Made by a program: the position numbers and the translations under genes. A stretch of 62,644 nucleotides of DNA, counting the filler, from Sphacelaria rigidula (Eukaryota), in assembly GCA_964200075.2 (NCBI GenBank). It is 3 parts of 3 records of this genome, joined end to end, with 100 filler letters (N's around TTAATTAATTAA, not from the genome) between each part and the next. Parts side by side here need not be neighbours in the genome. Positions count along the whole stretch, not along the records: positions 41,871 to 62,644 come from CAXNAA020000494.1; 2 more parts are not named here. One strand, 5' to 3'. Below are positions 1 to 62,644 of the stretch, in pieces; position 1 is the first letter of the stretch, and the number at the start of each line of letters is the position of its first letter. The notes below the pieces were generated by a model. It did not search any database. It was not told where the DNA came from and was given only the letters and a program-made list of their open reading frames with translations.

Positions 1-61
1 TTTTTGTGTGACCTCCCCTTTACCCCCACGCCCCTCGCCGCGTGTTCGCCCGCGCGGGGGG

Positions 62-63
62 GT

Positions 64-99
<36 letters not shown>
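62..99. repeat. Poly-G tract
   Basis: ~36 consecutive G; similar tracts at 41039-41054 (C) and 41740-41760 (G). Confidence 0.9.
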
Positions 100-100
<1 letters not shown>

Positions 101-519
101 GCACATGCGTTTATGGTGTTCGTAATGTGGCGTCTCGCGCTGTGCCGGTTGTGCTTTCGCAGAGCTCAACGTGGGTTGCACGAACGGAAATGGGCAACGT
201 TGAAGTGGACAAGTGAGGGGAGGGGGACGTTCATCCACGACGCTACACAGGTGCAATACCCTGAGCTCGGCTTACGGTTGAAGAGCTGACAAGTAGCGAC
301 ACCAAAAACAACACTAGCATGAAAAACGTGATTTGGCCACTTGTATGTAGCAGGTCAGTGTGTACACCGTTCTCGGACTTGATTCAAGCCAACACCAACG
401 TGATACAAGGACGTGGAAAGGTGCAACACTCAGCAGGTCGCACCTGGTGATACCAGCAACGCACTTGAAACAACAGGGCGCCACTCAAAACCCGGCTGTG
501 CGCACCACATGCACCTCAC

Positions 520-761
520 CTGCAAAGTTGGTCCATGTGAGCAAGGTCAGCGGGCGGCAAAAGCTTCAATCGCCTCATGGTGGCAGTGGCCTTGGGTAGC
601 AAATCTTCCTGATAGTATCCCGACGTGGCCAACGCTAGGTGAAAGCCCTGTTGAGTGGAGAACTGTGAGATCGTGGTGCAGATGTCCCTCAGCATGTCCT
701 TGGGTCGGAAGTTATAGCTCTCCGGGTTATCCACTTTGATCTCCAGTCCCTTCGAACCGAT
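520..761 (-). CDS. UFD2: UFD2 exon (IGSKGLEIKVDNPESYNFRPKDML...)
   Basis: cag|ATC ... TGCAG|gtgagg; conserved KVxNPExYxFxPK motif. Confidence 0.92.
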
Positions 762-1638
762 CTGCGCGGGGTACGAACCGAACAACAGCCATGCCACAAC
801 GACGGTAGAAATTTGTCGACATGAATCTCTCAGCGTCGTGCATTCCACGCCCCTCGCTTCACAGTGGCGCATGTTTTCGAGCGAGGTGTGGCGGCGCATA
901 CCATTACGTGCGTACGTGATGTAATTATTTCAGTGTTCTCATAGAAACGTTTGCATAGCAAGAGTGAAACAAATACAACGGTGTCATCGTAGCTCACCGT
1001 GGCATGATTTCCCACGTATCGCGCTCATTCCCCGGCTAAATTTTCAACGTGCTGTCTGCCGATCTCTCAAGTGAAATTCAAACATATCACGGGTTGGAAC
1101 AAATTCAGCTCCTCGCGACTCACCAATTGCTTCAACACGCACAGCAGCATCTCTGCTAATCGAGGCAACAGCTCGTCCCTCAAGAAAGGTTTCTGGATAT
1201 CCGGGTCTGACGTGAGGTAGGCTACCATGTTGAGTGTCTCGTTGCAGAGGCTGAGGTTAGACTTAAGCCCCCGTTCGGTCTCTTGCAACCTGGGAACATA
1301 AAAGGTCAACGAAAGCAAACACATTAATAAAAAACGTGAAGAGCAACTGTATAGGCTCACGATATAAATAGCGCGGGCAAAATGACGAGGGGAAAGCTCA
1401 AGGCCACTACAGTAGTGGGCAGTCTAACTATTGTGGGGCGTTTGGGGGTTTTCCTCGCGTACTACTCTTCGATAGAACTCGAAATTGCTAGCGTCGGTAG
1501 ATATTGATACAATAAATCACACCCTGGACAATACAAGATGTTTTCAAGATATATTGGTCGATCATATTGGAACTTTGCGATATATTGCCGGCGTAATATA
1601 TATTGGTACCCTTGGACTGCACACGTATTGCGTGCCCA

Positions 1639-1670
<32 letters not shown>

Positions 1671-4600
1671 TGATGTCGTGGGACTGCATACATATTGCCC
1701 GCCCAATATATATATTGGTATCGTGGTATTGAACGCATATTGTCCCATCAATATATATTGGGGCAGTGTGGGCGACGGCATATTGCACGACCAATATATA
1801 TTAGGGTCGCATTGGTGAGGATATGTTGACCGGTCAAGATATATTGGATATTATAAGTATGGTGTACGCTTTGAGAAAGATCCAGACGCGATGGATGCCG
1901 GAGCCCGTGCAGATTGGGAAAAGCTTCAAAGGGAGCCGCAGAAGTCCGCGTGCATCGCTACGGAGAGCTGTCGAATGCGTTTGCTGTTGTCGGTGTCTTC
2001 ACATTAAAAACCGTTCCGATATCTGCGTGGTACAATTCGTACTGGGCATTTGATGCGGACGCCCATCGTGGTCCTCACATTACGGAGAGCTGTCGAATGC
2101 GTTTGATATATATATATATATACAATTTGTATATATATATATATACATATCGGCCAGAAAATATGGTGATGGAAGAGGCGATCCGGTATATATATGCCTT
2201 CTGATATCTATCTGGCCACCGGTGCAGGGCCGCCCATCCTTTTCACAGTGTATGTTTTTTTTATAATATATCTTGGCTAAACATCACGACGACAGAAAAC
2301 GCGGGTCGATATGCGCCTGTTGGTACCCCTGTAGTCACCGGTGCTGTGTTGCTTATACCCTGTGCAATACAATATGTTCCAATATGATACCAATACTTTG
2401 TAGTGGAGACAGCGCAAATATTGTCCTCTCAATATATGTTGTGTTGATATGTCCTCGGAGACATTGAAGCAACATATATTTCTCGTGTCATGATCGTGAA
2501 GTAACGCATGACAATATATATTGGACATGCATTTGCCCCGGGAACAAAACATCCAATATTCATATATATGTTCATGTATCATTTCACTTTTTTCACCACT
2601 TTAGCCGAGTTTCCTCAGGCGGCAAGGCATCTCATCACGCGCTTTCTTTTGCTGTGCCCGAAGGAGGTGCAGCGGTACAATACCTTTCAGGTTTGAGTGT
2701 CATCTGATAGCTGTGGCGCGTGTTCTGGCCATCGAAAGTCGCCCACACTGGCTCTTTTTCGCGGGGTGTCGATCCCGAACCACAAAGGCCTCATCATGGA
2801 AAACTTCGAACAGGAACCCGAACCACAAAAGCCTGTTCACAGCGGGGTATTTCTTTGCGTTCTCGTTGATTCGGGAGTAAGAAGACAGCGGTTGTGTAGC
2901 GAATGTCACCAGAACATGAAAGCAAAGCAGTTGAAAACAACTGAGCATTGCCTTCGCCTTAGTCACCAGCAAAACCAACACCGTGTAAGGAGCCGTTGGC
3001 GAGTTGAACAAGGCACACACGTGAGCAAACGTCCTCACTGTGGGTCAGCTATCCTCGACAAGCACAGGGGGGCGACGAAATCCCTGTGGTCATGCAACAC
3101 GTCACAGAGAATTCCCTAAAAGGATGCACCTGTGTGAAGTACCGGCGCAGGAATGTCCTTGTGACAGGGATGACAGATGTGTCTTTGTGACAAGGATGCA
3201 TCCCTGCACAACTACTTCACCGAGGGGGCTTGAAGAAATGTACGTGAACAATGGTTGGTGCTATGAAGATGCCACCAACCCTAACGCTAACTTTAGCACC
3301 AACATCGACCAAGGCATACCGCGAACTCTCGGGCAAGGGGGGTGCAGTTTCGTAGCGAAAGCGTGCGTTGCGAGAACTCAAGTCGACGCCTTTGAGCCGA
3401 TTTTGGACCAAAACACGTTCTGGACAACCTGGTTCTACTGCTCACCACTGCTCACCTGCCCCAAATCATGATTTTTCTCAGACCTTCGAGTACCAATCGT
3501 TGTTTGTGTACATTTCGTTAGGTCTACCAGTGTAGCACTACAGGCGAATGCATATATGCATGCGCAGATGCATAAACCTAGACATGTTGAGAGGCTGGAC
3601 GGCCGACGCGGTAGCAAACTGGCACCGGTGGTTCACCACTTTTGCCGAGTTTCCTCTGCCAGCAAGGCATTTTTCCCCACGCTTTCTTATGCAGCACACT
3701 GAAAAGGCATACGAAGTATATTTTATACTTTCAACTTGCGTCACCCCCGGGAGGCCCGTACCAACCTCCCGAAGGGGAACCTTGTATATATATTTATGTT
3801 GTGCATGCCGGCCTGTATGTATTGAAGTGTCCATATATATATATATATTGGGTCGAAGCGATGCCTAACATATTGTTACCATAATATATGTTGAACGCAA
3901 ACCATGCAAAAGTGTTGTTTTTCCAATATATATTGCGCACGCTCATCGCATAGCTATTGTGCAGTTAATATATATTGAACACGCTCGCAGAGGTATATCT
4001 TGAGCGTTTTCGGCATGTGGTGATACATTTTTCAATGGCGCCCGCGAAAATAGAATTGCCCACCGTACTAATTCCAATACATTCTCCAATCTACGTGTTG
4101 AAAATCAATATATATATATATATATATTGCTACACCATTATGTATTGTGACCGTCCGTTCCCTCGTGTATTGTCCGCCAATATATATTGGACGCATTGAC
4201 GCACGACATATTGGGGCGGCAATATATATTGGCGCTTCGGGTGTTGAGTATATTGAAACGTCAATATCTATTGACCTCGTGTGGCAGCCAATATATTAGT
4301 CGACAAATATATATATTAGTGACTTATCGCACCAACGTACTACTCGACCAATACATATCGAGGTGACGCGTGTCGTGATATATCGTTCGGTCTATATATA
4401 TATATATATATATATATATTACATGTCGCGAGCCTTGACATATTGATGGCACAAGATATATATATATATATATATATTGACTCTCTCTCGTGCCATCATA
4501 TTGCTCGCCCAATATATACTGACCACCCGACGCGTCGACATATTGCGCGGCAATATATGTTACATATTTTATTGTCCAGGGTGTGCAATAAATAGGTCAT

Positions 4601-7600
4601 CTTTGAAACACAGTGCCCAAGTCAGTGTTGGTTGGTGTTATCGGGCGATACAAGTAAATACCCCTTCATCAGGAGGGTATTATTGATCGTGAGACTCAAT
4701 TTTTCTGCTCTAGTGCAGTGAGAAGGTAGACTTTCAAAAACCAAATTGCACATTTCTTCACAAGTATGACCGGGACAGGCTCGATCGGCCAAAAATAACG
4801 AAGAGTAAAAATCTGGCCTGAAACGTGGCAGGACCCCCGATGACCGGTCAGCCCGTAAGTCACTCAATATTGAGTATAGATTATATTATTTTCTTGAAAT
4901 GTGGAGCAGATACAAATATCCTCAGATCCCCAGTGTGATAAGCGGTGGCGAGCGAAAAGAGTCGAAGAAAATTCGCCAATTACGAAAAAATCACAAAACC
5001 CCACAAAATGAATGGTTAGACCGCCCACTACTGTAGCGCACGACCCGTTTTCAGAGAGGCCAAGGTCGTCACAAAGGTTCGAGTCCTACACCCAAGCACG
5101 GTGAGATCTGAGCTTCGCGAAATCACCCCCACGCGATATCCACAGTCATTGCAGCCCTCTGTCCATGAGCAGACAACCAACATGAATCATGAGTTCGAGA
5201 TTCGTCGCTCCTCAAACCAAAGTGGCTGTCACTGCGAGAACAAGTATATTGTATCTATTTTCTATGCATCGCCCGCCGCCATACGAATATATTTTGTGTC
5301 TAGAAACGCCGGGCTTTCGTGTACATGCCAGACCTTTCCGTGACCTCGTTTCTCTCCGTCTCTGACATGGCCCCCCACTGTGCTGGGTCTCTCATCTGCA
5401 GCTGCACGGTCCTAACCTCGGGCAGCTTCTCCATGACCGAGGCTACCAGAGAGTTGCTCTCGTTCATCAGGCCGTTGGCAAACCGAACAAACTTGTTCAC
5501 ATCTTGAGAAATACGGCGGAACGTCGACCTGGCACATGGCACAAACCCGTGGGGGTATAGGGGGGCGAGGGGATTACCCCCATATTTACCTCATGGGGTA
5601 CATGATATTCCCAACACTGCGAAATACATCATTGCGGTGTGCTCATTAGATCAGAAAAAAAACTGAATCCTGGGTGAGTTATTACCATTAAACCTACTTG
5701 AGGTGGAGCATCATGCGGCACGCCTGGGTTCCACATGTTTTCTCCCACACCACTACCACAACTGACATCAAGATGTAGAAATGCAACCCCGGTGGCAACT
5801 ACAGGATTGATACATAAAACATAGGCACGATACCCTGCAGCTCGACAAAGGTACACATTAACGTCACAGTACAACAGCAGAATGCTGGCGTAGGCGATGT
5901 GGAAAGCACAAACTAACAATTGAACCAAACCACCAGTCAACTCAGCGCTGACTAGTGGTTCGGTGGTTGGTTTGTACTTCCGGCGACAGCTGAATGCGGA
6001 TTCATTCCCCAACCCGCGGAGCCGGAAGGCCTCCCGTCTTTCACCGGTTTTGATCTGCTCAATCCCTTGTTTCCCACATAACTCGATGAGGGGGTTAGCT
6101 TTCTTGCAATCCTGACACTGAGGGTGGTTCAGTGGACAATTTGGTGCTTGAGATAAGCGGTAGAGGCAAGGTTTGTAAAATAGCCAAATGGTTGGCTGAA
6201 GCAAAGACTTGCGACGAGCACCGTGTCACTGCAAGAGTGCCAAGACACACAGCCGGTGCAATCCTTTTCGTAGTGGCCGTTTGAGGTTTCTGCGGGATGC
6301 GGCATTCCACGAAAAATGCTCACAGACATTGGTATCTACTCCGGAAATTCCGAAGTACTTCACACCAACCACCGCGTACGCCTACGGCGAAACATCAGTA
6401 TTCAGAACAAAAAGCACATGCAGACCATCTCACATGGCCGGTGCGGACGCTGATCGACGCTGAATATTATTACTCACACAATCCGACGAGATGAAATACA
6501 TAGGCAGGAACCAAGGCCCTACTGATACCCCTAGCACCAGGGTGGTTAGGTTCATAATTGAGTGAAAACTGTCACGAGATACCCTCAAGACTAGATCAAC
6601 ACCAAAGATATTTCCACGAGACTCCCGAGATATTTTCAAGACTCACGAGATTGACAAATATGACAAAAAGAATCAGAAGACAAAGTACACAAAAAAAAAC
6701 ACAAGTCACCTGTGTTCCGGACTCCTCCAGAGGTATTTGAGAACAGCGGCAATGTAAAAGCGATGCCGGAGCTTGTCGTAAAACCTGGTGGACGACCAAT
6801 TGACACAGCAACAACAGCGACAAGAGTGGGTTTTTTTTTTTGGGATCGCTGCACGTGTCTACAGACTAGTAACACGCGCAAAATCTCTTACAACACTCCG
6901 CGACTCAGCGAGAATCTGGACATATGTAGACTGCGTGTGGATCACAGGTTTGAAGCCTTGATGAAATCGATCACACGTCCAGCGCGTCAGGCGGTTGGAA
7001 CACAAGCAGATGCTCTACCGGAACCAGTCGCTTACACATGTCGGATGCTCGGATGCCACCCGAAAAATGGCGAGCTTTACCCTTCAGTCGCGAAGGGGAT
7101 CAATTAGCGAAATGGACATGATTGGTGACATGATCCATCAATCGTCGATGGCGGCAAGCCATTTTTTGGCGGTCTTGGGATGAACGCTCATTTCGAGTGA
7201 AATCGCCGGCTACAGTAGACCCCGGGTACTTCTCATCCCGACCGTTTTCAGTTTTGTACCCACGTCCACGTGCTCTGCCTTCATTTCTCCAACGTCATAT
7301 CCGTTATTTCGTTCACAACCACAATCTGAAGACAGCAGTTCCCACTCAGCCGATATCATGCCTGTTGCCCAAGAGAAAATCCCACGTACATCACTTCGCT
7401 GACAGTCAAGCGCACTGCAAACATCACGTGCGATGCATGTCGCCGCTGTAAAATGGCAGTAGTGCCAACAACAGGCATGCGCCGCATCTTACCCAGTGTG
7501 CTCAACATCTCCGTACAGGAGAAGTAGCGAAGGCGCTAGGTGCTCCTGCGCCAGAGGATGGGTGTACAGCAGGCCCGTGTGTGCCTCCACGCCCAAATGG

Positions 7601-10600
7601 TTACCTGCGCAACCACATCACAAAATATAGTGATATCATCATCCCATGTGACCATCGCGTAGTCATATAAAAGGCGTGACGCATGGGAATCGAATCAAAC
7701 GAAGATTGGGGGGGTTCCATTTGACCAGAGTGAGTAATGCACGTTGTCGCGCCGTCGCGCCGTCGGGCCAAGGGGAGGGGCTGAGCTGGATCGCATAAAC
7801 GGGAGTGTTTGGTCAACTGGACTGCGGTACCAGGTCATCAGGCGAGCGGTGTAAAAGAAGCTCAGGCAAGCAAATCAATGCATGAGTGTTCAATGCCATT
7901 ACCATCACTTGATGTCATTAACATGGATATCATCACCATGACTATCGACAGTGCATGATTTAGAAGGCTCAATATAGCACAATAGAAAACGCTGACGAAG
8001 TCGAATCTATCGCGGGTCAGGGAAGTGCATCGAGATGAGGTTTACTCGGCATGAACTGCCCAGAGGAACACTGACGACACACCAATCGCTTACCGGGGTT
8101 GAAGTCCTCTGTGCGCTCTGAACGAGGCAAAAAGGCCGAGTAGAGCACGTCACCCAGCGACGCCCGCAGGTGGGGAGACTTCACCAATGAAGGGTGGGCT
8201 AAAAAGAAAACAACCTGAATTTCGACCGCGTAGATAGAAAATAATAAATAAACACAGAGAAAGACGTCTTTCAATTGTGACAAGACTTACACTACATGTA
8301 CACTCCACTACTCTTCTCTCCTAAAATTATGGCTGTGGATCCAAGAGGATTTCTTCCTCTGACATGGCTTCCTCTGACATGGGTTCACCACCTTCGACGG
8401 CGTTACATGGTGCTTTGACAAGTAAATGCATGTGCATGTCACGCAGAAGTGCATATGGTGCTAATACTAGTCTGAATTGCAAACAACGAAGCTGCGCAAT
8501 GTTAGCGTGTAAGCGTCTCGATTACGGGCCACGAGAAAAGAAGGGCCGGCAACCTCCAAAGAAGAAAATTTGAAGGGGTGTTACGAAAAAGCACGGGATA
8601 CCATTTGCTCACCAAGGTCATGAGTGGGTAGAGTTCCACTTTGGAGAGCGTGGATGGGTTGAACCTTGTTAGGAACAAGATCAGCTCGAGGATATCGTTC
8701 ATCAGATGCTCGGGGATCTGCCACACGGGGGAGTTCTGATCGGGGAGCAATGAAACAGCGACGGGGATCGGGGAAGAGGAGGGAGGGCCTGGATGTTCGT
8801 CCTGAAACGTTTTCAGGCATGGTCACGACGTCCCGCGCGTGCTAATCGACAATGCAAAAGCAAAACAAGGGGAAAAACAGAAGAACAGAACCAATCAACA
8901 CCATGAAAAAAAAGAGTAGCAAGGAAAGGGTGTGTAAACGAAGGGTCGATTGCCCGTCGCGTCCACGCAGAAACAAAATACAGCACTTGTTTTCCTGACG
9001 TGACCCAGACGTGATGGGGGCACGTCTCCTTCGCTTGTGTGTGTTTCAATGGCAAATTCTTGATCTCCTCTCACCTCAAACTTATCTCGAAAAATTGGCA
9101 AATTTCAGGACCCAGCGACAAAGTGCTGCACTGAGGCCGCTTCTCAAAGACTGAAATAAATCTCTGAAAACTACCCTTTTGAACCTTTCATCACGGATTA
9201 TTGACGAAATACGGGCCTTGGCGGATTTGGACTCCTCGGAAGGATTTGCTACATGTTTCACGAGGATTATAGCGCACTTTTCCGATTGTTTGTACGCCCA
9301 GTTTCACTCTTGACCGGATCCTGATTTTTTTCAGTCGCCCCCAAAATCATCCAGTTGTCGGGGGAAAGACCTACTTTCTCCCGACAATTCAAATTCGAAA
9401 AAATCAGGATCCGGTCAAGAGTGAAACTGGGCGTGCAAACAATCGGAAAAGTGCGCTAGAATCCTCGTGAAACATGTAGCAAGTCTTTCCGAGGAGACCA
9501 AATCCGCCAAGGCCCGTATTCCGTCAATAGTCCGTGATGAAAGGATCAAAAGGGCAGTTCTCAGAGATTCTTTTCAGTCTATAAGAATCGGCCTCAGAAT
9601 AAAAAGAGTTCTTGCAACATAACCCACCTCTGAAAGACCTCCGACGCCATTAGAGCCGCTCTCATGCTCCGACGAGTCTACTGGAACCCCCGCCTCTCGA
9701 GAGACGAACTCCGTAAGCCACGACCCCGCTCGTACCATAAACAGCAGGGTATCATACAGGACATCAGAATCCTGACATCGAGCATCATATTCATCAAAAG
9801 AAGAGGGTTAGAGCTAGAGAGAAGACCAGCGTTCCGGGAAAGCGTTGTTTTTGTCATAGCTCCGTCACATGAGGCAATGGGAGGGCACCAGCAGGTACGC
9901 GCACAGCACGTCCACTTTCCCGCTCTGCCAACAGCAACAAGACTTCCGGGAAATGTTGCACCGTAACAATGCCAGAGTTGGCAAGAACTCACCAAGATCA
10001 CTATCTCGGCCGCCAGCTTCTGCGTGACGAGAGAGTTGTATTGTTGCTCCACCATCGGGTTGGCATTAGGGCCCCCCATGTCCCCCATTGAGCGCTGGAC
10101 ATGCGCCAGATGTTGGTGAAGACGTTCATGCCTCCCCATCACCTGTGGTACGTCAACACAGCAATAAGCAATGCGTCATGACACTGAGGGGCGTTACCGC
10201 ATATCTCAAAACACACGGATCTCTCGAAGACCCGCGGATCAGTAGCCCTTGCAAAACCGCCGATCTCCGGTATGTTCACTAGAACCGTAGACTAGTTGTG
10301 AGTCATGGATGATGGATGAAGCACAGCCCGCCCGCCCACCCTCTCAGTTCATTTCACCCAACTTGACTTGACCCTCCCCGAAGCTCTGCTTGGAACTAGG
10401 ACTTTCTGGTATTTGCAAGCGAGGAGCACCGAAAGAAATAATCAAGCACTACAGTAAACGGTGAGAGTCTGAGCTTCCCGTTTTATCATCTATCGATCCC
10501 ACGATTCATTCACCTATCGCGTAAAGAGCTATCGGGGATGTATTGAAAGGAACCCTTGGCGAACTCTCAGAAAAAAACCTGTGCAAAGCTTTCCCTCCCA

Positions 10601-13600
10601 CGATTGGCTGTGTAAACTCATCATATAATGTCGACCTCGACCCGTGTCTTCTTTGCCAAAGCTTATTTACTTCGTGATCGTTTTTCGTGCGACTGCTCAT
10701 GTAGCTGCCTTCTGAGGTTCCGTCTGTTGCCCACAGCTGTGCAACCTCAAGTTTGTCTTTTCGAATCATTTTATTCCCGTTTTCAGCTCATTCACGTGTA
10801 GCTATTTTAGTGTCCGTACACAAGTACACGGTAGTAAATAGTATCTTGCCCTGTCTGCACATCCAGTCAATGAATGCGAGAGTCCTACCACCCTCCGCTT
10901 TTCCTGGTGGATCCATCGATGTGAGCTGCCATAATTGCCGCTTCACGCTGTTGACCGGGCTACTCACTGCGCTGCCACGATATTGTGCTAGTGTGCCGTG
11001 CCGCGCTGTCCCTCGCTTTCCTCGAAATACACACGATCGCGCCGGGTTACACCTGCTGTCGCTCTCGCCTCCGTGATTGCTTGTGCTTGTACGCCCCACA
11101 TATCCTTTTGGTGCTATTACGGGCGGCAGACATCCCATCCCATCATTCTCAGCTTGTGAAATTGTTAGCTCCTACGGCGGATTGGGTTGAGGAGCACTTG
11201 TATGGACTTTTAGAATGGTGTAAACCATATCAGCGTTCGTTCGTTCGTTTATTCGTCTATATTGGCTTCAGTATACCTCGGCCATTGTGAAACACATAGG
11301 CTTCACAGTAAGGATGCCGCCGTTGGATACACGGACGTTTGATGGAGGAGGATTCATCTCTCCTCGAGCTGCACCATGAGCTTACCGCAAACGAAAAGCA
11401 ATACCGCTGCCGCCGACAGCGCCGTTGTTGACGAAACATCTGTAGTCTTTAGTGTGCACGTGGATGGCAAGCGTGCTGTGCCAGCATCTACCGAAACCCG
11501 TCAGTCAGCTCAGATGAAAGGGCTTTGCCTTTGTAAAGGACAAAGGGATCGTTTCGGCTGCTGCTTCGACGGCGACCATCGCCTCGTGTGCAGTGAGGAG
11601 TCTTCACAGGTGCGACGCACTGAACGGGTAGACAAAATATGACGTTTTTCTAGAGACCGATAACCACGATTGGCTTCTGAACAAACGGCCCGCTGCTTCA
11701 ATTCCCTCGTTTGTTTTCGGACACACTCGACTTTGCACAAATTCTTGGATACAACCTCTTGTGTTCTCACTACACAACCAACCATGCCGCAACTGTATCT
11801 TGCTTCTGTTTACCCCGCTTACGTACTCCTGACGAGCGGGCTGTACATCTAACGGAACATGGTCATCGAAGTCGACGGGGGTGAGGTTGCCGTCGCCGAT
11901 GGTGTACGCAGCGCGCAGCAGGGTGGCAGCGTGTTTGGGATGACGAGCTTATAGCTTATACTATCCGGGGCCTTCGGCCCAGTAGAGGTTCTCCATATTG
12001 AGCTTCGTTAGTCTCCGTCGGTTATTTCATCGCCCTCATCCGCAAAGGGGGTAGAGATACCAGTGACTGGTAAGGCCCCATGCGGCCGGTGAGCATCGAA
12101 GAGCGTGGTGGGCAGAATGCAGTCGAGGGTGGCGCGAAGGGGAACGGCGGCGCAGTTACCGTCGCGTCGTATCGCGGAGTCGTAAGCGGGGCGTCTTCCC
12201 GCCGTGGCGGGGGCGACGCGGGATTCGCCGCAAACGTGTATCGTTCCGCTTTTCGGGGAATACGGAGCGGCGAGGTAGCAATGGGCGCTGGCGCCGCGGA
12301 TGTGACTGCAGCCAGCAGCTCAGCGACTGCGCGTGCTGATCAAGCGGAACGGTCGGGGTACAGTGGGTCGCGGGTGAACCGATCAGTCTTGACGGCGTCG
12401 AGACGAGCCGTGGGTTCGGCCTCCGCCGCAAGGTGTGGGTCACGGCAGGCTTCATTGTACGTGAGCATAGCTTGATGGTGCTTGACGGCAGCCTTCGAAT
12501 CCCGGACCGTCTACCCTGCACAGCACAGGTGCGGAAAGCCGAAGTTTCATGCACAATCTCAAGCATCCTAGGCTCATCAGCAACATGTTCGCGAACCAAG
12601 CGGCGGGCGATCTCGTCGGCGGTGCACCGACAGTTGTTGCACTGCTGTTCGAAAACATGGCAGTGGGCGGCACACCTGGCGATTGATCCACTCTTCTTGT
12701 TCGCCTCGGGTAAAGGCAACCAACATGTCCCAACATGCCCCACAGAAAACCAAGGAAGGCGTGTTCCCGACCGGCTCGCGAGTGGTTGTCGACCGGGAGG
12801 GCTTGGGGCGCCGTGGTGCCAGCCGGCCCCTCGGTCTCGGCGTCATCCTCGTTTCCAAGCTCGGGAGTTTTTCCCTGTCCAACTTTTGCTGAGTCAAGAC
12901 GTCTACGCCGGGTTTTTTTTTCCATTCCTCCTCCCGTGCGCTTCTTTCCCATGGTTCACGCTGGAGCCTGTTGATTCCCGCTTCTTTTGATTCGGCTAGG
13001 TCTCCTGATTTTGTCCAACACGCGCTCCACGCGTGGGCCTCGATTTCGCTTTGTCAGTCCTGGTTCGATATTACAACAGATCGAAGCGACGCTCCCCTGT
13101 TGCACCTCAGACGGTTTGCCTTTTTCAGTAGCCTTGGATTTTTGTTAGCGGGTAGAAGCAATGCTCCTCCACCAATATATGGGAGGAACGGGCTTTACCC
13201 TACCGATTTAATTCCTTGTATTTCTAGCTTCCTGGAAGGTACTTTCTTCACGTATAGGGAAGAAACCTAGTTGCACCAGGTAATAAACCTCGGTGCGAAG
13301 GCCACCCATCTCTTGTATCAGTCGGGGTGCGCCCGTTGTGCACGGTGGGTATGCAACAAAAGTTGAGGCAGTCTCGAACGCCTCGAGGACCAATCCATAA
13401 GAAACCCACTTTCAAATATTGTACTCACATTTAATACATTTAACCACAGACGTCAAGAGCCACAAAAATCGCTGTGGGCACGCAGACGTATGCGCTGTGC
13501 TGTGTGTGCTGTGGCGTACTGCCTGCAGGCTGCAAACAGTGTGCACTGCTGGAGTGTTTCCGAAACTTCAGGCGGAATGCGGGGATGGCTAGTACTAGTG

Positions 13601-16600
13601 CTGTCTTCGTAACGTTGTTTATATTATTTTCAGGCCAGCTGTAAAACAGCACACCACATAAAACCACAGATATGTGCTGCCAACTGGCAACAGCATACAG
13701 CTAGAAGTACCACTCTGGGCACGCATACGCATATGCTGCACTGCGCTGTATTGTATTGCACCATACTGTCTGCAGCAACACTAGAGCAGTTCGGCATCCC
13801 ACACACCATTGCATCCCCACAACCCCGGAGGAGCACGCCGGGTCCCCGCCTGACCAGGCTTGCAATCAATCACCGAGCGCGAGGGCCGTGATGTATTCGG
13901 CGAGTCGCATGAAGGGTGAGCTGCATCCTGCTAAGATTGTTCGGCCCGAAGCGTACGAAGTATCTTGCATATGGATGACAGCCTCGAATGAATTGTTTAA
14001 TTCTCTCGTATCTCCATTTTCAGAGGCAGCCATTAGTTACACACTGCCTCATGAGCGTATCACCCTTGAAACACCACGCACACCGTTTTTTGCACACCCA
14101 ACCTGCAATAGGGCACGCCATCAGTCGGCATTATTTAACTTTGATAAAATACTGTCGAGACAACATGGTCCACCTGGTAACGTTCAAGCAGTGAAACACA
14201 ACACAACGTGAACGATAGTCAGCACACCAGACAGAACATGACCGCTTTTCACAAACCAAACGCTGTGAGGAACCGGCAGAATGCGCAGGGTGGCCCGAGG
14301 ACCCGAAACAAAAACGCTCCAGGTGTTACAGAAACCGGTGGTCGCGATCCAAACACCGTAGAGCTACTCCGCCCCACTCAACCGCCATCGAAACTCCTCG
14401 ATAGCAATTTCCCCCGTAGCAAAAGAGAGCATAACCACCCGACCTACAACAACCTCGCGTCAAATGTCATGACATGAAGTGCCACACAACACAAGTGTGG
14501 AGTATGATGCATGGGAGGGGATGACACACACACATCGCTCAGTATGAAACACCGAAGCGACATGTCACGAACATTCGCGGATTACACGAAACGCACACAC
14601 TTGACAAGATGACACGCACAGCACAACACAATAACCAAACAACACAACACATCACCACGTACCTCGAGCAGGCCAAGATGCAACCCCCGCCAGCACACGA
14701 AGAACGCCTGCGTGGTGAAGCTTTTCAACTCCACCAAGGGAGTACCAGTCACCTCCGATAGAGTCCCACTGCTGCCGTCGCCCCCCTCTCTAGTCTTCCC
14801 CTCCTCCGCGACGTGTGATCCCTGCGTCCCTTCTCCGGCGGCCGCGGTCGCCGCTGCTTGCCTGGTGATCAGCATGGTTGTGTCCTCGGGGTATATGGCA
14901 CCAAGGGCTGCCTTACTCGAGAGGAACGACGGCGCATCGATCTATCCAGAGGCAGGAGGATATGGAGACGACGGGGAGGGCGGGGGATCCACCACATGCC
15001 TATTAATTCGTCGAAATTTTGTTTATTTGGAGGTCGGCATCGACAAGATATAATTCATATGTCGAGTGGGCTGACTGGAAGGGGGGAGGCAGGGGATAAA
15101 CTTGATTGCACATGATCGACGAAATGGATATGGGAAAACGCACAGCAGAAAAAAATGGCGGGATGAGGACTTGTGAGCGACTGACTCTGAGGGAAGCAAA
15201 ACCCAATTTGCATGGAGCAAGTGTATTTGCACAGAGACACGAACCGCGGCACATTTCTTCCCCTTTTGGTGAATTTATAAAACGGAATGGCTAACAGTGA
15301 CCAAACGTGGCCCGCATACGGCTTTATTCGACAGGTGGACCAGCACCATCACCCTTGGCACGAGGGCGCGGCAAAATTTGTATAGCAATAGCAATAAGTC
15401 TACAGTATATACCACGGTTTATGCAGGACATGGAAACTCTACTGTTAGTGCTCTCTTGTTGCGCGGTGCACTGTCCTCGACTGCATTGCGACGCACCGTT
15501 CGCTAATCCACCTGTGCAGCATGAGGTCTGCCGGTTGTCCGTACAGCTTCAGTTTGTCGTACCCTAATAGGATCTCATAGGCATACTTTCCCTCGTAACG
15601 GCTAATCAACCAACTTGATTTTTGTTGCACACATTTTTTTCAGCAAAACCCTAGTCGTACCTGCACAGCTGCGCGGCACATGATACTCCAAACTGTACGC
15701 TTTTTAGCCACGACTACATGCTACGCGCGAGGTGCGCCACTCGTGTACAGTAGTGCTGTTGCCACGACACCCTCGGGGTCGACGGTTCTGCTCTAGAAAG
15801 GAACTTGTATCCCGATCCGCTTCGAACTATTGTTGGGTGCACGCTGAAGGTGGCGCGGTCAAGTGCTTGTAATATCCGGATGTAACACGTCAGCGAAACC
15901 TCAAGGGAAGATGCGGTGAACAGGCTGTGGAGGGTGACTGCGCTGTATCTCAATGCATGCCTGCTCTACTTAGCGGAAAACTTCGGTCTCACGTCCATCT
16001 CCACCTGAGTGCGGCTTTTCATTTTCGTATTACTTCGGTCGTGTGAGTCGTGCTCCAATATCTCCTTTTTCTCTATGGATCCGCGTACACGCACACGTAT
16101 CTTTGCAAATACCAAAAGTAGAGATAACACATGCCTCCAAATGGGTATTCGCGTCGGCGTATACCACACTACCCACGACACGCCATTGTCTTTGCCCTGC
16201 TGTAAACTGTACGGATTGATTGTGGTTGATACCTTCGAGAACTTGGCTTCGTCCCGGACGATCGGCATGGCCAGGTGCAGCAGCGCCGTGCTAACGTTCA
16301 TCAGGAACTCCTGAGACGCGGTCTTGTGAGGATCGCGATATAACGCCTCGGCAGAGTCGTTGACGAGGAGGGTGTCGGCAAACCATGCCATCACCGCCTT
16401 GCGAGCCTGTTGCGACAGAGTTCCATGGAGGAGACGAGAAGTATCAGCAGCCGAGAGGGACAAGGGTGATATTCACCGTCAGCGCTCATCCATCGTACGA
16501 CACCGCACAATACAGTAAAGACTGCACGGCACCATCAAGTCGAAATCTACCCTGGACGCCGTACGATACATAGATCAAGTAAATGTCGCTGGCAACAGTC

Positions 16601-18597
16601 GCTTTCCTTGGTTAGCCGTCTCGCATATCTTGGTCCATCATAGCCATGTACTCACCTAAGACGGATTGATCTTTTCCCGCTGCAAACACACACAGTTCAT
16701 TCAATGACACTCAACACGGTTTGGTATAGCAGAAGTGTTCACAGTACACACAGCAAGTAGATCATGGCAAGGAAATGGTACCCACCCATCCATGCACACT
16801 AAGAACGGGGCAACGGGCAACGATCTTCATAGGGGGAACATTACAGCCATACACGTGGGACGCGAGGCACACACAGCATTCAGATCATCAGACCATACAC
16901 ACCTCGGCAGAGCCCTTGACAAGGATCATCATGATGCCGCAGGCAACAGAGTGGGTCATCTTGGCGCGATCATTCAACACGCGCACCCGGTTGTTCACCT
17001 CCAGCTGACCCCTCCGATACACACCGTTGAAACTCTGGGATACCTGAGCGTCGCTTGGCGGGTAACCTATCACAGTCCGGCCGTGTGCATTTGGAAGGGA
17101 GCCGTCGGGAGATTAATGAGTAATGGTTTGGAAAATGAAAAGTGAATGGCAATGAATACCAGTGCCCCCCAGCCGTGTGAGGGGTAACTCTGTTTTATGT
17201 CACAACACACTAAATGATAACAGGACTCCTGGCAGTGTCAAGAAAACTTTGTGAGTATGAAGTAGATGGACGATCGGTACGGGAATATCATTTCTCCCTT
17301 AGTCGGTTCTAAATATACCAACCGGAAAACCACGAAACAGTAACTCGGCGTGTAAAGTAAACCATGAGAGTGTCGAAACGCAACCGTGCGCGAAACTGCC
17401 GTCTGTGCTTGGTGACAAAAACGGTTTGTTTTGCGTCGAGGAAGTGGCAAATCCCATGCCGCAAACCCGCGTCATTCCCGTGCTCAAGCTTCGCCGAGCT
17501 GATACTTGCTTTTTCCGTGCTTCCAAACCCACGCTCCGTCCCGGTTAAAAGGCTCACCGATCCGCATGACTTGCCCCAGGATGGTAGCGTTTGCCGCCAT
17601 AGCTCCGGACCGGGGATTAATGGTCAGAGGCTGTTGTCTGTTTTCCATCATCATCTGAAATAACGCGGGTCCTGAGGCTCGTGGCGCCGGGATGGGGGCG
17701 GCTGCAGCGACAAAATAGACACGCGACGAGCGGGCAGCCAGGCGGAACGGTTGAAAGGGAAGAGCGTGTATCGGTGTCAGCCCAACTACGCCGCAGAACA
17801 TGAGGAGGATTGTGATACGCCGTGGCTATACGCTACATCTCAGAGTTAATTTTTCAAGTACAGTACCACAGATGGACTCCGCGGGGTGTCGTGTTACAGT
17901 ACAGTATCGTTCACCAACTACGGTAGCCCTCCCACAACCCTCGCAACTAAGCAACAACCGACATCCGTCCTACTCCCATCTTCAGCACCGGTACATCCCA
18001 CACCACTAATGCTATTCTGTGTGTACTGTGTATGGTTTGCCTCGCCTTCTGGGGTGCCCGGCTTTGGCAAAGCGAACTGTGGCAGCTTGACCACGACGTT
18101 GCACGCAGCCTTCGACGACTGGATGAGTTTGGTTATGGCCATACACGGTCCCATCCACGGGTCCGAACCGGATCGGCATGCCTGGAGTATGATAGTGATA
18201 GGTCGAAAAGCGGGAATTCGCGCAAGTGTATCAGAAAAGGGGCATGCATGCCAACAAACGGTCAGACGAAAGATCGAGGGCGACAACCGTATGAGAGGCC
18301 TATGGCAGCACTGTTCCTCAAAGGAAGTAACGGAATGGATACCCTCAGAATAACGCCATGAATAAACCCAATCTCTGAGCCAGCCCTCTTCAATAGGACA
18401 CTGCAAACAATGTGCTCTTCAACAAAAACCTCCATGCACTACTGTACACACATGGTCATACGAAGAGCAAAAGTGCACAAGTATCCAATCCAAACGGATT
18501 ACCTTGAGCTTGGGCATGATCTTGGACATGAGCGCTGCCAAGACGTTTTCTAGTCCCCCCTGCGCATCGAGCTCCGCCAGAAGCGGAGTCAGAAATC
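520..18597 (-). CDS. UFD2: Ubiquitin conjugation factor E4 (UFD2/UBE4A-B family), partial multi-exon gene; Ufd2P core region
   Basis: 15 phase-compatible exons (2320 nt): 18503-18597, 18046-18181, 17558-17701, 16903-17066, 16233-16406, 14663-14941, 9993-10142, 9628-9771, 8613-8735, 8094-8214, 7493-7604, 6710-6784, 5334-5528, 1124-1289, 520-761. UFD2 motifs: IPEHLMNDI, SPHLRA, LYGDVEHTGFYDKLRHR..LKYLW, FVRFANGLMNE, LLPRLAEML, KVDNPESYNFRPK. N-terminal exons and the U-box exon are not seen in the window. Confidence 0.93.
1124..1289 (-). CDS. UFD2: UFD2 exon (LQETERGLKSNLSLCNETL...LLPRLAEMLLCVLKQL)
   Basis: ttcccag|G ... TTG|gtgagt. Confidence 0.92.
1410..5033. mobile_element. Non-autonomous Tc1/mariner-type DNA transposon in a UFD2 intron
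   Basis: TA|CAGTAGTGGGCAGTCTAAC (1410-1428) and GTTAGACCGCCCACTACTG|TA (5015-5033): 19-bp TIR with 1 mismatch, TA TSD. Confidence 0.8.
1518..4585. mobile_element. Nested TIR element (CACACCCTGGACAATA termini, 8-bp TSD), superfamily unresolved
   Basis: Perfect 16-bp TIR at 1518-1533 / 4570-4585; TSD caataaat at 1510-1517 and 4586-4593; subterminal CAATATATATTG motifs and (TA)n; degraded Cys-rich coding remnant at 2600-3750. Confidence 0.85.
5334..5528 (-). CDS. UFD2: UFD2 exon (STFRRISQDVNKFVRFANGLMNESN...)
   Basis: gccag|G ... AG|gtctgg; phase 2-2. Confidence 0.9.
6710..6784 (-). CDS. UFD2: UFD2 exon (FYDKLRHRFYIAAVLKYLWRSPEH)
   Basis: ccaccag|G ... AG|gtgact; not in the ORF-track frame; matches the FYxKFxxR..LKYLW motif. 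Confidence 0.9.
7493..7604 (-). CDS. UFD2: UFD2 exon (NHLGVEAHTGLLYTHPLAQEHLAPSLLLLYGDVEHT)
   Basis: gcgcag|GT ... GG|gtaaga. Confidence 0.9.
8094..8214 (-). CDS. UFD2: UFD2 exon (VVFFLAHPSLVKSPHLRASLGDVLY...)
   Basis: attcag|GTT ... G|gtaagc. Confidence 0.9.
8613..8735 (-). CDS. UFD2: UFD2 exon (NSPVWQIPEHLMNDILELILF...)
   Basis: pyrimidine tract + gatcag|AAC ... TTG|gtgagc; an alternative in-frame acceptor at 8801 is possible. Confidence 0.85.
9131..9597. mobile_element. Foldback MITE with ~200-bp inverted arms (possibly PIF/Harbinger-type)
   Basis: 9131-~9330 is the reverse complement of ~9398-9597 at high identity; ends read CTGA-GGCC...GGCC-TCAG. Confidence 0.8.
9628..9771 (-). CDS. 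UFD2: UFD2 exon (DSDVLYDTLLFMVRAGSWLTEFV...GLSE)
   Basis: tgtcag|GAT ... GAG|gtgggt; phase 0-0. Confidence 0.85.
9993..10142 (-). CDS. UFD2: UFD2 exon (VMGRHERLHQHL...KLAAEIVIL)
   Basis: ccacag|GTG ... TTG|gtgagt. Confidence 0.88.
10400..13400 (-). pseudogene. Degraded coding-like insert (probable transposon remnant) in a UFD2 intron
   Basis: Chain of stop/frameshift-broken minus-strand ORFs; 10788-11138 and 10506-10769 share a frame; also 11604-11792 and 12156-12952. No splice role in UFD2; family not recognised. Confidence 0.4.
14663..14941 (-). CDS. UFD2: UFD2 exon (IDAPSFLSSK...SFTTQAFFVCWRGLHLGLLE)
   Basis: ggatag|ATC ... GAG|gtacgt; FxTxxFF..LHLG motif. Confidence 0.88.
16233..16406 (-). 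CDS. UFD2: UFD2 exon (ARKAVMAWFADTLLVN...FLMNVSTALLHLAMPI...)
   Basis: caacag|GCT ... AAG|gtatca. Confidence 0.88.
16903..17066 (-). CDS. UFD2: UFD2 exon (YPPSDAQVSQSF...ILVKGSAE)
   Basis: tgatag|GT ... GAG|gtgtgt. Confidence 0.82.
17558..17701 (-). CDS. UFD2: UFD2 exon (APIPAPRASGPALFQ...ATILGQVMRI)
   Basis: ctgcag|CC ... G|gtgagc. Confidence 0.8.
18046..18181 (-). CDS. UFD2: UFD2 exon (ACRSGSDPWMGPCMAITKLIQ...LPKPGTPE)
   Basis: ctccag|GCA ... AAG|gcgagg (probable GC donor). Confidence 0.75.
18503..18597 (-). CDS. UFD2: UFD2 exon (FLTPLLAELDAQGGLENVLAALMSKIMPKLK)
   Basis: atccag|GA ... AAG|gtaatc; most 5' exon visible. Confidence 0.8.
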
Positions 18598-20099
18598 CTG
18601 GATAACGATGGTATGTCACGCGAGTGTCACTTATGATCTCAACTTTAGTTGTCGCAGCGGCTTGTATGGCGTTGTACTGCGATACTACCACACAAGTCAC
18701 ATCCACTAGCATAGCGCTTTTTGTTTCACGTCACACTTTCAACCGTTGCCCTTGCCGGAGACGAGTCCGCGATCTCAAGGGATCAAATCATCTCTCCTCA
18801 TTAGCGCAAATGGATTCCTAGGTAATATTAGCTTGCACCAAACCGATAGTCTCATATCGGCCATTGACTTGCCTGACATGGTATTTGCGGCTTGTCACAC
18901 CAAGCACTGACTCAGCAGTCTTGGCCTGCTGCACATTCATTTTCTCCAGAGAGCTGCTTCTTCGAATTTTGCAGTGTCACTAGTCCGTCGGCTCGATTCA
19001 CAACTCGGAAGAAATTGAGCCTAAAATACTCGGATGGAGTGCCAGTCGAATTTTCAAAAATCTACTTGCGCACATGGGGAGATTGTGTCTTAAGGGTCTT
19101 CAAATCCAGCATCACGTTTGGGGTTCTTCAAGCAATACAACTATGGCAAATCGATTTCCTTCTCCGCGAACACTCTTGTATATGTAGCATTTTCAGGAAA
19201 CAAGCCATCACATTCCTTTCCTAACGCCACATAGTCTGCACCAAAATATCTGAACGACGATATCCGGCGGTCCCTTACGGCGTCTCGGACTGTAGTACAA
19301 CACGATCGGTTCATTTCGGTCAGGGCGATTCACGCAAAACAGCAAAGTGCCACGTAATTTCATGATTTGCCACAAATAAAATAAATAAAACTGTCTACCT
19401 GGATCGGAAGCTGTCCAAAAACCACACTGCATTTCATTCGCAAATGATATCTGCCGAACTCTTCTCGCGCCTACGAGCGCACGCCCGAAATTTCCCAAGC
19501 GTGTGCTTCACAAAAAGCCAACCGAAATCACGCGGTGAAATCAAACCTGTCTGTACAGATGTATTCTGGTCCTCGCTGGTCAACATGTTCGCCAAAATAT
19601 CAGGAGAATCAGCTTGAGGCTCTTCGAAGATCCCCGGCTATATTACATGGACGTCAAGGGCACAGGGGGGGCACAAGGAAGGGGGGACGGATTCGGAGCG
19701 TTAGTGCAAAATAGAGTTTCGGTTTCATTGACAGCAAATGACAACCCTCAGCACAAGTGGGACCGCACAAAATTCGTCATGAATTCTTCGCCCGCCGCAC
19801 CTGGAAGCCTTTCCGAGACACGATACCATCTCGCCAAGAAAACATGAGGTGAAATAAACGGCGGTTCGGACGAATCAGAGATGATACGGGTTGACTCCTC
19901 ATGAACGTTGAGTGCGAATCATGTGCTCAAGAGTCATCCGGTATGAATCACGGATCGTGAAGTCGTACGTTCAAGGTCATACCACACGAACTGGTATTGT
20001 GAACACTCTCAACACTCAAGTAGTGTCACACGAATGAACTGTGCAAAATAAGTACGAATCACAGCTCTTGCACGAATCACTCGTGGAAAAAATCCCACG

Positions 20100-20430
20100 T
20101 TGATTCGTCCCGCACGAATCGTGGATAGTAAAAATTGTACGGTTGATTAATACCGTATAAATGGGAAGTAGGAAACATGCGCACGTGATTCATCTAGCAT
20201 GAATCACAGGCGGAAAATATGTGCATGCGATTCGTGCCGCATGATGAAACGTAAGGAACATTAATCTATGATTCGTGCTGCATGAGTGAAGGGGAAGTAA
20301 TATGTACGGTCGATTCATGCCGTATGAATGGAAGGTGGGAAACCTATATACCTGATTTATCTTGCATGAACCACAGGTGGGGAACATGTAGATGTGATTA
20401 ATGCTGCATGATTTATGTCTCATGAAGGGG
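20100..20430. repeat. Degenerate 42-bp tandem repeat, 8 units, with 4-unit higher-order structure
   Basis: GATT anchors at 20102, 20145, 20187, 20229, 20270, 20312, 20354, 20396. Confidence 0.8.
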
Positions 20431-20849
20431 AGATTTAGTACAACTGTTGTCTGTTGTCCGCTGTACAGATTGTACAACACCACGTACTATAGTACTGTGC
20501 TGTACTGAACTGTGCTGTACTGCATCATACTGTCTGCAGACTGCAGTGTGCGCCGCCGGAGAATTTTCAACACAAACGCGAACATGCAGGGACGACTGTT
20601 GCAGTAATGGTGCTGTCCGAAGCTTCCTCCCTATTGCTTTATATATTCAGGCCAACTTTACCACAGAAACAGAACAAAGCCACAGAAACATAACAAAGCC
20701 AAAGAAAGGCTGTCAATAGCTTGGCTCAGGCCAAATGTTACGGCAAACAGATTTTTGGCCCACGGATTGTTCACTTTTGGGACGTTTGGCCCATCTTTTG
20801 ACCCCCAAACAGGGAAAACCGCCAACACACGTCTCGGACACTTTGTATC

Positions 20850-20949
20850 NNNNNNNNNNNNNNNNNNNNNNNNNNNNNNNNNNNNNNNNNNNNTTAATTA
20901 ATTAANNNNNNNNNNNNNNNNNNNNNNNNNNNNNNNNNNNNNNNNNNNN
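20850..20949. other. Assembly gap/linker N44-TTAATTAATTAA-N44
   Basis: 100-nt N run with a six-frame-stop spacer at 20894-20905. Confidence 0.97.
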
Positions 20950-21167
20950 TCCATTTTGGGCAATCAGGCCGAAGAAATCGTGGATTTGGTGATTTGAACC
21001 CGTGATGGTTCGCCCTAACCGTGAAACAATATACATGCACGGTCCTGAAACGGAAGCTAAACAAAGCGCACGAACTCAGACGGAGGATTACGAGATACCG
21101 CCATGGCCGACACAGGGGTTCTACCGCCCCCACACGGGCTGAGAGTGAACCATAGCAATAACCGCAC

Positions 21168-21466
21168 CTCGCTAATCGACAAAGCCCACGTAGCACCAGC
21201 ATCGCCGTCGCCCGACTCGCCGAAGCTCCGCCCGCCCTCCCATCGCGGAATTCGCCAAACTTCCTCAAAGCCGCACGTAAGCACCGCTCGGCCTGCCGGG
21301 TCGTGGATGCTCTGAGCATGCCATCGAAGAGTACATTTCGCCAGCTCGACTGGGAGCACTCAAGGGTGGTGGTATTAGCGGGGTTTGGGTGGGGGAAGTT
21401 TGTGTAAAGTACCCCGTCCCACAGCCCTTCTTCGTTGGAGTTGATCAGCAAAAAATCTGCGATCGC
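21168..21466 (-). CDS. INTS1: INTS1-like exon (AIADFLLINSN...WRNVLFDGML...LRGLCRLA)
   Basis: caacag|GCG ... AG|gtgcgg; the gene continues towards the gap. Confidence 0.72.
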
Positions 21467-21553
21467 CTGTTGTTTGGGCGAGGGACAGTGGGGGCGAGAG
21501 CGGAATGGGGGGGGCAGGGAGGGGATGATATAAGAATACAAGCGGTTGGTTGG

Positions 21554-21592
<39 letters not shown>

Positions 21593-24500
21593 TCGCACTG
21601 TATCTGATCCCCCAACGATCCAGCCGCGAAACATTTAACCAACGCAATCCCTGCCTGACCCTGTACTACTGGTCATGACTTGCACCTGCTTGTCACGATG
21701 TAAAGCGGAGGCAAGGGCTGAAGCGGCGATCACACCGAGCGAAGCGCTAGAGGACGCAGAAGCAGCAGAGGAAGGCCGCGACGGCGACTTCTTTAACCGA
21801 GCCACACGTTTAGAGTCATCTTCGCTGCCGCCATCACTTCCACCACCACCAGATTTTCCGCCATCATCATCATCATTATCATCACCATCCTCATCGTCAT
21901 CGCCATCGTCATTGTGCTTTTCATCATCGTCACTGACTGACGAAGAGCGCTCACGCCGTTTCCGCTTCCTTGTTTTGCCCTTCTCTCCTTTGGCTGCAAC
22001 GGCCGACTCGTTGCCGCCGCCGTTTCCTCGCGATAACTGCTTCGGTGACACCGCGCTCGATTTGGTGGGTGTCGAGTGGCTGCTGTTGCTACTATTCCTG
22101 ACGTGGCGACGGTCTGTAGAGCCAGGGCCCTCGTTGTCCGTTTGCATAAGCACACGTAATAACACGCCCTGGATTTGACATGTAGGCCCCGACACGCGCA
22201 TGACACGACAGTAAGAAAATCCTCGAAGCATTTGTACTGATGCGCTCATCAGATGCCAAGCGTAAGTGGCTGTCGGGCGAGCGGTTGGTGGGTTGGCCAT
22301 GACATCAACTGTACAGTTTTTCGTTTCCAATTGGGTAAAATGTAGAGTACAACATGCCGTTGGTCAAGCTCACATATATTGCACGCACATACATCTGCCC
22401 TTCCCCTAACGAGAGGACAGCTTCAACTGCAGATGTACTCGAATACGCAACTCGTAACATCCCTCACCCCGTCTAGGCAGAGGGCGGGGGGCGCTGCAGG
22501 TGCCGGGCGTCGGCAAGGTGACGTGTCCCTACGACAACCCACGCTGACTGACATGAAACCGCTATTTTCTCGAGAGGTTTCGAGGAGGCGGCCATCCCGA
22601 GAGTATGTCCGAGATCGTACACCATAACATTATTAACGGCGGTATCCAGATGGAAGTCATTATTCACAGTAGTAACTCACTCACCCTTGCTTGCCAGAAC
22701 ACGTGGTCTATCTTTTGTGCTGCATCCGAAGCTTCCCCGCATTGAACCGCCAACGAGCTTTTAGCACCCTCCTCCTTCGCGTCCTCGTGTGCGTCCTTCG
22801 CATCTTGCCCGTCTGCGGTAAATACCCACGACCCGAAACGCACCGATGGGGGCGGGGTGAGCGCGCACACACCAAAAAGTACTCCTTGTGAATAAAAACA
22901 CCAGCGCGCTGGGGGTGCTGTGCCTACAATTTAGCAGTGCCAGTACAGTGCAACGCAACAAGCTCGACTGGGACCGTAACGGCCAGCCCCAACACCGGCA
23001 CGACGCAACATCGATCAACACTTGCACGGTTCAGACGAATCATCGCCGGTTCGAATCACCAAATCCACGACTTTTCAGGCGTGATTGCTCAAAAGACAGA
23101 AAAAAGTTAACCGCTGGTCGAGAAGGTCTCCCACGCAATTTTTGCGCCATTCCACGTGCCTGCGCTGCAACGCTAAAAACCAAAGCCTTGAGATTGATTG
23201 ACACGGTACGAATCAGTGACACTAAAATCAAGTGATTTGCAGACGAGTTATTTATTCGACAACACTTACATGCCGCAATTGAATGACAAGCCGCCAGAAC
23301 AATAACAACACAAGCGATGCTTCTCTCCACCACCCACCCAACTTGTTGTTTGTCCTGCTAAAATAGAACACAAACACCACACACAAAAAACATGGAAAAA
23401 CAAAAAACAAAAAACAAAAAAAAACACACACATAAGAATAAACGAAACACAAAACGAAGAGAAAAAAATAGTAGAAACGAGCTGTTCCGATCGCCGACCC
23501 ACTTTTCTTCGCTCCACCACACCCCTCAGCCGGAGGTCTAGCGACTGGCACCCAACCCAATCCTGATCCCGGTCGCTCTCCCCTTCTCTCCGCCTCCGCC
23601 GCCTCTATCTTCTCTCGTGGCGCGTACGCCCCCCCGTTTGCCGGGCGCGGCACAGACTGATTGAGGGTCAGAGGCACTCGCCCCTTGGATACATGTGAAG
23701 ATGTCACACTTCCCAGCAGGAAGACGTTCTCGCCCTGTGCCAATGTTTTGGTCCATTTCTCCCATCTCCAGCTGTGGAGGGGCAGGGGGGGAGGGAGGGA
23801 GGGCTTGCTCATGTCTCAATATCAGCACACACGACGATAATTTTCCAGACCTCATTTACCTCGCTTGGTCACCCTCCGAAGATTATTGGAATGAATCATG
23901 ATATTGAGAAACCTGAAGCCTTGGATATTCGCTTGGTATTAACTGTTTGAATAGTGAAAAGTGTACTGCGGCGTGGATGGAAGTCTATTTTTCTTCGCTG
24001 GGCGGTTGAACTGACCACCCTGTCCGCTCTGCACTCCGCGGGAGTACTCGGGAGTACACGCGAATTCACGGGTCCGTGTGAACCGCTGACATGTGGTACC
24101 CAGTATCGCCCTATGACCATCACCATTACCATGACTATACCTCCGAGGCCAAGACACACATTGTCCGCTTCAACTTGTAGAGCACAGTCACATGGTGTCC
24201 CATGGACCGAGGACCTCCATGACAGGGATGGAGTATCCTTGCAAGCATCATAGAGTAAAAGATATCAATGAAAAAACAGCTAGTCTCAAGTACGGTATTT
24301 CAGGAATGTTGCCAGTCATGGATTGCGAGATATTTTCAAGAATAAAAACCGACTTCTCGGAAAATAACATCAAAATCTACACACAAAATTTACATCAAAA
24401 TGAGAGCTCAGGTTGTGCGCGTTTGAGCCAACACACAATTTGACCACGGATACATGAAAAGACGGAGCCAAGGAGAGGGAAGACGAGGGAGACGAGGGGG

Positions 24501-27500
24501 GTGACTGGTGGCTCTTGAAGCTACAAGGTGCTACCAGTCGAGTATCAAAACGCTTCGCAGACACGCGGCATGGGACAAAATCCGGGGGGTGAAACGATGT
24601 ATATCATTGCAAACCATCCCGTCGATATCCTGTGCTCAGAGACATGAAAATGACGGAACATTTCATAATCATCCAAGAGGATAGTCTGCATCGTCACAGT
24701 TGGCTTCTCGATATCAGGGGGTGGGAGGGTGTTAGCGAGCTGTTTGTAATTTTGATTTACTACCGGAAATTTTCGCTTCTGCCACATGTCAATTATCTTT
24801 ACCGCCATATCCAAATGAACACGGAAATAAACGACCCGTGCGTCTATTATTTTCATATCAACGCACACGATTTTCCATGACATGAACGGCACGACCCGCG
24901 GCACCGTCATATCCAAATGGTTTTTGGGAATATGTACCCTGGTAGCGTGCGGTCGACGAAGGACTAAACCTTGGTGTCGATGGTATCAAACGTTTCTATA
25001 TAGTGTATCGAATGGCTGTTCGTTATCGCCATGTGTGTACGTATAGTGCTTCAAAGTGTAGGTTAGCGTGGTAACTCTTCCATAACTCAAAGTTCCTTCA
25101 TTCAATATTCAAGGCTTCTTTCCTTTTCAAGCTCTCGTTTTTTCTTCTATTTATGTCGGTTTGTGTTAAGGTACAGTGCCCCGTGTGTGTGTCGGACAGC
25201 AACCACCCCTGGCATTCAAGTTCCCCGAGTATAGGGCCTGAGTAGCATGTATATTTGAGCCCAAATTTGTGGGCACACCTACACCTGAAAATATTGCAGT
25301 GGTGGCAAGTTGGTGTCAGCAATAGGAAATTGGGTAGCAAACATTCACACATCATGTAGAGATGCAGTTGAGTGTCGTAGCGCTGTCCTGGCTTGTTTCG
25401 GAAGCGCCGCAAGGTCGACCGTTCTCTTTGCCAGTAGCATGCCAGTAGAAGTTTAGCTGCATGTAGCGAAGATGCGCACTTTTGGTAAGATGTTCTGTGC
25501 GTGCACTCGTTGGAATCATAGGGAAAACCATAGCGAGGGTGGGGCGTGCCTTGCGGAGAACATGTCCAAGTTCATATAAATGTCATGAATTTCGTCGGGA
25601 TATATTGTCCTGGTAGTGGTCCGTCGTCATCATGATTAGTCTAAATATTGGCTTCGTGTCGTATTGGATGGAAATATCGAATATCGACCCGTTTCGATAT
25701 GTATCGGTATTGTATCGGATATGACCCGTTTTTGTTCTCCATATTGATATTTGTTTCAATTGACAACACTAGCGAATGTTGTCCGAATCACGGGTTTGAA
25801 GAATCAAGGGTTTTCGCGTGGACTAAATAAATATTGCGAGTATCATGAAAATTGTCCCAGAATTTCGATCCTCAATTTCCATTTCATGGGAGCCAGTCAC
25901 GCAAGTATATTTTGGGGAGATCACAAGTAATGAAATCGTACTGCCTAAACCTTCATGTAACTTCACCTTTAAAAAAAAGCTTCGACGGCAAGTGCCCCTC
26001 TTGTGATATGATGAACGCGCCTCTTCTCTCCGCCACTACTCTACAGAAACGGTGATGACACACCCACCAGTTTATCGGGTTGTCATACACAACCGGACAT
26101 TACTCACCTTTCGATGGCCGTCAAAATCTGAGACACCTCCGAGCGGGCCCCACACTGATCAACTGTCCTCGGCCGCAGTAAGCACCCCTCCAGCGTTGCC
26201 TGCAGCCAAGTGAAGCCCTCCGCATTTTCCCGACCTCCTCCTTTGACGACGCCATCATTGCTAGCAGCGTCAGCAGCCCCCTCCTCGTCTTGACTAGCCG
26301 TGGCTGACTTGTCAGCCTTTGAGGAACTCTCGGCAGAGGTCGAGGTTTTATCGTCGCTGCTCTTGTTTGTTGTATCGGTGTCTGAGCTCCTGTCGCTTTT
26401 GTTGTTGGGGCCGTTGAGCTCGTAATCGAGGCAAGTGTAGACGCGATTATGTACCGTCTGCTCTTGGGCCTGTTCTGCTTCCGGCGCCCGTTCTGAGCAT
26501 CGTTCCTGATGGTAACGGGGGAAAGCAGAGACATGATTAACTGCCGGGGAGCAGCGGCGCGGGCATCATTCGTGTTCGAGCCATCCACGCCAACACGAGC
26601 GAGGATTTTCATTCTCGCACTCCTCGCTCTTCTCGCACACACAATACTCGTGCCTGATTCGAGTCATCAGAAGTCTGATCCAACAAATTTTCATGTGTGG
26701 TAGCCTAACTAGGTGACGCAGTACTGATCCCTATAACCTTTTACATTGCTGTGATGCCATGGAGAGGCGTTTGAGCAGCGTATACTGTACACCCCCCTTA
26801 ATTGCCCCGAATCACATCGACCGTCGTTCGAACCAGCGCTGAAACGATCCTGCCTGGCCGAGCACCTGCACGTAGTGCACATCCACGAATACAGTGATCA
26901 AACTTTCGCCTCGTCACTCCCCTGTTCGCTTGAATAGACATTAATGGCTAGATATACAAACACCAACAACACCTGGACCTTGGAAAAGTTGGATTATCAT
27001 ACAATACACTTAATACACTATACGCTATATACTAGGCGAGTGAGATTCCCGGCACAAGCAGATCGATGATACTTGGGCAGGAATAGGATACTTCACGGGC
27101 ATGTACGTTCCCGCGACTTCCGACGGTTACGGAATGTCATGTACTGTATCACTCAGCATTCTCAAGCTCTACGTCGTCACGCAAATGGGCATTGATTGCC
27201 GTGTACCGATTATCTGCCCACGCGCACATGGGCGGCAGCAGCGCAGCGGAGGATCAAACTCTACGAGAAAAACGAACCGCTACCTAGCTTCCCCATTCTG
27301 GAGCAATGGTCAACGTGAGTATATCAAGTGAACTTGCGTTCAACATGAGTTTTGAGTCGGTCGATCAGCGATGTCTCATGCCCAGATTTCACGATGCAAC
27401 GGCGACATAGTTGCATTTGGAGTGGTCCGGTTAAAGTGAGATGGTCAACAACAAAAAACGCCCGCCCTCTCGGCTTTCTCTACAACAGCTGGCGCGTCAC

Positions 27501-30500
27501 GCACCTTTCCGTCGGCTTTCTCTTGCACGTCCATGGCAACTGCCTCTTCCGGCGCTGCCTCAACGGACTTGGTATCATCGTTACCATCACCACCACCATC
27601 GTCATCACTCATGTCACCATCATCCGTTGCCGGGTAGGAGACTGTTTCCACGGGGGGTACAGGGGTAGCCAGTATACCACCCAGTCGAAACAGCGATGCC
27701 ATCTGTGTTTGGTGGCGGTGTGTTTATTTGTTGGGAACAAGTTGTGGGGTGATTGAAACGGAGGGTCAACCGGGTTTCGTCGTTGAACGCATATAACAAA
27801 CTTACAATAAATGCAACCTAGTGTGACGCTACGGAAGCAAGATCGAGGACGTCGAAGAACCTCACGAGCACCAGGAGCACCATGAACGTGCTTTGCACCA
27901 TGTCTATTTTCTTGAGCCGCGGCGTGTAGTAGACGACGAGCTACGCCTGTGCGACTAGCTTCGCTCGCACATACCTTCTGTTTTGGTCATGTCTGGAATA
28001 TGTTAGCTGTTAACAGTCGATCAAGTATCGATGACAATCAGCACCGTGGTCTACCCACGTGGGCTAATCTTACCCAACCCGTACCACACATCATCGCTGA
28101 AGATGGAACATGACTGTAGTGCACGACGAACGAAGTTACGCCAATACCCAGGATTCCAGGTCGGCAGTAGACGAACACGTGAACATCGCACCTCTTGCGC
28201 CTGCTTCTCCAGTGCAGCGGCGGCCCCAGCCACCCTGGAATTGGTAGCATCCCTCTTCTTGGCGCCCGCTCCCCCTCGAGAGGAGGAGTTGGGCGCTTCC
28301 GATAGCCATCTCAAGAACAAGCCATCTTTGGTCTTCTTAGATTTTTCCCCCGATGTCGATTTATTGGCGTCAGAACTGCTCTCATCGTCCGTGTACAGGT
28401 ATGCATGGACTCTGGAGTGTGAGCACGGGACGGGATGAAGGGGAAACGGGGGGAACAATGTGTTCGATCAACTTCTCGACACACTTCTGGGGAAGAGGAC
28501 TAACCCACGCGCCAACGGATAAATTTCTCAAAACGGCTCATCCACAGAAGTGTTGAAGACAAATAGTTTTATATCTCAAGTCCTCTTCCGAGCTGCAGTA
28601 TCATGTTATATATATTTCCATGCCATCAGGGATTGGTAACTCGGCCACGAAGATGTGCAGCACCTGCAGCTTGATCCCCCGGCTAAAATCAGCTAAAGCG
28701 CGAGCACTTGAGGAGTTGCAAGGACCGCAACTTGCGCTTGAGGGGTGAAATCCGGCGATCCGATGAAAAATAGAATCATGTTCCAAGACGTGGGAGCATA
28801 CCCATGCCATAATCTACACCACCTCTTCTTCTCGAAAGAAAGTTATTTTGCCTATATTCTTCACTCACACTGCGGGACTTTAGACGGCACGCTTCTTTGT
28901 CAGGGATAGAAATAGGACAGAAAATAAATAGGCTCGGGCTTACGAGCCAACCACATTGTTTTCTCCCAAGACACAGCAAGAACAGGGTATGGACTATCGT
29001 ATTGCAAGTGGTGCACCACAGGCTATACGGTGTATATATATATATATATACCTGCGGTATATTTTCTCTCGAAGCTCCCTAGCGGGCTGCACCTTTGTGC
29101 CGATCTCCCACTTCCCCTGCGCTTCCGGACTGAGAAGGTATTGGTAGACCTCATCTGCCGCAATGATTATCATCCAGTGGGGATGACGGTCGGTTGTGTG
29201 GGGCAGAGGGTAATGCAAGGGATTAAACAAGTGGCCGGCACGTGAATACGTGAAATTTTAAACAAGTCTCACGCTCGACTAGAGCGGTACGCTCAGAGAT
29301 TGAAACCATGAAACATATGTGAGGCTAGCTAACAATGAAAATCCTGTCAGGAGGGGATGGACATCATTTATCCATGCATACCCTTCCAACCAACGTATCA
29401 CATACGAATTTCGGTACGCTCAGGGATCAACGTTTACATTTTCCGGGTGACTGCGCAAAACAAGGCCTACTGGCAAATGGATCGAAGAATAATTTACCCT
29501 TTTCAAATCTGAGACTTCGAAGCGATCTCCACGTAGAGGTGGCCATGTTTTCGGAGGCGCATCATCTTCGAGTTGTGCGCGACTGACGTGACCGAAACTG
29601 CCACTTGAAAAACGACGCAGGACTTCAAAACTTCCAGTGTCTTGTATAATGAACGAACGCCCGATATAGTCATCACAATACAAATCCTCAGCGATAGTGA
29701 GGGCAGGGTTCACCGATAGGGACGAAAGACAAAACTTCAAGACGTAACATACATGCGAATAACGTGGTATGAAACAACCGCGCTGTAAAAGGGGACACCA
29801 TGTAATCACTGTCGCAGTCATGCAAAGTGCGCCTCTGCCACGCCGACAGTATGTCCGGCTAGTGTAGCAACAACAGTGACATATGAGGTACAAGCAATTT
29901 TCTGCACAACAAAACAGTACTGAAACTCAGTGGCAAGGACCAACTACGCGGAGCAAGAACACACAACCACCCTCAATGTAAGATCAAACCAGTATTATCC
30001 CTACTGTCAACAACAATGGATGATGACAATATCTAAAACGACCAGAATAGGGCCGCACCTGTATTGGCATGGGCACTTCCGAGCCTGTCCAGACGGACTA
30101 GAGTCAGGCGGACACATGACTGTGAGAGTCCTGATGCCAGCAGTAGCCGCGGCAGCAGCATCTTTGGGACATACCTGCGTCGCATACACAAAATAAAATA
30201 CATGTGGAAAATGATCAGGGCTCTCTTCGGGATTTTCCCCTCATGGCATTTACCCCGGTAAACCACGGTATTTGGGAAATAGGTCGTTACCGAGATGAAT
30301 CGGGATCACCATTGCCAACCAAACCGTCACCAAGCAAACGACGCCCTCCCGCTCCCATCTAGATCGTTATTTCGCATTCCCGTCCATACAACTACCAAGC
30401 AAATACTGGCATGCCGGTGGGTTCATCATCACCCGAACAAAAACCGAGTGATAATATTGCTCCCTGTTACTCTACCGTAACGCAAAATGAACTCCTAGCG

Positions 30501-33500
30501 CCAATGAACGCCAGATTTTTCAGGAGGACACAAGTATATGTACTGTATCCAACTTATGGAGGATGGGTCATGGGTTCGAATCCCACCAGACTAATCTACT
30601 ATTTTCCTTCATTTTGTGTTTTGCTTTTGAGGTCGGATGCTTCTTCGATGATGGTCAAGGCCCTCCACGATACCGTCGAAGCAAAACGCAGCAGTAGCTC
30701 CGTGCAACGAGAAAGTTGTTGCAATGAGGGCGGGGGCAGCGGGCACGCCCATTGACTTAACTTGAAGATGCACTACTGGATCATTAGACCAATAGGTGGT
30801 TATTAGAATATTGCTCATAATATATTAGTTATTAGCACGTTGTAGATTGCCGACATGCTGTCAGCTTTGATTTCATATTTTTTAGTTTCAAGTTTTTACT
30901 TCGATTCATGTCTGGAAGGGAATGGCAGCGTCGTTCACGGTTTCTGGTCGCTGGACAAGTGGTTGATATTTCTGGGCGTACCTCTGGATTTAGTTTGTCG
31001 TCATTTTTCTTCTGGCCCCGAGCGTCTACCTGTGTTCCGTAGGTTAAGTTTTCATTTGGGTTATGTAAACAACAGGTCCACGTACGATTCATGTTGTTGG
31101 GATCTCGAGGCATAACTTGTAGCCCTGGGCGGACACACGCTGAAAATATTACACACAAAAAACAGCACTACTGTACATTACCATAGTAGTTGGTTCGCTA
31201 ATGGTGGCTGGATACCACGGAAAACGTTAAAATCCTCAAGAAGGCATCCTGGATTGACCCATGGAAATGATGGCAGTCATATTTCACTGTCCGCAGCTAT
31301 TATCGTCATGATACGTTAACGACGGACAGACAGTTACAGCGGCAGACGTGGAAACAGATGGGAGCAAGGCAGCACGTTCGCAAATTCAAAATTTAGGATC
31401 ACACCTTGCCGCGAGAGCCGACATTTGCTGGGAAGGAGCCTGCGCCAGCCGAACCCACAGCTTAACCCCTACGGCATCCTGCTCTTCCCTACGCGTGCTT
31501 CCATCTTCAGATGAAGGCAAGTGAAGCTTCGCCATGCCCACGCCAATCTTCGGTGTAACTGTACTCCGCTTGCCGGTGGGAGACGGAGCTGCGGAGGGAT
31601 TGCCGTCACTCGGCACCGCCGTAGCCGGAGGATGCTCCGCGGGAAACATGACTTCTTGAAGTTCCTGAAAGTATCATGGCGGGACCATGTGTGCGTGAAG
31701 TGGAAATGAGACGGCGCCAGGGAAGGTGGCACGATCATTTCAAACAAAACAAGAAAAAGAAACGCGTGAGTTATCGATAGCACGAATGCCTGGGAGGTGA
31801 TGAATGCAGGAGTCAACTCTTATTTTCTTCGGTTATTATCATGGATGGCTTTAACTTGTCCTGTCCCTTGACACCGGTGCGTCGTCCCAAGAGGTCAACC
31901 CAACTCTCCCCCGTTACCTCCGTGACCGACGGTCGTCACGCATCGAAGCGGCACTCTCACAGCCCGTCGACTTGCATCGACTTATTTTGCCATGGCTAGC
32001 CGTCATGTTTTCATATTTCGGAAACGACAGGAAATTCAATCCTGCGAGATCTGCCCGGACTAGCGTCCAAGTACCATTTCAATCATCGCGGCGCGACGTC
32101 TCATGCAGTGCATGAGCATGAGACGCATGAGCTGTAGAGTACAAAGACGTATCGAAGATGGTCCCGTCGTACGCACTGTGACGGATAGGCTCACTCGGCT
32201 GGAAGAACAACAGTCAAAAATTCGAGCTGAGTAAATAACCGTCTGGGAGTCGCCCATAAAAGCTCTGGTAGATAACAGGTGGTCCTTCGACTCCGTGCGG
32301 ACACATGAAGCGATACTACACCCTAGGTGGACAAACCACGTTCAAGTACACACCACACGCGTAGCAAAGGTCGATACACCACGCTATCAAGAAATCACAG
32401 CTGTTGACAAATCATTTTCGAGGTGCATGCATGATTGACACCGTGCAAATACAACAGCGACATTCCGAAGGGCGGCCCAGAGGTCATCGAAGCGTGGAAA
32501 CAAAAGTGGAAGTGGAAGTGCTCTTCGCCCCAACAACAAGCACAACCCACCGTAACTTTCGAAGAAGCAAGCCCGATCGCCGCGGACAGTACCCCTGCGG
32601 CTAACTTCACTCGTCCACGAGCACCAACCGAAAGCAATATGCCGCATTCCGTCTTTTGTAATCCCCACACACAGCACTCGTCGCGTCACTCCAGCGATCA
32701 AACGGCTACCCACAACACACCAACATGCGATGCCTGCGTCAAAACAAACCTGCAGCTCCGGGGTAGGAGTAACGTCGGCTCTGTGAAAACTCAGCAAGGC
32801 GATTGCCGTCTGGAGAAGCAGGCGAGGCACGAGCACCTTCTTTACCTCCCCCGTGGTACCATCCAGACAAGGGAATTTTGCTTGCGCGTGATCGGCCCAA
32901 ACGCTGCCCTGTGAAATAATGGACACGTGCAAAAGATAAAACTCTTTGAAATCAACGAATCACCTTCAGGCACTTGCAAATGAACACCTATGCCTACTGG
33001 TCATTATTTCCGTGAAAATTCGCAGACGGACACCCGACTCCGGTGGTCATTTTCCAAGTGAACATGAGAGTGATGTCGCGGTAGCCCCCCCAAGAAAGGT
33101 GGTTGGTTTGAGGAAGCAGAATCTATAGCTATCAAAATGAGAAAAATCGACCACACCGAGCGGCTGGGAACTCCAACGCTTGGAATCAGTTTCGCCAATG
33201 TCGCCCACATGAGGTGCTTCATACAATCTGAAACCAGTTATCATGCAGGGTATGGCCATTCTCTTCGTAACATTCTTGGGGTTGGTTACGGGGGGGGGAG
33301 GGAACTATCGCGGCATCATACGTCACAAACAACACGTGCTGGTATCGCCGTAGGATCAACACCGCGGCGAATACGTGCAGCGTTTATTTTTGTCAGACTA
33401 GACAGCGGCGGCAGTCAGAAAGCTTCAATCTTCCTCACGTTGATTAATCTGACGCGGCGGCACAGATGGTTCGAGAACGACACACTAAGCCGATGTACTT

Positions 33501-36500
33501 GATCTTTCCGTTTCGTCACGTTTTAGCCTGCCCTCCACGTGATTTTATGGTATGTACAAAAGAGGACAACTACTGTAACCATTGGCGTATTCAACAAAGG
33601 GGTAACTGGGTGTTAGTCGACTGACGGATAGATTGGTTGACGGTCTCACGTTGACTGACCCGATTGATTGACAAACCCAGCCGTGACCGCAAGGTGACGA
33701 ACATAATCAAAAGGCCCAGAGAGCTCAGAGTGATCAAAACGTGAAAGTAGCCGCGAACACAATGACCGAGGGGGCTTGAGGAGAAAGACATTTGGCGGGT
33801 AGCGTAATATTATTCATTTCCATTTCCTTCCAAGACCCGAGGCCAACCGAAATCGTCGGATCATCTACAAACATGAGCCAGCATTTGTAAGCGGGAAATC
33901 ACGAGATATACAGTGGCCAAAGAACGTTATTTGAGAGGTTCCCCTTGGTTGGAGAAAGGGTATCATGTCTGGTGCTAGGAGCGAGAATTGTTGATTTTAT
34001 GGCTCGTGAATGGACCATGGAATGTGACTCATGACGGACTGGAGAATACGCTTTGTCAGCAGTGGTGATGGGGTGGTGTTCCCTACACACATCATCTTAC
34101 TCGCTCCTTTCCTACTCCTCTCTCCACACAATTTCCTCCGTGTGTATCGCAGTCATAATGAAGACTTCAAAGAGGCCTACTGCAAAAAAGCAGTATTTTG
34201 TCTGGGCACGCAGCACAGGGCTGTCGTTGCTACACAGTCATTCCACCTACGCGGCCATTTTGAAGAGAACAGCACTCTTGATCGACATACTTCAACTTTG
34301 TCAAATTCCGGCTGTTTCGCCCATTCATGTCACCTCAGCGAACAGGTCAACTCCCTCAACGGTTGCTCCTCGCATCGCAGCATTGACGGCGCTCGCTGCT
34401 AAATCAAATGTCTCGGGGTGCCTCTGGAGAGTGCTTGACGCCACCATTTTCCGCCTGTGCGGCAGCCATTAGATGCAACCGATATCATGTGTGCGTTACG
34501 TTGACAAGAAAGTAACAGGATCAAAATAAAATACAATTACGGAGAAACAGGCGGTTGAGAGCGCCGCTTGCAGTAGGGCAGATTTGAGCAATAGTGCGAA
34601 GGCCGAAAGGGTGAATAATTCTAAGGCGGTATAGTCTTTCAGTACGTAGTAGGTCCCTCGGGGATCAATGCGCAACAATCAGTCAATCGATCGTTTCTTA
34701 TCACTCTACCGGCCGCGCTCTCTACATGCCACCTACTCCGTCACGAACTTCTGCGAGCGGACGTGGTACGAGTCAGAAGCTGAATGGTACTTGGTGCGAA
34801 TGGCAGTACAAAAGGCTTAGTGTCCATGTCTCCTTTCGCCAGAAAACCGATATTAGAAGAGGCATTGATCAGACATCGTATATCAGACATGGATCATACC
34901 AGAGTAGTACGAGAAGCAGAATGCCACAAATTCTCACCCATTCAATAGGCGACAAAGTAGAAACGTGAAGAACCAGCGATCCTGCCCCGCCACCCTCCCA
35001 CTCCCCCTGCCGTTGCCTTCGCCTTCCCCGTCTTCCGCTTGTCCACTTCCATCTGCTCCTTCATCCCGGCCGTTGTCTGCTGTCGCCACTCGTGATTCTG
35101 CCACTGTTGTTGTCGCCGGCGTCTTTTTCGGGGTTGGCATTCTGGTGATGAGATCCAGAGATAGGAGCGAGTAACGGAGAGGCTCGGAAGATGTTTCGTA
35201 GAAAACCGATTGTCGTACCGCACCCACCACGAGGGGTGCAACCTGGGCAGCCGAGCGTTTTCACAAGCAAAAGCGGCGAGACAGTGCGAGGAAACCAAAG
35301 GTGACCGGCGGGATGGTATTTTGCCGTATTAGCGGGAGGGAGGATGGAAGGCTGTTTACCATCTCAGGCGCCTTCTGAGACTTATACACGCTAACTCGGA
35401 CAAACCCTTACGCTAATTCTAACCTTGATCCCAATGAAGGCAGAACGTGAACTCTAGAACGAAAGGACGTACATAGTTACCCAGGCAAACTGTGCGCCGC
35501 CTTCATTTTAATCAGCAGGACTAACTTCGGTACCTTTTATTTGTTCTTATTTCGGAATTTGTATTTGATATCGGTTCTTTGATGACTTACACATCGATCG
35601 GAACACGTCGGCACTTGATCATTTTACAGCGGTAATTACGGGTTTCAATCGGCCGTTTCACTTTCAAGCCAGAGATAAATTGTGAGAACCAAGACCATGG
35701 TTCGAATCATACTCGCAAAATCTCTCTCTTCTTAATTCGACCGAAGTGTAAGCCATCAAAGAACCGTTTTCACGGACGAACTACGAATCAAAATATAAAT
35801 ATAAATGCCAACGCGAGCCCTGCAAATGGGGACTGAGGCGCCAATATGAGTGAAAGTCCAGCGAAACTCACATGAAGATCCAAGTCGCACCTGACACGGT
35901 CAACTTTACTCGGAGGGTGAGAGACCACCATCGAGTTTTGTTGTCAGGTCGGACTGGTGTTGTGACGTCGTGGGCGGCTACGACGTTCAGCGACGTACGA
36001 AGCGCGTCATTTTTTACCCTCGGTGGCTACTAATACTAGCCAGTATGCGTTCACAAGTGCCAAATGCCAATACTTTCGACCTGACTATCCACAAATGCTA
36101 CTGCGGTTCTGCAGATTCCGAAACGTTCGCGGCCAAAAATGGCCGGGTCGTGGTGCATGCGCATACGCGGTCACCATATCAACAACGAGAGGACACTGCA
36201 AAGGCAAAGGAACAAGCTACACACACCAGCAACCACCTTTTGAGCGCAACACAAGACTAAGCCATTCCGCAAGCACTACCCACCCCCGTCTTCCCCCTGA
36301 TGCAAACGGCGCACTCACATCAGCCCATGCGGGAAGGTCTCGACACAAAAAGATCCAGCCACATTGTTCTTCATCTGCCTCGGCCTGCGTAACAACCACA
36401 CTTGATGCCCCACGGGCCTCGCCCGCACCACCACCACTACCCGCGGCAGCCGCCGGGGTCCAGGCAATAATGTCGGGCGTCCGCCGCCGCCGCCCGGCCG

Positions 36501-37434
36501 GAGGCGACACCAAGACGTTCTGCAACGCCCTTCGGGCAGCGTCACGCCGACCCTTGTAGGAATGCGAAAGATCTTGTAGCAACAGCGACATGGCTTCAGC
36601 GGCCGCTCCCGCTGTGTTGCCGGAGGTTGCGGAATCTCGACTAATGGATCCTGCGGTCAAAGTTGGGGAGGGGGAATTCCACGGCAGGCATACGAGATAA
36701 TCGTATTTGCGAGAGATAGTTCATCAGCCAATATCTTCAAGGGTGGACGGGCTAATCACATAACAGTCGTTTATACAACCGCTCAGCGCCAGCGGTCGAG
36801 TGCCACAACAGCTGCAACGCCGACGCGATGAAAAACTGCTTCAACCAAGTAGTCAGACACAGCATCATGTCCGGTTGTCGCCTCTCCTGCTCACCCGGAC
36901 CCCACCGCTCACACCCGCAATCCGTACAAACACACCTTCGGCCGCCGCCCGGACCTGCTGCTGCGGTGGTGCCCACACCCGCTCCGCCACACTGTCCCGC
37001 AGGGCCTTCGCCAACCACCTCAATCTCGGCGTCTCCTTCCTGACCGTCCTACCTCGGGCGTCCACCACTCGAGGTGGCGGGCCGTCGAACAGCCCTACCC
37101 AGCCAGATCCCCGCGCCGCCGAGGCACCACTGCTGCCGCCTCCGCCAGCGGCTCTTTCGGCAGCGAGTGGAACTGCCCGGCCCGGCGTATTGGATGGCGT
37201 AGTTGCGGCATCGCTGCCGCGTCGAGAGTGTTGTTTGGGCCGGCTCGGAGTGCCTGTCGCCGCTGTAGAAGGCTTGCTGCTGTTGCTGGAGGCGGCGGTC
37301 GTGAGAGAGGTGGTCGTGGTAGTGGATACCGCGCTTCCCGGTGGTGGGGGCGAGGCGGCTTTGGCAGACTTATTCCCATCCACGGTTTTGGTGACGGAGG
37401 ACAAGACTTCCTTTGCCTGGCGTGCCTGATCTTC
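21168..37434 (-). CDS. INTS1: Integrator complex subunit 1-like, partial multi-exon gene
   Basis: Exons: 36936-37434, 36319-36650, 34938-35242, 34334-34454, 32750-32908, 31405-31664, 30059-30174, 29052-29154, 28192-28411, 27505-27702, 26108-26505, ~23523-23771 (boundaries uncertain), 22685-22812, 21686-22168, 21168-21466. Colinear resemblance to the middle region of human INTS1 as recalled: CGWIFLCRDLPAWADV..AVRQSVFYET vs YQWLLRDLPRLP..ALQQAIHMET; ELQEVMFPAEHPPATA vs ALLDIWFPEEKPLPTA; LLLASGLSQSCVRLTLVRLD vs FVQSFGIPVSSMSKLLQFLD. Confidence 0.72.
21686..22168 (-). CDS. INTS1: INTS1-like exon (GVLLRVLMQ..., basic NLS-like KRKRR, poly-Asp)
   Basis: atccag|GGC ... CAG|gtgcaa. Confidence 0.7.
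22685..22812 (-). CDS. INTS1: INTS1-like exon (GQDAKDAHEDAKEEG...KIDHVFWQAR)
   Basis: ccgcag|AC ... AGG|gtgagt. Confidence 0.68.
23523..23771 (-). CDS. INTS1: INTS1-like exon, frame and donor uncertain
   Basis: strong pyrimidine tract + ccacag at 23772; open frames; the donor giving the required phase is unresolved. Confidence 0.45.
26108..26505 (-). CDS. INTS1: INTS1-like exon (ERCSERAPE...FTWLQATLEGCLLRP...ILTAIE)
   Basis: catcag|GAA ... AG|gtgagt; open frame differs from the ORF-track frame. Confidence 0.7.
27505..27702 (-). CDS. INTS1: INTS1-like exon (MASLFRLGG... acidic)
   Basis: acacag|ATG ... AAG|gtgcgt. Confidence 0.68.
28192..28411 (-). CDS. INTS1: INTS1-like exon (VHAYLYTDD...GLFLRWLSE...)
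   Basis: ctccag|A ... GAG|gtgcga. Confidence 0.72.
29052..29154 (-). CDS. INTS1: INTS1-like exon (EVYQYLLSPEAQGKWE...ELREKIYR)
   Basis: cggcag|AT ... AG|gtatat; phase 1-2. Confidence 0.7.
30059..30174 (-). CDS. INTS1: INTS1-like exon (YVPKMLLPRLLLASGLSQSCVRLTLVRLDRLG...)
   Basis: acgcag|G ... G|gtgcgg. Confidence 0.78.
31405..31664 (-). CDS. INTS1: INTS1-like exon (ELQEVMFPAEHPP...KLWVRLAQAPSQQMSALAA)
   Basis: tttcag|GAA ... AG|gtgtga. Confidence 0.78.
32750..32908 (-). CDS. INTS1: INTS1-like exon (GSVWADHAQ...VPRLLLQTAIALLSF...ELQ)
   Basis: tcacag|GGC ... CAG|gtttgt. Confidence 0.75.
34334..34454 (-). CDS. INTS1: INTS1-like exon (RKMVASSTLQRHPETFDLAASAV...)
   Basis: gcacag|G ... GAG|gtgaca; phase 2-0. 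Confidence 0.7.
34938..35242 (-). CDS. INTS1: INTS1-like exon (VAPLVVGAVRQSVFYETSSEPLRYSLL...)
   Basis: gcccag|GTT ... GG|gtgaga. Confidence 0.78.
36319..36650 (-). CDS. INTS1: INTS1-like exon (MSLLLQDLSHSYKGRRDAARRALQNVL...CGWIFLCRDLPAWAD)
   Basis: ccgcag|GA ... GAT|gtgagt. Confidence 0.78.
36936..37434 (-). CDS. INTS1: INTS1-like exon (EDQARQAKEVL...RLRWLAKALRD...)
   Basis: gcacag|GAA ... AAG|gtgtgt (donor chosen for phase). Confidence 0.7.
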
Positions 37435-37507
37435 CTGTGCTCAGTACGGCGAGGGCACAGGTGGAAGGGATGGGGAGCATAGTGGTGTGAGAAACGTCCT
37501 CAGAAGG

Positions 37508-37647
37508 GGGGGGCGTACTCATTTGTTGATTGCCTTAGTCGTTTGACCATTGACCACGCATCCCTTTCGAGACGGAGGCGGGGCGCACTCATATGTTGCT
37601 CGCCTTAGTCGTTTGACCATTGACCACGCATCCCTTACGAGACGGAG
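37508..37647. repeat. 70-bp tandem duplication
   Basis: gggcgtactc... at 37511 and gggcgcactc... at 37581, near-identical. Confidence 0.85.
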
Positions 37648-40600
37648 CTTTGATTTGGGGGGAGGGGAGAGAGTTAGTCGACTGTTGTAGATTTGTAGGT
37701 GCGATGAGCTATCGCATTTTCATTTCTTCACCCGAAGCGTGACTGAAAAACAGATCAATTGTCCTAAACGCGTGCAAGACGCAAAGGGATGCAGCACGCG
37801 CTCCTCACAAAGCTTCTCCGCAATAAGCGGTACAGCACAGCATTATTACAAAATGAGTTTACCGGCAGACGTGAACCTCTTTTCTCGCATGACCGGCCCA
37901 ACCAATCGTGAAGCACCGAGCCACGCGAATGTTGAATCGCTGCTAGAGATGGATACCACCGTTCTTTGTTCCATTCGTATATTTTCCCTATTTCAATCCC
38001 TCCATACGTGTACATACATGCCCCCTGGCCCTGGAGTATCTCATGACTGTTATGGGTGGGACCGGGGCCCGATTTTGTGTACTATATTTCGGGAAAATGG
38101 ATCACGAACGCTATATGCGTAAGAACTGGACCGTGATCAGACGAATCATATGAATCAAAAATACACGCGTCACCTAGAAACAACGACCTGGCTCATATGA
38201 AATGTACTAAAAACATTTTACATATCTTCAAGCCTGTGAGTGCTCGGTGTTGAGATGATTTTGTTCCTTCGCATAACTCGCTCCAGATCAGTGGGTACAA
38301 ACTCTTGGTGCACTAGTGTTCAGCTGCTGTACTACTCGGGAAGCGCACGCGCCCGAGCTGCCACCCCACGTTCACCACCATAGCGAAGGTAACAAGACAA
38401 GAACACGAACAGCGGCAGTTGTGGCCGCCACACACCAACGCATCTGCAGTGAAAGGCGTGCCTGACATCGTGCTAGAACGAGAGAGTACGGAAATTATAC
38501 CATGAGCAGCGGCGTCGCGCATCCCTTGGGTTCTCTCTCGGATACGTCTGTCACAAGACGGCCGTGTTTCATCGGTGAACTCGTCCCCTACAAGCCAAGG
38601 GGTAAAAGGGCATTCGCTCATAAGTGAGGTTGTCCTTTGAACGCATCCCCACACAACAGAGCAGCACATGGCGGACCGCCACCAAAGCAAATGTCGTGAC
38701 ATTGGTGCCAAAAAATAGCATCTGGTCGAAGATGCAAGTTGGTGTAAATCGCATGGTTTACATATTATTTTCAGTATGTACAGACAGTAAGTTGAAATAT
38801 GGTGGCTCTGCTGACCTGTTCATATATAGTCAGTGTGTAGTCTGAAATAAAAATCGCTCTTGGTGCCCTGGTTTCTCCGCTGGAACCCTCAGATCCAACA
38901 GCCGAAGTTCATGTGTTACGTCACCCTCTGCGACTCAATACATGACAAGTACTCGCTGTTGAAAGGCTAATTTTCTCATTGTGCACAGCCGTACAGAACG
39001 AAGCAGCACCTGGTGGCACGCCACAAAGTGAAACACCGTCACACACTGCTCGCTGCGAGAAAAAAATATGCAGCCCAAAACGAACCTGTCGACCGTCGCA
39101 TAGTTTGCATCTAACTCTTATAGTAGTATATATAAACAGACAATTACGAAGTACATGATCACAACAGTCGCTAGCAGGTGTAAGGCAGTGCAAGTACTAC
39201 AATGGCTCCAGACATCTCGGCTTCTGCACTGGAGCTGTGACACGAAGCAGCCGCGAGCTTTGTTTTTCTTCTGTGAACTCCCCCTCTGAAATTCGACACT
39301 TGAAGGGATACTCGCTGTTGAAAAGCGAAATTGCCTGTTGTGCACAGCCGCACAGAACTAAGCAGCAGCGCCTGCCGACACGCAGCCAAACTGCATGTCG
39401 TGACAACTTGCGGCGAGAAAAAACAACATGCGCACCGATTTTTTTTAATTTGCGATGTTGGACCTCTATTATAATAGCGCTAGACACTAATCCTCAACCC
39501 AAAAGTGCCGATCACGCAACGCGTAGAACTCGGTGACGAAGCAGAGGATTGGACTGCCGTTTCTTGCGTGCGCTTCCCACACGCCCAAGCTAGGTCATCC
39601 AAATTCACTTTTTCGTTCGAGCGTGATACTGAGCCGCAAAAAACCCAAACGTACAAAAAGGAGGTGTTTTGCGCTCTAGGAGGGGGTTTTCTCGCTGCTG
39701 GCGCGACGCCAGGAAAATGTGAAATGGACTCTCCTAGATCTTGTGTGTATGCGGGGGGGTATGAAGTGCCGTAGGCTAGCTTGCTTCCTGTGTCGAGAAC
39801 CGCGCGATCTCCCGTGCTAGAGCTGTCCCATAGTAAATCAAGTTTATAAGTGATGAAGCGTGCGTTCTGCTCGAGAGGGTCTCGGCACAGGTGCGACCAC
39901 CTACTGACGTGTTCATTATTCCTCCGCACTTATGATTTTTTTTAGTTTGCCGCTGATTTTTGGTCGTTAGGCCCTCCAATCCCACCCACAACTGTGGTAT
40001 GAAAGTCGGGGGGTTGTCCACCACAGCGCCTTTCCTCTCCGCCCCATGCCTCCTCAACTGATACAGTAGAACCCGCAGTACTGTTTTCGGCATGAACAAT
40101 ATGTCCAGCCTATTTAGAGAAAGCTGAGCACAGCGATGCATGCTCCTCTTTTTTCGGATAAATGTCGTTCTCCAGAAAAAAAGTAACCCGTCAGACAGCG
40201 AGATATTCTAACCGCCCTCGGCATGACACGCTGCACCGCGACTTGTACGCGCTTGAAACTTGCGTTCGTTCGCAAGCTCCACTTTGGAATCATTGCTACT
40301 TACAAGCACGCAAACGATCGATTGACGGGTGGGCTAATTGATTGACTTGTCGCACACTGACTGACCCGCGACGGATCTAGCCGTGGTCATTTCCACAAAA
40401 TACATAGACGTACCATGTACCATGCACGTTCACGTCATATATAGTCATGCTCCAAGAGTGTACTCCTCCGTGGAGGGGTAACTACCAAAACGGCCGATAA
40501 ATCTGGATGAAATCATGATATAATTTCTGGACGTTTCGATCCGATGAGATGCCCGCAATTACCCTCAACCATGTGAATAAATCGCCCTGCTTTCGGGCTC

Positions 40601-41520
40601 TCCGCTGAACATACGTCGATTTCTCAAAAACCGTCAAGCTAACCCGATAACCCCGAAATTAACTTTAAGGCATACCGATAGCCCTTGGACAAGAACGAGG
40701 GGCATAAGTGACCTCGGCAAGGTGTGCGCTGGCAGAGGGGCAAACCGCATGCTGCGCGGGCAGTAAAAAAACTGATCGGCGTTTTCATCGCCCAATGAAA
40801 TCATTGATTCTATACAGTCTGAGCATGATTCGACACGATTGGCTTCGTGATGGCATCATTACCGAGTCTGTGCTGTGCCGATCACGCGTAGGAATTTTGT
40901 GTCTGGATAACTCTGCTGCCCTCCCCGTACTGCTGTTTTACTCGCCCATTTAAGCATGCCATAGCTGCGGTGTATTATGGTTTCCCCTCAACCCCACCCC
41001 ACCTGACTACGGCATGTAAAATCATGAGTACACCCCACCCCCCCCCCCCCCCCCGCTGGACTGATATGTGCAACGACTTCCAGCTACAACGCCTTCCGGC
41101 TAGCGTATGTACGACATTGTTTTAGTCAATTACCCTTGATTCAAGTGACAGTCTAGGGGATGGAGGGGAAGGTACTCATTCATTGCTTGCCTTCGTCATT
41201 CGACCCAAGAACAGATATATTTAATATGTTCACACCAGGGGGGAGGGGGAGATGATGACAAAGGCATGGTGCTTGACTGTGTGGTTTGTGCGAGAAGCCG
41301 GTGAGCATGGTTATTCATACATACAATTGTCTTCCTCCAGACCTTTTGAAGGAAGTATAATCAAAAATAAAATATGAGTCTAGTAACAATGTTTTTGGTC
41401 AAGTAATGTAGGAGAAAAAGAACCGGGCCACACGAGCAATCCAACCCCACCGTCCCTATTGCCACCCCCCATCCCCCCTCCCCCGATCGAACTAAAATGA
41501 CGATGGCAAGATGCCCTCAC

Positions 41521-41700
41521 GTGATCTCCACGACAAGCAGCCTGAACAGCCTCTTCGACAACGCCAACCGCCGCATCCCTGTCCCCCATGCGCACGTACA
41601 GCCTGGCCAGAGCCGAAGCCATGGCGGGTGTCCCCTTAACTCTGTCCACGCCGAGAAGGGTTTGTGCCGCGACTGCCAGATCACCTTGAGATGCATGCAA
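41521..41700 (-). CDS. SRP72: Signal recognition particle 72-kDa subunit-like exon (TPR region)
   Basis: ctacag|TTG ... CAC|gtgagg; LHASQGDLAVAAQTLLGVDRVKGTPAMASALARLYVRMGDRDAAVGVVEEAV resembles SRP72 QLKISQGN..A..IL..I...KHKPGMVSALVTMY....DIDSAIEVFTQAI (recalled). Confidence 0.65.
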
Positions 41701-41770
41701 CTGTAGCGCCCAAGGCAAAGATATTGGAGTGGGGAGGGGAGGGGGGGGGGGGGGGGGGGGACTTATGAGC

Positions 41771-41870
41771 NNNNNNNNNNNNNNNNNNNNNNNNNNNNNN
41801 NNNNNNNNNNNNNNTTAATTAATTAANNNNNNNNNNNNNNNNNNNNNNNNNNNNNNNNNNNNNNNNNNNN
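41771..41870. other. Assembly gap/linker N44-TTAATTAATTAA-N44
   Basis: identical format to 20850-20949. Confidence 0.97.
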
Positions 41871-43165
41871 CGCAACGAGGTGGTTTCTAGCGTGAAGGAC
41901 TCTTGATTTGAAAAAGTGCAAGGGTTTGGCCCGCGGAATGACAAGGGATCACCACCACCACCACCACCGCCATTCTTTTATTTTTCACACGGATACCTCT
42001 CAGGTGCCCCCGAGATAACTATTTTTTCAAGTGAAAGTGATCGCGATTCATGAGAGGACCTGACCTGGCGGTCAACGGGTCTCATCATCTGATGAATCGG
42101 CATCACTTTCACTTGAAAAAATAGAAAAAAACAAACCAGGGTACCGGGAGCCGAGTTTGAGGTACCTCTATTATGGTACAACCCAAAGTGCCATGGAACA
42201 ATTGGAACGGTCCCCGTTAGCGCCGTTCGAATAAACTGATCGCTGTCAATTGGATCTTCAACTTTCAATCTCACGAAAACATTGTTCACTATGGTAGGGA
42301 AATTGCCGTCTGTCTGTTGCATTTACTATCCCAAGAGCGTCACACCGCCCGAGCCAATTCTCACGTAACCACGGAAAATTGGACTTGTCGAATTTAGGCC
42401 GTATGAGGCTGTTGTGAACCCGTAATCAAGGGCGGAAAAACAAAGGTTGGTCGTGGATACTTGTGTCCACTCATCGGGCATTTCAGGATGCAGCAGCAGC
42501 ATCTTGTTTGAAATTAGCGCTACTTTCGAGATTTTTTGTTGAGAGTCGTTCCGAGATTTTACCTTGAAAACACAATCCGAAAAGCGAATCTCGACTGCGC
42601 CAACGCTGCTCATTTCGATCCGCTCGCCCTACCGCACCATGCATTCGGCGCCAGAACCTCGGAAGGTGGTGTGGAGCTTCGGTCTCCACCAATCGTTGTG
42701 GGCGCCTCGAAATGTATACATTGCTACATAATTTGTCCAAATACATGACGACAGATTATACTTCGCCTCTAATGTTGTGCTGATCGTTGTTTCGAAAAAA
42801 AACTTCTTTCACCCCCATCATTAACACATCAATTTTTGTCATCATGAGGGGCTGCATTCGAACCCAGTGCCTCATTACGTACGTCCTCCTTCGCCTTTCC
42901 GGCGGTACTTGCATTCGTATACTCAGCACACCTCACAACCTCTAGCCTCCCTTTGGATCACCTGTCATCAACACAGTTCAGATCGTAAACCCTGCAGTAG
43001 CGAGCACCAGAATAAGGTGCAGGACATGCGGTAATAGGAAGCCCGAACATCGGTTCCCCTGTTTTCACAACGTTACACAACGCAGGAAACGCGGGGAATG
43101 TATGGCTCCGCCTGAGCACCGCACAACAAGCAGATGGATACGGCTGTCTGCAATGGGTTCCGCAG

Positions 43166-43493
43166 TCAAGCAAATCCGTACACGTTGTTACCAGGGTTTA
43201 CGGCAGGAATTGTCAAGCTCGACTCGTCACGTACGGAAGCTCCTATCACACTCTCGTCGAGATCCAACACGCCGCAGCTATCCGTTGACCGCTGGCGTCT
43301 GGTGGGCCCTTCAACGAGGGCAATCTCCTGCTCTTTCTGCGCTCGCCAATCTCCGAATATCGCCAGCGCTCCCTCGAATATGACAGTTGCAAGCAAAAGT
43401 ACGTTTGCCAATATCAGCACTGCGGAGAAGGCTTCTTGACTGTCGCTGTTTTCGTCGGACACATCCACTTCGAGTAAAAGGGCCAGGTACATA
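43166..43493 (-). CDS. Pmp-like gene terminal exon (MYLALLL...stop)
   Basis: cttcag|T ATG ... TGA. Confidence 0.85.
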
Positions 43494-46400
43494 CTGAAGG
43501 ATAACGGATGCCGGGGTCGACGGTTGTGGGTCGGGTACGAGGAGCGGTGATCAAAACCATCGGAGCTGAGGGTGAGGAAGTTGAACGCTGAATGAATTGG
43601 CCCAACAACGATCAGTGCCTCAATTAGAACAACGTGGCGCGTCCGCCTTTTCTCCTACTTCATTGCTCCCTTCGACAACGCAAGTTACATCGTGTCGTCA
43701 AGCGACAGGCTTTCGACTGAATATGCCACCTCAGCAGTCATCTGTCGCTTATCGCATGTGGGAGAAGCGAGTGTGGAGCATGGGGGTGGAATAGAACGCC
43801 GTTCGAGCTCTTGCCGTAGGATGGATTTTCCTGTCTACAGCAACGCATACTGCCTGTTCTTGTAATGAGATGTATCAACCCAACCCTGGTTAAACTCCGA
43901 ACCTCAACCTGAGGTACAGTTTGTAGTGTTTTACCTCGCGAAAATGACGCACGAACCGCTGCGGTACAGCCAAATGTCTATCTGTTCCTTGAACGGCGCC
44001 AGGGTCTCCGACACGATTGTGAACACGAAAGCGAGAAGCAGAGTGACCGCAACCTGCGTGCATGGCGATTGATGAATGCCCTGAACACTGTTCGTTTAAA
44101 GTTTGAGTTGGTGCGTGTAGATGCAGTGCTGCAGGACAAATGAATGCAGGAAGTCCGATCTGAAACGCAGCAACTCACACTTCATATGCAGCGTCGCAAA
44201 CCTCGTGGCGAGGGGTTACTTTCTTATGTACCCGTGTCCATTACCTTTGCGAATGAATGCTCACCTGAGCGGCGCTGCCGGGGTATATGAACACCGACAA
44301 ACTCGTGAGGCATATTCGGCGGGTATACTCAACCAGCTCATACCAATAGGCAGAGGGCTTGTACGGCTCCCAAAGGTTTCTGGAAGGCTGAAGATGCGGC
44401 ATGGTGCGACCAGATTCATCCTTCAGGTGTTCGTGATCGCGGATGAGCCACCAAGCGAACATGGCCGGGATGCCCACGGGGTATATCAGGATCATTATCG
44501 CGGCGTATAGTCGGAAGGCGGTGTGCCTGTGCGATCCGCATGTTACACTGTAATCTGCTCGGAGGTAGGAAACTCCATCGTCCAAGCTTCCGTCGCATGA
44601 AAACGTCGAAAATACTGTGTGGGACACCGAGGAATACACGAAAAATAGCAAAAATATCGCGAGCGAGACATGTCGATTCCAAACCATGACCATGGCCCCG
44701 TTGGAAGCGTGGTTTCGGTTCCTGGCAACGGCGTACGTTCCGACCAGCATTCCAAGCAGCAGAATAGGACCGATGGTGGCGAAGATGAGGGTGTCGAAGA
44801 AGTCGACCTCCATGATGCACGAAAACGACAGGATAGCGCCGATGTTCAAGTTGATGAGATCCAAGACGGCGAGGAACTCCCCGTACGCGGCAGAATACTC
44901 CACCCCTGAAATTTCCGCGGACTGTGTAGCGGGTGGGTACAAATGAAGCGGCAGTGACGACACGAACGACCCCAGAGGTAAATAGTGTGAGAGTCAACAG
45001 TGCACTACGTAAGTCGAAGAGGGCACGATATCCAGCTCCGTGCTTGGCTGGTACCCCCTTGTCTGCCATCGCTGGGTATAGGGAAGGAATCTACTTTTCC
45101 CTTACCTGAGTAATTATCTGCCATACCACAAGCACAATTTTGATTGCTGTGACAGGAAGGGATGACGAGATCTGGTCGGAGATCTTCGAGACGATCCCCT
45201 GACATCGCCCACTCCGTCCATCGGAATCATCGCAATCAACTACCTTGGTGAGGTCTTTTACCAATAACGCCAGGAGTATCGTCAGAAACACCACGGCCAC
45301 CACCCAGCCTGCCGCGGTGCGCTTCTGTCCTGCGCAGCTGTGACAACTGTACCGAAAACCTTGCACAAAGTCGTCTTCACAGGCCGCACAATCTGGCAAT
45401 ACAAGTTCATGAGCGGTGAGGGTTGTGGTTAGAATAGAGGTGTAATGCGTGAGAGGACCGCGTGCTTAGAGGACCGCATCGGAATTTGAACATCCCTATG
45501 GTTAGGGTTAGGGTTAGGGTTAGGGTTAGTGTTGGGGTTGAGGTCAGGGGCGTGGTACCTCCAGGGACTGACCCGATTGGTTTTGAAAAACGTCGGTCCT
45601 GAGGTGTTTTGAACTACGGCGCGGTCCTCTAAGCACGCGGTCCTCTCACGCATTATAGAGGGATATGTACAGTCACAAGTGGGCATCAAACACGGCATAC
45701 GGCGGAGGGACACGCACAAGACAGAGGTGAAATCTGCGATATGCTGGGCCCACATACGATATTGTCTGGACAGTCCTCAGGGTGAGATGGGGGTAACGGA
45801 GCCCGCTCTCCGAAGCGGCTCGGACATCAACTCGATTTAAACAAGGACATATTTCTGCGCTCTGGCATCCCTCGAGGATGCCGATAAACCGGCTGGAGCG
45901 GCCGTATTGATATAGTCGAGCAGAACAAAATATTTACAAAAACCGACGAAATATCCCAACACGCTCATCCTTTTGAAATGTTGCAAATAATGCAGACGGT
46001 ACAGTCTACATGCATTGTGCTTGAATCGAATCGTTGCAACTACACAGAAAATAGCGGCGCAACCTGTTGCGGTTCGATGAAACTTCGAACAGTACAGTAC
46101 AGTTACATTGTATCTTTATAATGAGAAGTACCTCTTTTGTGTGGATGGGACCTCGAGTAAGACACTTCTAAGAGTAGGGGTATTGCCATGATTTGTCGAT
46201 ACTCTAGCGAGTATCTAGACCACGTAAGTTGTAGCACATCTTGGTTGGATGTTGCATTTGATCTAAGCTGACGAGGCTACCGCGTCAGTAGCAGAGAGGT
46301 TGAATCGAATGATACGGTTGGAATCTACGTACGTGTAGAGTGTTTCGATTATCCTTCCAGGATTGAGTACGCTTGCAATTGGTGATTATCATCGCTCTTG

Positions 46401-49400
46401 CAATCACTCTCCTTCACTACCACCAGCTCTCTGCTTTAAGAAGAGGCTATGCGTTGTGTTTTTTCTTGACCAGATGAAGAGCCCATCAACCATTTTGACT
46501 CTCTGATTTTATTCTGCTGCAGAAGCAAGTGGTCTGACAACCACCGTGCACTCTCTGCCATACCACTGTCCTCGGGACGGTAGTCGTGTCTTCAGGACAC
46601 TGGTCGGTCTGTTTCGAGAACAGTACCAACAAGCCATGAGCCACATATATTTCCAACATGAACTTCGAATCGCTTCCGAGCCCTTCCCTATCCTCCGTAA
46701 TCACAGTAAACGCGACGTGTGACGGTTCAATACATCGGTAAAGTCCAGAATATCCAGCTACACTTTACCGTGGGGCTGTCAAGTCCTTAAAGATCGACAG
46801 GATCCTGGCGCGCCCTTGTGTTCTACTCGGACAGATAAACCAAACGCTGCAAAAACTTGGTGGATGAGAATCCATCAAACTGTGACTAAAAGCAGGGCGT
46901 GATTTGTTATCCTAATTACCGCTCGATCGCAGTGTGTCGTACCGATTGCACCGTATGTCTCGCACGCACCGCAGAATATAGAGCAACGGCTCACCCTAGA
47001 GAATAGGTGCTCTAAATACGTAAAACCTCTTTCAGCTCAAATCAACTTCCCAAAACGTTTATAGGTGTTCTGCCAATTGTCAACAGCCTCCGCGAGCACT
47101 ATATTCAAATATCCGGCAGTTCGTTGATATTCCGCAGATATCACGCACCACTGTTTCAAGAAAGAGCATACATGACATTCTCCAAGGCTGTTTCTGATGT
47201 GCAAACATGTGAAGATAAATATATGCACTGCATTTGCACGACAGCAAAGAAGGAAATGCGAACACTATGATTCGGCAGATAGTTCGTGCTTTCGGTGCCT
47301 GTGCACACGCCAGATTCAGCATGAGCGTTTACATCAGGCAAATAGCTGGCGTTAAAAACGGTAGTGCGGGCCGTTTCAGGGACGCAAAGTAATCCAGTTC
47401 TATTTTCAGCGGCGGAGCAGAACAAAATCAATTCGAGACGTTGACATACATCTTCCAGTGTACAGCAGCTTTTCTCAAACGTATGCAGGAATTCCGCAGT
47501 TCAGAGTATCTCCCTCGAACTTATGCAAGTGCTCTGCCAGGTTAGGAAATCTTTCTCAAAGGTTGGAGAGACGCTCACCATGTAGAATGTCGCATGTTCT
47601 AGATTGTAAAACGTGGGTTATCGATAGATCAAAACCTGAAACCGCCACAACGTTTTCTATTGCACGTGTGGAATATCTCACATGGGCCCGTGTATCCAAC
47701 GGCACAGTATAAGCTGGACTCTGCCCCACCCATGCAAGCCGCGTGTCGGTGACATTTGACGACGTCGTGGCTATCTCCTGCTGTCCGGTAATAACCAGGC
47801 AGCAATTTCAGTGTCCCAAGCGTTGCCCCGTCGTCAGAAGTGTTGGTGCCTTCCGGGGAAACTTCACAGACGGGGATAGCTGTTGGATTATCGACGACAA
47901 CATCGTCGCCCGTGGTTTCACACTGTTCGTCACTTGAGCATCTCGCGCACACGTACTGGAAACGGCATGCCTCCACACCCTGGTCAGTTGCACGAACAGG
48001 GTGGGGGAGACATTGAGGTTCCAAAATAATCGATTTGATTGTACAGCCACAGATTTTGACCAAGACTTCACGTTTTCAAACCGTTGCTGATCACCCCGGT
48101 GCCTCAGTTGGTAACCTCGAGGCGTTCTGACGTTCGGGTCGTGGGTTCGAATCTCGGTGCGGTCTCGCGATCTGGGATTTCTTCTCACACCATGCCCGAC
48201 AATGGAGAGCGACCATGTCGTGAGTACACGACATTCGAGTTCACGGTCGACGAGGGAAAGGGACCGCTGCCCCTCTCGCGATGAAAAGATAAAAGCATCG
48301 CAGAAGGAGGGTGGAGAACAAAATAAAAAATGCTGGGTTGGCCTCCCTCCTGTGTAACCGCGGCTCATGCGCCCAAACAACCCCGAAAGGTGCAGGCTGG
48401 CGTCCAGAGTAGATGGCATGGGTTGACAACACTAGTCGGAAAGCCTGGAGTACCACACAATACGTGCGAGAAGACGGGATCAACATCTTCTCGGGCAACG
48501 CATGTTTTACTTCGATCACCTCGATGACGTCGTCGTACCCGTATGTTCCGGCGGAGCAGTACAACGAGTTGTCCGTAAAAGTCACGTGTCCCATGTCAAA
48601 AAGCGGTCCGATACTCATGACGGCACAGCCTTCTTCTCCAGCCACGTTAGCCTCAAACACGGTGCCGTTGGTAGCCAATAACACGCCAGTGTGTTCTATC
48701 GCCCCCCCCGATATGGCTGTGGTACGATACATCGCGCAAAGCAGCAGTGGATCACTGTAAGCAAAAATGCAGAAACATCCCAGTTTGCGAGGAATGAGAG
48801 CGAGCTGTTGATGAGCAGACAACTGAGTTATCTTGCGATAGGGAGGAGAAGGTTTGATTGCACGGAGCAAGGGGGCTCACGAGTGCGTCACATCAAACCA
48901 TGTACTCGCTCTGCGTCTTGATGGGGCTGAAAGCGTGGTGGGGCAACGTTAACCCGTTTGGGACCCAACCCCCATCCATCAGGGGTGAGTGCCCATTGTG
49001 AATCGGCATCATTTTGACATGAAAAACGAGTAAAATTAATGCCGATTCACAAATAGACCACCGCTCGCAGTCAAGGGGTCACACCCCCGCTTAGTGGGGG
49101 TCCGGTCCCAGAGAGGTTCACGAGTGCGCTGTGATGACACGATGACTATCAAACTGTTTTTTTTTTACCGACACTACGAAGTGATCCCTTCGTGCAACAA
49201 ACGATTCGAAATGCCCCGTCCCCAGAAGAAGGATTACTCAACACGATGGATGCTGCTCACGATTGCGCTGCCAAAAAAGAGAGATCGTTCCCGGCATCTT
49301 ACCTGCATGGTTGCTTGTGAAGTGCGAGTCAAGTACCTCGTCATACCCGGAAGAGCTGAAGAACCCGCCCCCATTGCTGGCGGAGTTGTTGGTAAACGTG

Positions 49401-52400
49401 CAGCTAGAGGTATGCACGGGCTGTATGCCGATGTCACTATGAAGCACGCCACATGAAAAGAAAGCAATGGCTCCTCCCCACAAAGCGGAGTTGCTCCTGA
49501 AACTAGCATGAGTCACTGAAATATCCGGACACCCAACCCCGTACAACGCTCCACCGGCGCTCGCAACGGCTTCGTTGTGCTCGAATATCGGCGTACCGCT
49601 TATGCTAACTGCACTTGCTCCGCTGAGGGAAATCGCACCTGTTGTCCCGGGTAGCAGGCACGACGTCTTATATGAAATCAGGAAAAGCGCGCATATCAAT
49701 GAAGCGCGCTATGTTAGATAGTGCCCCGCTCTGAATCGAGCCGTTTCGTCTTGGTCGCGATTGTTTGAAGGAATCGCTATTTCGCTGTATGGAGAGCGCA
49801 TCGTAAGCATCTCGGATGATGCAGTATCTGACTTACAACAAAAACGTCGGTGAACAGAAAGTCCTCGCTGATACTTCGAGGCCACAACAGCGTGCACAGC
49901 ATCGCAAAGCTTCGAGCCAGGGCAGCTACGGCACCAAAGGGGAACCGTTTCGAAACGAGATTTTGTTACTGTGTCGTAGTATATTTTTGGCTCTATTCGG
50001 AAAAGAAGACCTTGAACGTGCGCATAAATGGGATAGGTTACCGTTGGCGTCCCCTTTGACAAACCACGTGCATGCATGTACTGGTGCGCATAGCAGGCGT
50101 GTCCAGTTCACAGTCCTCACATCGGTAGTTGACGGGCCAACGACCGAACACTGCCCCCTGCTCCAATGACGACGTTGTCAAGTTCCGAAAATGACAGCGC
50201 ATTGATGGATTGATCTATTCATTCATTGCTGATCCTTAACCGTTGCCCGAGAAATCCACTTGGCGTTACAATATAGACGCACCGAAGGTAAACGAAAACG
50301 TGAACAACGCTCAAGGAAACTCAAAAAAGAGGTAAAAGGTGAAGACAAAGATAACGAAGTAAAATGGACAAGGGCCGCATACCTCCACTGACTGCCGCTG
50401 TGTTGCCCGCAAAGAGTGAGTCGCCACTGATGGTGAGTTTCCCACCCTGTAGGGCAACGGCGCCTAACAACGCGGCAAAAATGCGCCGAGCATGGGATCA
50501 TGGTCAACACAGAACATAACAGACTAACAGGATCAAAAACAGCTACAACATGTACGCACATGCGTGCTTGACTTCACGGGGTTTCTTGGAGGAAGGCTGG
50601 TGTTCGGACGAGATTGCTATTCGTAAGCTGTTTTATGGTGGCAGCAGCAGTGTTATCAAACGTTGACAGAACAATCGGAAGAACTGTCTATAGTGGCTGC
50701 AGAACTGTGTCAAGTCTTGCAGAGTGATGGACACCAGCACCCCGTCCACGAACCATGACACAGCAAGGTAGACAGCCTTCGTCATACGCGCTCACCTCGA
50801 GAGAGTCGTGCGAAGTTTGAGTCCATGCATAGTACCTTCAAAGTAAACACCGAAGGTTATTCATGATGCCAAGGGTGGCGCGAATCGAAAGCAACACACC
50901 AAGGCCTTTTAAGTAGTCACTTGGTGGCCTGGGTGTGGAGAGGGGTTGATATCCAGCAAGAGCCGTGCTTCTGTAAGAGTCTCAAGTTGTAAAATACGAC
51001 TCCCCTCGGCACCGGCTTCTAGCTCATGGAGATAGAGATACCCGAGCGTGCCACTCGATCATCTTCGAAGCTGTACCGTTGAAAGCCAAGGCGGCTGATC
51101 AAGTAGCCTCGTCGGCAGCAACAGAAAAAAGACGTTGTGAGGCGCGAATTCGACCATGCTACTGTAGCACGGCATTTGAGCATGATCAAATTACGGCTTG
51201 AAGTAGTGGACTTTGCGCGACATTGTCCTCAAACTCCCACGGTTGATATATTCAATATTTTCATGCTGACCCTAAAACCGAACCTAGGATAGACCGAGAA
51301 CTCTCGGGCAAAGGGGGTGAATGAAGTACCTCGCAAAATGTGCGTTAGCAGAACTTAAATCAGGGCTGGCCGTACGCGTCGATTCGAGTGGAATCTCGTA
51401 TCGGGCACGCCGTGAGCATTTCGGATCATCAAGCCCCTGAATGGATAAATCGGGAGTCTGACGCCAAAACTCGAGTATGTTTCAACCGTGGGAAAATTGA
51501 CAACAAGTTGGCGTAAGTTCTCCTGGCTTGGAGCTTTCGAGAACGAGAGGCGCTAGAATGATACATGCTGCCCTTAAACAAAAACCAGGGCTGGGAGGGG
51601 GCTGTTCAACGTAGATGGAGGAGTAATGTCGTTTTCTCATTCACAGCCACGACAACGTACGGGCGTGACAATTTTTGAGTCGCAAACAGATTTATAACGC
51701 CAACGTCGCTCAATCGTGCCAAAGGTATGTGGTTCTGATAATTGATCAAGTATCTTGACCGACCAACGTAGGACAACCTTGTCTCGAAGTAATGCCCGGA
51801 GGTACCGTACACGTCACCTCTTACGCCACCCTGCCGGTAGGAGATGTGACACCTGCAGGGGCTCGGTACGATACGAGTGATCGAAGGATGGAAAGATACA
51901 ACGCAGAGAAACGCTCCGTGATTGCAAAACGCGTGAGTTTATGCGCAAGGAGGTGAGCATATGCCCGGCGGCGTCAAGTCTTTCAGGCAGGGTATATTTT
52001 TACTACCAGAGTGTGAGGGAACGTTTCGGGAATACCGTCCGTAGTGGATGTGAACAGAATAAACCTAAAGAAATGTTAGTACACAATGGTTGATACGGAT
52101 GACTACTTGATTTTAGAATTGAGAAAGTTCTGAGGAACATTATGGTTTAGGGCATGTGAGCAGTGGATCCAGCTCGTCCAGAACTAGGCTTTTACTCATT
52201 ATGCTAGTAATGCCATTTTTTTATGCTAGTAATCTCACCAAAATTATGCTCGTAAAATGGAATTTATGCTCGAAAATATGCTCGTATTTCCAAAATATTA
52301 TGCTCGATTAATGCTCGCAACGTGGAATTTATGCTTGATCATGATCGTAATATCCAATAAGGATGCCATTTTCGACCGGATATAGACCCATCGATCACTA

Positions 52401-55400
52401 TTTATTACTACCATTGTTATGTTCGCCACATTAGCTCGATCTCTCAAACCCGTGGTCACAGAGTGCGAGGAGCGTACCACCCATACCCATAATCAAGCTT
52501 CCGCCGAGGAAGGCAAACAAAACACCTACACGAAAAACGGCATACTACTGTAAAGGCATGTTTTATATATACGAAGTACTACCTGCCTACATTAGTTCGA
52601 TTGAATACCGTATTTTCCTGTTGTCGTACACAGTGCATCATTATATATCATCGCGTACTCTCTATACTACATCTTGTGCTACATGCCGCCCCCCAACTGC
52701 CGTTTAGACAAGACATATGGCAGGCAACCTTCTGATTCGAAAATCCATCACAATCTGGCACAATGAGTGTACGTTCTACGCACCTCGTCATCACGCTCAA
52801 AATGACAAGTCACGAAATCACATGATGCTTTCACTCGTCGCCTGTCCCATGTGGGGGAACTCGTGTCCAAGGACAGCGACAAACGGAAAACTGACATTTC
52901 ATTTATGAATGATTGTTAGATTGATTGTCTCGCATGAGCCGATGCCGTTTCTAATCCAGCGGTAGTCGTGAGATGGGTGTGACCTGAGAAACAAGGTGAA
53001 AAAAAGGAAACACATCACACCCTGGACAATAGACGGCATCTATTGCAATAGCAATAGAATCTGCTGCAGTAGATGCTAATATTGTCGTCCGTAATGGCCA
53101 TCGATCGGCAAAATTCTCTTCCTCTTGTCGTTGACAATGTCTATCGATAGACCAGTTTCCCACACTCTTGTCTGGGCAGCAGTCTGCCGTGTCCCTACGC
53201 CGAAATATATTGCGGCCGACCATATGCATCGATCGACAGCTTTCCATATCCATTGATAACGGCAATGGCTATCGATAGACCGCGTGCCGAATCTATTGAT
53301 GACGACAATGACTATTGCCAGATTATATACTAAATCTATTGATGACGGCAATAGCTATTTATAGATTGCGTATAAATCTATGCATGGCGACAATGAGTAT
53401 CGATAGATATTTACCAGAATCTACTGTGGTATACAATGCCTACCGATAGATATTCTCTGTCGTCTATTGCCACATCAACATCGCAACATAATACGTACAG
53501 AGCATATTATACTCCGTTAATGTACGGTCGAGAAGCCGCAGGTGGATATGCAGTGGGTATTTGATGATACTACTTGTTAATATATGACATCACGTTCTAC
53601 AATTTTGGAATGCTTGTATTTAGTAGGAATACGCGATATGTATGGACAAAAGTTTACAACTTTTGTGGTTGGTGTGGTATTGGTACTTATGGTTGTCCCT
53701 CTGATGGACATGAGCGCTTATGGTACTTTTGTGTGTGGTTGAGATGTGCTTGTACCCTGGACAATATACTATGTTTCAGAACATTGGCGCTGCAATAGCC
53801 CCGGAAATTTGACCGTCAATGTTCATTGTCAGTCATAATCAACTGGCATCAATGTCCGTTGATAGCTATTGTAGGCGACAAAAGATTCGGGACACGGGAC
53901 AGAATATATCATCGCTGTGACAATGGAGGGGCCTAGTTGCCTATTGAGACATTTTATCTGCTGCAACAGGATCTGCCACGCTGCCATCAATACATATTGT
54001 TGGTTACAATAGGATATCAACTGCGCCCAGCAATGCCTATTGAGGATCACAACATAATCTGAATCGCGGCTACCAATGTCTACCGCTGGTCACAATGCAA
54101 TCTGAATCACGGCCACGAATATCTAAGGGGTATTGCCGTTGATGTCAAAAGACCACTGCAGTGAGCAATCTATTTTTCAAATCCTATCGTTGGCGTCACT
54201 GGCTATCGATAGGCGCTCCCGAGAACAATCGACTGCTGACGGCAATGTCCACATTGATAGATACCAAACAATGCACTGTTGGCGGCAGAGGCTACCGATA
54301 GACGGCTCACCAAATCTATTGATGACGGTAACAGGTATTGGTAGATGGCTCACCTAATCCATTGATGACGGCAATGACTTTCAATGGATGGCTCACCAAA
54401 CCTGTTGATAACGGCAAAGACTATCGATGGATGGCTCACCAAACCTATTGATGACGGCAATGGCTATCGATATATACATCCCACAATCTATTGCGGTACA
54501 CGATGTCCATCGATGGCGAGGGATCCTTATCTGTTGTAATTGCCATAGGCTATCGATCGACTATTGCAACATAGATTGTCCCTTGCAATGCACATCAATA
54601 TTTGTGTTTCACCATCTATCGTGTTCGATAACACATATCGATAGACTTTCCCCCATGTCTTTTGCTGAAGCAACGGACTATTGTTGTGTCCATTGTCCAG
54701 AGTGTGAAACACACATAGGGGTAGAAATTGGAAAAATACTAGAGTAGACAAGAAGAATGAAGTAGCCAGAGAAACTACAAAACCAAAACACACAAAAAAA
54801 TGGGAAGCTAAGATCTGATGCGTGTTGTGCGCTGTGCACCATGTACTACAGACTACAGACTGTACAGTACATCGTAGGTGTTCATGTTTTGTGTGGTGCG
54901 CTTTCATAAGCAAACGGTTTTCAGACCTGCGATCGATCAGACTGGCAGTTTGAATCAATAGTTCCAGAGCATACATGTAGCTCAGACCCGTGGTCGATGA
55001 TATCAGAGTTTTTCGCCCAAAATATCACAGCAGGCCAGCATTTAGATCCGTAATCCCACCCCTACGGTGAATAATTATGCTCGATTATGCTACTCGCTGA
55101 AACGCCATGCTATTTATGCTACTCGCTGAAACGCTATGCTATTTATGCTACCAAGGTGGAATTATGCCAGAAATTATGCCAGCATAAGAAGTAAAAGCCT
55201 ATCCATAACGTGTTTTGGTCGAAATCGGCGCCTGTGGCGACGATTTGAGGTCTCCCAACGCACACTACGCCGAGGAAATCTCCGCACCCTCCGTGCCCGA
55301 GGGTCTCGTGCGCCTTGGGTCGGGGTTAGGGTTAGGGTTAGGGTTAGGGTTAGGGTTAGGGTTATAGTTAGTTTGTAACATTCCATGATGCTTCCCATCA

Positions 55401-58400
55401 ACCATTGTGTACGAACATTTATTTAGGTCCCCTCCGTGAAGATGCAATATGCAAACAGGCCCATTCGATCATACAGCATGAACCCCTTGATCAACCGCTG
55501 TACAAACTGCGGAACGCCATTCTGAATATTTTTCAAGAAATTCGCGCCCCTCAACGGCTCAATCACCAAAGATTCATATCCAAACGTCGCTTTGAATCCG
55601 AGTCATGTACGCCGTACAGATTACTGTACCTCATCGAGACCAGTCCCTTCAATACCATAACAGTGTCAGGAGATACGCGTGTGTGCGTGTGTGCTTGTGC
55701 CGCCTCCCACCGTGCTTGCGGATGACTGAAGGCATGAGAAACGGGCGGCCGTACTGAGGTTCGTTTGGCACGGCGCTTGTCTTTGTGCTACTTCAGTCAC
55801 CCCACGTCATCAAGAAAGACGACGAATGAACGCCTTGATATTTGACCCCCTTACCCTCACAGCCTGGTCCGGCGAAAACCCGGCGTGCTCCGTCCCGGCT
55901 TTGTAGGGATGCGACGTCAATTGTCTTATGACTATGGCATGCATGATCATGAGTACACCCTTACCCTCACAAGCTGATAGATCGATATGTCGTTCCCATG
56001 GTTTGCTACATGCCTTGGTGCAGCGCCAACGACCCGGACGAAGATGCGGACTAAGTCGCGTGAAGTTGGGTGCGCTCATCGGTCGAAAAACATACGGGAA
56101 CGTTCCCAAAAATGTGCCCTGGCTCTCCTTGATAGAAAAATCAAGCAAGCCAGTCAGAAAGGAAGTACCGGTCGGTTGCTCCAAAGAAAAAACTAGAAGA
56201 CATTCTGCGCGTATGACACACACACTTTCATGTTGCTTACGGCCGCACTGTCTGTCCATCCTTGTTCATTGTTCAAGATTCAAATATACCAATTCAAAAG
56301 ATGGTCCACCCTGGGCATGACTTGTCTTCATAAATGGACAAAGTCAAACTGAAACGCAGAGTACAGTAGAGTACAACGCAGTGCAGTGCTGTACAGTATA
56401 GTGCAGTACAGTGTAGTCTTCTTTCTCCCCCCCCGTTGAGTTCATTCTAGGTATCTCCACGGATCGTATTACGCAGAACCTTTGGAGAGCGTGACCTCTT
56501 CCTACTTCCAGTTCTAAAAGTGAAGCCTTGATCGCAAGGGTGGGTAATTTGGGACTTGTATACTTTTTTCAAGTTAAAATAGTGATAATTCAACAATAAC
56601 CCACGCTGGGCGTGACTGGCCAGCAGATGGACAAGGCCGAAGTCAACGTACAGTACAGACAGAAGTACAACGCAGTACAGTACAGGACAGGACAGTGCAG
56701 GACAGAACAGTGTTGTCTTCTCTCTCTCTCCCGCATTGCAATTTCTGCCCTTTGTCCAAAGGTATCTCAAAGGATCAAACAACACCGAATCCCAGACGAG
56801 CGTCACGTCTTCCTGCCACCAGCTCTGAAGTTGAACCCTTCGACTGCCAGGGTGGGTCATCTGGGCTTTGCATTCATTTTTCAAAGTGAACAGTATGTCA
56901 ATGCAACACATGGCTCACCCTGAAGGTGACACCTGCCCCGTGTTTTTCCGAGAAACAAATACATGGCTCACCCTGAAGGTGACACCTGCCCCGTGTTTTT
57001 CCGAGAAACAAATCTTCGTCGCAGCGGACGGATGATTGAGAGACAGCACGGCGCACAGAGCGGTATCGATAGACTAAACACAACTAGCAAACAGGAGAGC
57101 ATATTGCAGTCATCATGATGTTGTCTGTTCCAGTACACGCCACGCCTTGTACCACAAGTGCCCTGTGCGGCTGGCTACACAAGCGACGTTGTTTTTCTCA
57201 ACGTAGCCTGTGGGAGTGCATTATACATGGACATGCGCACGCATGTAACAAACTTACTCCGACGCAGGCCTCTCCTCCGAGGTTTCCCTCTCGATCCCGC
57301 TTACATGTGCTTACTTTTTATTCGCTTTTGTTGAGGACGGAGGGTTGGCCGGAAGACTGTCTCCAGGGGCCGACTTCGGTACCCTAGATCTCCTCGGCGG
57401 CATGTGCGAGTTGAGCTATATTTTCAGCGTTGTGTACTTCAAATCCACATGCAGAAACCATGGCTCTCCTGTTCATGGAACGTCCCGCGCTCAGTGAAAC
57501 GAACCGGAAAATGGCTGTTTTATTATTGCAAGTTTTGAGGGTACGCTGGAAAAACACCTAAATGGCAAGGTCCAGGCCCCCTCTGTGCCAGAGATCTCGA
57601 GGTGTAGGTAGCGTCCCAAGAAGGAGGGCGTCTCCTCAACACGCGATTTCTCCACCAAAAGGGTGTAGTCCAAAATCACGTGTATGCACATCGAAAAAAG
57701 GGATAAAAACATGACAAGTCTCTGGCCGGAACAATGCCGTCGAACAATCCGGACACTCCTCGGCGGCCAACACGCCCTCGGTTCAGTACATCCAACAGTG
57801 AGGTACGTACTGTGCAGGTCTCACCTCCGTTACCACCGGCAGCATTCCTTTTGAAATTTGCTGCGCCCTCGAGGTCGATAGTACCTGTCGCGTACAACGC
57901 ACCTGTGCACATCCAATCACAACAGGTCGCCGGTCAGAATCGGCATTCGTTGAAGCTGATCAAGTAGTATTATATGCAATTTTGTTTTTTTCCTTGAAGG
58001 AGGAAACCTCACCCAACACTTACCCCGCAAGCGGATTCGTGTGCCGGTTACTCCGAGGCTTGGCTAGACCGCCTCACGGCAGTCATGTGAGGTAGGCGCC
58101 TCGAGCATTTGGAAGCGTTGCTCAAGGTGAGTGTGGGGGTTGAATATCATTAAAGCTCCCCGCCAGCTCAGCACAGTACACGCGCCGCCCTACTCTAGTA
58201 AGCTCCGGCCCTAGATGAGAGTAGTCATGTATGAAAAGCCGATGTATCAAACAAATGTCAAGGCTCCCGACTTGGCACCCAATCTATAACGGCCGNNNNN
58301 NNNNNAGAGCTGCTGCAGCTCTTTCGGGAGAAACGTATGTGTTGTACGGCACAGATCCATGTCAAGCCCATGATAAGTTGAAGCTCCACGCCTCTCTCCA

Positions 58401-59127
58401 TACCCCGGTGTGTAGCACCCTAGCATGGTGTTATTCCCGCATCGGATTTCAAACGCGCCGCTATGTACTCGATACGCTGCACGAGGTATGCTCAACACAC
58501 CAACGCGGGCTTTCTCGCTGACGATAAGATGTGCGAAACAGTCATCCTTTGCATCCACAATGGCGCATTTTCTAGGTCAATCAACCACTTGCTCCGTTGC
58601 CCTATCGTCCACCATCCCTACCAAACTCATGTCCCACGTTCGAAGATTACTTCACCTCCATCATCTCCGGCCTTGTTGCTCACAAACTCAGCCACCCCGT
58701 TGATAGCAAGACTTCCTCCAAGTGAAGAGATGAAACCTATCGTGGGTATGTTACATAGACAGTCGAATGAAATCTCCGTCGCAGCACCGTTGGTGAAAGT
58801 GGAAACCTACTCCTCCACGGAGACTCGTGTGTGCATCACCTACAGTCAATCAGCATTTCTCCGTGGTCGCTGCACCCACTCACCTCCTACGGTTCCCGCG
58901 ATGTTAGACGCCACGTACGTGTAGCCGTCAAAAGTGATGTCGTTGCCAGAGACCAATATCGCACCTACGCTACTCCTCCACGGAGACTCGTGTGTGCATC
59001 ACCTACAGCCAATCAGCATTTCTCCGTGGTCGCTGCACCCACTCACCTCCTACGGTTCCCGCGATGTTAGACGCCACGTACGTGTAGCCGTCAAAAGTGA
59101 TGTCGTTGCCAGAGACCAATATCGCAC
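43166..59127 (-). CDS. Polymorphic-membrane-protein-like (Pmp GGA/FxxN beta-helix repeat) surface protein with Cys-rich stalk and multi-pass TM C-terminus; 5' end outside the window or not found
   Basis: Exons 59047-59127, 58884-58964 (duplicate), 58656-58736, 57825-57902, 50383-50463, 49303-49638, 48520-48716, 47682-47979, 45106-45392, 44265-44921, 43935-44053, 43166-43493 (stop TGA at 43166-43168). All phase-compatible GT-AG. Repeated FxxN..GGA(I/L/V) motifs, LxPGYYR..C..AC.GG..C..GY.GPYC, then hydrophobic helices with YLRADYS, YPVGIP, YKP..YWYELVE.RR. Confidence 0.88.
43935..44053 (-). CDS. Pmp-like gene TM exon (VAVTLLLAFVFTIVSETLAPF...VIFA)
   Basis: acgcag|GTT ... AG|gtaaaa. Confidence 0.85.
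44265..44921 (-). CDS. Pmp-like gene large TM exon
   Basis: acacag|TCC ... CAG|gtgagc; 219 codons. Confidence 0.9.
45106..45392 (-). CDS. Pmp-like gene exon (CAACEDD...KIVLVVWQIITQ)
   Basis: tgccag|AT ... CAG|gtaagg. Confidence 0.88.
45441..45657. mobile_element. MITE with 35-bp perfect TIRs and internal (TTAGGG)n; TGT-type end with 4-bp TSD (Ginger-like?)
   Basis: taatgcgtgagaggaccgcgtgcttagaggaccgc (45443-45477) inverted at 45621-45655; gagg at 45437-45440 and 45658-45661. Confidence 0.78.
47682..47979 (-). CDS. Pmp-like gene Cys-rich stalk exon
   Basis: gaccag|GGT ... T|gtgaga. Confidence 0.88.
48092..48295 (+). mobile_element. tRNA-derived SINE-like element
   Basis: A-box-like tgcctcagttgg (48100) and B-box ggttcgaatc (48144); no complete cloverleaf; A-rich 3' end. 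Confidence 0.5.
48520..48716 (-). CDS. Pmp-like gene exon (ISGGAIEHTG...VFEAN...TFTDNSLYC)
   Basis: ccacag|CC ... GAG|gtgatc. Confidence 0.87.
48953..49116. mobile_element. Small palindromic MITE, piggyBac-like ends
   Basis: TTAA|CCCGTTTGGGACC ... GGTCCCAGAGAGG|TTCA; internal inverted tgtgaatcggcat / atgccgattcaca. Confidence 0.55.
49303..49638 (-). CDS. Pmp-like gene multi-repeat exon (4 FxxN motifs)
   Basis: caacag|GT ... G|gtaaga; phase 1-1. Confidence 0.88.
50383..50463 (-). CDS. Pmp-like single-repeat exon (GAVALQGGKLTISGDSLFAGNTAAVSG)
   Basis: tgttag|GC ... G|gtatgc; 81 nt, phase 1-1. Confidence 0.82.
52185..55201. mobile_element. Non-autonomous hAT-like element in a Pmp-like gene intron
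   Basis: TIR TAGGCTTTTACTCATTATGCT / AGCATAAGAAGTAAAAGCCTA (2 mismatches); TSD tccagaac / tccataac; TTATGCT subterminal repeats at both ends. Confidence 0.82.
53016..54706. mobile_element. Nested CACACCCTGGACAAT-TIR element with 43-bp subterminal repeats
   Basis: cacaccctggacaata (53016) / cattgtccagagtgtg (54691-54706); TSD aaacacat / aaacacac; ggctcacc recurs at 54304, 54347, 54390, 54433. Confidence 0.8.
55323..55370. repeat. Interstitial telomere-like (TTAGGG)n tract
   Basis: ~6-7 perfect GGGTTA units. Confidence 0.9.
56280..57013. repeat. Diverged ~300-bp tandem units plus a perfect 53-bp duplication (56908-57013)
   Basis: tgac..atggacaa..gtatctc..gggtgggt pattern at 56318 and 56612; acatggctcaccctgaagg... 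twice. Confidence 0.7.
57825..57902 (-). CDS. Pmp-like single-repeat exon (GALYATGTIDLEGAANFKRNAAGGNG)
   Basis: gcacag|GT ... G|gtgaga; 78 nt, phase 1-1. Confidence 0.82.
58656..58736 (-). CDS. Pmp-like single-repeat exon (GFISSLGGSLAINGVAEFVSNKAGDDG)
   Basis: cgatag|GT ... G|gtgaag; 81 nt, phase 1-1. Confidence 0.8.
58884..58964 (-). CDS. Duplicated Pmp-like single-repeat exon (GAILVSGNDITFDGYTYVASNIAGTVG)
   Basis: identical to 59047-59127; acceptor gcgtag kept but without a pyrimidine tract. Confidence 0.5.
59047..59127 (-). CDS. Pmp-like single-repeat exon (GAILVSGNDITFDGYTYVASNIAGTVG)
   Basis: gcgtag|GT ... G|gtgagt; 81 nt, phase 1-1. Confidence 0.8.
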
Positions 59128-61144
59128 CTACGCCGCGGACAAGAGACAATCAAACGAGAAAAAAGAACGTGGTGTGCTGTCTGGCATGTTGGAGTTCGAT
59201 GTGGCGATGCAGACATGGATGACAAGGCTACCATTTCTTTTTAGACACTCGTAATGAGTCATGCCTTCTGAAGTGAGTACACGATCTCTCCTCGCTCTCG
59301 CTATACCAACATTTCTGGGGATCTCTGACATGAAACTTCTAGACGTAATTATTTTGGAAGCAGACAACAATGAGTAGACCCACTCCCTTTCTAGCCACAA
59401 GGGGGTAGTGGCAAAACACAGCCTTGGATTCTGCTCGTCATCCTCCAGAATCGATCTTAATGCAATTCTCGCGTGAAGGCAAGACGACTACGGCCTACGC
59501 AGAGCACCGGAATCGACTCTCACGAACTTTCGTGCGCGCCTATGGGTCAGCAAACACTGTGGCGGGGAACAAGAGCTGCGCATGAGGCCCGCGTTTGTCC
59601 AAGAACCGGGTGGGGCGAACCACCACCATCTACTATATTTCCATCTCCGCCTTCTATTCCTCCCCATTCTTCTACTCCCTTTCTCCGAAGTATACGCACT
59701 GTTGACCCCCTTTCCGCCCCTTGGTACTCATCGTCTATGCTACCGTACGGCAGAGCATCGAAGGATCTAAAACATCTCCGCCGCCTCTTTCTGACGCCTG
59801 GAGAAATCCTTCGCACACAAAGCAGACCCCATCGGCGTGTCGAGCTAGCCTCTACCTCACGACACAACAACAGGAAAGGTCGACGATGATCTCTCACGTA
59901 TCATTGTTCTGCTGTAGTTGAAGAGATCCCAACGGAACCCACGGAGTCGCGGCCCAAAAAGAATGTGGCTGAAGAATATATATTTGTGGGAGCGAAGGGC
60001 GTCGCTGCGTGACTGCTCTGGACGAGAGTATGACTTGTTCCTCAGAAAAAAGCTCGAACAGTTTTCGACAATTGCTCATTTTCCCGACCTTTATGTGAGG
60101 GCAGGTTCCTTGTCGAGGTCACGCAAATATCGATTTTGAATTCCTATTTTTTCTGCAAAACACAGTGGTTGTCGGGCAACTACAACGGTTGTCGGGTAAC
60201 ACAGCGGCCCTGGGCACTGTCCAGACAGCAGAGCGGGTCGCGACCCAAAGAGAGCTACCTTCTACCTACGCACGGAAGTATAGTTGTTGTGTCGGACCTA
60301 GGTCTCCTTCCGTTATCGCTCCCATTACGGACATTTTGTGCAACGGGTGGTACCTATACCGTCTGTTTACAGCATCTGGTATTCCCTCCTCCGGCGGTTT
60401 GAGTGGGCAAGACAGGTAGACCCGCGGCACTTTCTGCCCTCGGCCATGGCTCAGGCGGATTGTTATCAAAGGGGATAAACCCTTTTCAATATCCCTTTCG
60501 GAAAGGGGATTGCTCGATGTGCACACAGGCTCAGACAAGGTTCAGAGATGCGCCGGTTCCAGAAATGGACGCTAGTCCAATAGCTCAGTACTGCTGTAGA
60601 CAAGACGCAACAAGGCGACACGACACCTGAACACCAAGCCCCGAGAAACACTCACAGATACCCACCACTTACGCGAATCAGCTGCAGCGCTAGCCGTTGC
60701 TTATCTACACACGGCAGTCTTTGTTTGACGGAAATCTGTCCTGTGTTTGATGAAAGGCGGGCGCATGCGTGTCCAACTACAACCGAAAAGGTGCCGCCAC
60801 TGACCGTTTGTGCGCGTGTGCTGTGCGCACGCGCCTCACACAACTAGTCGTTTCTCATTGAATTCTAAACAGATTTGAGCAAGGTCACGCGCAATCTGCT
60901 CAGCTAATTAGCAGGTACGGCTCGACCTGAGTGTTTTTAATTTGCGGGGGTAGGGTGTTCTGCAAGCCTCTCATTGTGTTGGGTTGTGTGGCAAGCCTTT
61001 GCATGTACCTTTGTCAATGGAACATTCATGTTCTCGTTCAAGGTGGTGGTAATAAAATCCCTTCGTAACATAGATTTTAGGAAGTGTTCTATCAAGTCCT
61101 TAGACCATTTTTTACTGTTTATTTCGGGAAGGGGGCGTATTTTT

Positions 61145-61660
61145 CACACTCTGGACAATGAAGACAACAATATTTCATTGCTTCAATAATTGACGCGAGG
61201 GGAGACCTATACATATATATATATATATATATATCGTCGAACACCATAAATGGTGACACATTTATTGATATGCAAGCCACACTGTATCTTACAAGCCTCG
61301 ATCGATAATCAACCGCAATTGCAGTATATTAAGATCACTGGCCATTGATGGACGTCGTATACCGCAATAAATTCTTGGATTTATCCATCGATAGTTATTG
61401 CCACAAGCAATATATTTGGTGAGCCATCTACCGATAGCCATTGCCGCCAATAATAGACTTGGTGAGCAATCTATCGACGGCCTTTGCCGCCAAGAAGGGG
61501 TTATTGTAGGGAGCAAGCATATATCGATAGCCAATGCCGTCAACAACGGATTATTGCCGTGAGCACTTTATCGATAGCAATGCCGTCAACCACGGATTAT
61601 CGTCGGGAGCCTATCGATACCAATGCCGTCAACAATGGATGATTGTCGTGAGCATCGATT
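61145..61660. mobile_element. Truncated inverted copy of the CACAC-TIR / 43-bp-repeat element
   Basis: cacactctggacaatg is the reverse complement of 54691-54706; followed by ggtgagc..ctatcgatag..gccattgccg repeats. Confidence 0.7.
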
Positions 61661-62644
61661 GTGATGAAGCTCAGTGGCGTTGCAAGATATTACGATGTGC
61701 GGGTCTGTTCGCAGATCCTGGGTTCGTGACGCGTTGTTTCGCGTTTGTTATTGGTCATTCTTGCGGCGGGATTTCGAGCGATAGCTGGAAGCCATCGCCC
61801 CATCTTCTCACTTGCTGGCTTCGCCTTGCTTGCTGGCTTCTCTCTTGGTCGCTGGCACCATCACTACGCTTCGCTCCTATGGCTGCATCCCGGCTGTACT
61901 GAGTAAGAGACCTGCTTGTAGATGTAGTATGATTCTTATCAACATGGGAGTTCCCAATCAGCAGTTACATGAAACGAACCTGTGTGTACTGTGTTAATGA
62001 TGGTAGCTAAGGTCTGTGTTATGTTGCCCACGATTGGGAGGTTGGTGGTTTGGCACCATGGTCTTCCCTAACGTTCATATTGAGAGACCCCAACCAATGC
62101 ATTAGCTACTACATCATTATGACGATTGGCGTAGATAAACCGACTTTGTTCTGCTTGGTTGGTAAGACTTCGTGTTGCTTGGCGTTGTGTTTCTCTGCTT
62201 AAGCCGCCCCGTAGTCATCAGCAAGTCGCTTTTACTTTTGTGCGTTTTTTACTTGTATTTAGTGAGGCGCCCTCGTGTTATTCTGACTGTCGCAGGTATC
62301 AGATTACCCTGGGTTTAGTTGCATCGTGCAATAGTAGACTCTGCTGTACGTTGCCCCCGCTTCGCGTATTCATGATACGTATCTGCCCTTCCGTTGCTGA
62401 TCTGCTTGTAGCTACTGAGCGATTTGTAGCTGCCCTTCGATTATGTCCCCACTTGTTTACATCCACGCAGTGGCCATGGTGACGCACTCCGTTGGGTTAC
62501 CGACTACGCGTAGGTCTGGCCAGAACTGCGTCCTAATTCTGCCTGATGCATGTAGCCAACTGATACCCTGTCTCACTACAGAACAACAAATTGTGAGAAT
62601 TGAGGTTTAACTTCGAGATGAGGCTCAAGCCTAAAACAGTGCTT

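What the first reader, a model, noticed from the sequence alone, without database searches (positions are those of the whole stretch)
49303..59127. Modular one-repeat-per-exon beta-helix ectodomain: candidate exon-shuffling or alternative-splicing diversification system in an algal surface receptor
Seen: five short exons (81, 81, 81, 78, 81 nt) each encode exactly one Pmp-type coil (GA[ILV]...FxxN.A..G). Every intron falls inside the second Gly codon of the GGA motif (G|GT or G|GC), so all five are symmetric phase 1-1 and can be skipped, duplicated or reordered without a frameshift. The 336-nt exon is also 1-1. Established: exon-per-repeat shuffling is described for brown algal ROCO-LRR and NB-ARC-TPR genes, and GGA/FxxN repeats form beta-helical adhesins in Chlamydia Pmps. 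Inference: the same combinatorial logic operates on an extracellular beta-helix domain tethered to a multi-pass membrane domain, giving variable adhesion or recognition proteins.
Basis: partly seen in the sequence, partly recalled or inferred. Interest (0 to 1): 0.78.

Follow-up and report, generated by a model that had tools for sequence, protein, structure and literature searches.

The report
One-coil-per-exon beta-helix membrane gene
A brown-alga gene for a membrane protein builds part of its outer beta-helix from five tiny exons, each encoding one turn of the helix; this layout grew by exon duplication, and we found no sign that it is used to make many protein variants.

Summary
On the minus strand, five exons of 81, 81, 81, 78 and 81 nt and one of 336 nt all start and end in phase 1. 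All have AG/GT splice sites. Each short exon encodes one Pmp-type coil, cut inside the second Gly codon of GGA/GG. Spliced transcript contigs from four runs join Eb-Ec-Ed-Ee-Ef-Eg in genomic order.

The gene spans 43166-59127 and its 5' end lies outside the window. It encodes a PMP beta-helix, a Cys-rich stalk and a multi-pass membrane domain distantly like Pfam PF06011. It belongs to a large brown-algal and ochrophyte family. Its deposited Sphacelaria rigidula model starts inside the 336-nt exon and misses the short exons.

The diversification reading is only partly supported.
- The first two exons are identical copies within a 163-bp tandem duplication (1 mismatch in 164).
- One Ectocarpales orthologue group shows gaps of exactly one or two coils.
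- The other exons are only 46-54% identical to each other.
- No spare exons lie in the introns.
- Seven other groups of close relatives show no coil-sized gaps.
- No exon-skipping junction was listed.

Best reading: slow evolutionary gain and loss of rungs by exon duplication, not a demonstrated isoform generator. This is a new variant of a known kind.

The parts
59047..59127 (-). Exon Ea, 81 nt, phase 1-1, one PMP coil. It is the most 5' exon found in the window.
   Evidence: AG|GT...G|GT read. Phase. Own-coil profile E 2.1e-10. No listed RNA junction to Eb.
58807..59133 (-). Tandem duplication of one exon plus intron. Copy A is 58807-58970 and copy B is 58970-59133. CCTAC microhomology lies at the junction.
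   Evidence: TRF gives period 163, 2.0 copies, 99% matches. There is 1 mismatch in 164 (58846 T against 59009 C) and the flanks were read. Not checked with DNA reads.
58884..58964 (-). Exon Eb, 81 nt, phase 1-1, identical to Ea.
   Evidence: Junction to Ec in an X1 contig (58734>58882, cut +2).
58656..58736 (-). Exon Ec, 81 nt, phase 1-1, one coil.
   Evidence: Junctions to Eb and Ed in X1.
57825..57902 (-). Exon Ed, 78 nt, phase 1-1, one coil.
   Evidence: Junctions 57899>58653 (X1) and 50462>57824 (X1-X3).
50464..57824 (-). 7361-nt intron between Ed and Ee, full of repeats.
   Evidence: Skipped in contigs of X1-X3. Repeats. None of the 8 tested reading frames over 100 aa within it matched Pfam. 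No PMP exon in it.
50383..50463 (-). Exon Ee, 81 nt, phase 1-1, one coil. It starts G|GC.
   Evidence: Junction to Ef in X1-X4 on contigs that match the window exactly.
49303..49638 (-). Exon Ef, 336 nt, phase 1-1, about four coils with no intron between them.
   Evidence: Pfam Chlam_PMP E 5e-6 and Beta_helix 4e-4. Junctions on both sides.
48520..48716 (-). Exon Eg, 197 nt, phase 1 in and 0 out. It holds the last two coils.
   Evidence: The 5' junction is. The 3' border comes from the sequence and from deposited models P0001 and P0309.
47682..47979 (-). Exon Eh, 298 nt, Cys-rich stalk.
   Evidence: Junction 45392>47682 in X1-X4. 12 Cys in residues 301-430 of the partial model.
45106..45392 (-). 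Exon Ei, 287 nt: end of the stalk and the first membrane helix.
44265..44921 (-). Exon Ej, 657 nt: core of the multi-pass membrane domain.
   Evidence: phmmer with this frame found 6569 proteins at E<=0.001.
43935..44053 (-). Exon Ek, 119 nt, membrane domain.
43166..43493 (-). Last exon, with the stop codon at 43166-43168.
   Evidence: Aligns to the end of P0001.

Best explanation
This is an expressed gene whose 5' end lies outside the window. It belongs to a large brown-algal and ochrophyte family of surface or luminal membrane proteins. Each member has a right-handed beta-helix of Pmp-type coils, a Cys-rich stalk, and a multi-pass helical domain distantly related to Pfam PF06011 (fungal TRP/Flc-like).

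In the 5' part of the helix, each rung of 26-27 residues has its own 78/81-nt exon, bounded by phase-1 introns inside the GG codon pair. Because a rung is a self-contained structural unit and the exons are symmetric, tandem duplication or deletion of an exon-plus-intron unit adds or removes one rung without breaking the frame or the fold.

Shown here: the exon anatomy, the splicing in one order, one near-identical exon-plus-intron duplicate, and the beta-helix fold of the paralogue's coils. Inferred: duplication and deletion is how the array arose and how coil number changes over evolutionary time; the helix faces outward; and it binds a ligand or wall polymer while the membrane domain signals or conducts ions. 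On the present evidence the exons are constitutive. The modularity works in evolution, not in isoform production.
For: Anatomy:
- 12 exons and 11 GT-AG introns. The first 7 intron positions are all phase 1.
- At 5 of 5 intron-bearing coil borders the intron sits in the same place in the Gly codon.

Splicing:
- 9 of the 11 introns are removed in contigs of runs X1-X4, in genomic order.
- The Ee-Ef contigs match the window exactly.

Duplication:
- A 163-bp tandem unit equals exon plus intron. It has 1 mismatch in 164, intact splice sites in both copies, and CCTAC microhomology.

Family:
- The membrane frame finds 6569 proteins at E<=0.001.
- 20 of 23 long family members carry Chlam_PMP (18) or Beta_helix only (2).
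- Named members come from Ectocarpus, Pylaiella, Cladosiphon, Nemacystus, Hapterophycus, Scytosiphon, Tribonema and Chrysoparadoxa.
- Family members with a complete N-terminus start with signal-peptide-like leaders and a conserved N-terminal cap.

Fold:
- The AF2 model of paralogue P0001 has mean pLDDT 87.
- Its residues 1-180 match parallel beta-helices: NosD Z 12.1, pectate lyase 1ee6 Z 10.8, phage tail proteins Z about 10.

Coil-sized variation elsewhere:
- In one Ectocarpales orthologue group a 27-residue coil, bounded at G|G, is absent from 3 models (P0153, P0180, P0298) and present in 4 (P0154, P0004, P0178, P0179).
- P0181 lacks 55 residues (two coils) and a further 29.

PF06011 link:
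- 15 of 60 homologues hit PF06011 at E<=0.01, and one (P0120, 30.7 bits) passes the 28.5-bit cut-off.
- P0051 scores 23.9 bits.
Against: - The runs are only guessed to be RNA. That the joined contigs are transcripts is inferred from the clean removal of 9 GT-AG introns.
- The Ea-Eb junction was not listed. The duplication was not checked with DNA reads, and a 10-N gap lies about 500 bp away, so an assembly artefact is possible.
- Apart from Ea and Eb, the short exons are as diverged from each other (46-54% nt) as from the intron-less coils. Their origin by unit duplication cannot be told apart from parallel intron gain at the AG|G sites that GGA-GGN codons create.
- The Ectocarpales coil gaps are differences between gene models. 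They may be annotation skips or true splice variants rather than genomic gain or loss.
- The window's own reading frames give no PF06011 hit.
- No solved structure resembles the membrane domain convincingly.
- The function of the protein is entirely inferred.
Confidence: 0.68

Rival explanations
1. Cassette-exon diversification. The symmetric single-coil exons are skipped, repeated or exchanged by alternative splicing or frequent exon shuffling. One locus and its paralogues would then yield many beta-helix surfaces, as proposed for brown-algal ROCO-LRR genes.
For: - All five exons and Ef are phase 1-1, so any subset keeps the reading frame.
- Brown algae do this with 72-bp phase-2 LRR exons, with up to nine splice variants reported (PMC11378527, passages).
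- Ectocarpus models of one orthologue group differ by exactly one or two coils, including two near-identical models from one species label, P0004 and P0153.
- Both deposited S. rigidula models, P0001 and P0309, omit the short exons.
Against: - Among the 15 junctions listed of 16, in four runs, every GT-AG junction joins neighbouring exons and none skips Ec, Ed or Ee. This is weak evidence, because contigs drop rare variants.
- There are no extra, decayed or antisense PMP exons in 62.6 kb. In Ectocarpus LRR loci such exons are a hallmark (PMC3341825, passage).
- Exons other than Ea and Eb are old and dissimilar.
- 7 of 8 groups of close relatives have no coil-sized gaps.
- The two Cladosiphon t1/t2 isoform pairs differ outside the coils.
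- Only 5 of about 11 coils are separate exons.
Confidence: 0.12
2. Historical accident with no modular role. Introns entered independently at proto-splice sites (exon ...AG | G...) that the conserved GGA-GGN codon pair offers once per coil. Or an ancestral intron-rich array lost its introns in Ef and Eg. On this view the same phase and position follow from the motif, not from unit duplication.
For: - All five intron-bearing borders read GGA G|GY. The four intron-less borders read GGT GGA, GGA GGA, GGG GGC and GGG GGG, so introns sit only where a good AG|G site exists.
- The exons are strongly diverged.
- The bare splice and phase pattern is common by chance: 196 and 170 candidates on the two strands.
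Against: - Codon choice could equally be a consequence of splicing constraints rather than the cause of intron position.
- One intron-less border (GGA GGA) has an AG|G site but no intron.
- The Ea/Eb duplicate shows that unit duplication does create new in-frame exons at this locus.
- Coil-sized gaps at G|G borders in Ectocarpales suggest the same intron position in a distant order.
Confidence: 0.15
3. The Ea/Eb duplicate is an assembly artefact, for example two haplotypes or read ends laid in tandem. The gene would then have four single-coil exons in the window.
For: - The copies differ at one base only.
- The scaffold has N gaps, one of them at 58296-58305.
- No RNA junction between Ea and Eb was listed.
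Against: - The duplication does not abut the gap.
- Its junction shows 5-bp microhomology, as slippage duplications do.
- Both copies keep complete splice sites and frame.
Confidence: 0.2

Closest known systems
Brown-algal ROCO-LRR and NB-ARC-TPR genes with one repeat per exon (Zambounis et al. 2012, PMC3341825; Teng et al. 2024, PMC11378527)
   Same: - Same lineage.
- One structural repeat per short exon, with symmetric intron phase and nearly equal exon lengths.
- The repeat domain is a presumed ligand-binding solenoid.
   Different: - The exons here are 78/81 nt and phase 1. ROCO-LRR exons are 72 bp and phase 2.
- The repeat is a beta-helix rung on a membrane protein's outer domain, not a cytosolic LRR or TPR.
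- Only five such exons are seen, with one recent duplicate.
- No spare exons lie in the introns and no splice variants were seen.
[quoted passage not shown] Its supplementary table is an .xls file that could not be read.
Chlamydial polymorphic membrane proteins (Pmp autotransporters; Pfam PF02415 repeat)
   Same: - GGA(I/L/V)-type and FxxN-type motifs recur about every 26-29 residues.
- Each repeat forms one coil of a parallel beta-helix (PMC11166332 abstract and passages, PMC10715098 abstract).
- Pfam Chlam_PMP scores above its cut-off on Ef.
   Different: - This is a eukaryotic, intron-containing gene.
- There is no autotransporter barrel. A Cys-rich stalk and a helical multi-pass domain follow the helix instead.
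- Several coils have degenerate motifs. Ea has Y-V-A-S-N where FxxN is expected.
Proteins annotated 'polymorphic outer membrane protein' in Ectocarpus and other ochrophytes (for example P0298, P0181, P0305, P0074)
   Same: - Same family and same architecture: signal peptide, N-terminal cap, PMP coils, Cys-rich stalk, conserved multi-pass domain.
   Different: - Those are database names only.
- No paper on the family or its exon structure turned up in three searches.
Fungal PF06011 'TRP' proteins (Aspergillus TrpR, yeast and Cryptococcus Flc1)
   Same: - The membrane domain's relatives give sub-threshold PF06011 hits to the C-terminal half of that profile. One passes the cut-off.
- An Atlas structural neighbour's aligned part is named PF06011.
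- Those fungal proteins are linked to calcium homeostasis (abstracts only).
   Different: - The window's own frames do not hit PF06011.
- The ectodomain is unrelated.
- Channel activity is untested here and debated even for the fungal proteins.
Phase 1-1 module exons of animal extracellular proteins (Patthy's rule). This is recalled; it is cited as 'Patthy 1999' inside PMC3341825.
   Same: Symmetric phase-1 exons encode self-contained extracellular structural units.
   Different: These units are rungs of one continuous solenoid, not independently folding domains. There is no evidence that they moved between genes.

Membership tests
Pfam PF02415 Chlam_PMP repeat / parallel beta-helix | Profile match above the curated cut-off | tested here: met
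   The Ef frame scores 26.7 bits against a 20.6-bit cut-off. The four short-exon frames tested alone give no hit. Paralogue P0001 scores 28.5 bits.
Pfam PF02415 Chlam_PMP repeat / parallel beta-helix | GGA(I/L/V)...FxxN motif pair recurring about every 25-30 residues | tested here: met
   About 11 units of 26-35 residues. The motif is degenerate in some, for example Ea.
Pfam PF02415 Chlam_PMP repeat / parallel beta-helix | Right-handed parallel beta-helix fold, one coil per repeat | tested here: met
   Tested on the paralogue's coils only (P0001 residues 1-180): Z 12.1 to 7o0y, rmsd 2.4, 124 aligned. The five single-exon coils were not modelled, because a spliced product could not be submitted.
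Chlamydial Pmp autotransporter proteins | C-terminal autotransporter beta-barrel in a bacterial outer-membrane protein | tested here: not met
   The C-terminal part is helical and multi-pass (helices 261-654 of the P0001 model). The gene has 11 spliceosomal introns.
Brown-algal exon-shuffled repeat receptors (ROCO-LRR / NB-ARC-TPR type) | Each repeat on its own exon, symmetric phase, equal length | tested here: met
   True for 5 of about 11 coils: 81/81/81/78/81 nt, phase 1-1.
Brown-algal exon-shuffled repeat receptors (ROCO-LRR / NB-ARC-TPR type) | Many near-identical exons, plus spare or decayed exons in introns or on the opposite strand | tested here: not met
   Only Ea and Eb are alike. 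The other pairs are 46-54% identical. There are no further PMP units in the window on either strand.
Brown-algal exon-shuffled repeat receptors (ROCO-LRR / NB-ARC-TPR type) | Several splice variants with different repeat sets | tested here: inconclusive
   Only neighbour-to-neighbour GT-AG junctions appear among the 15 listed of 16. Contigs cannot show rare isoforms. Coil-sized differences exist between Ectocarpus gene models.
Brown-algal exon-shuffled repeat receptors (ROCO-LRR / NB-ARC-TPR type) | Diversifying selection on the ligand-facing residues of the repeats | not tested
   No coding DNA of orthologues for Ea-Ee was available. The only measure is rough: 24 nonsynonymous and 11 synonymous codon changes against the paralogue over the stalk and membrane exons, from 40 of 78 differences shown.
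Pfam PF06011 TRP (fungal Flc/TrpR-like) membrane domain | Profile match above the 28.5-bit cut-off | tested here: inconclusive
   Window frames give no hit. Among homologues, 15 of 60 hit at E<=0.01, and only P0120 (30.7 bits) is above the cut-off. P0120 matches the window's membrane frame at E 6e-37.
Brown-algal/ochrophyte PMP-helix + Cys-rich stalk + multi-pass family | Collinear homology over helix, stalk and membrane domain | tested here: met
   627 of 699 residues identical to P0001, and 219 of 219 to P0309. 20 of 23 long membrane-domain homologues carry PMP or Beta_helix.
Brown-algal/ochrophyte PMP-helix + Cys-rich stalk + multi-pass family | N-terminal signal peptide and conserved cap domain | tested here: not met
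   Not found in 59128-62644 by tblastn with 35 N-termini (best E 0.033, elsewhere in the window) or with whole proteins. It most likely lies beyond the window's end.

The most novel reading that the evidence does not exclude
Brown algae have a third class of cassette-exon proteins, and the first extracellular one. In this class the rungs of a PMP beta-helix are individually encoded by symmetric phase-1 exons. Rungs are gained, lost and perhaps skipped, so that helix length and surface vary among paralogues, alleles and isoforms of a large surface-protein family. That would run against the 2012 conclusion that exon shuffling in brown algae is confined to LRR and TPR genes.
Probability: 0.15. 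Interest if true: 0.6.

Novelty: new variant of a known kind. Interest (0 to 1): 0.36.

Why it matters
The locus gives a clean example of exon borders coinciding with single rungs of a beta-solenoid, with one duplication apparently caught soon after it happened. It shows how such helices can lengthen one rung at a time without breaking frame or fold.

It extends the one-repeat-per-exon layout of brown algae from cytosolic LRR and TPR genes to the outer domain of a large, unstudied family of membrane proteins. It also shows that the deposited gene models of this family can miss the short exons. That matters for annotation and for any count of repeat number.

If isoform or allelic variation in rung content were later found, the family would become a candidate for surface recognition in an independently multicellular lineage.

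Tried and rejected
- Own genome: none is held, so paralogues and genome-wide exon statistics could not be examined.
- Sequencing runs: no RNA holder is listed on record. X1-X4 are 'RNA?' by guess.
- Stretches without contig cover, for example 50860-51514 and most of 59375-60029, are not interpreted.
- Non-canonical junctions at repeats (48159>48241, 48269>48337, 49059>55860, 53014>54740, 55959>57265) were taken as repeat joins, not splicing.
- 5' end: not found by tblastn of 176 family proteins (E<=1e-3), by the own-coil profile, or by 35 N-terminal caps (E<=50). Pfam gave nothing for 16 frames in the introns and upstream.
- Membrane-domain fold:
  - Foldseek against the PDB gave nothing at E<=0.001, for the 700-residue model or the membrane-only model of P0007 (mean pLDDT 73.6).
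  - VIA-align wide gave a best Z of 9.7 (a designed cage) and 9.2 (Flycatcher1), within the noise for helical bundles.
  - A PDB sequence-profile search found only beta-helix proteins.
  - No claim is made that the fold is new.
- Protein searches with the Ef frame found 2 longer proteins and 1 of near length. No deposited model contains Ea-Ee.
- Cluster look-ups for coil-sized gaps: most clusters were singletons.
- Literature: 'brown alga' with 'polymorphic membrane protein' gave 0 papers. 'Polymorphic outer membrane protein' with 'Ectocarpus' gave 1 paper, an expression study. Pmp, beta-helix, exon and intron phase together gave nothing relevant.
- Supplementary table 2 of PMC3341825 is an .xls file and unreadable here. 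It may list non-LRR/TPR candidates that bear on novelty.
- Rfam and tRNA scan on the whole window: nothing.
- Earlier findings of this scan: nothing, by place, words or sequence.
- Rejected idea: the helix is a polysaccharide lyase or epimerase because such enzymes top the fold list. This is a fold-level match only, at 8-13% identity, and no catalytic motif was examined.

Full report
**What is there.** The finding lies on the minus strand of a eukaryotic, intron-rich window. Reading the sequence and phasing it by script gives these exons:
- Ea 59047-59127 (81 nt)
- Eb 58884-58964 (81 nt)
- Ec 58656-58736 (81 nt)
- Ed 57825-57902 (78 nt)
- Ee 50383-50463 (81 nt)
- Ef 49303-49638 (336 nt)

Each has an AG acceptor and a GT donor, and each starts and ends in phase 1. 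At all five coil borders that carry an intron, the intron follows the first base of the second Gly codon (GGA G|GT four times, GGA G|GC once). Each short exon therefore encodes one unit G-[A/F]-[I/L/V]...[F/Y]xxN...G-G of 26-27 residues.

Two points need qualifying. First, the intron 3' of Ef is phase 1 but splits an Ala codon three residues before the next GGA. Second, only 5 of about 11 coils have their own exon. Ef carries about four coils and the next exon, Eg, about two, with no intron between them.

**Is it more than chance?** The bare pattern 'AG, 78 or 81 nt open in phase 1, GT' occurs 196 times on the minus strand and 170 on the plus. With split Gly codons at both ends it occurs 12 and 11 times. 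The splice and phase pattern alone is not evidence.

The evidence lies elsewhere. The five exons are collinear and carry the coil motif. A profile of the gene's own coils finds them (E 2e-10 to 8e-9) and nothing else in 62.6 kb on either strand (next best E 0.54); this test is partly circular. Pfam Chlam_PMP passes its cut-off on Ef (26.7 against 20.6 bits). It is silent on the four short-exon frames tested alone.

**Transcripts.** No holder is on record as RNA. However, four runs guessed to be RNA (X1-X4) hold 0.17-0.29 of the sampled words of window 43100-50500. Their contigs, laid on 43000-62644, carry junctions whose skipped parts end CT..AC on the plus strand. That is GT..AG on the minus strand.
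- Eb-Ec and Ec-Ed in X1, on one contig depth (16.9)
- Ed-Ee in X1-X3, skipping 7361 nt
- Ee-Ef in X1-X4, on contigs with 0 differences from the window
- Ef-Eg in X1, X2 and X4
- four further junctions downstream

In all, 9 of the 11 introns in my model are removed in listed junctions. The Ea-Eb and Eg-Eh junctions are not among the 15 shown; 1 more was not shown. Eg-Eh is backed by the deposited protein models.

That these contigs are transcripts is my inference from the clean removal of canonical introns. Low-depth (2-5) exact contigs also run through introns, which fits pre-mRNA or some DNA in the runs. Every listed GT-AG junction joins neighbouring exons and none skips Ec, Ed or Ee. Contigs drop rare variants, so this is weak evidence against alternative splicing.

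**The whole gene.** The spliced model has 12 exons and 11 GT-AG introns. It gives 873 codons and a stop at 43166-43168. It reads, in order:
- about 11 PMP coils
- a Cys-rich stalk (12 Cys in 130 residues)
- a hydrophobic multi-pass domain

The 5' end is missing. Neither a signal peptide nor the conserved N-terminal cap of the family is found upstream in 59128-62644. That stretch looks like more repeat-rich intron, so further exons probably lie beyond the window.

The closest proteins carry the source name Sphacelaria rigidula. P0309 is a partial model that matches this gene at 219 of 219 aligned residues, with one 8-residue gap. P0001 (700 aa) is 627/699 identical. Both models begin inside Ef, so the five short exons are absent from the deposited annotation.

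The more abundant 95-99%-identical contigs in X1-X4 belong to the P0001 gene. All 24 nonsynonymous differences among the 40 listed (of 78) give the P0001 residue. So a close paralogue, or a divergent allele, with the same intron positions is expressed alongside this gene. Over the stalk and membrane exons, 24 codon changes are nonsynonymous and 11 synonymous. That is a rough and possibly biased sample, but it does not suggest strong constraint. Identity to P0001 is 119/139 in the helix, 106/119 in the stalk and 356/390 in the membrane part.

**Family and fold.** The membrane-domain frame finds 6569 proteins at E<=0.001. Of 23 long ones scanned, 18 carry Chlam_PMP and 2 more carry Beta_helix. 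Named members come from Ectocarpus species, Pylaiella, Cladosiphon, Nemacystus, Hapterophycus, Scytosiphon, Tribonema and Chrysoparadoxa. Some are annotated 'polymorphic outer membrane protein'. Members with a complete N-terminus show a signal-like leader, a cap, 10-20 coils, the stalk and the membrane domain.

An AF2 model of P0001 (mean pLDDT 87) has a beta-helix at residues 1-180 that matches NosD (Z 12.1, rmsd 2.4, 124 aligned), pectate lyases and phage tail proteins. A helical bundle follows it.

The membrane domain has no convincing solved relative. Its homologues give sub-threshold PF06011 hits (15 of 60, one above the cut-off). The ESM Atlas shows the same membrane module joined to other ectodomains in other eukaryotes: Ephrin-receptor-like Cys-rich domains and LRR/DUF7630. 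It also appears in clusters carrying TIR or START domains. Fungal PF06011 proteins are linked to calcium homeostasis (abstracts). A sensor or channel role is therefore a reasonable guess, and nothing more.

**Evidence for modular evolution.** Ea and Eb are identical. They lie in a tandem duplication of 163 bp (copy A 58807-58970, copy B 58970-59133) with 1 mismatch in 164 and CCTAC microhomology at the junction. The duplication copied the last 6 nt of an intron, the exon and 76 nt of the next intron, so both copies keep their splice sites and frame. This is what exon duplication by slippage should look like. It was not verified with DNA reads, and an assembly artefact remains possible.

In one Ectocarpales orthologue group, a 27-residue coil bounded at G|G is absent from three models (P0153, P0180, P0298) and present in four (P0154, P0004, P0178, P0179). 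P0181 lacks 55 residues (two coils) and another 29. These gaps fit 81-nt phase 1-1 exons at the same position in a distant order. Because they are gene models, skipping, annotation error and real loss cannot be told apart.

**Evidence against a dynamic system.**
- Apart from Ea and Eb, the short exons are 46-54% identical at nucleotide level. That is no closer than they are to the intron-less coils.
- No spare, decayed or antisense PMP exons exist in the introns. In Ectocarpus LRR loci such exons are a hallmark (PMC3341825, passage).
- Seven other groups of close relatives show no coil-sized gaps: three Ectocarpus clusters, E. fasciculatus twice, a 15-member unnamed cluster, and two Cladosiphon isoform pairs counted as one group type.
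- All intron-bearing borders use GGA G|GY, while the intron-less ones use other Gly codons. This fits either splicing constraint or intron gain at proto-splice sites.

**Comparison and novelty.** The nearest known system is the brown-algal ROCO-LRR and NB-ARC-TPR exon-per-repeat architecture. It has 72-bp phase-2 exons, shuffling and up to nine splice variants (PMC11378527, passages; PMC3341825, section 17).

The present locus shares the layout. It differs in repeat type, phase, location (the outer domain of a membrane protein) and, so far, in dynamics. [quoted passage not shown] Its supplementary list could not be read. Three literature searches found nothing on PMP-repeat genes or their exon structure in brown algae. 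The protein is not a chlamydial-type Pmp, because it lacks the autotransporter barrel.

I rate it a new variant of a known kind and moderately interesting. It is a neat structural-unit-equals-exon case with one apparently fresh duplication. A diversification mechanism is possible but unshown.

Noticed in passing
window 55861-55960 (inside the Ed-Ee intron): A stretch of about 100 nt has a summed contig depth of about 75,000-84,000 in all four runs, with many different loose ends on both sides. This marks a very abundant dispersed element embedded in many transcripts. It is flanked by a 22-nt direct repeat at 55845-55866 and 55955-55976. There is one copy in the window, no Rfam or tRNA match, and no unusual fold (z -0.65 and 0.12).
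   Followed up: partly
window 55323-55364 and about 45490-45549: Telomere-like repeats sit inside two introns of the gene. (GGGTTA)7 was found by TRF. A second low-complexity run was flagged as a skipped repeat, and its reading frames read TLTLTL/NPNPNP like the first.
   Followed up: no
window 53290-53408 and 54292-54471: 43-bp tandem repeat arrays lie in the 7.4-kb intron. Reading frames upstream of the gene at about 61290-61640 look similar, so the same repeat family probably flanks Ea. The similarity was not checked.
   Followed up: no
window 48100-48240 (Eg-Eh intron): Contig depth is about 2900-3500 at 48181 in three runs (table 4). This is another highly repeated or highly expressed short element inside an intron.
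   Followed up: no
window 43166-49638 compared with protein P0001: A paralogue or divergent allele about 96% identical at nucleotide level, with identical intron positions, appears in the same runs at higher contig depth (41-59 against 10-17). All 24 of 24 nonsynonymous differences reproduce P0001. There are 24 nonsynonymous to 11 synonymous codon changes among the 40 of 78 differences shown.
   Followed up: partly
window 49303-59127 compared with proteins P0001 and P0309: Both deposited gene models of this gene pair start inside the 336-nt exon and lack all five short exons. P0309 also lacks 8 residues inside Eg. Short coil exons seem to be missed by automatic annotation.
   Followed up: yes
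proteins P0153, P0180, P0298, P0181 compared with P0154, P0004, P0178, P0179 (Ectocarpales): Orthologous gene models differ by exactly one 27-residue coil, or by two coils (55 residues), at G|G borders.
   Followed up: partly
window 519-929 and 15969-16472, minus strand: Two reading frames match the start and the end of Pfam Ufd2P_core (ubiquitin elongating factor; E 3.8e-11 and 1.4e-16). A long, intron-rich UFD2/UBE4-like gene occupies roughly the first 16 kb of the window.
   Followed up: no
ESM Atlas neighbours of P0001 residues 255-660: The same multi-pass membrane module occurs in other eukaryotes behind different outer domains (Ephrin-receptor-like Cys-rich, LRR/DUF7630) and in clusters carrying TIR_2 or START domains. 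One such cluster lists giant viruses as its commonest taxon.
   Followed up: no
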